Position numbers and translations under genes: made by a program
Source of the DNA: an uncultured Gammaproteobacteria bacterium
GTDB taxonomy: Bacteria > Patescibacteriota > Patescibacteriia > UBA1558 > 2-01-FULL-52-15
Length of the DNA stretch: 61,865 nucleotides
Assembly (NCBI GenBank): GCA_964487895.1
Contig: CAZASM010000002.1
Location: 1-61,865, forward strand
Reading direction: 5' to 3'
In this document: positions 1 through 61,865 of the stretch, piece after piece
Layout: each line of letters starts with the position of its first letter
Numbering within the stretch: the stretch's first letter is position 1
The notes under the pieces: model-generated
The model's database searches: none
Seen by the model: the letters and a program-made list of their open reading frames with translations, nothing else
Told to the model about the DNA's origin: nothing

Positions 1-2052
1 CAAACTAATACTTTCATCTTTAACAGCTTGCAATAGTCGCTCGGTCAGTGGACTTGGTTCTCCTGCTTTGGCAGCTGCAGCTTGCGTTAGGATTGACTGA
101 CGCTCTGTGTAAATATAACCCCTTTGCTTATTGATAACATCATCGTATTCCACTAAATGTTTACGAATATCAAAGTTATTGCCTTCAACCTTCTTTTGGG
201 CTGATTCAATCGATTTAGAGATCATCTTGTTCTCAATGGCAACATCCTCCGGTAAACCAAGGGCGTTCATAATCCCTTTCATCCGATCAGAACCAAAGAT
301 ACGTAACAAGTCATCATCCATGGAGACGTAGAATTGACTACTTCCAGGATCACCCTGACGACCTGAACGTCCACGAAGCTGATTATCAATACGACGGGAT
401 TCGTGACGTTCTGTACCAATTACATGGAGACCGCCGAGAGCTACAATTTCAGCATATTTCTCTTGATTGAAAGGAATTCCACCAAGTTTAATATCCACAC
501 CGCGTCCAGCCATGTTAGTTGCAATGGTGACACCACCCTTAATTCCAGCTTGAGCTAGAACTTCGGCTTCTCTTTCGTGTTGCTTAGCATTCAACAGGTG
601 AAAAGGAATACCCTCTCGCTCCAACAGCATGCCGAGTAATTCATTTTTTTCAATCGAAATAGTACCGATCAATATCGGTTGTCCTTTGGCATGACGCTCC
701 TTAACCTCCTTAATAACTGCTTGAAACTTACCATTCTCTGTTTTGTAAATACGATCAGGCAAATCCTGACGAATCATCTCTTTGTTTGTTGGAATGGTAG
801 TTACTTCTAAACCGTAAATTTTATTCAGCTCCTCCGCTTCGGTGGCAGCTGTACCGGTCATTCCGGCCAGTTTTTTGTACAGACGGAAGTAGTTCTGAAT
901 AGTAATAGTGGCCATCGTTCTGTTTTCACGTTGAATAACTACACCTTCTTTAGCCTCAATAGCTTGATGTAAACCTTCAGAATATCTGCGTCCCTGCATC
1001 ATGCGACCAGTGAATTCATCTACTATTAGAATCTCACCATCTTTAACAACATAATGTTTATCGCGTTGAAATAATGTTTTGGCTTTCAAGGCTTGTTCAA
1101 TATGATGAACAGTCTCCATGCCGTTTGTCTCATAGATATTGTCCACGCCTAAAGCTTTTTCCATTTTACTAATTCCGGCATCAGTCAAAGTAGCTGCTCT
1201 CAGCTTCTCGTCGACATTGTAGTCTTCGGTGTCAATTAATTGATCAACTAACTGAGCAAATTGCAAATATTTATCAGTGGACTCCATGTCTGGCGCTGAA
1301 ATAATCAAGGGAGTTCGAGCTTCATCAATTAAAATACTATCGACTTCATCAACAATAGCGTAGTTCAATTCACGCTGAACTTGCTCCTCTAAACTTTGAG
1401 TGAGGTTATCTCGCAAATGATCAAAACCAAACTCATTATTGGTACCGTAGAGAATATCTGCCATGTAGGCTTCTTTACGAGGAACTTGGCGCAAGAACTC
1501 ATCTTCAATTGTGACACCTAAATCTCTCTCCTTGTCTTCTGCTGGTGTAGTCTGGCTAGCGTCATAAAGATAAGCCTTATCATGAACAATGACACCTACC
1601 GATAATCCTAGAAAATCAAAAATCTGACCCATCCAGACAGCGTCACGTTTAGCTAGATAGTCGTTGACAGTGATTAGATGAGCTCCCTTACCTTCTAAAG
1701 CATTTAAATATAAAGCTGAAGTAGAAACTAAGGTTTTACCTTCACCTGTTCTCATCTCTGCCACCTGTCCACGATGTAATGTCAGTCCTCCAATTAACTG
1801 TACGTCAAAATGACGCATATTAAGTGTGCGTTTCGACACCTCTCGTACCACAGCAAAAGCCTCAGGTGCTAAATCGTCTAATGTTGCTCCTTCGGATAGT
1901 TTTTGTTTAAATTCTATTGTTTTAGCCTTGAGTTGTTCGTCCGATAAGGCTGAGATTTCTGGTTCTTTAGCGGTGATAAAAGCAACCTCTTGTTGGAGGT
2001 TATCTAAAAAACGCACATTGGCGTCGCCAAATAGCTTAGTAATGATGGACAT
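1..2052 (-). CDS. secA: Preprotein translocase ATPase SecA, N-terminal 684 aa (C-terminus lies beyond the window edge)
   Basis: Absent from the ORF track because it runs off the edge. Reverse translation from the ATG at 2050-2052 gives MSIITKLFG..., followed by [39 protein letters not shown] and [14 protein letters not shown], which are SecA motor motifs. Confidence 0.9.
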
Positions 2053-2057
2053 CGATA

Positions 2058-2390
2058 TTAAGATCGCTTAAAGATACTGCTTAATTTTCGTTGCCAGAGC
2101 TTTTTATTTTTTTGAACACGAAGTTGATTCATCAGTTTATTGACCGTCAAGTCAATTGCCTCACGAGCATCAGGTCTTTCCTCGACGACTCGTAATAATT
2201 TACCGGGAATGTTGAAATTTATTTCTACTCTGAAAACATCCCCTTTATTGTGATGAGTATCACGGCTGATATCCACACGACAAGAAATTACCTCCGTAGC
2301 TAGTTTATAGAGAGTATCCAAACGGGTGTTAAGATATTCCTGTAAACTCTCGGTTATTTCCAAGTTTTTACCGTAAAATTGTCTACTCAT
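2058..2390 (-). CDS. hpf: Ribosome hibernation promoting factor / RaiA family
   Basis: 110-aa ORF. The [12 protein letters not shown]...[13 protein letters not shown] pattern is typical of the sigma-54 modulation/HPF fold, and the position next to secA is conserved in many bacteria. Confidence 0.8.
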
Positions 2391-2421
2391 ATAGTTAAAC
2401 TACCATGAAGGTGAGGAAAGT

Positions 2422-2757
2422 TCAAGCTACTGGAGCTTGCAGTTCAGTCTGTAAATCGTGAAGGTCTTGTTTAATGTTTTGGAACAGCGCTTGAACTAGT
2501 GGCACACTAGTGTTGGCTTTCCAAGTTACATTGATAGTTTCTAGCGCTTCGATCGTGCTGGTAAAGGCAAGATCCAAAGAATCCCAAGCAGTGAGTCCTT
2601 GATCACGAAATTTTCTCAAGATTTCAATAATCTGTCGCTTAATTTCTTGATCCATAGTTACTTCCCCGACCATAGTTTCCCAAAGAGAACACCGCAGTTT
2701 AACAGTGGAAGTAAATTTTTGTTTGGAATCGCTGACAACTAATTCAGATTCTGGCAT
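2422..2757 (-). CDS. Hypothetical protein (111 aa, predicted helical)
   Basis: Intact ORF packed between hpf and murB on the same strand. No family recognised. Confidence 0.4.
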   Translation of the reverse strand: MPESELVVSDSKQKFTSTVKLRCSLWETMVGEVTMDQEIKRQIIEILRKFRDQGLTAWDSLDLAFTSTIEALETINVTWKANTSVPLVQALFQNIKQDLHDLQTELQAPVA

Positions 2758-2802
2758 AAGATTGTAATTAGACGAACTAAATAATAGAAAGTAAATTCTA
2801 AC

Positions 2803-3732
2803 TTAATTATAGACAAACCTGACCTCTTCTTGCAACTGGATGCCGTAGGTGTCTCTCACTTGTTGTTTAATAAAGCTTGCTAAAGTAATGATATTATCTG
2901 CCGTAGCCAGACCAGTATTAATAATATAATTAGCATGTTTTGGAGATACTTGAGCACCACCAATGGTCTTACCTTTCAAATCTAAACTATCGATCAAAAA
3001 ACCAGCTGGAATCTTCTTATGAATTTCAAATGGTTGCAGATCCAGACCTTGAGCTGTTAATTTACTAGTATCGATTTGATCCATCTGAATATTTTTAAAA
3101 ATGCAACCCGCTGAAGGCTCAGTTGGGTGTTTAGCTTTGCGAGTGGCTAGTCTTTCATCAATTAGAGCTTGACTGACAGCTGTATCTCCTTTCTTTAAAC
3201 AAAGAGCAACCTCAGTAATGACGTAGTTGTGTTCTTTGAAAGTACTATGACGATAAGAGAAATCACCGTCCGTAGTATTCATATGCTTGGCTTGCAGTGT
3301 ATCGACATCAATATATTTGATAAAGTCCAGAACATCGTGCATATCATGTCCATAGGTGCCAGCATTACCAACTACTGCGCCTCCGACCGAACCTGGGATT
3401 CCAGCCGCGAATTCTAAGCCGATTAAACCAGCTTTGATAGTCTCTGTAACTAATGAGGCTAAAATATAACCAGCTCCGACTGTCACTAGTTCATTGTTAA
3501 TAACTAATTGTTGATAGTCGAGCTTGATGACTAGCCCTCGATAACCTTCATCGGGAAAAAGTACATTGCTACCTCCACCAAGAATAAAGACACGTAGTTG
3601 TTGCTCTTGAGCCCAGCGTAGAGCTTCTAAAGTTTCCTCTGACTGAGTAACCACGACAAAGTAATCTGCTGGCCCACCGATTTTGAAAGTAGTATAGGGT
3701 GCTAAAGGAATGTTTTGCTGAAAATTAAGCAT
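2803..3732 (-). CDS. murB: UDP-N-acetylenolpyruvoylglucosamine reductase
   Basis: N-terminus APYTTFKIGGPADYFV, then GGGSNVLF and the FAD-binding PCMH pattern. Lies in the mur cluster. Confidence 0.9.
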   Translation of the reverse strand: MLNFQQNIPLAPYTTFKIGGPADYFVVVTQSEETLEALRWAQEQQLRVFILGGGSNVLFPDEGYRGLVIKLDYQQLVINNELVTVGAGYILASLVTETIKAGLIGLEFAAGIPGSVGGAVVGNAGTYGHDMHDVLDFIKYIDVDTLQAKHMNTTDGDFSYRHSTFKEHNYVITEVALCLKKGDTAVSQALIDERLATRKAKHPTEPSAGCIFKNIQMDQIDTSKLTAQGLDLQPFEIHKKIPAGFLIDSLDLKGKTIGGAQVSPKHANYIINTGLATADNIITLASFIKQQVRDTYGIQLQEEVRFVYN

Positions 3733-6109
3733 TTTTCAAAGTATTACGTGCTAAAGAGTCGATTGTACCAGCTCCCATGAAGAGTAAAATATCATCTGAT
3801 GTACTATGCTGAGCTAATAAGCTCTCCACCTGAGACCAATTATCTGCGTACCAGTGAGGTTTGGAACCAAGATCATCACTTAGCTGTTTGGCTGGATCAC
3901 GCAGTTCATGTTCGTCACGACCGGCAACTTCATAAGTGTTAGTGATAATTACTCGATCAGCTCCAGCAAAAGCTTGGCTGAAACGTTCAAACAGTGATTC
4001 CGTGCGAGCATAAGAATGGGGTTGAAAGATAACTAAAACTTTCTTTTTTGGATAAAACTTTTGTGCCGCTTCGATTGTTTTGCTGATTGCAGTTGGGTGA
4101 TGAGCATAGTCAGAATAAGCTGGGCAATTGTGATAGTAACCGATTTTTTCGAACCGTCTCCAAGAGCCTCTGAATTCTGCTAAACACTTCAGGACTGCGG
4201 AGAAATCAAAACTAAGATAGTCAGCGACGGTAATAGCTGCTAAAGCGTTGTAGATATTAAAACGTCCAGGAACTTGCAGTGTAACTGTGGCCCTTAAAGT
4301 GCCGTCGATCAGCAAATCGAACTGGTTGTGTTGATCAATCGTTTGAATATTGACTGCCTGAATGTCGGCTGCTGCGTCAATAGCAAAGGTTCTCTGTTTA
4401 GCTTTTGTAGTAATTATTTGAGAGTTAATATCATCAGCATTACGTACCAGTAGACCCTCCGAAGGTAAGGAGTCAACAAATTTTTGAAACTGACTTTGGA
4501 TATGTTTTAGGTCTGTAAAATAATCCAGATGATCCTCTTCAATATTTGTTATCACCACAACTTTAGGCCGAATATTGAGCATGTGTGAACGATATTCACA
4601 AGCTTCGACTATCAAGAGTTCAGAAGCTCCGGCTAAAAAGTTTCCAGAAAATTGCGGGATTAAACCACCAACAATTACAGTGGGATCATGTTTGGCCTCT
4701 TGAGCCATAAAACCTAGTAAGCCTGTAGTTGTGGTTTTACCATGAGTGCCAGAAACAGCTACTGTGTTATATTTTTCGGACAATAGTCCTAGATATTCAT
4801 TATAAGTATAGGTGGGAATATGCAGACGTTTAGCTTCTACCAATTCCTCATGATTAGCTGGTAAAGCCGAGGAATAGATAAACATGCTAATATTTTTGGG
4901 AATATTTTTCTTTGTCTGTCGGTAATAAATTTTAACACCTAAAGCTTCCAAGCCTTCTGTCACAGTACTGGAGGCCAAATCAGAGCCAGTAACTTTATAG
5001 TTTTGGTGCAAAAAATATCTAGCCAGAGCTGAGAGACCGATACCGCCAATACCGGACAAGTAGACAACTTGTTTTAGCTCAATGGTTAGAGAGATACTTT
5101 CCTTAATCAGTTTTACATAGTTGCTAGTAGCTTGAGGGTTGAAGAGTTTTTTCAAAATCTGGCCCTGTTTTTTGGCTTTGTGTTGGTCATTATGTAATAA
5201 CTCTACGGCCTGCAATAATTCTTGTCCTTTTCCTTGGGAGACAACTTGGGCCGCTTGTTGTTGTAAAAAAAATCCAGCATTACTTTCTTGGTGGCTGTTT
5301 GGTAGCGGTATGATAATTACTGGTTTCGCTACGGAGGCTAACTCCGTCAAAGTAGAAATGCCGCCGCGAGTGATGACAATTGAAGCATTTGCTAGTAGTA
5401 CTGGCAACTCCTCATCGATGAATTTATACCAATGATAATTTGTTTGATTTAAACGTAAAGCCTGATCAGCATTAAACTTCCCTAAGACGTGGTGGATAAC
5501 AAAGCGTTCAGATAAGCTAGGAATAAATTCATTGACAAAGGCGTTAAGACCACGAGCTCCTTGGCCACCGCCAAGAATAACAATATTAGGTTTATCACTT
5601 GTTTCTGATGGCGCAGGTAAATTACGCACGGGATTACCGATACAGGTTACATTTTTCGGTGAGAATAATTTTGCTTGTTGTTCGAAGGTTGTAGTTATTT
5701 TATCAGCCAGTGGAGCCATTAGGCGGTTTGCTAGGCCAAGTTCTAAATCTTGCTGGTGGACAAATATCTTTTTACCCAAAAGTTTGCCAGCGAAAACTAC
5801 TGGCACAGCGACGAAACCTCCAGCGGTCAAGATAATATCTGGTTGGTAGTTCGCTACAATATAGAGCGCCTGAAAAAAACCAATAATCAGATTGACAATA
5901 TCTGTAATATTTTTCCAACTAAGATAACGCCGCAGTTTGCCTGCGGAAATACTGACAGTTCGAATCCCTCTACTTTTCAGAAAGGCAATCTCTGGACCAG
6001 AGCGCGTAGTAACACAAAGATAGTCAGCTTCAGGAAACTGCGCTTTGATAGCTGCCAATGGTGCAACTGGTCCCAGACTACCGCCTCCGGCTAAAAGAAT
6101 CTTATTCAT
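3725..6109 (-). CDS. murG-murC: Fused MurG (lipid II GlcNAc transferase, aa 1 to about 345) and MurC (UDP-MurNAc:L-Ala ligase, aa about 350-794)
   Basis: Single uninterrupted 794-aa ORF. The N-terminal half has GT28 features (GGGSLGPV, TAGGFVAVP, TRGGISTLTE). The C-terminal half has Mur ligase features (GIGGIGLSALA, VSGTHGKTTTT, NIEEDHLDYF). Confidence 0.85.
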   Translation of the reverse strand: MNKILLAGGGSLGPVAPLAAIKAQFPEADYLCVTTRSGPEIAFLKSRGIRTVSISAGKLRRYLSWKNITDIVNLIIGFFQALYIVANYQPDIILTAGGFVAVPVVFAGKLLGKKIFVHQQDLELGLANRLMAPLADKITTTFEQQAKLFSPKNVTCIGNPVRNLPAPSETSDKPNIVILGGGQGARGLNAFVNEFIPSLSERFVIHHVLGKFNADQALRLNQTNYHWYKFIDEELPVLLANASIVITRGGISTLTELASVAKPVIIIPLPNSHQESNAGFFLQQQAAQVVSQGKGQELLQAVELLHNDQHKAKKQGQILKKLFNPQATSNYVKLIKESISLTIELKQVVYLSGIGGIGLSALARYFLHQNYKVTGSDLASSTVTEGLEALGVKIYYRQTKKNIPKNISMFIYSSALPANHEELVEAKRLHIPTYTYNEYLGLLSEKYNTVAVSGTHGKTTTTGLLGFMAQEAKHDPTVIVGGLIPQFSGNFLAGASELLIVEACEYRSHMLNIRPKVVVITNIEEDHLDYFTDLKHIQSQFQKFVDSLPSEGLLVRNADDINSQIITTKAKQRTFAIDAAADIQAVNIQTIDQHNQFDLLIDGTLRATVTLQVPGRFNIYNALAAITVADYLSFDFSAVLKCLAEFRGSWRRFEKIGYYHNCPAYSDYAHHPTAISKTIEAAQKFYPKKKVLVIFQPHSYARTESLFERFSQAFAGADRVIITNTYEVAGRDEHELRDPAKQLSDDLGSKPHWYADNWSQVESLLAQHSTSDDILLFMGAGTIDSLARNTLKNA

Positions 6110-7271
6110 GAGATTTGGTGTATTTAGAAATATTGATCACAATGGCCAAAGCCATCATCACTACTGCCAAATTACTACCACCTAAGCTGATAAATGGCAA
6201 GGGAAGGCCGGTCAAAGGCAAGATACCAATAATAGCTCCAATATTTACTAGACTTTGGACAGTAATCCAGGTGATAATGCCTGTAGTGAGTAGTTTGGCA
6301 AAAGTATCTGGTGCACGCTTAGCAATACGCAAACCACGAAGACAGACAAAGAGGAAAAGCAGCAAGAGAAAAATACAGAAAATAAAGCCCCACTCCTCAG
6401 CAATGATGGCAAAGATTGAATCCGCAGCGACCTCTGGTAAATAGTTAAATTTTTGTCGAGATTGACCCAAACCAAGACCAAAGATACCACCAGAGCCAAC
6501 AGCAATTAAAGCTTGTTTTAACTGATAGCCGGCACCTTGAGTGTCAAAATCAGGATGTAGGAAGGTAGTTAGGCGTTCTAAACGGTATGGTGCAATTTTC
6601 ACCATAATCGCAATCATTAATCCAGATAAACCTCCCAGAACTGCCAATTGCGATAGTCTCATCCCAGCGACAAAAAACATAATAATAGCGACCATGAGGA
6701 AGATTAACATCGTTCCTAGGTCTGGTTGAAGTAAAATTAAACCTCCAGTTAGTCCGACGATAATCAGGAAAGGCAAAAAAGTGTGTTGCCAGTCTTTAAT
6801 CATTTTTTGTTTGGATTCTAACCAGATAGCCAAATAGATGATAAAGGTTAATTTCGCTAGCTCACTGGTTTGAACTCTGATACCAGCTAGTGAGATCCAA
6901 CTTCGAGAGCCGTTAAAGACAACGCCTAAGCCAGGAATGAAGACTAAAATTAGTAGTCCGATTGTCAGAGCGAGCCACAACCAGGACAGTTTCTTTAAAT
7001 AGGTGTACGGTATTCTGATGAAAAGTAGAAATAACAAACAGCCAGGTAAAAAACCGCGCGTAATTTGTTGCTTCACAAAGTAATAGGTATCGCTCTGCTC
7101 TTGGAAGCCTTTGACTGAAGTGGCCGAGGATAATAGCAATAAACCGAAGAAAATGATAATGCCAGTCAAAATCAATAAAATATAATCTGGCTGATGTGGG
7201 CCAGAGTGCGCCGACAACGGATGCCAGATTTTTTGCCAAATAGACTTTAGGCCTTTATAACGTGGAGCCAT
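6102..7271 (-). CDS. ftsW: SEDS-family peptidoglycan glycosyltransferase (FtsW/RodA)
   Basis: 389-aa polytopic membrane protein with SEDS motifs (QPDLGT, LPEVAADSIFAIIAEEWGF). Sits between mraY and murG-murC. Confidence 0.8.
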   Translation of the reverse strand: MAPRYKGLKSIWQKIWHPLSAHSGPHQPDYILLILTGIIIFFGLLLLSSATSVKGFQEQSDTYYFVKQQITRGFLPGCLLFLLFIRIPYTYLKKLSWLWLALTIGLLILVFIPGLGVVFNGSRSWISLAGIRVQTSELAKLTFIIYLAIWLESKQKMIKDWQHTFLPFLIIVGLTGGLILLQPDLGTMLIFLMVAIIMFFVAGMRLSQLAVLGGLSGLMIAIMVKIAPYRLERLTTFLHPDFDTQGAGYQLKQALIAVGSGGIFGLGLGQSRQKFNYLPEVAADSIFAIIAEEWGFIFCIFLLLLFLFVCLRGLRIAKRAPDTFAKLLTTGIITWITVQSLVNIGAIIGILPLTGLPLPFISLGGSNLAVVMMALAIVINISKYTKSHE

Positions 7272-7277
7272 GAAGTA

Positions 7278-8330
7278 TTACGATAATGTTTTATCTAAAA
7301 TAGCCAAGATAATCCCCAGTGTTGAGGCGACTGCAGAAATAACCCAAAAACGCATAACTACTTTTGGTTCAGACCAGCCAATAGCTTCGAAGTGATGATG
7401 AATAGGTGTAGAATGAAAAATTTTACGCTTAAATATTTTTTTTGAAGTCATTTGGACTATGACCGATAGCGATTCAATCAAAAGAATGAAACCAATAACA
7501 GGTAAAAGTAAAGCTGATTGTGTTAATAAAGCTACAACTCCTAAAGTAACACCTAAAGACATCGCTCCGGTATCTCCCATAAAGAAACGAGCCGGATTAA
7601 TATTGAACCAGAGAAAAGCTAATAGCGCTCCGATAATAACCGAGCAAAAAGCAGCCAGATCATATTTCCCTAGAATAAAGGCAATAGTACCGTAGCTAGC
7701 AAAACAGGACAGTAAAACACCGCCAGCAAGACCATCGAGTCCGTCAGTTTCGTTAACTGAGAAGGCAGTGGCTACAATCACGAAGACAAAGACCACAATG
7801 TACCACCAGCCAAGACTGTACTCTCCGACAAAAGGAATGTGCAGAATATCCCAATCAAGTTTGAAATAAAACCACAGCGCACCTACCAAAGCAATGAGTG
7901 TATAAGTTATTAACCGGTGTTTTACTGTCATACCGCCCCCCTTACCGCCTCCGCGTTTGCGTACATTGAACCAATCATCCACTAAGCCAACTAAGGCAGA
8001 AGAAATAAATACGCCCAAAGGTAGTAGCGTCTCAGAACGAGAAAAGAAATTTAAACTGGTTAACCAGGCAGGCATCAGGGATAGCTGACTAAGCCCTGCA
8101 ATGCCAGCGATCATGAGTAATAAAGTCATCCAGATAATTACCCCGCCCATTGTTGGGGTACCTGATTTATCTTTATGCAATTTCGAATAAACTGGAGTTG
8201 AGCCTTCATCACGAATCGATACTCCTAATTTATAGCGATATAAGAAATGAGTTAAGACCGGCGTCAGAACCATAGCAATGATGAATGCTATAGTGCTCAG
8301 TATTAATAGACGAATAATTTCAAAATTCAT
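7278..8330 (-). CDS. mraY: Phospho-N-acetylmuramoyl-pentapeptide transferase
   Basis: Motifs KSGTPTMGG, NETDGLDGLAGG, GDTGAMSLG and HHHFE. Confidence 0.9.
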   Translation of the reverse strand: MNFEIIRLLILSTIAFIIAMVLTPVLTHFLYRYKLGVSIRDEGSTPVYSKLHKDKSGTPTMGGVIIWMTLLLMIAGIAGLSQLSLMPAWLTSLNFFSRSETLLPLGVFISSALVGLVDDWFNVRKRGGGKGGGMTVKHRLITYTLIALVGALWFYFKLDWDILHIPFVGEYSLGWWYIVVFVFVIVATAFSVNETDGLDGLAGGVLLSCFASYGTIAFILGKYDLAAFCSVIIGALLAFLWFNINPARFFMGDTGAMSLGVTLGVVALLTQSALLLPVIGFILLIESLSVIVQMTSKKIFKRKIFHSTPIHHHFEAIGWSEPKVVMRFWVISAVASTLGIILAILDKTLS

Positions 8331-8332
8331 AA

Positions 8333-8686
8333 TTAAAGATAAGGACCAATAACTAAAATGTAGAGGAAGAAACCAATAGCACAGACAGCTGCTGCAACTT
8401 GAAGGTATAGGCTAAGGTATTTATCTCGAGCATAGTTTCTATAGGACAGACTAAAGTTAACAAAAGCGATCAAAATGATGCCAAGCCAATAAACCCACAT
8501 CCAGACCCAAGAGCCAATCTGATCAATACCATAAAATCGATTATAATGCAGAGTAATACTGTCGCTGTAGGTAGGCTGCCGTAAACCAATGATACCGCCG
8601 GCTAGTAAGACAAACAGAATCGTCAGATTAAAAAAAAGTGATACGTACCGTTCACGATAAAATAGCCAGAGTGATCTAAGCTTCAT
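8333..8686 (-). CDS. Hypothetical small integral membrane protein (117 aa)
   Basis: Three or four hydrophobic segments. Begins 2 nt downstream of mraY on the same strand. No family recognised. Confidence 0.4.
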   Translation of the reverse strand: MKLRSLWLFYRERYVSLFFNLTILFVLLAGGIIGLRQPTYSDSITLHYNRFYGIDQIGSWVWMWVYWLGIILIAFVNFSLSYRNYARDKYLSLYLQVAAAVCAIGFFLYILVIGPYL

Positions 8687-8743
8687 AGTTAACTATTGGA
8701 GCAAATAACATGGAATCATTATACCTATCTTGAGGCTGCTTGA

Positions 8744-8968
8744 CTAGACTGTCAGGACCTCAGATATTTCAGGAAAAGCTTGATGTAGCTCTTCCTTAAT
8801 ATAACCAGTCAAAGTGACATCAGAGATTGAACAATGACTGCAGGCTCCGAGGAAACGTAGCTTGAGAACTTTAGATTTCTGATCGTAATCAACCAGCTCG
8901 ACATCACCACCATCGCTATTCAAAGCCGGCCTCAGAGTGTCAAGAAATATGGCTATTTTTTCTTCCAT
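8744..8968 (-). CDS. NifU C-terminal-like Fe-S scaffold domain protein (74 aa)
   Basis: DGGDVELVDY...LRFLGACSHCSIS...TL matches the Nfu/NifU C-terminal CxxC domain pattern. Confidence 0.7.
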   Translation of the reverse strand: MEEKIAIFLDTLRPALNSDGGDVELVDYDQKSKVLKLRFLGACSHCSISDVTLTGYIKEELHQAFPEISEVLTV

Positions 8969-9192
8969 AGGTCAATACTAAGGTAATTCTCCTATTTTAT
9001 CAACCACAGACAGAGAAGTTCTAAGTTCGAAGCACTAAGTTCCCCGCCCGACTCGCTGCGCTTCGCAGGCGGGCGGGTAAACAAGTTCAAATATCAAATA
9101 AACAAGGTTCCAACAAGAACGTGACTTTTTGGATTTGGCATTTGTTTAGGGTTTCGAATTTAGAGCTTCGAGTTTGCAATGGCCTTGCGCCA

Positions 9193-9220
9193 TTGACTTT
9201 CGTATTTTGTTCGGTATACT
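9193..9220 (+). promoter_or_regulatory. Candidate sigma70-type promoter of lexA
   Basis: TTGACT (9193-9198), a 16-nt spacer, then TATACT (9215-9220), about 120 nt upstream of the lexA ATG. Confidence 0.4.
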
Positions 9221-9339
9221 TAAAGTAGTAAGAATTATCCACAACACTGAGCGTTGTGGCAGCCACGCTGAGCGTGGCACAACTATCTCAACAACTCCAA
9301 TATTCTTAATTCTTATTTCATAATTCATAATTTGATTCT

Positions 9340-9942
9340 ATGAATCTCACCAAGCGCCAAAAAGAAATTCTGGACTTTATCGGTAGCTTTGCCATGTCTC
9401 ATGGCTATTCTCCTAGTTATCGTGAAATTGCGAAACATTTTCATCTGACATCAGTTTCCACCATTCATGAGCATATCTCTGCTTTAGTAGAAAAGGGTTA
9501 CTTACAGAAAGAAACTAATATGGCTCGATCTGTAGATATTATCGCCACTGAGATTGAATCAGGCACACTCGAGTTACCATTAGTGGGTCTAATCGCTGCC
9601 GGTGAGCCCATAGAAGCCATTGAGACACGCGAATCAATTGCTGTGCCAGAGAATCTAGTGGAGAATCCGAATAGCTACGTTTTGAAGGTTAAAGGCAACT
9701 CGATGATTGAAGAAGGTATTCTCGACGGTGATTATGTTATTGTGGAGCGCAATTTCTACCCGCAGAACGGTGATGTCGTTGTGGCTCTCCTCGACAATAC
9801 CTACGCAACTTTAAAGAAATACTACAGAGAGAAGAATTGTATTCGTTTACAGCCAGCGAACTCCGCCATGTCCCCTATCTTTGTCCAGAATCCGGCTATT
9901 CAGGGTATTGTCAGAGGGATATTTAGAAAATTTAGTATGTAG
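9340..9942 (+). CDS. lexA: SOS repressor LexA (S24 autopeptidase)
   Basis: N-terminal winged HTH (LTKRQKEILDFI...YSPSYREIA), an AG cleavage region (IAAGEP), and the catalytic GNSM...K pattern. Confidence 0.9.
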   Translation: MNLTKRQKEILDFIGSFAMSHGYSPSYREIAKHFHLTSVSTIHEHISALVEKGYLQKETNMARSVDIIATEIESGTLELPLVGLIAAGEPIEAIETRESIAVPENLVENPNSYVLKVKGNSMIEEGILDGDYVIVERNFYPQNGDVVVALLDNTYATLKKYYREKNCIRLQPANSAMSPIFVQNPAIQGIVRGIFRKFSM

Positions 9943-10040
9943 TTCTCTAAATTTGCTTTGAGATCTAGCGTTACCTTTGATGGCACTAGAAATGGAAACT
10001 CGGGCAGACCACAGGCTGAGATAGTCGTTGAAGATTAATG

Positions 10041-10082
10041 AGGACCGTCCAGTAGTCTGGACGGTCCTCTGTTTTGGTTTTG
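10041..10082 (+). terminator. Rho-independent terminator after lexA
   Basis: Perfect 12-bp stem AGGACCGTCCAG/CTGGACGGTCCT with loop TAGT, followed by CTGTTTTGGTTTTG. Confidence 0.75.
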
Positions 10083-10086
10083 TTAG

Positions 10087-10560
10087 TCACTGTGTGACCC
10101 CAAAAAACGTGAATGTCAGAATTAGTAGCTGTACAATATACGAGATCTCGGCTGATTCACAAGGAGCGCAGTATCGTCGTGCTACGGCACGACAATAACT
10201 TCGAGTCCCCCATAAAACCAATAATAGTAGAGCTGTAACCAGTAACCACGCCGCACCGAATGTAATAATGTAAGCCGGTGAGGGTGGTATTGTAACTCTA
10301 GCTATCTCAGGTAGAATGACAAATCCTAACAGCTCAGCCACCAATGTGACTAGGATTGCTGCACCTGCTGGGTTCGTAAAAGGAAAAACCGCGTCCTCCT
10401 TAACAACGGCGGAAAAAAACAAGATAACAGCTGTGGCGAAAATCATCGTGAGCACATAGGTTGTCCAGACAGCCACCCCTTTGTTTACGGGGAGAATTGA
10501 GAAGTACAACCACAGGATAACCAGCGTTACGCCTAGCTGCCAGAAAAAAATCTTACGCAT
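10087..10560 (-). CDS. Hypothetical integral membrane protein (157 aa)
   Basis: Four or five hydrophobic helices. No family recognised. Confidence 0.45.
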   Translation of the reverse strand: MRKIFFWQLGVTLVILWLYFSILPVNKGVAVWTTYVLTMIFATAVILFFSAVVKEDAVFPFTNPAGAAILVTLVAELLGFVILPEIARVTIPPSPAYIITFGAAWLLVTALLLLVLWGTRSYCRAVARRYCAPCESAEISYIVQLLILTFTFFGVTQ

Positions 10561-10727
10561 TCTAATCCTCCTGGTTTGAATTCACAAAACATCTAACAAA
10601 GAACGGTATTTAGCATATTAGGATGTCTAGTAGCACCTGTCAAATATGTAATGGGGCTAAAACTTGACGAAAAGCATAGAATATATTAAACTACTTTCAC
10701 TGTATTATTATTTACTAATTTACTGAC

Positions 10728-11000
10728 ATGGCACATAAGAAAGCCGGAGGATCCACAAGTTTGGGTCGAGACTCCAAAGGACAACGTCTAGGTGTGAAGC
10801 TTTTCGCTGGAGAAGTTGCTCAACCAGGTTCAATTATCATTAGACAACGAGGTACTAAGTTTCACGCTGGTAACAATGTGAAACAAGGTAGCGATTATAC
10901 ACTGTATGCTTCTAAGAAAGGCGTTGTCGCCTTCCGTAGCTTGAAACGCAAGAAGTTCGACGGTAGTATCAAATTGACCAAGTACGTCGACGTCAAATAA
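10728..11000 (+). CDS. rpmA: 50S ribosomal protein L27
   Basis: [24 protein letters not shown]...[12 protein letters not shown] is the canonical L27 sequence. Confidence 0.95.
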
Positions 11001-11004
11001 TTAT

Positions 11005-11036
11005 AAAAAAACTGAGTTTCACGACCCAGTTTTTTT
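11005..11036. terminator. Weak bidirectional terminator between the convergent rpmA and ftsX
   Basis: An A7 run, a short imperfect hairpin (CTGAG...CCCAG), then a T7 run. The stem is AT-rich and weak. Confidence 0.4.
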
Positions 11037-11042
11037 ATTATT

Positions 11043-11948
11043 CTAAACTTTGAGATAGCGACGGAGAGCTACAGTAGTTGCAATAGTATTGATAATAGCA
11101 ATACCGAGAAACTGTGGGCCAAACAGTAGCCAAAAGTTTTGTTGGTAATATCCCACGAGATCTAGGTTCATACCTTCTACTATTCCATAGTTAATCAGGT
11201 TAGTAAAACGGAAGCCCGCATACAACAGTAAAAATGTTATCATCGTGGCTGCTAAAGCGTAGAAAATTGTTTCCAGTAAAAAAGGTGCGCGAACAAACCA
11301 ATTTGTGGCTCCTACCAACTTCATAATCCCTACTTCTTCGCGCTGCGTATAGACGCTGACACGGATTGTATTGAACACCACAACAATACCCAGCAAGAGG
11401 AAAATAAGAGCTACTATTAGTCCGAAGGTATTTATTTGGTTAATTACTTTCTCCGCTTGATCGAAAAAATTGTGGTAATCATTAAATATTGGATCTTCCA
11501 CCAAGGGTGCAGATGAGGATTGTTTAATCTGCTCAATGATAGCTTGATAATCTTTTGCTTCTTCAGCTCCTACTTGTAGTTGATAACCTAAGGGATTCTG
11601 TCCAATTGCCGGTATGACGTCACTGCCGATTTTTGGAAAGGCTTTTTTGAAATTTTCTAGATGTTGCTCTGGTGTTACAATTACAACACTTTTGACTTGT
11701 TGGTTTCTTTTTAATAGATCTGCCAATTGTTCAGCATCCTTCTGGGTGCTGTTTTGTTTGAAATCTACGGTGACGTTAATTTTGGTTTGGGCACTTTTCA
11801 AGAGCTCATTTTTTGCATAGTTTACGCTGATGACCAGATTAACTGCTATGAGCATGATTACAAGAATAGTCAAAGTCACAGCCGATAACCAAGCGTTACG
11901 GATGAAGTTTTGACCAGCAAAATGGAAGATGCGTTTGAGACGAATCAT
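11043..11948 (-). CDS. ftsX: Cell division permease-like protein FtsX
   Basis: 301 aa with an N-terminal TM segment, an extracellular domain and a C-terminal FtsX 3-TM module. Immediately downstream of ftsE. Confidence 0.85.
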   Translation of the reverse strand: MIRLKRIFHFAGQNFIRNAWLSAVTLTILVIMLIAVNLVISVNYAKNELLKSAQTKINVTVDFKQNSTQKDAEQLADLLKRNQQVKSVVIVTPEQHLENFKKAFPKIGSDVIPAIGQNPLGYQLQVGAEEAKDYQAIIEQIKQSSSAPLVEDPIFNDYHNFFDQAEKVINQINTFGLIVALIFLLLGIVVVFNTIRVSVYTQREEVGIMKLVGATNWFVRAPFLLETIFYALAATMITFLLLYAGFRFTNLINYGIVEGMNLDLVGYYQQNFWLLFGPQFLGIAIINTIATTVALRRYLKV

Positions 11949-11950
11949 AA

Positions 11951-12631
11951 TTATAATAAATATTTACCCTTTTTTTGATCAGAGATGACGAAGCCTTTTT
12001 CCATGGTAATGACTCTTTGTTTCAAACCATTAACAACTTCTCTGTTGTGAGTGACTAAGAGTATTGTTGTACCCATCTCATTGATATGTAGCAAAAGATC
12101 AATAATCTCTCTAGTATTAATCGCATCAAGGTTACCGGTCGGTTCGTCGGCCACAAGAAGCTTTGGTTTGTGAACCAAGCTGCGAGCAATAACAACTCTT
12201 TGTTGTTCGCCTCCTGAGAGCTGCTTGGGATAGCGGTCAGCCTTATCGTGAATGTTGACCATTTTCAAGATTTTCGGCACTGTCACAGAGACTTCGTTTT
12301 CTTTGACACCACAAACCTCAAGAGCAAAGGCCACATTCTCATAGACGGTTTTTTTTGGTAACAGCTTGAAATCTTGGAAAATTACACCTATTTGCTTGCG
12401 TAAAAAAGGTACTTCAGACCGCTTGATTTGAGTAATGTCCCAACCACCTATGCTGATGGTACCTACTGTAGGTTTCTCCTCAGCGATTATCATTTTTATC
12501 AACGTCGACTTACCGGCTCCACTCTGGCCAACGATAGAGACGAATTCACCAGGCTCGATATCCAAAGTAATATCGCTTAAAGCCTTGATTTTAGGCTTGT
12601 AAATTTTTGATAAATTAGAAATGTTAACCAT
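11951..12631 (-). CDS. ftsE: Cell division ATP-binding protein FtsE
   Basis: Walker A GQSGAGKST, ABC signature LSGGEQQR and Walker B LLVADEPT. Confidence 0.9.
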   Translation of the reverse strand: MVNISNLSKIYKPKIKALSDITLDIEPGEFVSIVGQSGAGKSTLIKMIIAEEKPTVGTISIGGWDITQIKRSEVPFLRKQIGVIFQDFKLLPKKTVYENVAFALEVCGVKENEVSVTVPKILKMVNIHDKADRYPKQLSGGEQQRVVIARSLVHKPKLLVADEPTGNLDAINTREIIDLLLHINEMGTTILLVTHNREVVNGLKQRVITMEKGFVISDQKKGKYLL

Positions 12632-13649
12632 CTATTTTTTCTATTGAAACGTATATTTCTCCTGCTCCTGTAGAACCTAGTTGTTTAAAAGCCTTTTTAT
12701 CTAAATCAATAATTCTGCCTGTTTTTAGCTCCGGACCGAAATCATTGACTGTGACAATAATACTGGTGCCTGTTTTTAGTCGCGTCACTTTTAGCTTTGT
12801 GCCTTTAGGATAATCTCTGGAAGCAGTAAAGTTTCCTCCTTGATATTTAAAACTCTTATAACGTGATTGATCATACCAACTTGCCACGCCATCAGTAGAG
12901 CCAGAACGGTTGAAAACAGCTACGATTGGTTGAGCTACGTCTGTAGTAAAATATACTTGATGATTACGGACATCATTGTATGTCGGTAACATTTGCCATG
13001 ATTGCAACTCTGACTGATACTGATAAGCTATTTGAGAACCGACACCGCTATAAGTATAACCCAAAACTCCAACGAGTGAAAGTTTATTGGGGTTGGAGAT
13101 ATTATAGGTCGGGGAAATTTGCACTAAATTTTCATTATTGTACGTTCGAAAATCCTTCTCGGCAGTCACTTGATCCACGTTGGTACTAGCAGAGAGAATA
13201 ATATCTGTACCTGTACGGTATTTTTTCAAACTTGTTGGACCTACAACCACAGTTGGAGCAGGAGTTTGGATATTTGACTGCTTTAGATCGCCTGTTAGTT
13301 TGATTGTTAACCGATGTTCAGTTGAAATTAGATCGCCAGCGATAATCGGCAGTTGTGAGTTGTATGTGATAGTATCCTTGTTGAGGAAATGTAACTTGAA
13401 TTGGACAGCACTATCCAGAGGAAAAATATTTATTTGCAGCTTGTCAGGTGAGGAAATGGTTTCTAGAAATATGCGTTCAGAATCAGCGCTAAGAACAGTA
13501 ACCTCCAGTCCTTGACTAATCGTCGTAGTAGTATTACTTTGATTCAGTGGCAGTTCAATAATTGCTGCTTGTGCTGGTGTAATAGCCGAAAGCAAATAGC
13601 CAGAAGCTAAGCACACTGTCAGTAAGATAGATAAGTATTTATTAGTCAT
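12624..13649 (-). CDS. Secreted RlpA-like double-psi beta-barrel (DPBB) protein
   Basis: C-terminal ASWYD...GGNFTAS...VTVNDFGP...IDLDKKAF pattern. I moved the start to MTNKYLSILL (ATG at 13647-13649) because the longer track ORF overlaps tRNA-Thr. Confidence 0.7.
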   Translation of the reverse strand: MTNKYLSILLTVCLASGYLLSAITPAQAAIIELPLNQSNTTTTISQGLEVTVLSADSERIFLETISSPDKLQINIFPLDSAVQFKLHFLNKDTITYNSQLPIIAGDLISTEHRLTIKLTGDLKQSNIQTPAPTVVVGPTSLKKYRTGTDIILSASTNVDQVTAEKDFRTYNNENLVQISPTYNISNPNKLSLVGVLGYTYSGVGSQIAYQYQSELQSWQMLPTYNDVRNHQVYFTTDVAQPIVAVFNRSGSTDGVASWYDQSRYKSFKYQGGNFTASRDYPKGTKLKVTRLKTGTSIIVTVNDFGPELKTGRIIDLDKKAFKQLGSTGAGEIYVSIEKIDG

Positions 13650-13658
13650 AGTTATTAG

Positions 13659-13734
13659 GCCAATGTAGCTCAACTGGTAGAGCAATGGTATCGTAAACCA
13701 TAGGTTGGAGGTTCAAGTCCTCTCATTGGCTCCA
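13659..13734 (+). tRNA. tRNA-Thr (anticodon CGU), CCA encoded
   Basis: Hand-folded cloverleaf. Acceptor GCCAATG/CATTGGC, D stem GCTC/GAGC, anticodon stem ATGGT/ACCAT with loop ATCGTAA, T arm GGAGG-TTCAAGT-CCTCT, discriminator T plus CCA. 76 nt. Confidence 0.9.
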
Positions 13735-13765
13735 GAATCTAGTTAGTAAAATTTAACTAGCGTAT

Positions 13766-14626
13766 TTATTTAGCCGCCACTGTGGGTGGTTTTTTGATAT
13801 ACCAATGTTCAGATGCCTTAGCTAGCGCTTCATTCAATTTTTCTTGAAAGATTGTAGTTGGAATAAATAGTTCGTGAAGTTGATAATAAGTACCTTTTGC
13901 ATCATCTTCAATTATACTTTTGACTTGGAAGAGACGATAACCATCCGCGTTCGCGACAATAGCACTAATACCACCTACTGGAACTGATAGGATGTGCTCA
14001 TAATCCCCTGTTAAGTCAGTTTTCAGCACTATATGCTCTACCGGATCTTGTCCAGTGATTTTTGTAGCTTCAGTATCAAATGACTTTGGCTCCTTGGTTA
14101 GCTGTTCTCGTAGTTGAGAAATTTTATCTCTGTCGGCATTGGCAGTATTAAATATATAATATTTTTGTAACTGTAATCTATTGTAGTATGGTACTACTAC
14201 TCTACGAGTAAAGTCAGCAATGCTATAACCGAATGTTTTTTGCACCTCTTGTTCGCTTAATGTCTGATCATTAGCGCCTCGAAGTAAATTTGCTTGCAAA
14301 GTAGCTATGTCGCTATCTTTGATCTCTAGCTTTAACTCTTTAATTATTGAAGTAATAGTACCTTCTTGTTTTAATTTTTCTACAATGATGGTATTTTTCT
14401 GATCCGTTGTTAAACCTTTGGTCTCTTCAACTGTGTTAATTGATTTTTGGTCAGCTAATAAATCTGCCACTGAGAAAGTGGTTTGATTAATACGTACTGC
14501 TGGCAGTCCGATAGCTGCTGACAGCCGAAGGCCCACAGGATTTGGCCAAACAAAATACTCCAGAGCAACAAATAATAGAGCCAAGAAAAATATAGAACTA
14601 ACTGCAATTAATAAATATTTTTTCAT
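13766..14626 (-). CDS. Hypothetical membrane-anchored periplasmic protein (possibly SurA/PpiC-chaperone-like)
   Basis: N-terminal signal anchor MKKYLLIAVSSIFFLALLF. The chosen start overlaps the upstream stop in an ATGA coupling. The family assignment is weak. Confidence 0.45.
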   Translation of the reverse strand: MKKYLLIAVSSIFFLALLFVALEYFVWPNPVGLRLSAAIGLPAVRINQTTFSVADLLADQKSINTVEETKGLTTDQKNTIIVEKLKQEGTITSIIKELKLEIKDSDIATLQANLLRGANDQTLSEQEVQKTFGYSIADFTRRVVVPYYNRLQLQKYYIFNTANADRDKISQLREQLTKEPKSFDTEATKITGQDPVEHIVLKTDLTGDYEHILSVPVGGISAIVANADGYRLFQVKSIIEDDAKGTYYQLHELFIPTTIFQEKLNEALAKASEHWYIKKPPTVAAK

Positions 14627-15021
14627 TTGAGAAAATAGTTCCACCAGAGCTGCGTATTAGACATAGCCGCTTGTGCGGTTGGTATTGTTGATGAGGCGTT
14701 TTCAACAACAACAAGGGATTCTCCGTTTTTACTTAAGTTCAGCTTTTTCCGTGCTTCTGATTCTACATAATTTGTTGTGTTCAAAACCTGAATTAAACTA
14801 GACAGATCAATATTCTCTTGTTCCAGTTTTGCAATCTGCTCTTCTTTCTTCTTAATCTCGTTACTAATCTTATTCTTTCTACCTATTTCATTAAGCAATT
14901 CTAAAGAACTAATAGCAAATAGAATAACTATAATAATAAAAAAAATCTTCGATTTTAATAAGCGACCAAAGAAATTACTGTGTTCAGTTCCCATGCTAAT
15001 AGTATACAGATTATAGGTCAA
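14623..15021 (-). CDS. Septum formation initiator (FtsB/DivIC-like) protein
   Basis: A single TM segment followed by a coiled coil (KKKEEQIAKLEQENIDL) and the YVESEARKKLNL motif typical of FtsB/DivIC. The exact start is uncertain. Confidence 0.6.
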   Translation of the reverse strand: MTYNLYTISMGTEHSNFFGRLLKSKIFFIIIVILFAISSLELLNEIGRKNKISNEIKKKEEQIAKLEQENIDLSSLIQVLNTTNYVESEARKKLNLSKNGESLVVVENASSTIPTAQAAMSNTQLWWNYFLK

Positions 15022-15158
15022 ATTTTCAATCTAGGCAGTATCCTATTAATTGGGTATACTGTAATAATGAAAAAAAGAAATATTATTCGACTGGTCTGGA
15101 TTGTCTTGTCCTTTATGGTAATTATCTCGATGGTACTGTTATCCTTTGTAGGCTCGCT

Positions 15159-16925
15159 TTAACGTTTCAGTATCGTTAGATAGGCGCTTGTCGGAATTTC
15201 AACATTACCAGTTTCCATCATTCTTTTTTTACCTTTTTTCTGCTTATCGAGCAGTTTTCTTTTTCGTGTCACGTCCCCACCGTACAATTTAGCCGTGACA
15301 TCCTTACGCAAAGCCGAGATACGCTCTGAAGCAACAATTTTACCACCGATAGCAGCTTGAATCTTAATAATAAACTGTTTTTTAGGAATTACATCCTTTA
15401 ATTGAAAAACAATTTTTTTGCCGATTTCTTGAGCTTGAGAGCGGTAAACCAACGAAGTTAAGGCTGGCACCGGCTCCTCCGCCACCAAAATATCAAGTTT
15501 TACTACGTCACAAACTTCATAGCCAGTAACTTCATAATTGTAAGAAGCATAACCAGAGGAAATATTCTTAATTTTGTCATAGAAGTCGGTGAGAATACTG
15601 CTTAAAGGTATGTGATACTGCAAAAGTACTCTTTGTTCATCTAAAAAAGTAGTGTTCATCAACTTACCAAACATAGTAGAGATATAATTCATTAAACTTC
15701 CCATGTAAGGCTGGGGAGTTAAAAGATGTAAAATTGCCAGAGGTTCTGAGATAGTATCGATACTACTAGGATCAGGTAGTGAGCTGGCTGAAGTAATAGT
15801 TAATACAGCTTTAGAGTTTAACAGTACTTGATAAGCTACTGAAGGTGCGGTAATAATTATTTGTAAAGAAAATTCACGTAATAAACGTTCCTGAAATATT
15901 TCTAAATGTAGCAACCCTAAAAAGCCGCAGCGGAAACCAAATCCCAGAACTGGGGAATTTTCTGGTTCGAATTGCAGACTGGAATCGTTGAGCTTTAGCT
16001 TTAGTATAGCTTCACGCAATTGATTATAATCAGCTCCATCTTCTGGGAATATTCCTGCGTAAACCATAGGTTTGACCTCTTTATAGCCGGGTAAAGCCAC
16101 TACAGCCCCTGTCAGCTCACTAGTAATGGTGTCACCCACCTTGGCGTGGTCAATAGCTTTAATATTTGTTATGACATAGCCAATTTGCCCTGCTGCTAGA
16201 ACGTCCGTTGCTGACATCTGCGGTCGGAATCGTCCAACCTCTAGCACTTCCGCTCGAGCATCATTGGCTAGAAAACGAATTGTATCTCCACACTTTAAGC
16301 TGCCAGACATTATCCGTAAGTAGATAACGATACCTTTGAACTCATTATATAAAGAGTCGAATATCAGTCCCTTGGTTGTGTCCACCGGAATCTTTGGACT
16401 CGGTACTCTCTCAACGATTCGGTCTAATAGGTCTGTAACTCCTTCGCCTGTTTTCGAGGAGATGGCTAAAATATCGTCTTCTGTACATCCTAATAATGTT
16501 ATAATTTCCTTTTTGGTCGCTGCGACATCGGCAGCTGGTAAATCTATTTTATTGACGACAGGAATAATTGTCAGATTTTGATCCATAGCCAAAAAAAGGT
16601 TAGATAATGTCTGCGCTTGGATACCTTGAGTAGCGTCAACTAATAAAACTGCGCCTTCGACAGCAGCTAAAGAGCGAGAAACTTCATAAGTAAAGTCAAC
16701 ATGGCCAGGGGTGTCAATTAAATTCAGTTCAACACCTTTCCAGCGCATCGTAACTGGTTGCAGTTTAATTGTAATGCCTTTTTCCCGTTCGAGCTCCATT
16801 TGATCCAATAGTTGATCTTTCATATCACGCTCAGCGACTGTTCCTGTCAATTGAATAAAACGGTCAGCCAGAGTTGACTTACCGTGATCAATATGAGCAA
16901 TGATACAAAAGTTTTTAATTTCCAT
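15159..16925 (-). CDS. lepA: Translation elongation factor 4 (LepA)
   Basis: NFCIIAHIDHGKSTLADR, DTPGHVDF, NKIDL, and the LepA-specific C-terminal domain. Confidence 0.95.
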   Translation of the reverse strand: MEIKNFCIIAHIDHGKSTLADRFIQLTGTVAERDMKDQLLDQMELEREKGITIKLQPVTMRWKGVELNLIDTPGHVDFTYEVSRSLAAVEGAVLLVDATQGIQAQTLSNLFLAMDQNLTIIPVVNKIDLPAADVAATKKEIITLLGCTEDDILAISSKTGEGVTDLLDRIVERVPSPKIPVDTTKGLIFDSLYNEFKGIVIYLRIMSGSLKCGDTIRFLANDARAEVLEVGRFRPQMSATDVLAAGQIGYVITNIKAIDHAKVGDTITSELTGAVVALPGYKEVKPMVYAGIFPEDGADYNQLREAILKLKLNDSSLQFEPENSPVLGFGFRCGFLGLLHLEIFQERLLREFSLQIIITAPSVAYQVLLNSKAVLTITSASSLPDPSSIDTISEPLAILHLLTPQPYMGSLMNYISTMFGKLMNTTFLDEQRVLLQYHIPLSSILTDFYDKIKNISSGYASYNYEVTGYEVCDVVKLDILVAEEPVPALTSLVYRSQAQEIGKKIVFQLKDVIPKKQFIIKIQAAIGGKIVASERISALRKDVTAKLYGGDVTRKRKLLDKQKKGKKRMMETGNVEIPTSAYLTILKR

Positions 16926-18511
16926 TAGGAGTTAGAAAAAACGGTTTTAATTTGTTTCAGGTATTTTTTAAAGTAGGACTGAGCAAAAGCAATTTCTGGA
17001 AAATTTGCTACTAAAGTAATCAGTCCGTAAGTAATCAATCCTACAGTACCTGCTAGCAGTCCCTGCATGAAGATGCCTGCGAAAGTTCTAGTATCAAGTA
17101 GATTAGCCAAAGGGTAGAGCGTGACATAGGTCACTAAGCCTGCAGCGCAAGCTGCCAAGCCAATGCGCAGAATAGAGCTGAATAGCTCTTTCTCTGGTAT
17201 CGCTTTGATTCGAAGGTGCAGAATAATTGCTAAAGTAACCAGAGTGGCGATACTGGCAATACTGAAAGCAGCTGCCAGACCTAGCACTTCGAACTTACTT
17301 GCTAGTAGAATAGCCAATATACTATTAAAAACCGTACTAATCAAGCCCACAACCATTGGGGTTTTTGTGTCCTCATGGGCATAGAAGGCTTGACTGACTA
17401 AAGGTATTAATCCTTGAGCAAAGATTGAAACTGCAAAAATTCCTAAAGTATTAGCTGTTAACTTGGTATCGGTCCAATCAAATGAACCACTTCCAAGAAT
17501 AACTCGAACCAGCTGGGCTCTAAGTATCAAAATCAATACCGAGATAGGAATAATAAAATATAAAATACGTCGAAACTGAAGCGAAAATATTTTTTGAAAG
17601 GCAGCGTGATTATTTTCAGAAGCAAACTTAGTAATATGAGGAAAGCTAGCCACTGCCAAAGAGATACCAAAAATACTACTAGGGAAGCTCTGGAGATTAC
17701 TAGCTAAATTAAATATTGATAAACTTCCTTGCGGTAATTGTGAAGCAATAGCTGTAATAAATACTAGATTGAATTGAGTAGCGCCAGAGCCAATCATGCG
17801 TGGTAGCATCAGCTTAAAGATCCTTTTGACCTCCGGTACTAAATGAAAAATGACTTTGTATCTCCAGCCCAATCTATATGCTTCAGCAAATTGAACTAAA
17901 AAATGAGCAGCAGCACCCAAAACAACGCCCCAAGACAACCCGGCTATGCCAAATAACGGATACAAAAAAACTATTCCAATAATGATGCCTAAATTATAAA
18001 GAACTGAACTAATAGAGAAAGTTAGGAAACGGTTCCAGGCGTTTAACACCCCACTCATGACATTACTAGCAGTAAAAAATATAATTGCCAACAAAAGAAT
18101 TCGAGTCAAGTCAACAGTCTGATTCAGTTGTTCGCTAGTAAATCCAGGAACTAGTAGTTTCATCAGCGGAAACATAAATATGGCCGCTAAGACCGCTAAG
18201 CTGCCGACTATCAAAAGTAAAATAGTCAGAATTGTTTGTGAAACCTCTAAACCGCGCTGTGGATCTTTGTTATATGTTTTTTGAAATACTGGTATGAAAG
18301 CAACAGATAAGGCCCCGAGGATTAATATATTAAAAATAAAATCCGGTATTTTAAAAGCAGCAAAATAGACATCCAATTGAGCGCCAGCACCAAATTGACT
18401 GGCCAAAAGACGATCGCGTAGCAACCCAAGTACTTTGCTAATAATCGAAAAGAAGGCAATTATTACTGCCCCTCCGCTGATAGTAGAGTTCAATCTGTGA
18501 AAAAGTTTCAC
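16925..18511 (-). CDS. murJ: Lipid II flippase MurJ
   Basis: 528-aa, about 14-TM MOP-family protein with the N-terminal LGLLRDRLLASQFGAG...DVYFAAFKIPD MurJ signature. Confidence 0.85.
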   Translation of the reverse strand: MKLFHRLNSTISGGAVIIAFFSIISKVLGLLRDRLLASQFGAGAQLDVYFAAFKIPDFIFNILILGALSVAFIPVFQKTYNKDPQRGLEVSQTILTILLLIVGSLAVLAAIFMFPLMKLLVPGFTSEQLNQTVDLTRILLLAIIFFTASNVMSGVLNAWNRFLTFSISSVLYNLGIIIGIVFLYPLFGIAGLSWGVVLGAAAHFLVQFAEAYRLGWRYKVIFHLVPEVKRIFKLMLPRMIGSGATQFNLVFITAIASQLPQGSLSIFNLASNLQSFPSSIFGISLAVASFPHITKFASENNHAAFQKIFSLQFRRILYFIIPISVLILILRAQLVRVILGSGSFDWTDTKLTANTLGIFAVSIFAQGLIPLVSQAFYAHEDTKTPMVVGLISTVFNSILAILLASKFEVLGLAAAFSIASIATLVTLAIILHLRIKAIPEKELFSSILRIGLAACAAGLVTYVTLYPLANLLDTRTFAGIFMQGLLAGTVGLITYGLITLVANFPEIAFAQSYFKKYLKQIKTVFSNS

Positions 18512-18522
18512 TAATTATTTCC

Positions 18523-21009
18523 TTATTGGTGGGCAACTAAAATACTAAAAAAATCTTTCGTCGTTAAAGATCCGGCATAATTAATAACTCGTTGGTTGAC
18601 AGCTAGTGATTCTGGATGCAGAGCGTCATGCCAGACAGTAATCAAAGACGGATCAAGTACTACGGAAGAATCGAAAGTCATATTATGAATGCCAGATTGG
18701 CGTTCAAGTAATAAGCTGTAAGAATCTACATCTTGATACTCAGGGCTCCAGTAATTAATAAAAAGTGAGCCGCTATTCGTGGAGAGGTAAATTTTTTGCG
18801 GTAGACGGTAAGTAATAGAAACTGAAGCTGTAGCACCTGGTTTTACCTGCATCCAGTGGGCGAAAACAGTTTTATCAAATTCCTGTGAAATACGTACTCC
18901 ACTAGCGTCATCAATAGTACTGTCACCACTAATTCCCTTCAAATCCTGATCAACAGTAAAGGTTGAGTCTATCTGACTGAAGAGTGAGCTATCAGGAGCT
19001 CGAAAACCACTTGCTGAAAGAAGTGTGCTACCTTGTGGTACATAAAAGCGCAGGAAATCAACATTATTGAGATAACCAAGAACATCGCTTGCTGGGGCAT
19101 CGTTAGTCTTAGTTAAAGTAGTTGTCACGATGATATCTCCATTGGCCTGAATATCTGCTCGATGATCAACATGGCGCTGAATATAGGCATCGGATTTCCC
19201 ACCACCAAGATTAGTAGACACTACTTGGAGGTAATCTCCACCTGGGTTGCTAGCTATTTTACCAGACCAACCAAGATTATCGAGCTGTTCGGTGCTTTCG
19301 GGATCATTAGAATAGAATTGAATATCTTTTTGATCGATTGCTTTCAAAAGCAGTTCTCCGATTTTCAACTTTTTAGGATAGGCTAAAACTTTTTCAATAA
19401 TGATTGGCGCTAAATCAGTTAACACCTTTTTTGGCTGGTTAAGAGTTTTATCATAGTCAACTTGAACTTCTTGCTGTAGCACCTCATAGACATTAGCTGA
19501 GTTGACAGTCACACCATACTCAGGTAAATCAATTGGTCCAATTTCCGTCAATAATTGTTGTAAAACATCGGAATTAATTGCGACAACAGCGTCAACGGTT
19601 GTGCCGCCAGACTTTTGATAAAACCAGGCCATTTTCTTCGCTGATGTCGGAAAATCAGGCCACCAATTAGCATCCCACATATTCCATGAGTTACCTAGTA
19701 GTTGTAAAGCATAGGGCGGTACAATGGTTGTCTTCAGGCCGGCAGTTACATCGTATGTTCCCCCACCAGGTAAATCAAATTTGGTCATTTTGCCAGCCTC
19801 AAAGTCAGCAACGGCAAAACTACCGGCGAAGCCTCCAGTAGCTCGTATCTCTCGGTTATTTTGGAAAACAAAGAGCACTCTGGATAATTTCTGTCCGCCA
19901 AGTAAAGTATTACTAACATGAAAAATACCCTCGGCCCTCTGTAGCTGCTGGACAAAAGAAGGTAAGGTCCGCTTAATCTCACTTACTCTACCTTGGTATT
20001 CTTCAGGTAGATCAGTAACAGTGATCAGTTCTAAGGTTTTACTGGCTTTATTTAAAACAATACTTACGTTTTTAACCCTTTCGGCTAGGCTATCTAAGCT
20101 AACAGTAATACTTTCCTCACCACTAGCTGTAGCACTTAAAATTGCCGCTGCTTGTGAGAGACTTTGGCCTACTTCTATTAGTTGGTTAGCAAAAGCAACT
20201 TTCGGTCCCAATGATGGCAACGCTTCGACCAAAGACAAGACCGTAGCATTGTAGGTCTGTACTTGATCTTTAATACCGGTGAAATCAGCCTCAGCTAGTA
20301 AAAATTTAGCCTTAGCGTCGGAATAGTCTTGTGCATTAATGGCATTCAGTCCTCCCTGTAAATTCGCTATGGCTTGTTTTCCTTGAGCCAAAATGTTTAC
20401 CTGTGTTCTCGAGACATTCTCAGCTAGCCACAGTGTTTTCACAGGTACAACCAAAATGAGAAAAACTACGGCAAATACAAAACTTGCTTTCAAATAATGG
20501 ACCTGAAATGCCTCTTTCGTTTCGCTCAAGACCTTCTCGCTAGATTTTACGACGACGTTTCGACTGCTTGAAAGTTGTGGTTGTAAGCTTGTAACATCTA
20601 AACCACCAAGTTTAATGTTAGAAGCTTGTTTCGCTCTTGGTCTATTTTGCTGATATTTAGGCCAGACAAAAATACCCGCCTTTCTCTTTGGTTGCTCCAG
20701 CTGACTCCACTTACGTCTAACTGTATTATTTTGTGGCCTTAGGTCAGCTAGGTATTTTGAACTATTTTTAGTTTGACTTAGTGTTACAGTAGAAATGGCC
20801 GTGCTTTTTTTAGCCTGTACGGACTTCGCACCTTGCGCTTCAGCGACGTCTTGATGAATCAAACGAGCTATCTTTTTCTTTGCTTCTAGTCTATTTTTTC
20901 CATTACTAATCAAGCTATAGCTGTTAACATCGTCTGAGCCAAATAAAAATTGATCAATATCCTGATCAAATGTTTCTTTAGGTAATTGGTCGTTATTATT
21001 AGCCATCAA
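18523..21009 (-). CDS. Large membrane-anchored extracytoplasmic protein, DUF4012-like
   Basis: 828 aa with one TM segment near aa 175-195. The FQNNREIRATGGFAGSFA motif matches my recollection of the DUF4012 core. Function unknown. Confidence 0.55.
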   Translation of the reverse strand: MMANNNDQLPKETFDQDIDQFLFGSDDVNSYSLISNGKNRLEAKKKIARLIHQDVAEAQGAKSVQAKKSTAISTVTLSQTKNSSKYLADLRPQNNTVRRKWSQLEQPKRKAGIFVWPKYQQNRPRAKQASNIKLGGLDVTSLQPQLSSSRNVVVKSSEKVLSETKEAFQVHYLKASFVFAVVFLILVVPVKTLWLAENVSRTQVNILAQGKQAIANLQGGLNAINAQDYSDAKAKFLLAEADFTGIKDQVQTYNATVLSLVEALPSLGPKVAFANQLIEVGQSLSQAAAILSATASGEESITVSLDSLAERVKNVSIVLNKASKTLELITVTDLPEEYQGRVSEIKRTLPSFVQQLQRAEGIFHVSNTLLGGQKLSRVLFVFQNNREIRATGGFAGSFAVADFEAGKMTKFDLPGGGTYDVTAGLKTTIVPPYALQLLGNSWNMWDANWWPDFPTSAKKMAWFYQKSGGTTVDAVVAINSDVLQQLLTEIGPIDLPEYGVTVNSANVYEVLQQEVQVDYDKTLNQPKKVLTDLAPIIIEKVLAYPKKLKIGELLLKAIDQKDIQFYSNDPESTEQLDNLGWSGKIASNPGGDYLQVVSTNLGGGKSDAYIQRHVDHRADIQANGDIIVTTTLTKTNDAPASDVLGYLNNVDFLRFYVPQGSTLLSASGFRAPDSSLFSQIDSTFTVDQDLKGISGDSTIDDASGVRISQEFDKTVFAHWMQVKPGATASVSITYRLPQKIYLSTNSGSLFINYWSPEYQDVDSYSLLLERQSGIHNMTFDSSVVLDPSLITVWHDALHPESLAVNQRVINYAGSLTTKDFFSILVAHQ

Positions 21010-21035
21010 ATTTGCGATTATATGGCTACATTATA

Positions 21036-22127
21036 CTAACTCATAGTCTTTTCGTAAAGAGCTAAAGTATCCACAGCCAATTGATGCCAGCTGAACTGTT
21101 GAACCCTCTCTACTCCTAAAACTCGTAATCGTTCGCGTTCTGTTTCACTTGCACACAGTTGAGACAATTTAGTGAGGAAATCATCATGGTTATTAGTTTC
21201 AAAGTAGCTAGCTGCAGAACCATAGACTTCAGGTAAGGAGCTACTATTAGCCGCTAACACAGGTAAACCAAAAGACATCGCCTCTAAACCTGGAATGCCA
21301 AAGCCCTCATACTTTGACGGGAAGATATAGATTTCCGAGGTTTGATACAGCTCAGACAGCTGATCGTCCGTAGCGTCGGGAATAAATGTAATCGGAACAG
21401 CTTCAAACCTCTCATTTTTTAGTTTCTTCATCGCAGCGAAAAAACTGTCTTGATGTCCAGCAATAATTAAAGAGTATTCCGGATGATTCTGATTAAAAGT
21501 CGAAAAGGCCTCCATAAGAAAATCAACATTTTTATGTGGATAGCAATTACCGACATAAAGTAGTTGTTTTTTTCTACTTTGAGATGAATCCTGAACAGGC
21601 CAACGAGATGCTTGGTAAGTAACTGTAATTTTTTCAGCTGGCACTGCGAAGAATTTCAAGATATCTTTTTTCGTATGCTGTGACGTGGCAAGAATATATT
21701 GTGATCTTTTTACTGCTCGTCGCAAAGTTAGGTGGTATGCTTGACGTTTTAACCAATAGAAGAAAGGACCAAGATTAGTCGCGCGAGCCGAAACGGGTAT
21801 AGTTAGAAGAATTAAATCATGAATAGTGACAACAAAAGGTCGCCGATATAGTAGGGGTAAATTAAAATGAGGGAAATGCACTAAATCTAGATGATAGCGA
21901 TTTAATAATTGAGGCAAAAAAATCTGCTCGCGCCAACCATACCAAGGTATATTAGTTGAAATTAAGTGGATCTTAGGATTAACAGTCTCCAGTCCACTGT
22001 CCGGCGGTAGGAATAGATAGAAATCATGCTCAGATTGCAGGTTAATCAACTCCCTGACAAGCTCGGAAACGTACCGACCTAATCCACCGTGCAGACCATA
22101 GAAACGTGCGTCAATGCCAATCTTCAT
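21036..22127 (-). CDS. Glycosyltransferase, GT4 family
   Basis: C-terminal EGFGIPGLEAMSFGLPV (the E-x7-E retaining GT-B motif). Confidence 0.8.
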   Translation of the reverse strand: MKIGIDARFYGLHGGLGRYVSELVRELINLQSEHDFYLFLPPDSGLETVNPKIHLISTNIPWYGWREQIFLPQLLNRYHLDLVHFPHFNLPLLYRRPFVVTIHDLILLTIPVSARATNLGPFFYWLKRQAYHLTLRRAVKRSQYILATSQHTKKDILKFFAVPAEKITVTYQASRWPVQDSSQSRKKQLLYVGNCYPHKNVDFLMEAFSTFNQNHPEYSLIIAGHQDSFFAAMKKLKNERFEAVPITFIPDATDDQLSELYQTSEIYIFPSKYEGFGIPGLEAMSFGLPVLAANSSSLPEVYGSAASYFETNNHDDFLTKLSQLCASETERERLRVLGVERVQQFSWHQLAVDTLALYEKTMS

Positions 22128-23239
22128 AGATTATTGATTAAGGTCAAGGTTTTTTCCGCTGCGGCCTGCCAGTTGTAACGATTTAGAAGGTTGAGATTTA
22201 ACTTTCGTTCCACAGGAAGCGCTAGAACTTGTAAAATCACCTGTGCCAATTCTTGGTAGTTATAAGGATTAACATACCAAGCATTATTTTCCAATAATTC
22301 TGGCATGGCGGTAGTAAAGCTGGTTATTACTGGTGTGCCATAGACAGCTGCTTCCAAAGGCGGAAAGCCAAATCCCTCATAGAAGGAAGGCCAAATAAAT
22401 ACTCTAGCTAATTGATATAGTGCAAATTTTTCTCGCTCAGAAACATAGTCGAGCCAGATTAGATCACTCTGATAGCGTTTTCTTAACACCTGCTGATTTT
22501 GTGACCAGCCAAACTTACCAGCTATAACAAGTTTTAAATCTGGATTACTTTTTCTTACTTCCAAATAGGCGGCAATAACGCTAGCTAAATTTTTGCGTGG
22601 CTCCAAAGTACCAACGTAAAGCAAGAATGATGATGGAAGTTGTAACTTTTCTTCTATCGACTGTACTTCTGCCTGACTTAATACATCATGAGTTAAGCCA
22701 TTGTGGATTACTCTAATTTTTGCAGAAGTAATTTGAGGAAAGAAATGTTGAATGCTCTCTGCTGTTGATTCTGAGACAGCAATAATATCATGAGCCGCTG
22801 TCAGTACTTCATTAAGCCGTAAAGCATAATGCCATAAGCGACCCTTCACATCGTACCATGAAGGTTGGTGTAAAAATGACAAATCATGAACTGTGACCAC
22901 AAAGGGTTTCGGCGCTGGTAATGGTATAAAATTTGGGTGAGGAAAAAAGTAGTTATCTGATTCTATCTGTTTGTAGAGGCTGGAACCAGACCAACCAGCA
23001 GCACAAAGGAGATTAAAATATCTATTGGATTTATTATAGTGTAGATGTTGATCTTGTCTAATTTGAGTTAGTCGCTCGATGTGGTTTATGTTTCCTAAAT
23101 TTGCTCCAGCAGTCCACAGTTTGAAAGCAATATCTGGGTTTGTGGTAATTAGCGCTTCAATCAGTTTGTACTCGTAGACACCTATACCGGTGAGAGCATC
23201 TGACATTAAAGCCCGAACATCAATGGCTAAGCTTTTCAT
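22124..23239 (-). CDS. Glycosyltransferase, GT4 family
   Basis: EGFGFPPLEAAVYGTPV motif. Start set at MKSLAIDV, giving a 20-nt overlap with the upstream gene. Confidence 0.75.
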   Translation of the reverse strand: MKSLAIDVRALMSDALTGIGVYEYKLIEALITTNPDIAFKLWTAGANLGNINHIERLTQIRQDQHLHYNKSNRYFNLLCAAGWSGSSLYKQIESDNYFFPHPNFIPLPAPKPFVVTVHDLSFLHQPSWYDVKGRLWHYALRLNEVLTAAHDIIAVSESTAESIQHFFPQITSAKIRVIHNGLTHDVLSQAEVQSIEEKLQLPSSFLLYVGTLEPRKNLASVIAAYLEVRKSNPDLKLVIAGKFGWSQNQQVLRKRYQSDLIWLDYVSEREKFALYQLARVFIWPSFYEGFGFPPLEAAVYGTPVITSFTTAMPELLENNAWYVNPYNYQELAQVILQVLALPVERKLNLNLLNRYNWQAAAEKTLTLINNL

Positions 23240-24326
23240 ATGTTGACGTTTTAGCTTGCGCGATAAATTCGGTAATCTTTTTCTGGAAAATACTAGAATC
23301 AAAAGTTTCTGCGTGTTGCCGAATAATTAGCGGATCAAAGTCGTTAACTCGAAAACGGATGACAGAGTCAGCTAAGGCTTCCCAATTTTGCTCTGAGAAA
23401 AAAATTCCCGTGACTCCAGGAAGAATAGATTCACAAGCTCCTCCGCGGTTATAAGCTATTACAGGACGACCCGAGGCCATGGCTTCTACCGCAGTAATGC
23501 CAAAATCTTCCTCCTGAGGGTGTATTAGTGCCTGACAGCGCGATAAAAAAGCATTACGCTCTTGATCCGCTAGCTCTCCTAAGAAGGTAATATTTGGCTT
23601 AGCTAAACGACGCAATCGTTGCATTTCTTCTCCACTGCCAATGATATACAGCGGCAGTCGTAAAGCGTTAAAAGCTTTGATAGCTATATCGACACGTTTA
23701 TAGGGTCTAAGACGAGAAACTAATAGATAGAACTTGTCTTGTTTTGCGCTTAAGGAAAAATTTTTCGTTGGTACAGGCGGATAGATGACAACACTTGGAC
23801 GTCGATAATACTTTTGTATACGGTCAGCTATGTAGTTGGAGTTCGCGATAAAATAGTCGACTCGAGAAGCGGCTGCTTGGTCCCATACTCGTAAGCGCGT
23901 TAAAACATGATAAAGATAAGATTTTGCCGGCTCTATTAACGGCAGTTCCTGTAAGTAACGTAAACTGTCGCTCCACAGGTAACGAGTCGGGCTATGACAA
24001 TAACTGATATGGATGGTTTTTGGTGATGTAATAATACCTTTAACAAATGCTGAGCTTGAGGACAATACAACATCAAAATCAGAAAAATCAAAACGCTCCC
24101 AAGCGTTCGGCATTAATGGTAGTAAATATTTGAAGTATTGTTGGCTAGCTGGCAGTCTCTGTAAATATGAAGTAATAATTCTAGCTTGTTCGAAATACTT
24201 ACTTTGATGTCGATTGTGAATTAAAGTATAGATGGGGGCTTGGGGGTATAATTGGGAAAATTCGTGCAGAATATTTTCTGCCCCGCCAGATTGAAACAAG
24301 TGGTCATGAGCTAAAGCCAACTTCAT
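23220..24326 (-). CDS. Glycosyltransferase, GT4 family
   Basis: EDFGITAVEAMASGRPVIA motif and GT-B architecture. Confidence 0.8.
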   Translation of the reverse strand: MKLALAHDHLFQSGGAENILHEFSQLYPQAPIYTLIHNRHQSKYFEQARIITSYLQRLPASQQYFKYLLPLMPNAWERFDFSDFDVVLSSSSAFVKGIITSPKTIHISYCHSPTRYLWSDSLRYLQELPLIEPAKSYLYHVLTRLRVWDQAAASRVDYFIANSNYIADRIQKYYRRPSVVIYPPVPTKNFSLSAKQDKFYLLVSRLRPYKRVDIAIKAFNALRLPLYIIGSGEEMQRLRRLAKPNITFLGELADQERNAFLSRCQALIHPQEEDFGITAVEAMASGRPVIAYNRGGACESILPGVTGIFFSEQNWEALADSVIRFRVNDFDPLIIRQHAETFDSSIFQKKITEFIAQAKTSTYEKLSH

Positions 24327-25717
24327 CAGTAAACGTTTTTATAATTAATCACAGCTGCCGGAGTTTTCGCCAAAATTTTAATATCTTCGATAAGTGTCCA
24401 GTTTTCAATATAGTAGATATCGACTTTAGCCTCATCTTCAAACAGCAGTTTAGACCGACCTGATACCTGGGCAGCCCCTGTAATGCCAGGTTTAATATTT
24501 AGTAATTTTTTGTATTGACTTGTGTACTTAGAAACTTCTTCAGGTTCATGCGGTCGCGGACCTACTAAACTCATAGTTCCGAGCAAAACGTTAATAAGCT
24601 GTGGTAATTCATCAAGACTAGAACGTCGCAAAAAAACTCCCACTTTGGTAATGCGTGGATCATTTTTCATTTTGAATAACGGACCATCTGTGCGTTCATT
24701 AAATTGGAGAATTTCCTTCTTTTGCAGGTGCGCATTATTGACCATTGAGCGGAACTTTAACAAAGTAAATATCTGACCGTATTGACCGACTCGTTTTAGT
24801 TTAATGATGATTGGACCATTGGTGTCGCTGAGAATAGCCAGACTGATCAATAAACCTAAAGGTAGAAGCACTACCAATAAAATAGCCGAAGCAATGATAT
24901 CAAACAGACGTTTGACTACTTTACCCCAGCCTTCTAGTGAGGTTCTTTTGATACGGATTACTGGATAACCAGCTAAAGAAGTCATTTCAAAATTTACCAA
25001 CTGGCTATCTTGCAGACCAGCGACATAGCGAAGTGGCAAATGATGCTCGCTGGTAAATTGCATAATCTGCATTAATTCCGTTCGGTTATTATCTGGATCA
25101 GTAACAATAATCTCATCTATAACAGATTGTTTTGTCAGCTCCACAATACCAGCTGCGGCTTCAGGGCTAAAAGCTGGCCACTCGCCAATTAAAGTATAGC
25201 CCAAGCCTTTGTGTTGCTGATAGAAATCTCTAATGCGATCATGCGCTGGTCCTGTTCCGATTAAAACGTAGTGATATGCTACAACTCCACGAGACAGCAA
25301 AATACTTTTTAGTTTGAAGAGTATCCAGCGCCCTAGAAAAACCATAATAATTGCTAAGACCCAAGCTGTCAGAATAATAAACCGAGAGGAAAAAAGTTCA
25401 CGGCGTAAAAATATTGTAATAATTATAACCAAAAAAGTAGTAGAGACAGCCAAAAAAACCTGTTTAAATTCATCAAATGTCTGCATAGAGGTTTTGATGC
25501 TATACAAACCAGACCAAGCAAAGATAACTAAGGCAAAAAGAGCTACAGAAGCTAAGGAAAAAAAATAGCTAGAAAATGAAACATCAAAAAAAACTGGCCT
25601 GACCTGAGTCACCAATTCTTGATAACGTAATGAGTAACTAATAAGCCCTGCTACAAGTAGCATCAAATAGTCCAAGGGAACTAGCAGAACACTAATAATG
25701 AGGTCGAATTTTTTCAT
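24326..25717 (-). CDS. Priming polyprenyl-phosphate sugar phosphotransferase (WbaP/EPS bacterial sugar transferase family)
   Basis: C-terminal FKFRSM...DPR(I)TKVG...[12 protein letters not shown]...GPRP motifs. Start set at [12 protein letters not shown] because the longer track ORF runs into RNase P RNA. Confidence 0.85.
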
Positions 25718-25718
25718 T

Positions 25719-26166
25719 GCTTGTATGTCTAATAAGCCGAATTCTGTAGTTCGACTCTCGCCTTTCGGCGATCGCTCACTATAAATCCCCCAAAAGGGTG
25801 ACTTGTCATGAGCGAGCAAAGCGAGCCGAATGATGATCATCTATCTAGATTCACAGTTGCCTGTGAATTCAAGCAGCTTACCCGTCGAGCTGAGCTCGAC
25901 CTATTTAGCTTTGCACCAGGTAGAGTTTACCTCTTTCTAACTATCACTAGCTAGACGCGTGAGCTCTTACCTCACATTTTCACCCTTACCCCTCGACTCC
26001 ACCTTACGGTTTCGCTCGGGGCGGTATATTCTCTGTTGCACTTGTCCTTGTAGAATCGTTACCAATCCCACAGGTTGGCGTTACCAACTACCATTTTTTG
26101 TGGTGTTCGGACTTTCCTCCACCCATAGCCTTGGCGACGGGTGGCGATCATCTCAGACACACAAGC
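25719..26166 (-). ncRNA. rnpB: RNase P RNA, bacterial type A-like
   Basis: Minus-strand reading shows GGGTGGAGGAAAGTCCGAACACC (P4 5' strand, complement of 26109-26120), GGTAAGGGTGAAAATGTGAGGTAAGAGCTCACG, a GAAA-tetraloop hairpin TCGCCGAAAGGCGA, and ACAGAATTCGGCTTAT (P4 3' strand, complement of 25732-25746). The terminal P1 pairing is GCTTGTGTGTCTGA with TTAGACATACAAGC. Confidence 0.85.
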
Positions 26167-26205
26167 ACTAAGAAAATACTATAAAATGACAAATTTGTCA
26201 ATATT

Positions 26206-27219
26206 CTAACGAGCAGACAGGATACTGCGTTTATATGAATCAAGATTCTCTAAAGCAACACAAGTACCTTTGGCCACACAAAGATGCGCCTCATCGGCAT
26301 TAAAGGCTGGCACGCCAGTAGCTTGAGACAATAACTTATCCATATTTCTCAACAATGAAGTACCGCCAGAAAGAACCATGCCTTTGTCTATGACGTCTGC
26401 TGATAACTCTGGAGGTGTTTTATAAAGGACAGATTTTACTGCATTAATTATACCCTGTAATTCATTTTGTAAAGCGTCGGTAATATCATCAGAAGAGACG
26501 CGAATACTGCGGGGTAACCCGGAAATTAGGTCTCGACCTTTAGCTTCCATTTCTAGCTTTTCACCTTTGAGTAAATATTGCGCCGAACCAATTTTAATTT
26601 TCAATTCTTCAGCTGTACGTTCGCCAATTGCCATATTATATTTGCGCTTGATATATTCTTGGATAGCGGCATCAAATTTATTACCACCAATTCTAACAGA
26701 AGTATTCGCGACCAATCCTCCAAGTGAAATAACAGCAATTTCAGATGTCCCGCCACCCATATCAACAATCATATGCCCAGAAGCAGAGCCAATGGGTATA
26801 TCGGCACCAATAGCGGCGGCAATTGGCTCCTTAATAATATAGGCTGCTCGAGCTCCAGCATTGGTAGCAGCATCGATGACAGCACGACGTTCAGTAGACG
26901 TAATACCAGCAGGTACAGCAATCATGACTTCGGGACGAAAGAAACGTAATCCCGTTGTCGCTTTGCTAATGAAGTATTTCAACATGCTTTCTGTTGTCCG
27001 ATAATCAGCGATCACCCCATCTTTTAATGGACGAGAAGCAATGATTGTATCTGGTGTACGTCCAATCATTTCTTTGGCTTCATCACCAACCGCTAAAACT
27101 CTTTTATCAATAACGGAAATTGCTACCACTGAAGGTTCATTAATAATAATACCGCGCTTGGGTAACGCTACCAGCGTGGTTGTTGTACCTAGATCTATAG
27201 CAATTTTCTTGACAAACAT
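26206..27219 (-). CDS. mreB: Actin-like rod-shape protein, MreB paralog (337 aa)
   Basis: IDLGTTTT, NEPSVVA, DGVIAD, DMGGGTSEIAVISLGG and LSGGTSLLRN, the actin-fold phosphate and adenosine motifs. Confidence 0.85.
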   Translation of the reverse strand: MFVKKIAIDLGTTTTLVALPKRGIIINEPSVVAISVIDKRVLAVGDEAKEMIGRTPDTIIASRPLKDGVIADYRTTESMLKYFISKATTGLRFFRPEVMIAVPAGITSTERRAVIDAATNAGARAAYIIKEPIAAAIGADIPIGSASGHMIVDMGGGTSEIAVISLGGLVANTSVRIGGNKFDAAIQEYIKRKYNMAIGERTAEELKIKIGSAQYLLKGEKLEMEAKGRDLISGLPRSIRVSSDDITDALQNELQGIINAVKSVLYKTPPELSADVIDKGMVLSGGTSLLRNMDKLLSQATGVPAFNADEAHLCVAKGTCVALENLDSYKRSILSAR

Positions 27220-27226
27220 GTTCTAA

Positions 27227-27685
27227 CTATTTAATAACTTCAATAAGATAATGATTGGTCCCACCCGGAGTCTCTAATTCAAATGATTGACCTATCTCTC
27301 TACCAAAGAGAGCCTGACCTAGTGGTGATTCCAAAGATATTTTACCTTCTGATGGGTTAGCTTCAGTAGCTCCAACAATTTCAACTTGTAAATCAATATT
27401 ATTCTTTTTTAATGTCACTTTGGAGCCAACGGTGACAGTAGTAGAATCTGCAGAGTCCACAACCTCTGCTACTTTCAAAATATGCTCTAATTCAATAATC
27501 CGACCCTCAATGAAAGCTTGCTCCTCTTTGGCTTCATGATATTCCGCGTTTTCTGACAAATCACCAAACTCTTTAGCTGTACTAATACGTTCGGCGATTT
27601 GCTTGCGTTTATTGCGTTTCAAATCTTCTAGCTCTTCTTCTAATTTTTTCTTCCCCGCTGGAGAAAGTACGATAGTATCACTCAT
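27227..27685 (-). CDS. greA: Transcription elongation factor GreA
   Basis: Coiled-coil N-terminus with GDLSENAEYHEAKEEQ, plus a C-terminal FKBP-like domain. Confidence 0.9.
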   Translation of the reverse strand: MSDTIVLSPAGKKKLEEELEDLKRNKRKQIAERISTAKEFGDLSENAEYHEAKEEQAFIEGRIIELEHILKVAEVVDSADSTTVTVGSKVTLKKNNIDLQVEIVGATEANPSEGKISLESPLGQALFGREIGQSFELETPGGTNHYLIEVIK

Positions 27686-27704
27686 GATGATAATTCCTAG
27701 TTAA

Positions 27705-29597
27705 TTATTTATTGTACATTGATTCTAAAAATAAACGACTTGCCTTAACTGCGTAGCCAATATCTCCACCCTCTTCGACTAGAATAGTAACCAGAAGCTC
27801 AGGATTGTCTGCCGGAGCAAAGCCAGTAAACCAAGAATGGGGAATTTTGTTCTTATTAAATTGAGCTGTCCCTGTTTTTCCTGCTACTGGTATATTAACG
27901 CTCTGTAAACTCTTAGCAGTACCCTCGCTGACAGTCTCTTTGAGTCCTTTCGTAATGATAGAAATGTTTTCCGCGCTAAGCCAGGAAGCCTTAGTTACTG
28001 GGTAGTCAATAGCTACGGGTTCAGAATCTGAGCTGACGGCTTTCAAAAAATGAGGCCTGATCAATTGGCCCTTTGAGGCAATTATAGAGGTATAGTAGGC
28101 GACTTGTAAAGGGGTTGTTGTTAGATCACCCTGACCGATTGAAAGGTTATAAGTATCGCCCAAAAACCAACGTTCGCCTTTCACTTCTTGTTTCCAATCA
28201 GCTGAAGGTACGAAGCCGTCAGCCTCATTGGGAAAATCGATTCCAATCTCTTTACCGAGATTAAATAAGCCGGAGTATTTCCTAATCTTATCAAGTCCAA
28301 GACCAACTATTGTTTTATTATCACCGCCACCAAGAATATAGAAGAAGGAGTTCACTGAGTCTGACAAAGCGTGATAAATATTTGTCAGACCATGACCTTG
28401 TGGTTTCCAATCAGGAAAAAATGAGCTATTTATTTTTACACCGCCAGTACTATTGACCGTAGTCCGATCAGTAATAACACCCTCCTGCAAACCCGCACTG
28501 GCCATAACAATTTTGAAAGTTGATCCCGGAGGATACTCACCACTAAATAAGCGCATGAAGAGCGGTTTGTCTTCATTAGTTATTAAAGTCTGATAATCTT
28601 TCTCTGATAAACGTGAGCTGAATAAATTATTATCAAATGAAGGTAAAGATACTGCGGCTAATATTTCACCGTTTCTCGGATCCATAACAATTCCTGCTGA
28701 ACGTTTTTTCCCATAGTCATTACTAATAGTTTGCAAAGAAGTATAGAGTTTCTTTTGAATCTCTAAGTCTAATGACAAATAGATATCATTACCTTTGATT
28801 GGTGTTTTCGAAGCTACGCGCTCTAAATCACGACCCAGAGCATCGGTTTCTATTTGCTCATAACCATTTTGACCTCGAAGTTTGCTTTCATACTGAAACT
28901 CAATACCGGTTTTACCGATTAAATCATTATGCGCGTAAGTTTGCAGTTGCGGGTTTTTTTTATCGCTATCTGACAAGCTTCCTGTATAGCCGATAACGTG
29001 AGCTAAGGCATTATCAGCGATATAACTTCTGCTCGGTTCCAGCGTCACCTGTATGCTTGTCTCCGTCCGCGAAAGAGCTAATAATCTCAAGGCTTGTTCA
29101 TAAGGCAATTTCTCTGCTACTAGAATCGGTTGATAACTTGCTAGATCAAGTTTCGGTTGCCAATCAGGAATGGCTAAAATATTACCAATATTTGATGTTA
29201 AAGCCTGCTGTTGCTGAGCTTCTTTTGGCCAATCTAGTGGATTAATATAGAGAAAGAAAAATGAGCTATTGTAAACTAAAGGCTTACCATTACGGTCATA
29301 GATAATACCACGAGGAGCGCGAACTACTACTTGCTTTAATCTATTGCCTTCAGCTTGCTGTAAATATTTTGGACCGCTAACAATTTGTAGATAGACAGCG
29401 CGAGAAAATAGAAGAGTCAAAAAAGCCACAACTAAACCGTAAAAGAGATAGGTTGTTTGACTTTTCAGGCTCTTACCGATCCAAGAATCGGAATGAGAAA
29501 AATATACCGCATCTCCTTCTTCTCTGTCAGCGGTGAAATTTTGGATCTTACCCTCGCGGAATGATCCCTCCTGAATTTTAAATGGATTATCAAGCAT
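27705..29597 (-). CDS. mrdA: Penicillin-binding protein 2 (class B transpeptidase)
   Basis: N-terminal TM segment and dimerisation domain. SxxK (STFK), SxN (SDS/SVN region) and KTGT motifs. Adjacent to mreD and mreC. Confidence 0.85.
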   Translation of the reverse strand: MLDNPFKIQEGSFREGKIQNFTADREEGDAVYFSHSDSWIGKSLKSQTTYLFYGLVVAFLTLLFSRAVYLQIVSGPKYLQQAEGNRLKQVVVRAPRGIIYDRNGKPLVYNSSFFFLYINPLDWPKEAQQQQALTSNIGNILAIPDWQPKLDLASYQPILVAEKLPYEQALRLLALSRTETSIQVTLEPSRSYIADNALAHVIGYTGSLSDSDKKNPQLQTYAHNDLIGKTGIEFQYESKLRGQNGYEQIETDALGRDLERVASKTPIKGNDIYLSLDLEIQKKLYTSLQTISNDYGKKRSAGIVMDPRNGEILAAVSLPSFDNNLFSSRLSEKDYQTLITNEDKPLFMRLFSGEYPPGSTFKIVMASAGLQEGVITDRTTVNSTGGVKINSSFFPDWKPQGHGLTNIYHALSDSVNSFFYILGGGDNKTIVGLGLDKIRKYSGLFNLGKEIGIDFPNEADGFVPSADWKQEVKGERWFLGDTYNLSIGQGDLTTTPLQVAYYTSIIASKGQLIRPHFLKAVSSDSEPVAIDYPVTKASWLSAENISIITKGLKETVSEGTAKSLQSVNIPVAGKTGTAQFNKNKIPHSWFTGFAPADNPELLVTILVEEGGDIGYAVKASRLFLESMYNK

Positions 29598-29600
29598 ATT

Positions 29601-30077
29601 TTAATTCTTGATTCGGCGAAAAATCCAACAATAACCAGACGTGAGAGCTGAGAGAGATAGACTGGAGATTATTATCAGAGTTATAAAACTCCAAGAAAAA
29701 TTATAATAATGAAATCCGTTAGATAATCCCAAACTAACCCAGAGCAATAAACAGACTATCAGGGGTAATAGTAGACCAAGAATCAAGGTTGAGGCTGCGT
29801 TTGTGCTAGAAATAACTGTAATATGTACAAAATAGACCAGCGACAAAGAAACTAAAATAATGAGCGTTAATAAGCCAAAGTTATAGTAATGAAGGTCAAG
29901 TAGGATACCGACAAAAAGAGCGACAATGTAAGCACGACTAAGACCATGAAGCATCCAAACTGCTGTAATCCAGGAAAGCGGTAACAATAATAGTGAAAAA
30001 ATGGTTATTGGTGCCAAAAAAACCATATATACTATGGCTAAAATTGCTCCGATGAGAGAAAAGATGGCCGTTTTCAT
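29601..30077 (-). CDS. mreD: Probable rod shape-determining protein MreD
   Basis: 158-aa polytopic membrane protein located exactly between mreC and PBP2. The call rests on position and topology only. Confidence 0.5.
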   Translation of the reverse strand: MKTAIFSLIGAILAIVYMVFLAPITIFSLLLLPLSWITAVWMLHGLSRAYIVALFVGILLDLHYYNFGLLTLIILVSLSLVYFVHITVISSTNAASTLILGLLLPLIVCLLLWVSLGLSNGFHYYNFSWSFITLIIISSLSLSALTSGYCWIFRRIKN

Positions 30078-30081
30078 CAGT

Positions 30082-30816
30082 TTATTGCGTAATAACCGAG
30101 ACTAAAAAGTAATTTTGATAATTAACAGTAGGCTTAATGCTGGCTACTTTATAAACCGTCGACTCCGGCGCAGTGATGGTTTCAACTAAACCCACTACTA
30201 AACCACGGGGAATGGCACTCTCTAAACCTGAAGTAACTATCAACTGACGTGCTTCTAGATTGGTAGTGTTGGGAATAAATTGCATTGCCAGTGAGTTTCC
30301 TAATGAACCAACTACTAGACCAGTGGTTTCTTGGGATTCGGCTGAACTAACTGTCAGTTTACTAAAGTCGCTAGTCAATAGCTCGCCAATAGCTTTATGA
30401 TCCTGAACTTTGATTATTTTACCAATGATAATACCGTCATCAACTATTATAGCTTGACCAACCGCCACACCATCAGCACTACCAACTGCTAAATTTATTA
30501 AGTTACTATTTAGCAAATCATGGCTGGTTATATAACTAACCACGTGAGAGTAATTATGATTAGAGTAGAATTTTAGTAATTCTTTCAAGCGAGTATTTTC
30601 TTGAGCCACTTGATTCAAAGCGGCTAATTTGAGAGCTAATTGTTTGACCTCACTGTTATCTTCAGCTCCACGAATCGGTCTAATGGCATACTCCAGAGAG
30701 AAAAGTCCGGTAATAACTGGATTTGAAGTAAAAAACTTCGGCACAATGACCAAAGAAAGGAAGAAAGAAAAAACAGCCAAGCTACTGACCGCGATTCTAT
30801 TTTGACGTCTGCCCAT
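30082..30816 (-). CDS. mreC: Rod shape-determining protein MreC
   Basis: N-terminal TM segment, a coiled coil (ENTRLKELL), and beta-barrel domains with the SG...PRGLVVG motif. Confidence 0.8.
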   Translation of the reverse strand: MGRRQNRIAVSSLAVFSFFLSLVIVPKFFTSNPVITGLFSLEYAIRPIRGAEDNSEVKQLALKLAALNQVAQENTRLKELLKFYSNHNYSHVVSYITSHDLLNSNLINLAVGSADGVAVGQAIIVDDGIIIGKIIKVQDHKAIGELLTSDFSKLTVSSAESQETTGLVVGSLGNSLAMQFIPNTTNLEARQLIVTSGLESAIPRGLVVGLVETITAPESTVYKVASIKPTVNYQNYFLVSVITQ

Positions 30817-30825
30817 AGTTATATA

Positions 30826-31878
30826 TTATTTCCAGCGACCATCACGCGTCGATGGTAGAAGAATTTCTTTCAAATTATCAAAATCTTCCAAAACAATACC
30901 CGTACCGCGAACAACGCTAGTCAAAGGATCGTTAGTTACGGTGACGGGAATTTTGGTCTCGTGTTCGATCATCGTATCCAATCCACGTAACAAAGCGCCA
31001 CCTCCAGATAAAATTAAACCCCGTTGATACAAATCAGCCACTAATTCCGGCGGTGTATTCTCAATAGTGAGCTTAATGTTTTCACAAATGATACGTAACG
31101 ATTTTGCTAAGGCCTCACGAATATCAGCGTCAGTAATTGTTACCTCTTTTGGTAAACCAGTTATGACGTCACGACCACGAATAGTAGCCTCTAGCCTTTC
31201 TTTTAAAGGCTGGGCAGAGCCGACGTCAATTTTGATCTTCTCAGCCGTGCGCTCGCCAATAATAAGATTAAACTTATCTCGACCGTACTGAATGATAGCT
31301 TCGTTGAATTTCTCACCAGCTAACTTCAATGATTTCCAGGTAACTACGCCACCCAAAGAGATAACAGCAATTTCCGTAGTACCACCACCTATTTCAACTA
31401 TCATGTTAGCTGTTGCTTCCTGAATTTGTAGCCCCGCTCCAATGGCGGCTGCTACTGGCTGTTCTATCAACATTACCTCTCGTGCACCAGCGCTAGTGGC
31501 GGCGTCTTCCACAGCTTTGTGTTCTACTTCGGTAATGTCTAACGGAATAGCTACTACAACTCTTGGACGAGGCATTAAGGTAAAACTTTCTTTATGTACT
31601 TTGTCGATGAAATACTTCAACATCTTCTCTGTCACTTCAAAATCAGAGATAACACCATCGACCATTGGCCTTATAATTGTAATGTGTCCTGGAGTTTTAC
31701 CCACCATGGTCTTGGCATCCTGACCAACAGCTAATATTTGATCTGTACGATTGTTAATTGCCACCACTGATGGCTCATTGATAACAATACCTTGGTCTTT
31801 GACGTACACCAAGGTATTCGCGGTACCGAGATCGATACCCAGATCTTTAGAAAATTTACCGAAGAAGCTTTTCAGCAT
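30826..31878 (-). CDS. mreB: Rod shape-determining protein MreB
   Basis: DLGIDLGTANTLVYV, NEPSVVAI, DGVISDFE, EIGGGTTEIAVISLGG and LSGGGALLRGLD. Confidence 0.9.
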   Translation of the reverse strand: MLKSFFGKFSKDLGIDLGTANTLVYVKDQGIVINEPSVVAINNRTDQILAVGQDAKTMVGKTPGHITIIRPMVDGVISDFEVTEKMLKYFIDKVHKESFTLMPRPRVVVAIPLDITEVEHKAVEDAATSAGAREVMLIEQPVAAAIGAGLQIQEATANMIVEIGGGTTEIAVISLGGVVTWKSLKLAGEKFNEAIIQYGRDKFNLIIGERTAEKIKIDVGSAQPLKERLEATIRGRDVITGLPKEVTITDADIREALAKSLRIICENIKLTIENTPPELVADLYQRGLILSGGGALLRGLDTMIEHETKIPVTVTNDPLTSVVRGTGIVLEDFDNLKEILLPSTRDGRWK

Positions 31879-33124
31879 AAGTATCTGTCATGATTTTACT
31901 AATAGCACTTATATCAACTACTTCTGATGCACCAGTTGCTCGCAACTTATACTCCACCTGCGGTGCACGTTTATCACCAAAGATAATCTGTACTGGAATA
32001 CCAATCAAATCGGCGTCTGCAAACTTCTGACCAGCGCTAGCATCACGATCATCAAACAGGATATCATAAGAAACTGCTAAATCAGCGGCTAATTTTTCTG
32101 CTGAGGCACGAACCTCTGGTTTGTCAGAGATTAGTAGTATATGAGCCTCATAAGGTGTAGCTTGTGGGGTCCAGATAATCCCTTTGTCATCATGACTAGC
32201 CTCAACAATAGTACCCATAGCTCGACCCAAGCCAATACCATAAGCGCCCATGTAGATTGGCTTCTGTTTACCGTCTTGGTCTGTAAAGACAGCGCCCATC
32301 TTCTCAGTGAATAAAGTTTCCTGATCAAAAATGTTACCAGCCTCGACCGTTGTGGCGACTTCTAAGACGGTGGCACAGTTCGGACACGCATCCCCCACCT
32401 TTAATTTCGCAATTTCCATATTCTGAGCCCAGCCACATTTAGTACAATACAAGGTCTGATCTTCGCCAGCAGAGGTAACGACCATAAATTCATGAGAAAA
32501 TTTCTTACTCATGCTGCCGCCTGAAGCTTCGACAGAAAAGGCAGTCAAACCAAGTATTTTGAAAATCTTAAGATAAGAATCATGAGCCAACTGATAGAAC
32601 TTTGCAGTTTCTTCAGCTGAACGGGTGAAAGAATAGAGATCTTTCATGAAAAACTCTCGCGTGCGCAACATACCAGATTTAGCACGAGGTTCGTCTCTAA
32701 ATTTATTCTGAATTTGGTAAACAAAAACCGGTAAATCTTTGTAAGACTTAATCTGACGTTTTACTAAATCCACAATTGTTTCTTCATGAGTCGGCCCTAA
32801 GCCAAGGTCTTTACCACTGCTATCCTGAAACTGATACATCACACCCCCAACTTTATCTTGCCAGCGACCTGTCTGACTCCAGACTTCTTTATCTTGAAAG
32901 ACCGGCATTAATAATTCCTGAGCCCCTAAAGAATTCATCTCCGCGCGAATAACATTTTCAATCTTTTTGAAAACGCGAAAACCCAACGGTAATAAAGTAT
33001 AGACACCAGCCATATTTTTTTCAATAAAACCAGCTCGCATCAACAGCTTAGCATTGGTACTGACTTCGTCGGCGCTGATATCCTTACGTGTTTTACCAAA
33101 TAATTTACTTTGTTGGGTGATCAT
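31856..33124 (-). CDS. proS: Prolyl-tRNA synthetase, bacterial type lacking the INS editing domain
   Basis: Collinear with E. coli ProRS motifs (LMRAGFI.., PTHEE, YQIQNKFRDE, REFFMKD, GIGLGR). Only 422 aa. A C4 segment replaces INS (see findings). Confidence 0.9.
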   Translation of the reverse strand: MITQQSKLFGKTRKDISADEVSTNAKLLMRAGFIEKNMAGVYTLLPLGFRVFKKIENVIRAEMNSLGAQELLMPVFQDKEVWSQTGRWQDKVGGVMYQFQDSSGKDLGLGPTHEETIVDLVKRQIKSYKDLPVFVYQIQNKFRDEPRAKSGMLRTREFFMKDLYSFTRSAEETAKFYQLAHDSYLKIFKILGLTAFSVEASGGSMSKKFSHEFMVVTSAGEDQTLYCTKCGWAQNMEIAKLKVGDACPNCATVLEVATTVEAGNIFDQETLFTEKMGAVFTDQDGKQKPIYMGAYGIGLGRAMGTIVEASHDDKGIIWTPQATPYEAHILLISDKPEVRASAEKLAADLAVSYDILFDDRDASAGQKFADADLIGIPVQIIFGDKRAPQVEYKLRATGASEVVDISAISKIMTDTYAEKLLR

Positions 33125-33414
33125 AGTAGTGATTGTATTCTATTAATTTCTTGCTCTACTAGCGGACCATCATATTCCCCATTATGAGCAGAGCTAGCGT
33201 TATAATGCCTCGTCTCGGCTTTCTGGTCAACATGAAGGTTGAGCTGATAGCTGTCACTTATTTCTTTAATATACAGATGGTAGCGCGGCCATGGCTGTCC
33301 AGGTCTGAGACGTTTAACGCAGTTTAGTTCACCCGAATTATTACTATTAAGAAAATAACCAATCTTTCTGATTAGCTCTGGTAGTGCTTGCGTTGTCCGG
33401 ACGGTTATTGTCAT
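33121..33414 (-). CDS. Hypothetical protein (97 aa)
   Basis: Start MTITVRTTQ overlaps the rseP stop in an ATGA coupling. The stop overlaps the proS start. No family recognised. Confidence 0.4.
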   Translation of the reverse strand: MTITVRTTQALPELIRKIGYFLNSNNSGELNCVKRLRPGQPWPRYHLYIKEISDSYQLNLHVDQKAETRHYNASSAHNGEYDGPLVEQEINRIQSLL

Positions 33415-34526
33415 GAAGGAATAATTGTTTGTATTTTTTCCCAAATTTGTAAACCATAACGAAGAATATCTTGGTAAGTGACGAATACCATCAAAGCAAT
33501 CAACAAAGAGAAGCCAACTGTGTGAGCAATCTGTTCCACACGTTCATTCATTGGACGGCCCTTTATCTTCTCGATAATAACAAAGAGGATTCGACCACCG
33601 TCTAAAGCAGGGAAAGGTAAAATATTCACAATACCTAAATTAATAGAGAGAATAGCAGCGAAGCTAAGAACATAACTCCAACCCATCTTGACTACTTCAC
33701 CGGTAATCACAGCTACACCAATAGGCCCAGAGAGATCAGCACCAGCGCCACCACTAGTTACCAATGATTTGATCAAAAGTCCAAAAGCAGTCAAAATGCT
33801 AACCATCACTGCTAAAGTAGTCACTAATCCCTGCCACAGAGCTTGAAAGAAACTGTAGTGAACAATGGCCGTACGAGTCAGACCAATACCGATCATTGGC
33901 TCTTTGCCTGCTTCTAGTATAGCCGGTGTAATCAAAAATTCTTTCACAGCCCCTTGTCGTTGTAAGGAAAATTTAATGGCCTCTTTGTTATGTGTGGCAA
34001 TATATTCTTGCGTTCCGTTAATACTGGTCATTGGTTGACCATCAAGCGTAACTACCCAATCTCCAGCTAGGATACCAGCTTTCGCTGCCGGACTGTCTGG
34101 AGCAGTGGAAGCAATGACAACGTGTGAATCTCGGATTGTTAAAGTAGCAGCTTCTTCATCTGTCACTTGTTGCGGTAAACCCACAATGTGACCTGTAGTA
34201 TAAAGAACATAGGCTAAAGCAAAATTCATTAAAACTCCTGCTGACAAAACAATAATTCTCTGCCAAGCTGGCTTAGCCGCAAAACTATCTTGTTGATCCT
34301 TACCCTCTCCTGACTCGCCCTTGATCTTGACGAAGCCTCCCAATGGAATCCAGTTAATACTATAAATAGTTTCTCCTTTTTTGATACCGAAAATCCTCGG
34401 AGGGAAACCAAAACCAAACTCATCAACCTTGATACCAAATTTCCGCGCCATGACGAAATGCCCTAGCTCATGAACAAAAACTAGGACGCCTAAAATTATG
34501 ATGAAAGTAATAATTGTAACAAGCAT
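33411..34526 (-). CDS. rseP: Site-2 protease RseP (M50 zinc metalloprotease with PDZ)
   Basis: HELGHF zinc motif in TM1, a central PDZ (AAKAGILAGDWVVTLDG), and a C-terminal LPFPALDGG motif. Confidence 0.85.
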   Translation of the reverse strand: MLVTIITFIIILGVLVFVHELGHFVMARKFGIKVDEFGFGFPPRIFGIKKGETIYSINWIPLGGFVKIKGESGEGKDQQDSFAAKPAWQRIIVLSAGVLMNFALAYVLYTTGHIVGLPQQVTDEEAATLTIRDSHVVIASTAPDSPAAKAGILAGDWVVTLDGQPMTSINGTQEYIATHNKEAIKFSLQRQGAVKEFLITPAILEAGKEPMIGIGLTRTAIVHYSFFQALWQGLVTTLAVMVSILTAFGLLIKSLVTSGGAGADLSGPIGVAVITGEVVKMGWSYVLSFAAILSINLGIVNILPFPALDGGRILFVIIEKIKGRPMNERVEQIAHTVGFSLLIALMVFVTYQDILRYGLQIWEKIQTIIPS

Positions 34527-35077
34527 TAGATGGTCATGATATCAGTTTCTTTAGAATCGACGAAAGCTTTGATCTCGTCGTGAAATTCCTTCACTTGTTT
34601 ATCCAGATCATCGAAAGCACGAAACTTAGCATCTTCAGTTAGCACGCTAGATTTCTCATCAGTAGTAATTTGTTCGCGAATTTTTTCTCTCCGTTGTTTG
34701 ATTGCCACTTTCGCTCCTTCGGCTTTTTGGTGTAGAATCTTTACTAAGTCTTTTCTTTTTTCTTCAGTTAAAGCTGGAAAGTTTAAACGAATAATATCTC
34801 TATCGACTACAGGATTCAGATTGAGCTCACTTTTTTGGATTGCTTGCTCGATATCCTTCATCAGTCCCTTATCCCAAGGTTGAATAGCCAAAGTCCTAGC
34901 CTCAGGCACTGAGATACTTGCCAGTTGCACTAGCGGACTTTTTGCCCCGTAGGCGTCTACTAAAATAGACTCAACTAAAGAGGCTTGAGCTCTACCTGTG
35001 CGTAAGTTGGCAGCCTCAACCTTCAAATGTTCTAGAGCAGCACCAAACTCTTTTTTTGCTTCATCACGATAATCCAT
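34526..35077 (-). CDS. frr: Ribosome recycling factor
   Basis: LRTGRAQASLVESILVDAYG...LNLNP...IRLNFPALTEEKRKDLVK is canonical RRF. Confidence 0.95.
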   Translation of the reverse strand: MDYRDEAKKEFGAALEHLKVEAANLRTGRAQASLVESILVDAYGAKSPLVQLASISVPEARTLAIQPWDKGLMKDIEQAIQKSELNLNPVVDRDIIRLNFPALTEEKRKDLVKILHQKAEGAKVAIKQRREKIREQITTDEKSSVLTEDAKFRAFDDLDKQVKEFHDEIKAFVDSKETDIMTI

Positions 35078-35079
35078 AA

Positions 35080-36210
35080 TTATTTTGCTTTATAATAACC
35101 AATATAGGCTTCTTGTGGGTTACTTGGCTTAACTAGTAAGAAACGTGGAGAACCAGCTACAGGAGCTTTCTTGACTGTCCAATTGACACCGCCGTCAGCA
35201 GACTGATAGTAAGCACCATCAGTGATAAAGAAGAGCTCTTGACTATTGTTTGGATTCAGGGCCAAAGCAACTACTTTCTCCTGTGTCGGCTTATTTAAGA
35301 TAGAAATTTCCCTCCAAATACCGTCAGCCGATAGCCTGAAAATACCATAATTACTAGCGTAAAGCAATTGATCCAAAGCTGCTGGGTCCTCAAGTAAATC
35401 ATAATAATTCTTAGCTCCTGACAGTGACTGTAGCTGTATCTTTTTGTCGTTGGGTTTTTGCTTTGGATCTAGTCTGAGTTTCTCCAGCTCAGCAGCATTG
35501 AGCACTTCGTTTTCAGTCAAATTCTTCCAATTAATACCACCATCATCAGATTGATAAATACCAGAGGAGATTGTGGCTAAAAATAAGCGTTGAGTATTTT
35601 TTGGATTGACGATCAGCTTCGCTACAGGGCTAGGGAAAAACTTAATTGCTTCCCAAGAGAATCCCGCGTCCAAACTGCGAATCAAAGTTCCGCGCTGTGT
35701 ACCAAGATAAACGATGCGACTATTCTGCGGATCAACTGTCACAGTTGTGAAATATTCGCCTTCCAAGGAGCTCAAGTGAATCACTTTCCATTCTCGAGCG
35801 CAATCAGTTGATTTATAAATTTTATTGAAAACGGCGGCGTACAAGGTACAGCGACTATTAGGATCGACAGTAAGCGCATTAACAACGCCCTGACCCAATA
35901 AAGTATAAGACCATGACTCTCCCGAATTTGTAGTATAAAGCAAACCTTTATCTGCTGTACCGAAATAGATAGTGTTTTCATCTGTTGGATCGAGACTCAT
36001 AGAAATAGCGCTAGAGCCAGCGAAACTTTTTGCTTCTCCGTTAATTCCTAAGACACTAGTTTTTAATTCCCAAGTATCACCGCGATCAATAGTGCGATAA
36101 AAGCCAGCGACAGGAGCTGCGGTCTTGGAATTAGAGCCACCATTAATCTGGATGACACCACAACCGGTCAACAACGGTACAAGTAGCAAGGCTAAAGTTA
36201 AACGTTTCAT
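35080..36210 (-). CDS. Lipoprotein with BNR/Asp-box beta-propeller repeats (Ycf48/sialidase-like fold)
   Basis: Lipobox LLTGCG. Repeated S-x-D-x-G-x-x-W boxes (DRGDTWE, NSGESWS, DAGFSWE, DDGGINWK, ADGGVNWT). Confidence 0.6.
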   Translation of the reverse strand: MKRLTLALLLVPLLTGCGVIQINGGSNSKTAAPVAGFYRTIDRGDTWELKTSVLGINGEAKSFAGSSAISMSLDPTDENTIYFGTADKGLLYTTNSGESWSYTLLGQGVVNALTVDPNSRCTLYAAVFNKIYKSTDCAREWKVIHLSSLEGEYFTTVTVDPQNSRIVYLGTQRGTLIRSLDAGFSWEAIKFFPSPVAKLIVNPKNTQRLFLATISSGIYQSDDGGINWKNLTENEVLNAAELEKLRLDPKQKPNDKKIQLQSLSGAKNYYDLLEDPAALDQLLYASNYGIFRLSADGIWREISILNKPTQEKVVALALNPNNSQELFFITDGAYYQSADGGVNWTVKKAPVAGSPRFLLVKPSNPQEAYIGYYKAK

Positions 36211-37220
36211 AGTGATGATGTTTGAGCTAATTGTTTAATGCTTAAAATAAAATTTTCCCAACTCAACTGTTGGTTACTGCTACGAGTAGCTAGCTGTGCC
36301 CGTAAATGACTGACGCGTTGTAATAGTGCCATTAGTCCGTTGACAGTATAACGTTGAGAGACAGCTTGGAGTTCTACTAGCCGAGCTTGATTGACAACAT
36401 AATCACTCTGAACTTGAAAAAAAACAACATCACGCAAGAGCAACTCCAAATAATTCAATCTACTATTCATCAGTTGAAGTTTTTGCTCGACAGTATCTTG
36501 TGCCTTGATTGTAGTATCCAACCAAGCTTTCAAGGCACGAAAACTAGCTGTCAGATCACCTCTGAGCCAGCTCATTAACTCAGGGATCAGTAATTGATAC
36601 TCGGCTAATTGGCCACGCGCCAGAGTCATGGCTCGTCCTGGACGACCAAGACTTAACCCTAAAATTAAACTTAATTCAACTGGTGGCAGATTATATTCTG
36701 CTAGTAATTGTCTCATATCCGTCTCGGAGAGAGGTAATAGTTTAATTAACTGACAACGAGAACGAACAGTAGCTAAAACTGACTTACTACGTTCTGCTAA
36801 AAGAAAAAAAATAACACCTTTAGGTGGTTCCTCTAATAATTTTAATAAGGCATTACCGGCCTCGGTAGTCATAGTGTCAGCTCGCTCAATGACGATACAT
36901 TTGTGGCCACTGGCTCCAACTGCGCTAGTATGAGCAAACTCATTAATAGCCCTAGCGACGTCGACACTAAGACTGTCATCTGAGCGTAAACGATAGATAT
37001 CTGGATGAGAATTCTGTGCCAGCCAACGACAATCCGAGCACTGACCACATGCTCCCTCACCGACCTGACAAAAAAGCTCCTCAATGACATTAGTAGCGAG
37101 GTAATTTTTGCCCAAGCCAGTTGGTCCATAAATCAAATAAGCCCCGGCTGATTTTGAGGAAGCAATCTGCTGTTGTAGTACATTCCGTTGCACTGTATGA
37201 CCAACAAATGAAGCTTTCAT
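36207..37220 (-). CDS. holB: DNA polymerase III delta' subunit
   Basis: YLIYGPTGLGKNYLA (Walker A-like), the zinc module CGQCSDCRW, and SRC(Q) sensor motifs. Start set at MKASFVGH. Confidence 0.8.
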   Translation of the reverse strand: MKASFVGHTVQRNVLQQQIASSKSAGAYLIYGPTGLGKNYLATNVIEELFCQVGEGACGQCSDCRWLAQNSHPDIYRLRSDDSLSVDVARAINEFAHTSAVGASGHKCIVIERADTMTTEAGNALLKLLEEPPKGVIFFLLAERSKSVLATVRSRCQLIKLLPLSETDMRQLLAEYNLPPVELSLILGLSLGRPGRAMTLARGQLAEYQLLIPELMSWLRGDLTASFRALKAWLDTTIKAQDTVEQKLQLMNSRLNYLELLLRDVVFFQVQSDYVVNQARLVELQAVSQRYTVNGLMALLQRVSHLRAQLATRSSNQQLSWENFILSIKQLAQTSSL

Positions 37221-37257
37221 AATAGTCAGATTAGCATATTTACTAGGCAACAACAAG

Positions 37258-37707
37258 TTATAGTTCGTCAAGAGCCTGATTAACCAATTCATCGGCTCTG
37301 GCATTGTATTTGCGCGCCACGTGAGTAATTGCAAAATGAGAAAATTTTGTTCTCATTAGCTTAACCTGTTCAGCTAGTAACTTCAAAGAAGGTTCCTTGA
37401 TTTTATATAACCCTTGAATTTGTTTGACTACCAACTCACTATCAAGATAACAATGAATGGAAGCGACATGATGCTTCAAAGCTAGCTCCAAACCTGCTAT
37501 CAAAGCTTGATACTCTGCTTGGTTATTCGTCGTGTCGCCTATATATTTTTTTACGTGTGCCAGCTCAACATTGTTGGTATCAAATAATACGGCGCCAATT
37601 GCAGCTGGTCCAGGATTACCACGCGCTCCGCCATCGGTAAATACTTTCGCTGTCAGGCCTACACTCTTAGCTGATTTGCTTGCTGGTTGAAATAATGATT
37701 GGCGCAT
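37258..37707 (-). CDS. rnhA: Ribonuclease HI
   Basis: DGGARGNPGPAAIG, NNQAEYQALIAGLE, DSELVVKQ and NARADELV are the RNase H DEDD-fold residues. Confidence 0.85.
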   Translation of the reverse strand: MRQSLFQPASKSAKSVGLTAKVFTDGGARGNPGPAAIGAVLFDTNNVELAHVKKYIGDTTNNQAEYQALIAGLELALKHHVASIHCYLDSELVVKQIQGLYKIKEPSLKLLAEQVKLMRTKFSHFAITHVARKYNARADELVNQALDEL

Positions 37708-37711
37708 AATC

Positions 37712-39406
37712 TTAAGCGGGTTTAATATCTCTAATTTGTAATTGGATTTCCCGATTGCCGTTCCATTCGTTGATACTAATAGTATAGAGGACGTCCATCA
37801 AAACTGAACTATCCGGTACTTTCGTCACCAGACCGAAGCCAATAGCAGGAAGCGCTCGACCTCCTTGCATGATTTTGCATTTTAGATGGGTCGCATCCTT
37901 ACCTACTGCCTGACAACCGAGCAAGGAAACTCCGCGACTGATAAATACTGGCTCGCGATTTTGCATACCATACGGTCCAAAGCCTCGCAAGAGATCAACA
38001 ACTTGCCAAGTAATCTCCGTTAGCTGAATCTCTGCGTCAATAACCACCTCATCAAGAGTTGTTACTGACTCCATTTGCTCCTTCATCGTTGCCAAAACTT
38101 TCTGTTTGAATTCTTCAACATTACTTTCTAACAAGCGAAAACCGCAAGCCTGTGGATGACCGCCGAAAGCAATTAGTAACTCTTTAGCACTAGCTATACC
38201 TTCAAGAATATTCAAGCCTTCGAGGCCACGACCAGAACCAACAACTTTATCACCGTCGTGTCCCATAACGAAGCAAGGTCGACTAAAGGCCCGAACTAAT
38301 TTGCCAGCAACTAAACCTGTCAGTCCAAGTGGCCAGCTCTCGTCGTAGAAAAAAAGAGCAGAATCATCAGGATTAATTTCCTGTTTCTTGGCTTGAACTG
38401 TCATCTGTTCCGTTTGTTTCTGTCGTTCTTGATTAGCTTGGTTCAAACTAACAGCTAATTCATCTGCCGACTGCTCATTTTCCGCCATTAACAAGAAATA
38501 GGCTGCGTTGGCATGATCCATGCGTCCGGCAGCATTTATCCTCGGAGCTATCTGATAACCAATCGTTTCTTCGGTGATATTTTTTGGTTCAATACCAGCA
38601 TTTTTAAATAAGGCCGCGAGTCCAAGTCTGGTATTTTTTTGCATGATAATGAGGCCGTATTTCGTCAGTGTCCTCGTCTCACCCGTCATAGAGACCATAT
38701 CAGCTACTGATGATAAAGCAACGAGATCTAAGAGCCACTTTTCTTTGGCTTCGCGCTGCTCTGCTGTTAGGTTATTATCCTCATGGCGCAATAAACCTTG
38801 TGCTAATTTAAAAGCAACTCCCCCACCAGCCAATTCTTTGAAAGGATAAGTCTCACCGGCTACTCGCGGGTGAATGATAGCGAAAGCGGCTGGCAATTGC
38901 TCAGGTATTTGATGATGATCTGTGACAATCACGTCCATTCCTAAAGTATTGGCCTGAGCAATTTCGCTAGCATTACTAATACCACAATCACAAGTAATGA
39001 TTAACTTCTGACCTTGCTGACCAAACTCTGCAATCGTCCGACTATTCAGACCGTAGCCATCCTTCTCTCGGTGCGGTAAAAAAACATCAACCACGCCACC
39101 AAGTGAAGTCAAAACTGATTTCAAAATTGTACTAGCAGAAACACCGTCAGCGTCATAATCACCATGAACAACAATTTTCTCTTTCTTGGCGATAGCTTGA
39201 TAGATCCGATCACAAGCTTTCGTCATATCGCGGAACAAATAGGGGTCTAAGACATCACGCGTATAATCAGGATGCAAAAAAGCCTCAATATCCTGAGGAG
39301 TTTTGTACCCACGATGAAATAACAGCTGCAGGAGGCAGCTGGGCATTTCAGGAAATTCCGCGTAAGGATCAGCGGAGTTAGGTTGTAGTACGCGCCATTC
39401 AGACAT
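37712..39406 (-). CDS. recJ: Single-stranded-DNA-specific exonuclease RecJ
   Basis: DHH motifs (HGDYDADGV, ITCDCG, VTDHH) and the DHHA1 motif (GGHPQACG). Confidence 0.9.
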   Translation of the reverse strand: MSEWRVLQPNSADPYAEFPEMPSCLLQLLFHRGYKTPQDIEAFLHPDYTRDVLDPYLFRDMTKACDRIYQAIAKKEKIVVHGDYDADGVSASTILKSVLTSLGGVVDVFLPHREKDGYGLNSRTIAEFGQQGQKLIITCDCGISNASEIAQANTLGMDVIVTDHHQIPEQLPAAFAIIHPRVAGETYPFKELAGGGVAFKLAQGLLRHEDNNLTAEQREAKEKWLLDLVALSSVADMVSMTGETRTLTKYGLIIMQKNTRLGLAALFKNAGIEPKNITEETIGYQIAPRINAAGRMDHANAAYFLLMAENEQSADELAVSLNQANQERQKQTEQMTVQAKKQEINPDDSALFFYDESWPLGLTGLVAGKLVRAFSRPCFVMGHDGDKVVGSGRGLEGLNILEGIASAKELLIAFGGHPQACGFRLLESNVEEFKQKVLATMKEQMESVTTLDEVVIDAEIQLTEITWQVVDLLRGFGPYGMQNREPVFISRGVSLLGCQAVGKDATHLKCKIMQGGRALPAIGFGLVTKVPDSSVLMDVLYTISINEWNGNREIQLQIRDIKPA

Positions 39407-39409
39407 TAA

Positions 39410-40711
39410 TTATTTCTTAGTGCTAATTTTCTTTACTTTGACAGTGACAAAGTTTTTCTTCGGTATCACAACTGTTCTAGTAGGTTGAGGCTCTGGTGTA
39501 TTCAAAGAATCTTCTATTTCTCTCTGTAATCGGTCAGTTGTCGCTTCAGCACGAGTTGAACGTGCTGATGAAGGTTGCTCGAAATCATCAGGGTCGATTG
39601 CGGCGACTCGTTGGCGTGGTCGTCCAGCTTGAGAGCGTACTCGTAACAATATACCAACTACTGCCAATAGGCCTAAGAAAAGAAGCCAAAATCCTAACTG
39701 ATTTAAATGAAAGATTGAGCTGCTACCAGCCAAAGGCTCACCGGTCTTAATTTTATTTAAATCATTTTTAATTTCTGCCAACTCTTTATCCGCTTCTGCC
39801 GCGGCTGACTTGATGTCTTTTGAGTCAGTAGTAATATTTCCAGCTGTTGTTGCTGGTGTTGGCGTTGTCGCAGTAGTAGGCGTAGGAGCAACAGGAGAAG
39901 TATTGGCACTGGCAGCTGGCGGTGTCTCAGTTTTGGTTGGAGCAGTTTCTTTGAGATGTCGTCGTCCATCCAAAGGATAAAAATCATCCTTGTCATTATA
40001 ACCATCGCCATCGGTATCAGCTTTTTTGGGATTTGTACCTAGTCTGGCTTCATCGCTATCAGACAGCCCATCGTTATCATCATCAGTATCAGCGTTATCG
40101 CCAACACCATCTCGGTCAGTATCTAGCCATTCATTTTTATCTAAAGGAAAAGCGTCATTAGAATCTCCATAACCATCGCCATCGCTATCCACTTGCTTTG
40201 GATTAGTACCAAGTCTTACTTCTTCTGTGTCAGATAGGCCATCATTATCATCATCGTTATCTTTGGTGTCGCCAATACCATCACCATCGGTGTCAATATC
40301 AATTGTTTGCTCTGAAGTAATAGCATTGTTATTCGACAGCTGACTATCAACTGGTAGGACAGCTTTCAAATCAACCCAAATTTTGAAATTCTTGGTTGGA
40401 ACGGTGAATTCAGCATAGACCGTGTCTGGCTCAGAGGAGACGACAGAAACTGCCAAACCAGCAGCTAATAACTCATTATTTAAATACAGATTAACCATGC
40501 CGGAAGCATCTTCATCACCATAACTGCGAACTTTGACATAGACCGTGGCCTTCTGCCCTGCGACGAAGGAGTTTGTCGAGAAACTGATATCTGATGGCTG
40601 CATACCAAGATCAACCTTAGCCCAAACCTGCCCTGGCTGTAGTAAACCAAAGGCTATAACCAGAGCAAATAGTGGCAAGTAGAAAATTTTAGACTTTAAA
40701 TATTCTAACAT
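39410..40711 (-). CDS. Secreted, C-terminally membrane-anchored protein with thrombospondin type-3-like calcium-binding repeats
   Basis: Signal peptide. Four D-x-D-x-DG-x-x-D-x-x-D blocks (DTDGDGIGDTKDNDDDNDGLSD, DSDGDGYGDSND, DTDRDGVGDNADTDDDNDGLSD, DTDGDGYNDKDD), a P/T-rich linker, a TM helix and a basic tail. Confidence 0.7.
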   Translation of the reverse strand: MLEYLKSKIFYLPLFALVIAFGLLQPGQVWAKVDLGMQPSDISFSTNSFVAGQKATVYVKVRSYGDEDASGMVNLYLNNELLAAGLAVSVVSSEPDTVYAEFTVPTKNFKIWVDLKAVLPVDSQLSNNNAITSEQTIDIDTDGDGIGDTKDNDDDNDGLSDTEEVRLGTNPKQVDSDGDGYGDSNDAFPLDKNEWLDTDRDGVGDNADTDDDNDGLSDSDEARLGTNPKKADTDGDGYNDKDDFYPLDGRRHLKETAPTKTETPPAASANTSPVAPTPTTATTPTPATTAGNITTDSKDIKSAAAEADKELAEIKNDLNKIKTGEPLAGSSSIFHLNQLGFWLLFLGLLAVVGILLRVRSQAGRPRQRVAAIDPDDFEQPSSARSTRAEATTDRLQREIEDSLNTPEPQPTRTVVIPKKNFVTVKVKKISTKK

Positions 40712-42701
40712 CGAGGATTGTATATTGTTTATCTGAGACTAACACTGGGTTGAAATCAAGCTCCTGCACTTTCAAGTCTGTTGCCATCAACTTATCAACT
40801 TGGAGTAGTAATTGTACCAGGAGACGACGTTTCGCAGAAGTCAGTAGCTGTTGATTGCGTAGTTGAGATAGTAGTTGCTGGGCAGAATCAAGTGATAACT
40901 CACCAACATGTAGAGCTGTGTCGTGTATCAGCTCTAACTGACTACCACCAAGACCAACAATAATTATAGTACCAAACTCGGCGTCACGTTTGGCTCCGAC
41001 AAAAAATTCAACACCACCGCGTACCATTGGCTGTGCTAAAAATCCACGCCAACCAATATTTTTTGATCGCAACTTTCCTTCTGTCATCATTTTTTTCCAG
41101 GCACTACTAGCTTCGCGACTGTCAGCGAGATCAACTACTACACCATGACTCTCTGCTTTGTGAATTATACCAGAGGCGACAACTTTCAAAACTAAAGGAT
41201 AAAATTTGACACTCGGCAACTGTGTACTGGCTGTTAATAGACGTCCTTGAACAATATTAAATTTACTGCTTGCTAAATAGTTCTGGCTAGCATAGGGATC
41301 AAGGTAATGTGCTTTAGCTTGATAGGCATTTTCTCCGACATGATAATCACTTGTCTGCTGTCGTTCTTTCAAGGCAGCTAAGTAACGAACTGCCTGCTCT
41401 GGATAATCGAAACAAGGAATACCTTGATGCCATAAATATTCTTGAGCCGGCCGAACAGAATCGTAACCTAGAAAACAGGTGACAATAGTTTTCTTAATTT
41501 TGGCAGAGTTCTGCACTAGCCAACGTGCCAGAGGTATGACTGGCGTCATTGTTTGCGGTGTGATTAGTAGTAAGATAGCATCTACTTCCTTACTTTTTTG
41601 TAATTCGCTGATTACTTTAGTAAAACGAGGCAAATCAGCATCACCCAAAAGATCTATCGGATTAGCCAAACTAGCAGCAGGTGGCACAAGAGTCTGTAAA
41701 TTCTTTACTGTCACAGCTGATAGTCGTGCCAATGGTACCTGTCTTAATTGTAAAGCGTCAGCAGTAATAATAGCAGGACCACCAGCGTTACTTACTACGA
41801 CAGTCTGACTACCGCTACTCGTAGGTGCTAATAAACTAAAAGCTTGAGTCAAGCTAAACAACTCTTCAATACTCTGAGCGCGGATAATACCAACTTGTCG
41901 AAAAGCAGCTGTAATAACCTCGTCAGATTGAGCAAGACTTCCAGTATGCGATGACGCTGCTTTTTGGCCTGACTTGGTCACTCCTGCTTTCAAAATTATG
42001 ATTGGTTTTTGTTTGGCAATTCTCTGAGCTATTTGGAGAAACTCTGTTGGACGGCTCAACTGTTCGAGATACATGGTAATAACTTTTGTTTCTTTATCCT
42101 GCGCTAGATATTGCAAAGATTCGATTTCAGTTAGATCACCTTTATTACCGATAGAAATCATTTTGCTAATTCCCAGATTATAGCGACTCGTCAGATCTAA
42201 GGTAGCCACTGCCATAGCTCCGGACTGTGATATTAAGCCGACATTACCAGACTTCAGATCTAGACGGGCAAAGGAAGCGTTCAAACGCAATTTGGTGTTA
42301 ATAAAACCTAAACAGTTTGGACCGAGGTAACGTAAATGATAGGCAGCTTTAAGTTTATCAAGTTGTTTTTGTAACAACTGACCTTGTGCTCCAGTTTCAC
42401 CGAAACCAGCTGAGATAATGACAAAATTTTTGATACCGCACCTAGCAGCTTCTTCCACGGCCTGACAGACAACCTTAGCTGGTACAATAATGATAGCTAA
42501 ATCGATAGATTTTTTGATCTCACTAATTGTCTTGTAAACATGGTGGCCCAAAATTTTACCGCCTTGAGGGTTAATTGCATACACTTTGCCTTTGTACCCA
42601 TGGCTAACATTGAGGAACAAATCATGACCCAACTTACCTGGAGTATGTGAAACTCCAACCACAGCCAGCGAGCTTGGTTCAAATAATGTATTGACCGACA
42701 T
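40689..42701 (-). CDS. Acetyl-CoA synthetase (ADP-forming), fused alpha/beta type
   Basis: N-terminal CoA-binding domain (SLAVVGVS...), a succinyl-CoA-synthetase-like ligase domain (SQSGA, GNKGD), and a C-terminal ATP-grasp domain. Confidence 0.8.
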   Translation of the reverse strand: MSVNTLFEPSSLAVVGVSHTPGKLGHDLFLNVSHGYKGKVYAINPQGGKILGHHVYKTISEIKKSIDLAIIIVPAKVVCQAVEEAARCGIKNFVIISAGFGETGAQGQLLQKQLDKLKAAYHLRYLGPNCLGFINTKLRLNASFARLDLKSGNVGLISQSGAMAVATLDLTSRYNLGISKMISIGNKGDLTEIESLQYLAQDKETKVITMYLEQLSRPTEFLQIAQRIAKQKPIIILKAGVTKSGQKAASSHTGSLAQSDEVITAAFRQVGIIRAQSIEELFSLTQAFSLLAPTSSGSQTVVVSNAGGPAIITADALQLRQVPLARLSAVTVKNLQTLVPPAASLANPIDLLGDADLPRFTKVISELQKSKEVDAILLLITPQTMTPVIPLARWLVQNSAKIKKTIVTCFLGYDSVRPAQEYLWHQGIPCFDYPEQAVRYLAALKERQQTSDYHVGENAYQAKAHYLDPYASQNYLASSKFNIVQGRLLTASTQLPSVKFYPLVLKVVASGIIHKAESHGVVVDLADSREASSAWKKMMTEGKLRSKNIGWRGFLAQPMVRGGVEFFVGAKRDAEFGTIIIVGLGGSQLELIHDTALHVGELSLDSAQQLLSQLRNQQLLTSAKRRLLVQLLLQVDKLMATDLKVQELDFNPVLVSDKQYTILDVRIFKV

Positions 42702-43702
42702 TAGATATTTAATTTAGCTAAATCTTTAGCAGTCAGAATACCTTTTTGGGCGCCAATATGTGTCACTACCGAAGCAGAATTAGCAATACCGAGCGAGAGC
42801 GCGCGGCTTAGGTTCCCTTTGAAGCGAATCAATCCAGTAACAAAGCCCGAAGTAAAAGCATCGCCAGCACCCGTGCTATTGATTGCTCGAACAATCGGTG
42901 GTGATTTAAAAATTAATTTCTGACCGTCATAGACCAAAGCTCCTTTAGCTCCCAATGTCACTACTGTAATGTTTTGACCAAACTGATGTAATTTCTTAAT
43001 CAAGACACGAGGGTTAATACCTTTACAATTTTCCCCACGGGAAATAGCCAGTTCTGTCGCTTCATCGAGATTGACTGATAGCACTTCCACTAAAGGAAAA
43101 AGTTTCTTTAATTTTGGCCAACCTGCAGCCAACTCATCAACTCCTGGATTCCAAGCAATCTTAATGGAGTTTTTGGCTGCAAACATGATTGCTTGTTGAA
43201 CATTGGTCAAACAGCGCGCTGAACCCGATAATGAGCTCAAATAGAGCCACTGGCTACGAACCTGACGCATTATCTGCTGATTGATCGTAATAGCACTGCG
43301 AGCACCAGGATAATAAAAGGCTACGTGCTCTCCTCGCTTCTGACTAGAAATAATGCAGGAGATGGCTGTAGGTAATTTTGTCTGATGTTGTACTAGTTGA
43401 GTGCCAAGATGTAAGGATTTCATCCTGCGAACTATTTCCTCACCCATAGAATCAGAACCAATACTAGTTAACACTTGAGCTTTCAAACCAAGCTGACTAA
43501 AGGTCGTGGCAGTATTCAAAGCACCACCACCGAGACAGATATATGCTTGATCACTAACTACTTTGGCACCAAACTCAAAGCCTAGAAGTTTCTTCTTGGT
43601 CAGATTCTGACCGTTGGTAATCAATTCTCCTTCTTCCGTATAGAAAAAAATATCAACTACAGCGCTGCCAATCGAAGTGATATCGTGCTTTGTGCCTAAC
43701 AT
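42701..43702 (-). CDS. PfkB-family carbohydrate/nucleoside kinase
   Basis: N-terminal GSAVVD...GGGALN and C-terminal NSTGAGDAFTSGF PfkB signatures. Confidence 0.8.
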   Translation of the reverse strand: MLGTKHDITSIGSAVVDIFFYTEEGELITNGQNLTKKKLLGFEFGAKVVSDQAYICLGGGALNTATTFSQLGLKAQVLTSIGSDSMGEEIVRRMKSLHLGTQLVQHQTKLPTAISCIISSQKRGEHVAFYYPGARSAITINQQIMRQVRSQWLYLSSLSGSARCLTNVQQAIMFAAKNSIKIAWNPGVDELAAGWPKLKKLFPLVEVLSVNLDEATELAISRGENCKGINPRVLIKKLHQFGQNITVVTLGAKGALVYDGQKLIFKSPPIVRAINSTGAGDAFTSGFVTGLIRFKGNLSRALSLGIANSASVVTHIGAQKGILTAKDLAKLNI

Positions 43703-43708
43703 ATAGTT

Positions 43709-45310
43709 TTATTCTTTATAAACTTCGTCACGTTTCTCTTTGACGTAACCGAAAATATTTTCTAATAAAGCAACAAATAGTTTGAACGGTGCTTCTAGAA
43801 CAAAATCAAACAGGAAAATGAAAATATTGATACGACTGATGTTGGATGATAGTAGAGCTCCTAATTTGATAATTGGCAAAGAGAAAAAATTTAGTAAAAA
43901 GGAGATCAAACCTTCACGTTGACGTACAACGTTAAACTCTTTCGCCTGTTGGCGGATACGGACAGCAAAGAAGCTGACAGCAGTAACGAAGAAAATAAAG
44001 AGACCGCCACTAAGTAGATTGAAGCCGAGCTTATTCAGGTAATAAATAATCCAACCGAAGACGAAACCATAAAGTATGAGATAGATTAAGTAGAGAATAA
44101 AAGAAATAATTGGACCTCGTGGTCGGGGATTTTTCAGCAAAATTAAAGTTTTATTTTCCTTTTCACCGTAAACATAACCCCTAACTCCATCGGTAATAGC
44201 GGTTTGACTGGACGCTCCGGGCATTTGAGCACTGAGAGCCATCAGAAACATCAATACTGGCGGAAAACAGATATTAATCGCTAATGTCATGTAATTCACA
44301 TGCTTCGCCACCAGTAAGTCGTAAGGATATTCCAAGATCAAGGCTAAAAGCATTTTTGTCAAAAAGATGTAGAAAATAGCCCGTAAAGAACTACGAGTAA
44401 TTTTGGACTTGATACGCTTATTCAAAGCATTGAGAGACTTCAAGACCTGAACCTTAAATTTCTCTGGGCTAGCTAAGGTTTCTGTCAAATTGATAGATTC
44501 ATCAAAAATTATATGCTTCAGTACTTTAAATATTGCCATCTCCTTACGCAGAGCAACTCTAATCTTTGCTTGATCGCGATAAGCAAGATGTTGTTTGATG
44601 CCGACGAAAATAGCTGGAAATTTATCAGCCACGTATTGGACCAGACGCCGATCACTCTTGTCAGTCCAATCAGGGAAATAGAGTTGGAATAAATGAAAGC
44701 CAATAATGGCGTTATCAGACATAACCAAATCTCGATGCACAGCGATATAAACTTGGATATTTTTTTCGCGTAGAGACAATCCTTGACCCCGCACTTTCAC
44801 CCTGTCTTTGACAAATTGATAAGCAGCTTCGATTAAAGCATCATTTTTGTATTCTGGAGATAAGAACAGGTCAATCTCACAAGCTAAAATACTAATCAAC
44901 CAATCTTGATATTTACTCTTGTCAGTAGCTTCATAATCACGCTCACCGAGTAAAACTAACAGGTAGCTATATTTCTCTAAAATAACTTCAACATCATTAA
45001 CAATAGTCTCGGGCAATGTTTGATTCGGTAAGTAGTGCCCACGAATCAGCTCTTCGAGTAAACGACGAGCAATTTGAGGATCGAGATGACCACTACGAAG
45101 TTGGCGTCGGACAATCCGTTCCATAGCAAAACGCCGCAGAAGATAGTCTTCTTTGTAATCTATCGTATTACGAACTTGTTCGTAGAGCGTAGCCAATTTG
45201 CTAGCAATCTCATCAACTTCCAGCTTGGCAACGTCATCACTGTACGCCTGCTGTCGCTCAATCGCTTGTAATCGTTGGTAGAGATCTTTGATACCTGCGG
45301 ATAATTGCAT
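43709..45310 (-). CDS. Hypothetical protein with a helical N-terminal half and a polytopic membrane C-terminal half (533 aa)
   Basis: Long intact ORF with backbone-like AT-rich composition. No family recognised. Confidence 0.5.
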   Translation of the reverse strand: MQLSAGIKDLYQRLQAIERQQAYSDDVAKLEVDEIASKLATLYEQVRNTIDYKEDYLLRRFAMERIVRRQLRSGHLDPQIARRLLEELIRGHYLPNQTLPETIVNDVEVILEKYSYLLVLLGERDYEATDKSKYQDWLISILACEIDLFLSPEYKNDALIEAAYQFVKDRVKVRGQGLSLREKNIQVYIAVHRDLVMSDNAIIGFHLFQLYFPDWTDKSDRRLVQYVADKFPAIFVGIKQHLAYRDQAKIRVALRKEMAIFKVLKHIIFDESINLTETLASPEKFKVQVLKSLNALNKRIKSKITRSSLRAIFYIFLTKMLLALILEYPYDLLVAKHVNYMTLAINICFPPVLMFLMALSAQMPGASSQTAITDGVRGYVYGEKENKTLILLKNPRPRGPIISFILYLIYLILYGFVFGWIIYYLNKLGFNLLSGGLFIFFVTAVSFFAVRIRQQAKEFNVVRQREGLISFLLNFFSLPIIKLGALLSSNISRINIFIFLFDFVLEAPFKLFVALLENIFGYVKEKRDEVYKE

Positions 45311-45339
45311 ATTGATATATTATACAATATTTTATATTG

Positions 45340-45365
45340 TAGGGACAGCTCTAGAGCTGTCCCTA
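45340..45365. repeat. Perfect 26-bp palindrome TAGGGACAGCTCT/AGAGCTGTCCCTA
   Basis: Read directly. The 13 + 13 nt halves are exactly self-complementary. It sits at the junction between backbone DNA and the first GC-rich patch. Confidence 0.9.
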
Positions 45366-45370
45366 CGGGT

Positions 45371-45415
45371 ACAAAAACAAAAACCCCCACCTCGGTTATT
45401 ACACCAAGGCGAGGG
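45371..45415 (-). terminator. Rho-independent terminator of the 45431-45718 gene
   Basis: On the minus strand, a 12-bp stem CCCTCGCCTTGG/CCGAGGTGGGGG (three G-U pairs), loop TGTAATAA, then TTTTTGTTTTTG. Confidence 0.7.
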
Positions 45416-45430
45416 TTTCAAGGGTGAGGT

Positions 45431-45718
45431 TCAGGCGTGAAGGTAGCCACCGTAAGGCACATAGCGGATCAGCCGCTTGTCGTTTCTCGGCAAGTCAATG
45501 ACTTCACCAGGGCAGCCGATCTCTCCTCTGCAGAAGTCACAGCACTGTGAATCACACTCTGTTTCTCCCAGACCCATGAGCTCATGCAGCCCCGTAATGG
45601 ATGCGCTGGCCTCACCGTAAGCCAAAACGGGATTTACCAAGACAGGGGTCTGCTTCGAGCAGTGAGGACACCTGACATAGATCAGGTCAATCATTTCACA
45701 TGCTGGAATAGCTGTCAC
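45431..45718 (-). CDS. Cysteine-rich small protein (95 aa), family unknown
   Basis: GTG start preceded by AAGGAGG with 4-nt spacing. 55% GC in my sample at 45481-45540. Contains CPHC and CDSQCCDFCRGEIGCPG clusters and has its own terminator. Confidence 0.55.
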   Translation of the reverse strand: MTAIPACEMIDLIYVRCPHCSKQTPVLVNPVLAYGEASASITGLHELMGLGETECDSQCCDFCRGEIGCPGEVIDLPRNDKRLIRYVPYGGYLHA

Positions 45719-45742
45719 AAAACCTCCTTGTGAAGAAGTGTG

Positions 45743-46315
45743 CTAGCGATGAATCACCATCAAACAGTTACCTATCTCAACAACCCGTAGGTTGTAGTTA
45801 GTCGTTACTTTCAGCTGATCAAAGAACTGACGTTGTTTATTATCTAATAATTTCCAGTCGTCAACAATGATATAACCAGACTGTGATAGCACATTTAACC
45901 CTAATTCTACATATTTGTCAACTCTGCCTTTATCAGCGTCAATAAATATCAGATCGAACTGTAACTTTTGATTGTTTGCTTCAATTAAAAAATCCTCGGC
46001 TGGTTGCAGAACTTGCTTGATAAAAGTGGACAATCCGCTCGCTTCTATATTCTCTCTAGCCTGAAAGATGTTCGTAGCTTCATGCGGTAAATTGACTGTA
46101 GTTACCAGACCTTGACCCAATTCTTCTAACGCCGACGCAAGATAAATTGCCGAGGCTCCGCGCCACGTTCCTAACTCCAGGATGTTTTTTACTTTATATT
46201 CTATAACAAACTGTCTCAGATATTCACCAACTTCAGCTGGTATGGCAAACTGCGCAGTGAAGCCTGCTTCATATTGTGCCATTCGTGCTAGAACGTCTTG
46301 AACCTGCTGTCTCAC
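45743..46315 (-). CDS. Class I SAM-dependent O-methyltransferase (family 3-like)
   Basis: ILELGTWRGASAIYLA (SAM motif I) and IFIDADK...GYIIVDD. AT-rich, backbone-like composition (33% in my sample). The start (GTG or the internal ATG) is uncertain. Confidence 0.75.
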   Translation of the reverse strand: MRQQVQDVLARMAQYEAGFTAQFAIPAEVGEYLRQFVIEYKVKNILELGTWRGASAIYLASALEELGQGLVTTVNLPHEATNIFQARENIEASGLSTFIKQVLQPAEDFLIEANNQKLQFDLIFIDADKGRVDKYVELGLNVLSQSGYIIVDDWKLLDNKQRQFFDQLKVTTNYNLRVVEIGNCLMVIHR

Positions 46316-46316
46316 A

Positions 46317-47204
46317 CTAAGGCTGTAAAATTGTTTCCGACTCGCCGTTGATAGAGATAATAACAGATTTCACTGTTGGGAATTGTTTCAAAGTTTTCTC
46401 AATTTGTGAACGAATCATCGTCACACGACAAGAACCAGCAACGTTGACGTTTAGCAACTCACTAAAATCAGCTTTGGCCACTCCTTTTTCAATTGTCAAT
46501 TTTTGCAAAACCACTCCTGGGTTGATAGCACTGAAATAACCATTATTAACATCTTGAGTTTGCGGACCGCGCAATAAATCTTCTAAGGCAGCTTGCCCTA
46601 CAGCAGTTGTCTTAGCTACACGACGTTCCAAACTATACACTTTCTCACAATCCAATGCTTGAGGGTCTTTAATTCCGTTAGGATAAAAAACTTTAACCTT
46701 AGTTGACTCTACTTGAGCGAAGGTCACTGAAACTTTGGACAAATTTATCTCGGCGCCATCTTTAGCTGAATGACTATAGACTTCCACCGTGCCTGTCGTA
46801 CCTTTTGGTTGCGGATAAGAAACTTCCACACGATACGGTCCGAAGAGTCCAACGTCAGGAGCATTAGAAGTAGTGAAGCCTTGAGCAAGGACAGTACCAT
46901 CGCTATCTTTCAGCCGATAGTTCAAATTATTTTCAAAGACGCGAGCTTGACCAGAGATGATTAGAGGCAGACCAATTGCTTGACCTTCTGTTGGTTGCTC
47001 GAGAGTAATATTTTGTTGTGGTGCACTAGGACAAGGCGCAAACTGACAGTTCCAACCACTACGACCAACTGGTGTGCCATCAGGACAAAGCATAGCGTCA
47101 TCAGGACAAGCAGCTTCGCGGATAGTTTTGGTCGTGGTGTACCAGTAGATTCCACCAACAAGAGCAATAACAATGATCGGGACAATGATTTTCCAATATT
47201 TCAT
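46317..47204 (-). CDS. Secreted protein with Gmad2 Ig-like and GerMN domains
   Basis: N-terminal TM segment MKYWKIIVPIIVIALVGG. Central PLIISGQARVFENNLNYRLKD (Gmad2-like) and C-terminal ALEDLLRGP...SAI...SVIISING (GerMN-like). Start moved to the ATG at 47202-47204. Confidence 0.65.
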   Translation of the reverse strand: MKYWKIIVPIIVIALVGGIYWYTTTKTIREAACPDDAMLCPDGTPVGRSGWNCQFAPCPSAPQQNITLEQPTEGQAIGLPLIISGQARVFENNLNYRLKDSDGTVLAQGFTTSNAPDVGLFGPYRVEVSYPQPKGTTGTVEVYSHSAKDGAEINLSKVSVTFAQVESTKVKVFYPNGIKDPQALDCEKVYSLERRVAKTTAVGQAALEDLLRGPQTQDVNNGYFSAINPGVVLQKLTIEKGVAKADFSELLNVNVAGSCRVTMIRSQIEKTLKQFPTVKSVIISINGESETILQP

Positions 47205-47290
47205 AATGTATAGGTTAATTGATAATAGTATAGGGCAGGTAAGGGTTTTGGGCAACCACGATAGTATTAAGTTTATCGCTGTTTGTCTCT

Positions 47291-47334
47291 ACCCCCACGC
47301 CCTCCCCCTTACTAAGGGGGAGAAAAGAGGGGGT
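47291..47334. repeat. GC-rich compound hairpin at the left edge of the cassette
   Basis: ACCCCC-acgcc-CTCCCCCTTA-c-TAAGGGGGAG-aaaaga-GGGGGT, with a 6-bp outer stem and a 10-bp inner stem. Confidence 0.8.
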
Positions 47335-47379
47335 GTTTAGCCTTCGCCTAGAAACCTAAGAAGCTAGTTCCGTATCCAC

Positions 47380-47408
47380 TTGACACATAACCCATATCAT
47401 GCTATAAT
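47380..47408 (+). promoter_or_regulatory. Consensus sigma70 promoter driving the plus-strand cassette
   Basis: TTGACA (47380-47385), exactly 17 nt, then TATAAT (47403-47408), preceded by TGC (extended -10 TGnTATAAT). The first ORF starts 56 nt downstream. Confidence 0.75.
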
Positions 47409-47463
47409 ACTATATTAAAGGCTAAAACTAGCCAAAAGTTCCTTTCACCTTCGGGAGATAGAA

Positions 47464-47895
47464 ATGAACGAATACAGAGCATTTGGCGCTTTCGTCATTC
47501 TCGTAATGCTGGCTGGGCTCATGGCCGACGTTTATGAGCACCAAACAGTGTCCTACAAACTCGTCTACGGAGACACGGTAACTGACAGTGCGACTGTCGT
47601 GACCGAATACCATGACGGTAGTATCGTACAAGGCATTCAACCGGGCCTGGTAATTCAACCGAGTCCTCAGTTGAATCCGATTCTCTTCTTTACCGCTAAG
47701 GCTCCGGTCTGGAAGACCACAATCACGACCAACGGCGGGCTGCAGTGGATCTTTGATGATGAAGAACACTATAAGCTTTTCAAGAATCGTGATTCGCTGA
47801 TAGTCACTTACCACACCGTATCTCGTGATCGGTACGAACGGTCCAAATTCGTTCGAAGATTTGTCGAGAGTCCGATGTTAGTGACTGTGGACTAA
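47464..47895 (+). CDS. Cassette ORF A: membrane-anchored hypothetical protein (143 aa)
   Basis: SD GGGAGA 5 nt upstream of the ATG. N-terminal TM segment FGAFVILVMLAGLM. First gene after the consensus promoter. Confidence 0.6.
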   Translation: MNEYRAFGAFVILVMLAGLMADVYEHQTVSYKLVYGDTVTDSATVVTEYHDGSIVQGIQPGLVIQPSPQLNPILFFTAKAPVWKTTITTNGGLQWIFDDEEHYKLFKNRDSLIVTYHTVSRDRYERSKFVRRFVESPMLVTVD

Positions 47896-48101
47896 CCCGA
47901 TGATTTTCACATGTCTCCCTCTTCCCGCTCCGAACCCCATGTTCGGAGCATCACCCAAGTCTATAACTTCGTTGTAGATTTAGGCGATCACTGTTCCTTT
48001 CACTATCCTCCCTACCTCCCTGGCGATACATTTACTTGCCGTCAGAGAGGTAGCGAGGATTCAGAAGTTCCAAACCCTATATGGAAAGGAAGTCTCAGGC
48101 A

Positions 48102-48482
48102 ATGAAGCCATTTGCTCTAGAATCCACCTTACCTGATAAGATCTTCGGGACATCTGACCCCAGGGCAATCATCGGGGGCTTCATTCGTATCAATGGTCAT
48201 CTTATTACAAGGATCGACGGTATCAGTCTCAAACTTAGACTTACTGGTACCGAGTTGAGACTCTTTGTTCCCATTCCACTGTGGAATGTAAAGACACCGG
48301 ATGGGTCATATATCGGTGATGTCAGATGTCTGACATGTCTCTACGACGTGCACAAGGGACAGAACTGGTACATCGATATTGTACCTAGAGACACAAAGTT
48401 CCCTACTTCGGGACTTTCACGATCCGGATTCTCCGAGGGTCTGTGTGAGTCGATTCAGTTTGAATGGTTGGGAAACGACTAG
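48102..48482 (+). CDS. Cassette ORF B: hypothetical protein (126 aa)
   Basis: Start MKPFALE chosen because GGAAAGGAAG lies upstream. The track ORF begins 21 nt earlier without an SD. No family recognised. Confidence 0.55.
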   Translation: MKPFALESTLPDKIFGTSDPRAIIGGFIRINGHLITRIDGISLKLRLTGTELRLFVPIPLWNVKTPDGSYIGDVRCLTCLYDVHKGQNWYIDIVPRDTKFPTSGLSRSGFSEGLCESIQFEWLGND

Positions 48483-48661
48483 CCATCAACTCGATCTTCA
48501 CAACGACAGACCGCAATGGTTACTGTTCACCCCGCCCCGACAGCAATGTTGGGGCCACTTCCAAGCGCTTTAGCTCTATTGAACTTGAGCGCTTAGAAGT
48601 GACTTAGTTCCTTACAACTTTCAACTTACAACTGTTTCCAACTACTATCATGGAGCCCACT

Positions 48662-48823
48662 ATGATTGAGATGGTAGGTACTAATTGGATTCGTCTAATT
48701 GTTACCTCGATCTCTATTCATTGGCTGCATTTTCCTTGTGAAGATGTAAAGCCCATTGAGACCCAACAGCTTCTGGCTGAAGGGATGAGCTCCATAATTG
48801 TGGTTGGAAATAATCCAACCTAA
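48662..48823 (+). CDS. Cassette ORF C: possible small protein (53 aa; 57 aa if the start is 48650)
   Basis: Below the ORF-track cutoff and read by hand: MIEMVGTNWIRLIVTSISIHWLHFPCEDVKPIETQQLLAEGMSSIIVVGNNPT. GGAG lies 6 nt upstream. GC is lower than in the neighbours, so coding status is uncertain. Confidence 0.25.
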   Translation: MIEMVGTNWIRLIVTSISIHWLHFPCEDVKPIETQQLLAEGMSSIIVVGNNPT

Positions 48824-48880
48824 TAGTCCGTGTTCGGGCATCCTCGTCTGACAGAAGATCAAACTTGTTTGGAGGAAATG

Positions 48881-49141
48881 ATGGCAACGTTCATCACGAT
48901 CCCCGGTGGCAAGACGAAGAAGTTCCGCGCCCGGTTCTCCGGACACGAGACCATGAGCCGCGCCAAGTATGAGCGCATCGATGGGTTTCGGCCCAAGAAC
49001 CGTTTCCTGCCGAACTTCATGCAGGAGGTCGACGTGCCGGATCTCCGGTACTACCCGACGCTCTGCACCGAAAACGGTGTCTCCTGCGCTCCGGCTCACG
49101 AGTGGCCCGACAGCAACGGCGAACACTTCATCGCGGTCTGA
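48881..49141 (+). CDS. Cassette ORF D: hypothetical protein (86 aa)
   Basis: GGAGG 5 nt upstream of the second ATG. G/C at nearly all third codon positions in this frame, which argues for plus-strand coding over the longer antisense ORF. Confidence 0.65.
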   Translation: MATFITIPGGKTKKFRARFSGHETMSRAKYERIDGFRPKNRFLPNFMQEVDVPDLRYYPTLCTENGVSCAPAHEWPDSNGEHFIAV

Positions 49142-49169
49142 ATTCCACATTCACAATGGAGGGCGGAAA

Positions 49170-49385
49170 GTGAAAGATCTTATCACACTGTCTGAAGTCG
49201 TCGAGCTGTTGCTGGCAAAGGGCCTGAAGCAGTTCGCTGAGGCCGACAACGGGACCACCAAGACCTACATCTTCACCATCCCTGGTGAGCCGGACTTGAT
49301 TCAGATCGAAGGTCCGACTGATCGTCCGGTCAAGGTGGTCGCGTCCGAAGCGGCCAGTCGATTCGTGGACACCTATCTGCACTAG
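49170..49385 (+). CDS. Cassette ORF E: hypothetical protein (71 aa, GTG start)
   Basis: GGAGG 7 nt upstream of an in-frame GTG. The track ORF (48969-49385) extends upstream through ORF D in another frame. Confidence 0.55.
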   Translation: MKDLITLSEVVELLLAKGLKQFAEADNGTTKTYIFTIPGEPDLIQIEGPTDRPVKVVASEAASRFVDTYLH

Positions 49386-49429
49386 CAGACCGGCATTAGG
49401 CAGTCTGCACCAATCGAAAGAGGTGTGTC

Positions 49430-49579
49430 ATGGAGCAGATCAAACAGATTCGACCTGTTATCTTCACCCCCGAGCAGCTCAAGGCTGTCACGGGCAAGGC
49501 CACCTGTAACTGTGTCTATCATGCTGAGCAGGGAATTCCCTGTGAGCATGATCTCGCGCTGCTCAAGCGCGGCAAGTAA
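49430..49579 (+). CDS. Cassette ORF F: 49-aa stand-alone SWIM-type zinc-finger micro-protein
   Basis: Hand-translated: MEQIKQIRPVIFTPEQLKAVTGKATCNCVYHAEQGIPCEHDLALLKRGK. SD AGAGGTG is upstream. The C26-x-C28-x9-C38-x-H40 spacing fits the CxCxnCxH SWIM signature. Confidence 0.55.
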   Translation: MEQIKQIRPVIFTPEQLKAVTGKATCNCVYHAEQGIPCEHDLALLKRGK

Positions 49580-49708
49580 CACTGGAGCTTCACGCTCGTC
49601 TTCCCCGAACCAATGCATCAGCAAAGGTTCGGGGGTCTACTCAAGCTTTCAATTCGTTGACGGTTTAAGCAGATCCCGTTCTTTGAAACAATTTAAATAG
49701 AGGTCTCT

Positions 49709-49918
49709 ATGACTTTCCATGAGTTGATGATGTCCAAGCATCAGTCAATGATCTTGGATTATTTCGAGATCTGGCTGAAAGATCCTACTGCAGTCCCTCA
49801 CGAAGTCGATGTTCTTCTTCATGAGGCGGCACTGACGGAAGATTTAAAAGAACGCCTACCGCAAGTCCAGTTCCTGCTTGATCTCAAGCGCAGACTAGAA
49901 AAGATTGCGCTGACATAA
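49709..49918 (+). CDS. Cassette ORF G: hypothetical acidic helical protein (69 aa)
   Basis: AGAGG 5 nt upstream of the ATG. No family recognised. Confidence 0.55.
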   Translation: MTFHELMMSKHQSMILDYFEIWLKDPTAVPHEVDVLLHEAALTEDLKERLPQVQFLLDLKRRLEKIALT

Positions 49919-49937
49919 TCTCTCGAAAGGAGATACG

Positions 49938-50123
49938 ATGGAATCCCAACTGATGGGAATCGGCATCCTGCTCACCGTGCTCTACGGCATGTGTCACATG
50001 CTGGGAGTGCGAGCTCGCCGTGCCTACTGGCGCAGTCTGCGCTGGTGCGCTGTCGGTCTGATTCGGGTCCCCGTCCTCGCTATTCGTGGACTGGCGAATG
50101 CCATTCTGCGACTGATTCTCTAA
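49938..50123 (+). CDS. Cassette ORF H: small membrane protein with an arginine-rich tail (61 aa)
   Basis: AAGGAG 5 nt upstream. TM segment GIGILLTVLYGMCHML, then RARRAYWRSLRW and a second hydrophobic stretch. Confidence 0.55.
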   Translation: MESQLMGIGILLTVLYGMCHMLGVRARRAYWRSLRWCAVGLIRVPVLAIRGLANAILRLIL

Positions 50124-50135
50124 AAGGAGGCTCTG

Positions 50136-50426
50136 ATGTCCAGACTGGATTTTGTAGTGTACTCAGACGGTAGGGTCAACGTCAGTAAGAACCTGACGTT
50201 GGCCGCAGACATCGCCAGTGAGAAACGGGACGGTACCAATCCGACCACACTCCAGAGTCACTTCCACCTGGAGTTCAATCAGGTGGACTCTGCTAACGAA
50301 GCGTTGAACATCCTCATTGCCGCTCACTACCTGGAGATGAGCGGCAACCCCCAGGAATCTGGCGCCAGCGGAGTCGAAAAGCTGGTGTCGGCCATCGTCG
50401 AGGCCCAGCGTCAGCCGTCGGACTAG
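50136..50426 (+). CDS. Cassette ORF I: hypothetical protein (96 aa)
   Basis: AAGGAGG 5 nt upstream. Last gene before the terminator. Confidence 0.6.
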   Translation: MSRLDFVVYSDGRVNVSKNLTLAADIASEKRDGTNPTTLQSHFHLEFNQVDSANEALNILIAAHYLEMSGNPQESGASGVEKLVSAIVEAQRQPSD

Positions 50427-50446
50427 TACCCCACGCAACACGCGTT

Positions 50447-50485
50447 CCGCCCGACCTATCGCAAGATAGGACGGGCGGTTTTTTT
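50447..50485 (+). terminator. Strong rho-independent terminator ending the cassette
   Basis: CCGCCCGACCTATC-GCAA-GATAGGACGGGCGG (13 bp paired, with one A-A mismatch), followed by TTTTTTT. Confidence 0.85.
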
Positions 50486-50487
50486 AC

Positions 50488-50614
50488 CCAGCACCACTTT
50501 CATCCAGCACCTGTTTCGCTCTCAAAGTTTAGGCTTACTCTTTAAATTCTATATAGTAGAAATCTTTTCTTATCATGAAATTATTCGTGCGAAACAGGTG
50601 CTGGATGGTGCTGG
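50488..50614. repeat. Long-range inverted repeat flanking a 69-bp AT-rich spacer
   Basis: The left arm is CCAGCACC (50488-50495) plus ATCCAGCACCTGTTTCGC (50502-50519). The right arm is GCGAAACAGGTGCTGGAT (50589-50606) plus GGTGCTGG (50607-50614). That gives 18 perfect bp plus 8 bp across a 6-nt bulge. Confidence 0.85.
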
Positions 50615-50616
50615 AT

Positions 50617-51300
50617 TTATTTCTTCGCTTCTAGTTCAGTCGCAGTTGTTGGATTAAATCCTTTGAATGTCAGCCACAGACCCAATGAAAATTCAAAGAC
50701 AGCCACCGGCAGAGCCGACAAGCCGGCAATTGGAGCGTGCTGTCCCACTAAACCAAACATCACTGCCAGATAGCTGACGAGCAGGATAGGGCCGCCAATG
50801 ATACCAATGACAGCCAGTCCTCGAGGTATCAGACGTGACTTATAGAGCAAAACTCCGAGTAAAATATCATTTATAGCCGGCATGAAGCTTTGGCCCAGCA
50901 GGAAGATACGATCATAGAGCGTAGCTAAGGTATGTCCAATTAGCTGTGCCTCTGCGCCAACTCCCTCCTGTCGCAAGGTCACGATGGTTAGAAGGAAAGC
51001 TACACCGACGAATATGGTAGCTGCTTCCAGTGTGCGGGCTGCGACCAGACCAAGGGCTAAGCGTTCACTTTGCTTCTTGAGCATCGGATACAAGACCACT
51101 GCCGTAGCGATACCTGCCAATGCCACAATGATCTCGAGGATGCCGCCAATAATGGTCACTGTGTCTGGTCCAGTGCCAGTAATATAACTCGGGCTATGTA
51201 TGGCAGTATAGAGTACCAGTGTCGGGATAGAGACGAACGTTAGCAAGTAGAGCAAGCCTGCTGTCAAAGAAATCTTTCTGTGTGCAGTCATCATAATCAT
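50617..51300 (-). CDS. DUF4386-like integral membrane protein (227 aa)
   Basis: Polytopic membrane protein. The N-terminal LTAGLLYLLTFVSIP... pattern resembles DUF4386 as I remember it. 58% GC in my sample, so part of the foreign block. Confidence 0.55.
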   Translation of the reverse strand: MIMMTAHRKISLTAGLLYLLTFVSIPTLVLYTAIHSPSYITGTGPDTVTIIGGILEIIVALAGIATAVVLYPMLKKQSERLALGLVAARTLEAATIFVGVAFLLTIVTLRQEGVGAEAQLIGHTLATLYDRIFLLGQSFMPAINDILLGVLLYKSRLIPRGLAVIGIIGGPILLVSYLAVMFGLVGQHAPIAGLSALPVAVFEFSLGLWLTFKGFNPTTATELEAKK

Positions 51301-51426
51301 TTTTATAAATTAAACTAATGTCGCTGTATTATACAGGTAATCAAGGGAAATAGATATCATATAAAATTTATAAAAAAACAGCCTTTTCAGACCTTTTGTT
51401 GGCACGCCATGAACCATAACGGTTCA

Positions 51427-51500
51427 TGGCTCGGGGACAGGGAGTCGAACCCCGATTGGCGGGACCAAAACCCGCTGTCCTACCTTTAGACGATCCCCGA
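51427..51500 (-). tRNA. tRNA-Gln (anticodon UUG), CCA encoded
   Basis: Hand-folded cloverleaf. Acceptor TCGGGGA/TCCCCGA, D stem GTCT/GGAC, anticodon stem GCGGG/CCCGC with loop TTTTGGT, T arm CGGGG-TTCGACT-CCCTG, discriminator G plus CCA. 74 nt. Confidence 0.9.
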
Positions 51501-51659
51501 ATGATGCAATTATAACTAAGATAATATAGTGGTTTAAACCGTAAAAGTCAATAATCAGCCTTGACAAAATTTGTTTTCGTGGTACGTTCAAATCATAAGA
51601 CACCGTTTCCCAACCCTGTGGATTACGGTGACACTACGTTCCATCACAAGGAGGTTAAG

Positions 51660-52157
51660 ATGAAGAAAATCGTCGGTTTAGTGCTGTGTCTCGGATTCTG
51701 TCTCGGGCTCATGACCACAGCTCAGGCAGCAAACGGACCTGCCGCACTCTGGGTTGCAGACGTCAGTTCGACCCCTACCCACTGGAATATCGAGACCAGT
51801 GCGACCATCACAGCTGAGGTTCGTGGAGTCGAGATTACTCCACTTCAACCGACAATCCCTGTCTGGGTGAAGAGCTCTGACTTTGGCAATCAGGAACTCC
51901 TCGCCTATCGCATCGGCGCTACCAACAACTACTCCTTCACCTACAAGCCACCAGACAACGCCTGCAATACCACTGTGGTCGCCTATGGAACAATCGGTCA
52001 CAATGCTAGCAACGACTTGATCGATGACGACCTGTTGAACAACAGCTCATCTGCAGCAGCTGGCTTCCGCTTCCTCTACCTCGGCGCACCTCTGGACTGT
52101 CATCCACTACCGATCAAGCCGATCACATGGGGAGCTCTGAAAGCGCGCTACAACTAG
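51660..52157 (+). CDS. Secreted hypothetical protein (165 aa)
   Basis: AAGGAGG 5 nt upstream of MKKIVGLVLCLGFCLGLMTTAQA, a signal peptide with an AQA cleavage site. 63% GC in my sample. The longer track ORF start has no SD. Confidence 0.6.
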   Translation: MKKIVGLVLCLGFCLGLMTTAQAANGPAALWVADVSSTPTHWNIETSATITAEVRGVEITPLQPTIPVWVKSSDFGNQELLAYRIGATNNYSFTYKPPDNACNTTVVAYGTIGHNASNDLIDDDLLNNSSSAAAGFRFLYLGAPLDCHPLPIKPITWGALKARYN

Positions 52158-52175
52158 CAACGCGTCCACCATCTT

Positions 52176-52212
52176 CGGGAGAGAACTATGTTCTCTCCCG
52201 TAATTTATTTAT
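52176..52212 (+). terminator. Hairpin terminator after the secreted-protein gene
   Basis: Perfect 11-bp stem CGGGAGAGAAC/GTTCTCTCCCG with loop TAT, followed by the T-rich TAATTTATTTAT. Confidence 0.6.
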
Positions 52213-52244
52213 GCTACAATTGTCACAAGACAAAGTATAATATT

Positions 52245-52823
52245 ATGATTTTAACTGATTCGGCCCATTATAATTTTATTAAATCTCTAACCTGGGAAGA
52301 AGTTTTCGAAATCTGGCGAGCTAATGAAGAAGCTAATCCTGCCTGGATTGCTCACTGGAAATCCAAAGGCTTTACTTCTTGGGAAAACTGGCGTCAAACT
52401 TTATCAGGGCCGTGGCATTGTGAGACTCGCCAATGGGAGCTCTACCGAGTGATTAATCCTTTAGCAGTGAGTCCTGGCTGGCGTGGTGGATCATTTAGAA
52501 CGTGGAGAACATTTTATTATCAAGGACAAGACTTCGCAACCTTCAGAGATATCGTCTCTGGTCCGAATATTCAGACGCATCCAGGATATCAAAAAATGCT
52601 TCTGATGTATGACGACTTTCCAGGTAAAACTACTATGTCCGCTTTCTTCACTGACCAAGGAATCGTCATCGCCGAAGGTATGCACCGTGGTTGCGCTCTA
52701 GCTCTCGCCGACCTCAATCACAAATCGATCACAACGGAAATATATCTGGCTGTTGCTGACGCGCGTGGAGAAACACTCGCTCCTGTCGGACAGAAACCTG
52801 AGGACAGTGGAATACGACTGTAA
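52245..52823 (+). CDS. Hypothetical Trp-rich protein (192 aa)
   Basis: Start moved to MILTDSAHY because the track start lies inside the preceding terminator hairpin. TATAAT lies 3 nt upstream of the ATG, with no SD. No family recognised. Confidence 0.5.
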   Translation: MILTDSAHYNFIKSLTWEEVFEIWRANEEANPAWIAHWKSKGFTSWENWRQTLSGPWHCETRQWELYRVINPLAVSPGWRGGSFRTWRTFYYQGQDFATFRDIVSGPNIQTHPGYQKMLLMYDDFPGKTTMSAFFTDQGIVIAEGMHRGCALALADLNHKSITTEIYLAVADARGETLAPVGQKPEDSGIRL

Positions 52824-52841
52824 CGATTTTAGTTAATTATA

Positions 52842-52891
52842 AAACCCGAGGTCCGACACTATCGTCGATTAACCTCGGGTTTGATTTTTTT
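52842..52891. terminator. Hairpin between the convergent 52245-52823 gene and deoD
   Basis: AAACCCGAGGT (19-nt loop) ACCTCGGGTTT, an 11-bp stem, followed by GATTTTTTT on the plus strand. Confidence 0.6.
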
Positions 52892-52898
52892 CAAGCAA

Positions 52899-53600
52899 TC
52901 ATGCCAGCTTGACAGCGACCCTCACCATGTTGTCAAGAGTCTGTTCACGCTGCTCGGCCGACATCCTATCACCAGTTGCCAAGCTATCGCTGACAGTCAG
53001 AATGGTCAGCGCCTCGACATGATGCTTCGCAGCGAGAGTATAAAGCTCATAGGCTTCCATCTCCGCTGCGAGCACTCCATACTGCGCCCACATCTTCCAA
53101 CCCTCTGGATCCTCCGAATAGAAGGTATCGGTTGAAAGGACATTTCCCACCGTAACCTTGAGCCCCAACTCTTGGCAGACTTGATGCGCCTGCAACAGTA
53201 GCTCCCAAGAAGCTAGAGGTGAGAATGTCCAAGCGCCAAACCTGGCCACATTCATCGCGGAGTCAGTGCAAGCACCAGCTGCGAGAATTAAGCTTCCCAA
53301 CGGCAACTCGGCGCTAAAAGAGCCACAGGTTCCGACTCTAATCAATCTTTTGACACCGAATTCCACGATCAGCTCGGTGCAGTAGATAGACAACGAGGGC
53401 ATACCCATACCAGTACCTTGGGCACTGATGGGCTTACCATTAGAAGTTGTCCCCGTGTAGCCCAGCATATTGCGCACACTGTTAACGCGGCGACCATCAT
53501 TGATGAAATTGTCAGCGATGTGCTTGGCCCTGAGTGGATCTCCAGGTAGAAGGACGGTTCGGGCATAATCACCACGATTCGCACCGATATGTGTGCTCAT
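52899..53600 (-). CDS. deoD: Purine nucleoside phosphorylase, DeoD type
   Basis: THIGA..GDYA..VLLPGDPLRA, GMGMPS and VGTCGS motifs. 233 aa. 55% GC in my sample. Confidence 0.9.
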   Translation of the reverse strand: MSTHIGANRGDYARTVLLPGDPLRAKHIADNFINDGRRVNSVRNMLGYTGTTSNGKPISAQGTGMGMPSLSIYCTELIVEFGVKRLIRVGTCGSFSAELPLGSLILAAGACTDSAMNVARFGAWTFSPLASWELLLQAHQVCQELGLKVTVGNVLSTDTFYSEDPEGWKMWAQYGVLAAEMEAYELYTLAAKHHVEALTILTVSDSLATGDRMSAEQREQTLDNMVRVAVKLA

Positions 53601-53656
53601 GTCTAACCCCTTTCGCTGACTAGGTGGGAGAACAAAAAAAGATCATTTACTTCCAG

Positions 53657-53684
53657 ATACTAGCAGTAAAGGGTGATTTGTCAA
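53657..53684 (-). promoter_or_regulatory. Candidate sigma70 promoter of deoD
   Basis: Minus strand: TTGACA (53679-53684), a 16-nt spacer, then TAGTAT (53657-53662). An AAGGGG SD precedes the ATG. Confidence 0.5.
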
Positions 53685-53795
53685 TTTACCCCGTTAGATA
53701 GAAGTTATCTAACGGGATAAAAAAAGCAGCTAAACTGTTCGGCTACTTTTACTCGACTCTTATTTCACAACCAGTAATCCTGAGAAAACAATAGG

Positions 53796-55457
53796 CTAGT
53801 TATTTATCCGCTTCTTGGCAACTTGCAACAAACCTGTGAATAACGGATGTGGCTTCAAAGGTCTAGATTCGAACTCGGGATGAAATTGAGTAGCGATGAA
53901 ATACGGGTGAACCGTCTTCGGTAGCTCGATTATCTCCACCAAATCATTATCAGGACAGATGCCGGAGAAAACTAGGCCTGCTTTGGCTAACTGTTTTTTA
54001 TACTTATTATTGAACTCATAGCGATGGCGATGACGCTCACTTATTTTGCCAGAACCATACAACGATCGTGCCAGAGAATTTTTCTGCAGTACGCAAGGAT
54101 AAGAACCTAGCCGCATACTATTACCAAAATGTTTGGCTGCTAGATTTTTTGCTTGCTGTTCATTGATATGAATAATCGGCTCAGTTGTTGCTTCATTGAT
54201 CTCCACTGTATCTGCCGACTTGATCCCTGCTACATTACGCGCAAATTCGATAGTCGCCAACTGCATGCCATAACACAATCCCAAATACGGTATCTTGTGC
54301 ACACGGGCGTACTCGATAGCTTTCAATACCCCTTTGATACCACGTGAGCCGAAACCTCCCGGAACGATAATAGCGTCCATTTGATCCAAGGTTTTCAAGG
54401 TCGTCTTTGGCGCTTTACCCCGCTCAGCGGGGTCAAAGTCCGCCGAATCTATCCAATGCAGCTCTGGTTTGACACCTGCTGCCACACCAGCGTGTTTGAT
54501 AGCTTCGATAACTGAAATATAAACATCAGACAAGACATAGTCGCCGGACAAAAAATACTTCCCCACCACCCCAATTTTGACTTTTGACTTTTGACTTTTT
54601 AGTTTTTTCACCATCGCTCGCCAGTCGTGCATATCTTTTTTGCGAGGTTTTAATCCAAATTTAGCCAAAATTTTATTACCGATATCGTTTTTCTCGAAAT
54701 TAATAGGAATATCATAGATACTATCAACGTCAGGCGCTGAGATGGCATCTTCAGCGTTGATATTACAGAAAGTAGCTATCTTGTCTCGACGCTTGCGATC
54801 AAGTGGCTGCTCTGAGCGACAAACGATAAAGTCTGCCTGAATACCCGCGCTATTAAGTGTTTGGGAAGCGTATTGCGTTGGCTTGGTCTTCATCTCTCCA
54901 ATCTTCGGTGGTACGGGCAGATAGCTGACGAGAATGAACTGCACATCAGCTGGCGCCTTCAGCTTCATCATGCGAGCGGCCTCCAAGAAAATCATGTTCT
55001 GATACTCACCTATCGTCCCCCCGACCTCAATAATTGTGAAGTCGGCATTGGCCAATTTTGTTGCCTTCTTGATTCTACCGATGATCTCATTAGGAATATC
55101 TGGCACTACTTCCACACACTTACCATCATAGCCGAGATTGCGCTCACGCTGAATAACCGTGGAGTAGACTCTGCCAGTCGTCATGTAGTTTGACCGAAGA
55201 ATATTGATGTTCAAAAAACGTTCATAGTTACCAATATCTTGGTCAGTCTCATCGCCATCAATGGTAACAAAAACTTCACCATGAATCGTTGGATTCATGG
55301 TGCCGGCATCGACATTGATATAGGGATCAATTTTAATAGCTGTGACTTTATAGCCCTTGCTTTGCAAAATAGCGCCAATAGACGCGGAGGTGACTCCTTT
55401 ACCAACACCCGACATAACACCACCAACAACAAAAATATATCTATTTTTTTTGATCAT
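53796..55457 (-). CDS. pyrG: CTP synthase
   Basis: YIFVVGGVMSGVGKG, a GATase domain with GLCYGMQ, and HRHRYE. Start set at MIKKNRYIFV. Confidence 0.95.
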   Translation of the reverse strand: MIKKNRYIFVVGGVMSGVGKGVTSASIGAILQSKGYKVTAIKIDPYINVDAGTMNPTIHGEVFVTIDGDETDQDIGNYERFLNINILRSNYMTTGRVYSTVIQRERNLGYDGKCVEVVPDIPNEIIGRIKKATKLANADFTIIEVGGTIGEYQNMIFLEAARMMKLKAPADVQFILVSYLPVPPKIGEMKTKPTQYASQTLNSAGIQADFIVCRSEQPLDRKRRDKIATFCNINAEDAISAPDVDSIYDIPINFEKNDIGNKILAKFGLKPRKKDMHDWRAMVKKLKSQKSKVKIGVVGKYFLSGDYVLSDVYISVIEAIKHAGVAAGVKPELHWIDSADFDPAERGKAPKTTLKTLDQMDAIIVPGGFGSRGIKGVLKAIEYARVHKIPYLGLCYGMQLATIEFARNVAGIKSADTVEINEATTEPIIHINEQQAKNLAAKHFGNSMRLGSYPCVLQKNSLARSLYGSGKISERHRHRYEFNNKYKKQLAKAGLVFSGICPDNDLVEIIELPKTVHPYFIATQFHPEFESRPLKPHPLFTGLLQVAKKRINN

Positions 55458-55875
55458 GGATGGCTTTGACTTTGATAATAATAGTAAATACTTGTCCGTC
55501 TGCTGACACCTCGACCTCATGCGTTCCCAGCACTTTCAAAGGCAGACCGGCTGTTAACTGCTTTTTGAGTAATGCCACTCCCATCTGCTGCTGAATAGCT
55601 TTGATAATTTCCTCAGCACCAATACCGCCATAAAGCTGATCATTATTATGCACCAGAACGTCTAGAATCAGCGCCTTAGCTGTTAACTGGCGTCTAAGAG
55701 CACTTTGCTTACCAGTTGCTTGAAACGGCCTTGGTTGGGCGCTAACAGGCAAGGTAGACCCGGCAACTGCTAAGTTTTGTCGCAACAAAAAATTCAAAGC
55801 ATAGCCGTCAGCAACTTCTTTAGTATCTCCTCTGACTCCCAGGCCTTTAACTGTTTGTAATAGAGTCACTTTCAT
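55441..55875 (-). CDS. rplI: 50S ribosomal protein L9
   Basis: MKVTLLQTVKGLGVRGDTKEVADGYALNFL is the canonical L9 N-domain. Confidence 0.85.
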   Translation of the reverse strand: MKVTLLQTVKGLGVRGDTKEVADGYALNFLLRQNLAVAGSTLPVSAQPRPFQATGKQSALRRQLTAKALILDVLVHNNDQLYGGIGAEEIIKAIQQQMGVALLKKQLTAGLPLKVLGTHEVEVSADGQVFTIIIKVKAIHDQKK

Positions 55876-55879
55876 AGAA

Positions 55880-57142
55880 TTATTTCAACTTTTCTTGAAT
55901 TACTGCTTGAGCTTTCTCTAGCTGAACATCAGTAGTAGTCGCGCTATCTGTTGGTCGTTCGATAATAACATCTGGTGTGATACCTTCACCTTGAATTGTT
56001 CGCCCCTTTGGTGTCAACCATTTTGCTACTGTTACTTTCAAGGCTGAGCCATCAGAGAATGGCAAGAGATTTTGCACTGAACCTTTACCAAATGATTTAG
56101 TCCCGACAATTATCGCTTTGCCATAATCTTGCAAGGCTCCAGCCATAATCTCTGAGGCCGAAGCAGAACCTTCGTTAATTAAAATCACAGTCGGAATTTC
56201 TGGAGCATGGATAGCTTGTTCTGCTTTGTAATCAATATTTCTCCCTTCATCAGTGAAGGTTTCTTTCACTACTACCTGACCTTTATCAATCCAAGAGCTA
56301 GAAATAGTGACAGAAGCATCGAGGAAACCACCCGGATTATTGCGTAAGTCAATGATTAAACCTTGAGGATTTTGTTTAATAATCTCGTTTAAAGCTTTGA
56401 TGAATTTCTTATCCACGTCTTTATTGAAACTGACAATCTGCAGATAAGCCACGTTATTATCCAACTTCTTCCAGGTGACGGTAGGATACGAGATGGTGTC
56501 ACGAGTAATTTTCACTGTCACAGGCTGGGAGTCTTTACTATCCTTATGGACAACTGTCAGCGAAACGACTGAACCTTTAGGTCCACGAATCTTCTCCACT
56601 GCTTGGTTCAGATCCATCTCATGGGTAGCAACATTATCAATAGCCACGATGGCGTCGCCAGCTAGTAGTCCCGCTTTCTCAGCTGGACTCAAAGGCAAAG
56701 GAGCAACAACGAGCAATTGACCATCTTTACTACTGAGTTCAGCGCCAATACCTTCAAACTTACCATCTAAGTCTTGATTAAAGGCGGCGTTTGCTTTGGG
56801 ATCAAAATAATCAGTATAGGGGTCACCAACTGCTTGAACCATGCCCTTGATAGCACCGTAATACAACGCTTCATTGTTAATCTTGTCATGATCAACATAC
56901 TCTGCTTGAATCTCATCCCAAACGTTCCAAAAAAGATTAGGATCAAGGTTGCGCTTCTTAGCTTCGGCAATACCGTTGTTTCTCCAAGCTTGAACATTAA
57001 TTTGTCCAGGAAGTAAGGCCGTACCAGCATCAACTCGTGCCACTACATAACCGAATATAAAAGCAATAAAAATAATGAGGGGCAACCAAAGGCCCCGTCG
57101 TGACGATGTATTTGTGGTAGGTATGATAGGTGTGGATGACAT
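55880..57142 (-). CDS. Carboxy-terminal processing protease (S41 family) with PDZ domain
   Basis: GIGAEL, a PDZ domain (SPAEKAGLLAGDAIVAID), LRNNPGG, the catalytic GSASASEI region, and KGSVQ. Confidence 0.85.
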   Translation of the reverse strand: MSSTPIIPTTNTSSRRGLWLPLIIFIAFIFGYVVARVDAGTALLPGQINVQAWRNNGIAEAKKRNLDPNLFWNVWDEIQAEYVDHDKINNEALYYGAIKGMVQAVGDPYTDYFDPKANAAFNQDLDGKFEGIGAELSSKDGQLLVVAPLPLSPAEKAGLLAGDAIVAIDNVATHEMDLNQAVEKIRGPKGSVVSLTVVHKDSKDSQPVTVKITRDTISYPTVTWKKLDNNVAYLQIVSFNKDVDKKFIKALNEIIKQNPQGLIIDLRNNPGGFLDASVTISSSWIDKGQVVVKETFTDEGRNIDYKAEQAIHAPEIPTVILINEGSASASEIMAGALQDYGKAIIVGTKSFGKGSVQNLLPFSDGSALKVTVAKWLTPKGRTIQGEGITPDVIIERPTDSATTTDVQLEKAQAVIQEKLK

Positions 57143-57246
57143 ACTTTATACCAACGCATTATAACGTATTTCTACCGTGAGGCAAAGCTCACGTTTTTTT
57201 TGGTTTCTGCCAGGCGCGTATCAGAAACTAAACCGTTTAAATTGAT

Positions 57247-58344
57247 CTATTGTAGACGATCAGCAGAACAAACTTTCTTATTAATATCACAATACACTTG
57301 ACCAAATCTCGGACAATCTTGAACCATGATCTGAGGATTATTCTTAAATTCGCTGATCGACCTAGTGGCAGATATATTAAAATAGCCAAAATAACAACCG
57401 TTACTTGGGTTAGGAATCGCCACACAATCAGCGTCAACAGTACACTGTCGTGGATTGTCTGTTAAGGAAACGGGTTTAATAGTTTCAGAACCTGCGACAA
57501 ATTTATCCCCAAATAGACCAGTGTTGTAGTTAAAATCTATAGTTCCATTATCGGGTATTTCGAAGGTAACTACCTGTCTCTGGACATCTGCTTTAATGAA
57601 GTGAATTACAGGACTTATATTGAGCTCATTTCCTTCACAGGGGGAGGAAATAGCTTGTGGTAAAGCCTTAGCTCTTAAGCCGTTGACTAAAATTGCAGTA
57701 GCAATTTGTGGATCACTACCCTTATCAACACTGGAGCAATGAACTGGTTTAGTATTGAGAGTGATGGCAAAACTCTTAGCATCACTTTCGATACTGTTAT
57801 TTATTACTGATAGTAATAACTTTTGATCTGTTTGGGAGATATAGTAGTGCCAACTCGCACTAACTCCCATGTCGCCAAAACCCAACGATAAATGTATCAC
57901 ATCCCGATCTTGAGTGACCTGCCATACACCTCCTCCTGCGATGTCTATCAGAAGACCCTTATGAACAAACAAGAACTTTGGAGGTAAATCCTTCGTATGA
58001 TAGGAAACATCAAATGTGCCTTCCCAATCACCACCACTAGTGTCAGACTTTTGTCTAGTAAACACCAGATAACCACCATCTTTGGCGCATGAGACAGGCA
58101 CCCAATACTCTGTCACACTCTTTTGATTATTGACTGAAACCGGTCCGTATTCCTTAACCAAAGGTGCTGTCGGACAAATAGCATCACCTTGAGCCGGAAT
58201 ATCAACAGACACCACTGGTGTATTCTGGTTATTAACTATCATTACACTGTTAGGTCTCGAAATGTAACTGAAAACGGCATAACCCAGAACAACAAGTATT
58301 CCTATTCCGAGTAGCAAAATTATCAATCGTGTTTGTTTAATCAT
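57247..58344 (-). CDS. Hypothetical secreted/membrane-anchored Cys-containing protein (365 aa)
   Basis: N-terminal anchor LIILLLGIGILVVLGYAVF. No family recognised. Confidence 0.45.
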   Translation of the reverse strand: MIKQTRLIILLLGIGILVVLGYAVFSYISRPNSVMIVNNQNTPVVSVDIPAQGDAICPTAPLVKEYGPVSVNNQKSVTEYWVPVSCAKDGGYLVFTRQKSDTSGGDWEGTFDVSYHTKDLPPKFLFVHKGLLIDIAGGGVWQVTQDRDVIHLSLGFGDMGVSASWHYYISQTDQKLLLSVINNSIESDAKSFAITLNTKPVHCSSVDKGSDPQIATAILVNGLRAKALPQAISSPCEGNELNISPVIHFIKADVQRQVVTFEIPDNGTIDFNYNTGLFGDKFVAGSETIKPVSLTDNPRQCTVDADCVAIPNPSNGCYFGYFNISATRSISEFKNNPQIMVQDCPRFGQVYCDINKKVCSADRLQ

Positions 58345-58381
58345 GATATGCTCTAAGATTTATTTAAATTATCATTAAATT

Positions 58382-59674
58382 TTAGACCCTTTTAATATTC
58401 GCTCCCAACTGCGCTAGTCTTGTAACAATATCCTCGTATCCTCTATCAACCTGATTGATATTGGAAATAATACTTTCACCCTCGGCAATCAAGGCGGCAA
58501 TGATTAGAGTCGCGCCAGCGCGCAGATCAAAGCTGGTTATTTCTTTGCCGTATAACGGCGTTGGACCGACAATAGTGACACGGTGAGCATCGAGAACAGT
58601 CATGTCGGCTCCCATTTTCTGCAATTCCTGCACATACTTCATCCTGCCATCATACATCCAGTCGTAAATTAGACTAACACCATGAGCTTGAGTCAACATC
58701 GCAGCGAAAGGTTGCAATAAATCAGGGATAAACCCTGGTGCTGGCATATCGTGTAACTTGGCAATAGGCAAGAGCTTATCTGTTGGCCGGACAGTTAGAG
58801 AAAAGAGTTCGTAATGTTTACCGGGATCCATTCCTTCTGACTCCAACTCAAATTTCACTCCCGCTTCCTTGAATTTTTCTAATTCGAGAAAAAGGAAATC
58901 CTGCGCTACATGCTTAATTGTAATCGGCGAATTGGTAGCACCGGCTAGAGCGAGAAAAGTGCCAGCCTCAACCGGATCAGGCACAATAGTGAAATCTGAG
59001 CCATGAAGTTTATCTGAACCCTGGACTCTCAGGGTAGCAGAAGCTACGCCATCCACTTGTACTCCCAAAGATTGTAAATACCAACAAAGATCCTGAACTT
59101 GATGATCAGCTCCAGCGGCTATACGAATCTCTACTGGTGAGTTTGAACCAGCCGCTGCCAATAACACCAACTCTGTCGCTGTAACGCTGAATTCGCTCAG
59201 AATTATTCTGCTTGGGGGATTGCCTTTCTTCACCACTCTCATCATCCGATCTTCTGTGGTAATCTCACAACCAAACTGTCTCAGAGCTCCAAGATGAGCA
59301 TCCAGCGGACGTGAACCAATATTACAACCTCCAGGAGTTGCAATAGTTACTTCAGGAAAACGAGCGATCAATGAACCGACTAAAATTATAGACGCGCGGA
59401 TACGCTTGACTGCTGTGATATCTAATTTCGTTGGATCAATCTGGGAATTATTGATTGTCAATGTATGTTCATCCTGCCAAGTAATCTGTGAGCCCATACT
59501 TTGAAGAATTTCCAACATGGTCATGACGTCACCAATTTTTGGCACGTTTCTGAGCACACAATCATCAGAAACAAGCACTGTGGCAGCCAAAATGGCCAAG
59601 GCCGAATTCTTCGCTCCGCGCACCTCGATCACACCGTGCAAATGTTTGCCTCCTTGAATTACCAGACTATCCAT
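58382..59674 (-). CDS. murA: UDP-N-acetylglucosamine 1-carboxyvinyltransferase
   Basis: GAKNSALAILAA, the catalytic GGCNIGSRPLD loop, and the C-terminal DRGYE motif. Confidence 0.95.
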   Translation of the reverse strand: MDSLVIQGGKHLHGVIEVRGAKNSALAILAATVLVSDDCVLRNVPKIGDVMTMLEILQSMGSQITWQDEHTLTINNSQIDPTKLDITAVKRIRASIILVGSLIARFPEVTIATPGGCNIGSRPLDAHLGALRQFGCEITTEDRMMRVVKKGNPPSRIILSEFSVTATELVLLAAAGSNSPVEIRIAAGADHQVQDLCWYLQSLGVQVDGVASATLRVQGSDKLHGSDFTIVPDPVEAGTFLALAGATNSPITIKHVAQDFLFLELEKFKEAGVKFELESEGMDPGKHYELFSLTVRPTDKLLPIAKLHDMPAPGFIPDLLQPFAAMLTQAHGVSLIYDWMYDGRMKYVQELQKMGADMTVLDAHRVTIVGPTPLYGKEITSFDLRAGATLIIAALIAEGESIISNINQVDRGYEDIVTRLAQLGANIKRV

Positions 59675-59763
59675 AGTAGTATTGATTTAGTAAAAAATTG
59701 AGATTTTCCTGCGAGATTAGTCGCAATTGGCTAAGTATAAGCACTATTCATAGATAATTCAAG

Positions 59764-61032
59764 ATGGACATCAAACAACGTCGTTGGCTCTACAGCCTCT
59801 TTATTTTCCTCTTTTTTGTCATCTCACCTTTGGTGGTAGCGTATTCTCTTGGTTATCGCCTAGATACTAATCAGTGGAAGGTCTCCAAAGTCGGCGCTTT
59901 GTATATCAAAAGCTATCCAGCAGGCGCTCGAATCTATGTCGCGGATAAACTAACGAAGCGCAAAACACCAAGCCAAGTTATCAATATTCCTGTTGGTCTC
60001 AATACTTTTAAAGTTGAAAAAGATACCTACCAACCCTGGACCAAGAAAATGAATGTCACCGCAGGTGAAACGACTTTTGTTCAAGACATTCTTCTGTTTA
60101 AGCAAGATTTCAAAAAACAAGTCTTGGGCAATGGCGGCAGTCAAATGGTGCCTAGTATCAATGATGACGCCTATATTTATCTCAACAAACAACAAGAGCT
60201 CGTTGTCATCAATACAACAAATAGAACTGCTAATGTTATTACGAAACTACCTCCCTCTGCTGTTCTGAAGCAATGGTCCAATGATGAACGAACAGTTCTC
60301 TATTCTGTCGGAGCAAATTGGTACACATTGGCGCTAGCAGAAGCCAAAAGTACTCAGATAATTACCAAACCTGCCAAAGTTGTGACCAAAGCAACACTTG
60401 GAGCAAATGGTAACGATATTATTATTATTAGCAACCAAACGCTATATCGCTGGAACACAAGCTTTGAAACTCTAGACGTTATCATGACAAATGTACAAGA
60501 TTTCGCAGTCGCCGAGGGTATGTTAGCGATTCTTACTTCCTCTGGACTCAGTCTGACCGATATTAATGAAACTAAAAATACTATTTCTCCTTTGGAAAAC
60601 ACCACTGATTTAAAAATCGTCCAAGTTTTTAAAGATGTAGTTTTATTAACACGCGGTGATCAATATTGGATTTGGCGCGATGGCGCGATACAACACCGTC
60701 TCAACGCAACATCAGTAAATCACAAAAAAAACACCCTGCTTTTCAGCAATGGGTATGAGCTCAGTTCTTATGATTTAGGTAATAACAGTATCAATGTTGT
60801 TGATCGCACCAGCACAGTCTCGACAAATGTTTCCTGGCACCCCAGCACCAACTACTTTGCTCGTGTTCAGAATACAATCCTTGACCTTGTGGAACTTGAT
60901 AGTCGTGGTGACAAAAGACACGTGATACCAATTGGTACTCTGACCGCCTCTGACTCCTATCTCTTTGACCCTAAAGGCGAATATATCTTCATCCTCACTC
61001 CAGAGGAGAACTATAGTTTAGAGTTGCAATAA
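59764..61032 (+). CDS. Membrane-anchored PEGA-domain protein (422 aa)
   Basis: N-terminal TM segment. YIKSYPAGARIYVADK...TPSQV.NIPVGLNTFKVEKDTYQPW matches the PEGA domain pattern. The rest looks beta-propeller-like. Confidence 0.6.
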   Translation: MDIKQRRWLYSLFIFLFFVISPLVVAYSLGYRLDTNQWKVSKVGALYIKSYPAGARIYVADKLTKRKTPSQVINIPVGLNTFKVEKDTYQPWTKKMNVTAGETTFVQDILLFKQDFKKQVLGNGGSQMVPSINDDAYIYLNKQQELVVINTTNRTANVITKLPPSAVLKQWSNDERTVLYSVGANWYTLALAEAKSTQIITKPAKVVTKATLGANGNDIIIISNQTLYRWNTSFETLDVIMTNVQDFAVAEGMLAILTSSGLSLTDINETKNTISPLENTTDLKIVQVFKDVVLLTRGDQYWIWRDGAIQHRLNATSVNHKKNTLLFSNGYELSSYDLGNNSINVVDRTSTVSTNVSWHPSTNYFARVQNTILDLVELDSRGDKRHVIPIGTLTASDSYLFDPKGEYIFILTPEENYSLELQ

Positions 61033-61035
61033 TTA

Positions 61036-61758
61036 TTACTCCTTGCGTAACTTCGCGATCAAATTGGAAGCTTCCAGCAAAGAATCAAACGTCCCTGTGT
61101 CTAGATAATGTCCCTGATACATCTGTACATCTAGTGTACCCTCTGCTAAATATAAATTATTAATATCAGTAATTTCTAATTCTCCTCTGGCCGATGGTTT
61201 GAGGCTTTTTGCTTTTGCTACAACAGAAGAATCGTAAATATATAACCCAGTAACAGCAAAATTACTCTTGGGTTCGTTAGGTTTTTCTTCAATTGTTAGA
61301 GCCTTCATCTCGGAGTCGAAGGTAACCACACCAAACCTTTGCGGATCTGGTACTTCTTTGGCAAAAATCCTACCACCACTCTGGAAACTTGTAATCGCGT
61401 CCCGTAGCCAATGATCATCGCCTACGAAGACATTATCACCAAGAATCATAGTTATAGGCTCATCGTCAATAAAGTTCTCACCAATAATAAATGCTTGGGC
61501 CAAACCTTCGGGTTTATCTTGTACCTCATAAGTAATTTTGATGCCAAAATCCTTACCGCTTCCGAGCAGACGGACAAAATTACCAATATTAGCTGGATCG
61601 GAAATAACTAAGATTTCTTTAATGCCAGCATCAATCAATGTCTGCAAAGGGTAATAAATCATCGGCCGGTCATAGATCGGCAACAATTGTTTACTGGTAA
61701 TTTTTGTTAGAGGGAAGAGTCTACTACCAGCACCTCCTGCTAGAATAATTCCTTTCAT
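61036..61758 (-). CDS. rfbA: Glucose-1-phosphate thymidylyltransferase (short form)
   Basis: KGIILAGGAGSRLFPLT...SKQLLPIYDRPMIYYPL...GLAQAFIIGE is closely collinear with E. coli RmlA. Confidence 0.8.
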   Translation of the reverse strand: MKGIILAGGAGSRLFPLTKITSKQLLPIYDRPMIYYPLQTLIDAGIKEILVISDPANIGNFVRLLGSGKDFGIKITYEVQDKPEGLAQAFIIGENFIDDEPITMILGDNVFVGDDHWLRDAITSFQSGGRIFAKEVPDPQRFGVVTFDSEMKALTIEEKPNEPKSNFAVTGLYIYDSSVVAKAKSLKPSARGELEITDINNLYLAEGTLDVQMYQGHYLDTGTFDSLLEASNLIAKLRKE

Positions 61759-61761
61759 ATA

Positions 61762-61865
61762 TCAGACAATAGTTGTTCTATAGGCACCAGATTGGATATC
61801 CTGCCACCATATCGTATTGTTTGTATACCAATTAATCGTTTGTTTCAAGCTATCATCGAAATCGG
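61762..61865 (-). CDS. rfbB: dTDP-glucose 4,6-dehydratase, C-terminal fragment (N-terminus lies beyond the window end)
   Basis: Hand translation gives ...DFDDSLKQTINWYTNNTIWWQDIQSGAYRTTIV*. The xTIxWYxxNxxWW tail is typical of RfbB, and the gene is adjacent to rfbA. Confidence 0.55.
   Translation of the reverse strand, partial: DFDDSLKQTINWYTNNTIWWQDIQSGAYRTTIV

Follow-up and report, generated by a model that had tools for sequence, protein, structure and literature searches.

A putative operon of small genes that turn over within a conserved noncoding scaffold at a fixed chromosomal site in a Patescibacteria-like lineage

The stretch of DNA analysed here (61,865 nucleotides, hereafter the window) contains a variable zone anchored on the left by a Gmad2/Germane gene and on the right by a minus-strand tRNA-Gln(UUG) gene (51427–51500), whose 3' end points towards a run of small plus-strand ORFs and which is kept in the sibling loci L002 and L003. 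A sequence-only reading had taken positions 47291–50485 for a discrete foreign cassette of nine ORFs, set apart from the backbone by coding strand and base composition. The strand flip was borne out, as the ORFs of at least 150 aa between 2.8 and 47.3 kb lie on the minus strand with one exception, and the cassette ORFs lie on the plus strand. The backbone is AT-rich, as claimed, with a measured GC of 40.7% rather than the 35% first given, versus 50.8% for the cassette overall. However, the rise in GC is not confined to 47.29–50.49 kb but occurs in patches across 45.2–53.6 kb, and within the cassette it is a mosaic (A 49%, B 47%, G 45% versus D 61%, H 59%, I 57%). The third codon positions of 48881–49141 are indeed rich in G and C (GC3 0.84), and GC3 reaches 0.66–0.84 in ORFs D, E, F, H and I versus about 0.33 in the backbone. 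The run of small ORFs is real, but nine is an overcount: C is not a gene, and E and F are one gene split in two. Shine-Dalgarno sequences, said to stand before every ORF, precede A, D, E, F, G, H and I by 5–6 nt, but C has none, nor does B at its called start (48081). The sequence supports the reading of the region as a single candidate unit, running from promoter to terminator, whose small genes are atypical in composition.

The signals that frame this unit are as they were first read. In the divergent intergenic region 5' of the promoter stands a 44-nt GC-rich hairpin (47291–47334; −28.9 kcal/mol, z −3.4), which is the same in L002 and inverted in L028. The plus-strand sigma-70-type promoter (47380–47408) agrees with TTGACA-17-TATAAT in 12 of 12 positions, with a TG that extends the −10 element. 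This is the one perfect site in 61.9 kb, versus 0.02 expected, and both hexamers are kept in L002, L027 and L028. The leader (47420–47449, plus strand) consists of a 5' stem-loop, GGCTAAAACTAGCC, followed by the first copy of the junction motif, GTTCCTTTCACC, at 47438–47449, and shows no change across four sequences. At the other end, an intrinsic terminator (50447–50485, plus strand) has a 13-bp GC stem, a GCAA loop and a U7 tract; the hairpin (50447–50478) with its U7 folds at −28.8 kcal/mol (z −5.5), and its absence from the consensus scan output is probably due to an internal A.A mismatch. The terminator is 93–97% identical in L002, L030 and L032, though the gene before it is only about 30% identical.

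Homology and profile searches agree that nearly all products lack a known family, and no structural or sequence homologue pointing to the function of any cassette protein was found. Three genes were seen only in the window. ORF A (47464–47895, 143 aa) is an orphan with the N-terminal hydrophobic anchor that had been read as a transmembrane segment; it forms a singleton cluster with no homologues detected, and two hairpins follow it (47927–47988). ORF B (48081–48482, 133 aa as called) probably starts at 48102, by inspection, to give 126 aa; it too is a singleton, with no match in phage proteins or the PDB, and its slot in the siblings holds a small transmembrane ORF (52 aa in L002, 70 aa in L003). 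ORF G (49709–49918, 69 aa), preceded by a hairpin at 49603–49634, is predicted by eye to be helical, has a GC of 0.60/0.24/0.51 by codon position, and is a singleton with no match in any fetched locus. ORF D (48881–49141, 86 aa) is 81% identical to P0039 of L003, its sole real homologue among 1.84 billion representatives, and the ratio of synonymous to non-synonymous codon changes between them is 12/17 in frame versus 6/23 antisense. All of these genes are on the plus strand.

ORFs E (49170–49385, 71 aa) and F (49430–49579, 49 aa), also on the plus strand, correspond, by sequence comparison, to the two halves of a protein that is undivided in the siblings. ORF E aligns with the N-terminal two-thirds of single proteins of 85–108 aa in L002, L003, L023 and L024, and the same split occurs in an independent Logan contig (L001). 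The N-terminal alpha-beta4-alpha domain of this EF protein is modelled by AlphaFold with a pLDDT of 80–90, and a fold search with that model gave no match. ORF F is a C-terminal Zn-knuckle module with the motif G.A.CGCVxHAEQGIPCEHDLAL. The SWIM-like CxC..CxH motif first noticed in it is present and marks out a family, not in Pfam, of about 30 small proteins that have no Pfam domain; its likeness to the SWIM zinc finger (PF04434) lies in the CxC-x10-CxH spacing shared by F and its relatives, but the match falls below threshold (E 0.014; 15.3 bits versus a Pfam cut-off of 19.6). Unlike SWIM, the motif is a stand-alone module of roughly 22 residues with an additional invariant HAE[QD]GIP, and it is joined to unrelated small domains at either end. 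The same Zn-knuckle protein also occurs in an unrelated CPR cluster that has the same junction motif and pilin genes, and other family members lie in unrelated genomic contexts.

The last two genes, again on the plus strand, form a pair. ORF H (49938–50123) encodes a 61-aa basic protein (pI 11.5) that is hydrophobic (GRAVY 0.93) and has two apparent transmembrane segments; a weak match to T4SS_pilin (E 0.005) is under threshold. Its homologue in L030/L031 is 60% identical and lies directly 5' of an I homologue there too. ORF I (50136–50426, 96 aa, acidic) is the last gene of the operon in four lineages, and its homologues (P0043–P0045) are 27–36% identical and always adjoin the conserved terminator, with DUF4386 also adjoining in L002 and L032. 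The structure model of I is of low confidence and gave no fold match.

Between the genes lies a repeated unit, hairpin – GTWCCTTWCAAY – hairpin, which stands before cassette genes in three lineages. The motif GTWCCTTWCAMY occurs three times in the window versus 0.15 expected, all in the cassette and on the plus strand; L002 has four copies, L003 two to three and L023 three, each between stable hairpins and followed by a gene. The units lie on the coding strand upstream of genes; one is inverted in L023. In the distant lineage L021, a copy of the motif precedes a prepilin-peptidase-like gene by 14 nt, and a P1-like hairpin (CUUCCAAGC...) lies 3' of the Zn-knuckle gene. After the leader copy, the second unit of the window (block 1, 47993–48069, plus strand) joins the motif GTTCCTTTCACT to an imperfect 19-bp hairpin whose 5' arm is rich in C and U (−32 kcal/mol, z −5.2), and its identity (91% with L002, 88% with L003) is higher than that of the flanking genes. 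The third (block 2, 48556–48812, plus strand) is predicted to be a structured RNA of about 255 nt, comprising a P1 hairpin (48556–48601), the motif GTTCCTTACAAC (48607–48618) and a long stem (48635–48659/48786–48810) that closes a three-way junction. Block 2 folds with a z of −7.8 and is 80–83% identical in L002 and L003, with 1-nt indels. In its alignment 96% of cells are paired, and there are six compensatory pairs versus 2.1 in shuffles, from only three lineages; covariation exceeds both shuffled and slid controls. The folding energy of the reverse strand is equally good, but each one-sided change in block 2 yields a G.U pair on the plus strand, and such changes in the junction units point to selection at the RNA level and favour the plus strand. 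No Rfam family was found for block 2, and the model R1 recovers shorter paralogues of it in L002 and L023. ORF C (48650–48823) lies inside this RNA; we rejected it as a gene, as it has no Shine-Dalgarno sequence, is not called in the collection, and has 1-nt indels in its sibling copies.

Comparison with the siblings, whose flanking gene shares 94% (L002) or 87% (L003, L026, L027, L028) amino-acid identity with that of the window, changes how the locus must be read. In all five, the hairpin/promoter/leader segment (47260–47436 in L002 and L028, 47378–47436 in the others), block 1 (47993–48069) and block 2 (48552–48810) occur in the same order and on the same strand, and L002 also has the terminator (50446–50489). 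At the DNA level these noncoding blocks are 80–97% identical versus 75–81% for the flanking genes. What differs between the blocks is gene content, which is replaced, split or highly diverged from sibling to sibling, and the points where homology breaks off fall on the borders of the junction units. Cassette A (47437–47992, plus strand) is specific to the window: it lies between copies of an 11-nt direct repeat of the junction motif, GTTCCTTTCAC, and is missing in L002, L027 and L028, where the leader runs straight into block 1. L002 and L023 carry two N_methyl type IV pilins, one transmembrane protein and two F12 paralogues, and these two near-identical loci nonetheless differ by cassettes gained or lost; L003 encodes one lipoprotein, recognised by eye from its LTGC lipobox. 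Among the sibling loci, no empty site was observed. The idea of a discrete foreign insertion is therefore not borne out, because promoter, leader, two structured blocks and terminator are 80–97% identical at the syntenic site of independent sibling MAGs and only the genes between them vary. The stretch is one version of a fast-changing locus at a fixed chromosomal spot.

How such a locus arose can be read in several ways. An origin as remnant or cargo of a mobile element, either a prophage early/moron operon or an integrative island at tRNA-Gln with anti-defence or accessory genes from a GC-richer donor, is in our view unlikely, although it would account for the atypical GC3, the adjoining tRNA gene and the row of small orphan ORFs that follows a strong promoter. 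Zn-knuckle relatives also occur in GC-rich contigs of small same-strand orphan ORFs (L035, L036) and beside a KaiC/RecA-like ATPase with weak PHROG helicase matches (L040). However, the scaffold is a stable chromosomal feature common to siblings diverged at the species level. As first read, domain searches found no integrase, transposase, capsid or HTH gene, and the ORFs scanned between 43.7 and 57.1 kb include neither an integrase nor a recombinase; the tRNA-Gln 3' end has no repeat elsewhere in the window. PHROGs gave no match with E below 0.1, and there was no DNA match among 50,697 phage and 72,556 plasmid records, nor a phage protein match to A or B. The search for the cassette in viromes, by IMG/VR scans with two protein families and three DNA motifs, also found nothing. 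High GC3 is shared by cassette genes of L002, L003 and L023 (0.65–0.80) and by the L021 cluster (0.73–0.92 versus 0.41 in its backbone). It fits repeated import from a GC-richer gene pool, perhaps including mobile elements (L035, L036, L040), and our preferred reading gives no account of it.

A second, rather improbable alternative is an integron-like system, in which the hairpin–motif–hairpin units are recombination sites and a recombinase encoded elsewhere captures cassettes behind the fixed promoter. CALINs, for comparison, are clusters of attC sites without an integrase. As in integron arrays and CALINs, many short, mostly orphan ORFs without promoters of their own lie in one orientation behind one strong promoter, imperfect hairpins with a conserved core separate them, and cassette content varies among close relatives. 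The direct repeats around cassette A, the breakpoints at unit edges, the gain and loss between L002 and L023 and the inverted unit of L023 likewise speak for such a system. Unlike integrons, the locus has no IntI, and no tyrosine or serine recombinase adjoins it in the window, L002 or L003/L026; by inspection, the core does not match the attC R' consensus GTTRRRY. No cassette was seen in two different positions or loci, and the units stand upstream of genes like 5' UTRs with the G.U-type conservation of RNA.

Third, and more doubtful still, the genes could act in toxin-antitoxin function, abortive infection or another kind of phage defence, as a module within a defence island; basic membrane peptide H and acidic I might, for example, be partners. 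The pair is kept in L030, the zone beside the tRNA is variable, and I diverges fast while its termini and the terminator stay conserved, as an arms race predicts. Yet in L002 a homologue of I occurs in the absence of H, and searches of PADLOC, Pfam and NCBIfam returned nothing. No effector domain, whether nuclease, ATPase or other, was detected, and fold searches with the low-confidence I model were uninformative. The resemblance to phage early/moron, anti-defence or toxin-antitoxin operons that had been proposed thus has no positive evidence, and the hints in the siblings are type IV pilins and envelope proteins. Finally, an assembly chimera or mis-binned fragment on an AT-richer backbone is effectively refuted: the window is a MAG contig with GC shifts inside the region, and positions 48965 and 50145 are break points in the Logan assembly of run SRR8893623, but loci from other samples show the same joins. 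L002, L027 and L028 have the left junction (Gmad2 gene – hairpin – promoter), L003, L027 and L028 have the block 2 – D – EF join, and L002 and L032 have the I – terminator – DUF4386 join, so that both borders and the internal joins are found in independent MAGs and contigs.

Known systems offer partial parallels. A tRNA-Thr gene reportedly adjoins the pilA locus of Pseudomonas aeruginosa, and our locus resembles such variable type IV pilin loci in its fixed chromosomal slot beside a tRNA gene, its strain-specific small-gene sets of atypical composition with strong expression signals, and the two N_methyl pilins of sibling alleles L002 and L023. Unlike them, the allele of the window lacks a pilin, and pilB, pilC and pilD are missing from its neighbourhood; pilA, of which there are five alleles (groups I–V) (bioRxiv 10.1101/150227), has no counterpart to the junction units, the 255-nt RNA or the Zn-knuckle protein. 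Flexible genomic islands of streamlined bacteria, also reported in Patescibacteria (PMC12455944), share the zone of plasticity that keeps its place close to a tRNA gene, the wealth of orphans, the deviating GC and the turnover among close relatives. In contrast to those islands as described, the regulatory and noncoding scaffold is here itself conserved and repeated inside the island. The hairpin–single strand–hairpin units between cistrons, together with pilins in sibling operons, recall papBA of Escherichia coli. There, intercistronic mRNA cleavage yields a stable pilin mRNA. The motif and hairpins of our locus are unrelated to papBA in sequence, and processing is here purely a supposition, but endonucleolytic cleavage and differential stability would both be consistent with such an arrangement.

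With moderate confidence, we favour reading the locus as an accessory operon, resident and hypervariable, of a Patescibacteria/CPR-like lineage, of which the window has one allele. The operon is probably linked to the envelope or pilus and would have its own intercistronic RNA grammar. A conserved regulatory scaffold (upstream hairpin, perfect promoter, 5' stem-loop leader, junction units and conserved terminator) would frame gene slots whose contents turn over quickly. The whole operon would be transcribed as one mRNA, on which the junction units would act. These follow the pattern hairpin – GUWCCUUWCAAY – hairpin, and the roughly 255-nt putative RNA is the largest of them. At the single-stranded motif between two hairpins the mRNA may be processed or stabilised, so that every cistron would have protected ends of its own, and the units may also supply homology for recombinational exchange of cassettes. 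A pilin gene is missing from the allele of the window, and the 62 kb contain no pilus machinery; the case for a pilus or surface function is accordingly one of association, seen in two other lineages, namely the pilin genes of the sibling alleles and those of the unrelated CPR cluster with the same Zn-knuckle protein and motif. On that association, the products, which appear to be small envelope or secreted proteins together with the SWIM-like Zn-knuckle protein, would serve cell-surface or type IV pilus-linked interactions.

The window backbone is an ordinary bacterial chromosome segment, nearly all of it coded on the minus strand, with genes for MurB, a MurG-MurC fusion, FtsW, MraY, MurJ, PBP2, two copies of MreB, LepA, a class II tRNA synthetase, RseP, and glycosyltransferases, and further on CTP synthase and an S41 peptidase. 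RNase P RNA and two tRNAs were also found. The fusion places MurG (glycosyltransferase 28) and MurC-type Mur ligase domains in one 794-aa ORF (3725-6109, minus strand). When species-representative genomes were scanned with the Gmad2/Germane protein that flanks the small-ORF cassette (47291-50485), two close siblings were recovered, L002 (94% amino-acid identity) and L003 (87%), while remoter matches were mostly labelled Patescibacteria (Staskawiczbacteria, Paceibacterota, and Zambryskibacteria). The source is probably a Patescibacteria/CPR-like bacterium, and the 'Gammaproteobacteria' label of the sibling TPA MAGs seems to be a placeholder. Alignment of both siblings to the window by blastn revealed the same neighbourhood in each. 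L002 matches the left flank, upstream hairpin, promoter, and leader (window 47260-47433, 84%), and two noncoding blocks are conserved within the cassette, the first at 47993-48069 (91% identity in L002, 88% in L003) and the second at 48552-48810 (80-83% in both). The terminator (50446-50489) is matched at 93-97% in L002 and in two contigs that carry a homologue of ORF I (L030 and L032). The joins between Gmad2 and promoter, between block 2, D, and EF, and between I, terminator, and DUF4386 are repeated in short contigs from other samples (L027, L028, L029, and L032). The DNA between the conserved noncoding blocks is unrelated among the siblings, indicating that the scaffold is native to the lineage and the genes are its changing part. 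A conserved scaffold of promoter, leader, junction units, and terminator occupies a fixed chromosomal site, and its gene content is turning over rapidly. The sequence-only reading had proposed a self-contained foreign insertion, a view that the siblings contradict, since they hold the same scaffold at this site and only the intervening genes change.

Several scaffold elements had been correctly recognized. The promoter (47380-47408), TTGACA-17-TATAAT, is perfect and has an extended -10 TG; the window contains no other such site (0.02 expected). All cassette ORFs lie on the plus strand behind this one promoter (12/12), and a weak plus-strand site (49910-49939, 9/12) is the only other promoter-like sequence within the cassette. 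The upstream hairpin and the terminator with its U7 tract are both present and fold strongly. GGAGG-like Shine-Dalgarno sequences, claimed for every ORF, precede seven of them (A, D, E, F, G, H, and I) by 5-6 nt but not ORF C; by inspection, ORF B probably starts at 48102. Codon comparison with the L003 copy assigns ORF D to the plus strand: read in the plus frame, 12 changes are synonymous and 17 non-synonymous, versus 6 and 23 in the long antisense ORF. In L002 a 63-nt palindromic insertion flanked by TAGCC repeats (9770-9835, minus strand) sits in the conserved leader right after the promoter; it is absent from the window and from L027 and L028. The leader seems to be a hotspot for insertions in more than a single lineage. 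A 129-nt inverted repeat (window 50487-50615) separates the cassette terminator from the stop codon of DUF4386; its arms of ~33 nt each contain CATCCAGCACCTGTTTCGC, and its folding energy is -53.7 kcal/mol (z -8.4). The window has one copy of this repeat and L002 has another hairpin in its place; it may represent either a MITE-like insert or the terminator of the convergent gene.

The cassette had been described as richer in GC than its surroundings, and the direction of this difference held although its size was overstated, the backbone being 40.7% GC rather than 35% and the cassette 50.8%. Third-position GC (GC3) is 0.84 for D, 0.74 for I, 0.72 for E, 0.66 for F and H, and just 0.50-0.56 for A, B, and G, compared to ~0.33 in backbone genes. 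The atypical composition is patchy and spans 45.2-53.6 kb. Because raised GC extends to genes outside the cassette borders (45431-45718, the DUF4386 gene at 50617-51300, 51561-52157, and a PNP_UDP_1-family phosphorylase gene at 52899-53600), we consider the region a mosaic within a wider plasticity zone around tRNA-Gln. The first of these genes, a 95-aa Cys-rich ORF on the minus strand (53.5% GC), has its own terminator-like hairpin (45419-45380) and is just 42-44% identical in the siblings versus 72-95% for adjacent genes, making it a further fast-evolving, GC-rich small gene just beyond the reported borders. A second variable zone lies beyond tRNA-Gln, on its far side (window 51500-53800; L003 3954-6818; L002 2519-4227); the window encodes two proteins there, one of 198 aa with an apparent signal peptide (52% GC) and one of 211 aa, in L003 an ABC transporter is inserted alongside a 171-aa gene, and L002 is different again. 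Farther along, a match to the Rfam model RF02800 (Rickettsia sRNA47; 56032-56347, plus strand; 60.3 against a gathering score of 60) runs antisense within the S41 peptidase gene (55880-57142) and probably arises artefactually, from conserved coding sequence that the model contains. The high GC3 could possibly stem from repeated import out of a GC-richer gene pool or from recombination-associated bias. High-expression codon bias is an unlikely cause, as in L021, a distant CPR lineage, the related cluster has a GC3 of 0.73-0.92 while the EF-Tu gene and the adjacent ribosomal protein genes are at ~0.41.

The genes found between the scaffold elements differ among relatives. In L002 and L023 the promoter and block 1 are followed by a 52-aa transmembrane ORF, block 2, EF (a single protein that is split in the window into ORFs E and F), a 122-128-aa membrane-anchored protein, two type IV pilin genes, two paralogous 150-aa proteins, an I homologue, and the terminator. 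EF is 95% identical between these two loci, yet whole genes differ. The N_methyl domain (PF07963) was detected in both alleles (26.5 and 36.9 bits in L002, against a 21.2-bit cut-off) and in none of the window ORFs, and the window contains no pilus assembly genes (PilB/C/D/M-Q). In L003 a pair of small transmembrane ORFs is accompanied by block 2, D, EF, and a protein of 134 aa in which an LTGC lipobox was recognized by eye. In L021 a protein sharing the zinc-knuckle of EF is encoded among a pilin-like protein, a membrane protein, a prepilin-peptidase-like gene, and a pilin. L021 is the only locus with a prepilin-peptidase-like gene beside the zinc-knuckle gene; other members of the family have unrelated chromosomal surroundings, and some come from GC-rich contigs, possibly mobile elements, that consist of small orphan ORFs. 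The CPR 'Pam' pilus, with Ig-fold pilins of other classes, is unrelated.

The scaffold contains a repeated unit built around the 12-mer GTWCCTTWCAMY, which is present at 47438, 47993, and 48607, all in the cassette and on the plus strand (0.15 copies expected; three reached in 0 of 100 shuffles). L002 contains four further copies, L003 two to three, and L023 three, and every copy of the window and siblings falls within the variable locus, all but one on the coding strand. A stable hairpin (-20 to -31 kcal/mol) stands 5' of each motif copy, the leader copies having a short 5' stem-loop only, and on the 3' side a long imperfect hairpin with a CU-rich 5' arm (-25 to -42 kcal/mol) is followed by a Shine-Dalgarno sequence and a gene. 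The upstream hairpin occurs as two sequence types of conserved shape. When eight short junction copies were aligned with MAFFT/RNAalifold these two types fell out of register and gave no usable consensus; the hairpins did appear when each copy was folded singly. Blocks 1 and 2 are two such junction units, the downstream hairpin of block 2 carrying an inserted three-way junction, and a covariance model of block 2 finds shorter paralogous copies in L002 and L023 (E 1e-10 to 1e-13). The junction units are under RNA-level selection on the coding strand. Homology breakpoints among the window, L002, and L003 coincide with unit edges. Cassette A (47437-47992) lies between 11-nt direct repeats of the motif; L002, L027, and L028 lack it, their leader joining block 1 directly. 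L021 has one motif copy 14 nt 5' of the peptidase-like gene and, after the zinc-knuckle gene, a hairpin resembling P1, the first hairpin of block 2. A literature search for the motif found no paper.

The count of nine ORFs requires revision, with C being a structured RNA and E and F one split gene. ORF C (48650-48823) was rejected as a gene. The block in which it lies (48556-48812) folds far above shuffles (z -7.8), with a 25-bp closing stem that pairs 48635-48659 with 48786-48810, and the sibling copies differ from the window by 1-nt indels. In a three-lineage alignment 96% of cells are paired, and there are 6 compensatory pairs, where shuffles give 2.1 ± 1.1 and slid controls 0-3; the one-sided changes all produce a G.U pair on the plus strand. 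Together with the lack of a Shine-Dalgarno sequence and of any gene call in the protein collection, these features argue that ORF C is part of a structured plus-strand RNA element. Rfam searches of blocks 1 and 2 returned just tRNA at the gathering threshold and nothing credible at E up to 1 across 47000-51600, and a DNA-pattern scan of metagenomes with block 2 found no match. The invariant P1 hairpin (48556-48601) contains the self-complementary octamer AAGCGCTT twice, with starts 26 nt apart, the palindrome being AAGCGCUU in two copies; the hairpin might just as well be an operator in the DNA to which a protein binds, such as the zinc-knuckle protein encoded downstream.

The cassette products match almost no known family, in agreement with the sequence-only reading. 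Pfam, PHROGs, NCBIfam, and PADLOC profiles gave nothing above threshold for any cassette ORF, and PADLOC, run on eight cassette ORFs and two neighbouring ones, had no match with an E-value up to 0.1. PDB sequence searches with EF, A, and B found no match, and an exact-cluster look-up of the cassette ORFs returned only singletons. AlphaFold models the N-domain of EF confidently as alpha-beta4-alpha and ORF I weakly; Foldseek searches with both models against PDB and BFVD gave no significant match. ORF A has no homologue among 5.8 billion proteins, B and G match nothing in any fetched locus, and the only homologue of D among 1.84 billion representatives is the L003-lineage protein. ORF I has three relatives (27-36% identity) with conserved termini (MxRLDF... 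and ...SGVE..) and a diverged centre, and H has one (60%), likewise immediately 5' of an I homologue. ORFs E and F end to end correspond to single 85-108-aa proteins of L002, L003, L023, and L024; the window split, which is also present in an independent Logan contig, consists of a stop, a new Shine-Dalgarno sequence, and ~20 new codons. A profile search with EF recovered ~30 small proteins (50-172 aa) whose common part is just a ~22-residue module (G.A.CGCVxHAEQGIPCEHDLAL), placed N-terminally, C-terminally, or centrally in otherwise unrelated sequences. None of the ~30 contains a Pfam domain, and we regard the module, absent from Pfam, as new. It resembles the SWIM zinc finger (PF04434) in its C-x-C-x10-C-x-H ligand signature, which is nearly invariant in 22 aligned members, though the match of ORF F (15.3 bits, E 0.014) is under the 19.6-bit gathering cut-off. 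The DNA encoding the motif is 86-91% identical across otherwise unrelated contigs (window 49511-49551, L019 10208-10248, L024 230-287), a likeness greater than amino-acid constraint alone would seem to require.

We favour, with about even confidence, the explanation that the locus is a resident hypervariable accessory operon whose junction units act on the mRNA and aid cassette replacement, and whose products are probably envelope- or pilus-linked. The units would act on the polycistronic transcript, the conserved single-stranded motif between two hairpins serving as an endonucleolytic processing or stability site that leaves cistrons with protected ends. Intercistronic processing of this kind has a known analogue in the pap pilus operon. 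The same units may also provide homology for cassette replacement. An envelope or pilus link is suggested because the siblings and L021 carry pilins, because many products have membrane anchors or signal sequences, and because the zinc-knuckle protein EF is the only protein conserved across alleles; this functional step, made by association, is tentative at best.

Cargo of a mobile element or prophage, which would account for the atypical composition, is unlikely. In Pfam scans, neither the ORFs examined across 43.7-57.1 kb nor any cassette ORF proved to be an integrase, recombinase, or transposase, in line with the sequence-only reading, and the sibling locus L026 has none either. With up to 3 mismatches allowed, the window contains the 22-nt 3' end of tRNA-Gln just once, and integration at the tRNA was rejected for want of an att repeat. 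Searches of phage and plasmid collections (blastn and tblastn) and of IMG/VR (three DNA motifs and two protein profiles) gave no match.

Similarly unlikely is a bolder reading, in which the locus represents an undescribed Patescibacteria cassette-operon system, integron-like without an integrase in cis. Its parts would be the hairpin–GUWCCUUWCAAY–hairpin units, the 255-nt three-way-junction RNA, and EF, with a fixed promoter and scaffold expressing interchangeable small surface-protein genes. The units would be both RNA processing and cassette exchange sites, possibly bound by the zinc-knuckle protein. An integron-like recombination system proper is slightly less probable. Promoterless cassettes in one orientation behind a single promoter recall integrons and CALINs, and the architecture and the direct repeat around A fit; however, a recombinase is missing, none of the cassettes turned up in more than one position or locus, and the divergent neighbour is the Gmad2/Germane protein instead of IntI. 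The units contain imperfect hairpins with an invariant core; by inspection that core (GTTCCTT) does not fit the attC core GTTRRRY.

We judge a toxin-antitoxin or defence module quite improbable, its sole basis being the pairing of H with I and the divergence of I. The proposed likeness to phage early/moron, anti-defence, or toxin-antitoxin operons found no backing in PHROGs, PADLOC, NCBIfam, the phage and plasmid collections, or IMG/VR, all of which were negative. An assembly chimera is rejected, as the joins recur in independent assemblies from other samples.

Islands of variable content next to tRNA genes are familiar, as are variable pilin loci. CPR/Patescibacteria need contact with host cells. 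To our knowledge, little is known about how these bacteria vary their surface or regulate genes. Genomic islands have been reported to be common in Patescibacteria (PMC12455944). What is new here is the conserved internal grammar: a repeated junction unit, a 255-nt RNA, a zinc-knuckle family, and a GC3-rich character that is consistent in separate CPR lineages. The ~255-nt RNA and the repeated intercistronic element are candidate new elements, neither being in Rfam. When DNA is read by sequence alone, a hypervariable resident locus can pass for an insert of foreign origin, and a structured RNA can pass for an ORF. If proven to be processing or exchange sites, the junction units would be a searchable marker for variable loci in uncultured bacteria. 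The locus is a hotspot at which close relatives swap small genes for envelope proteins, pilins, and orphan products behind a single, very strong promoter.
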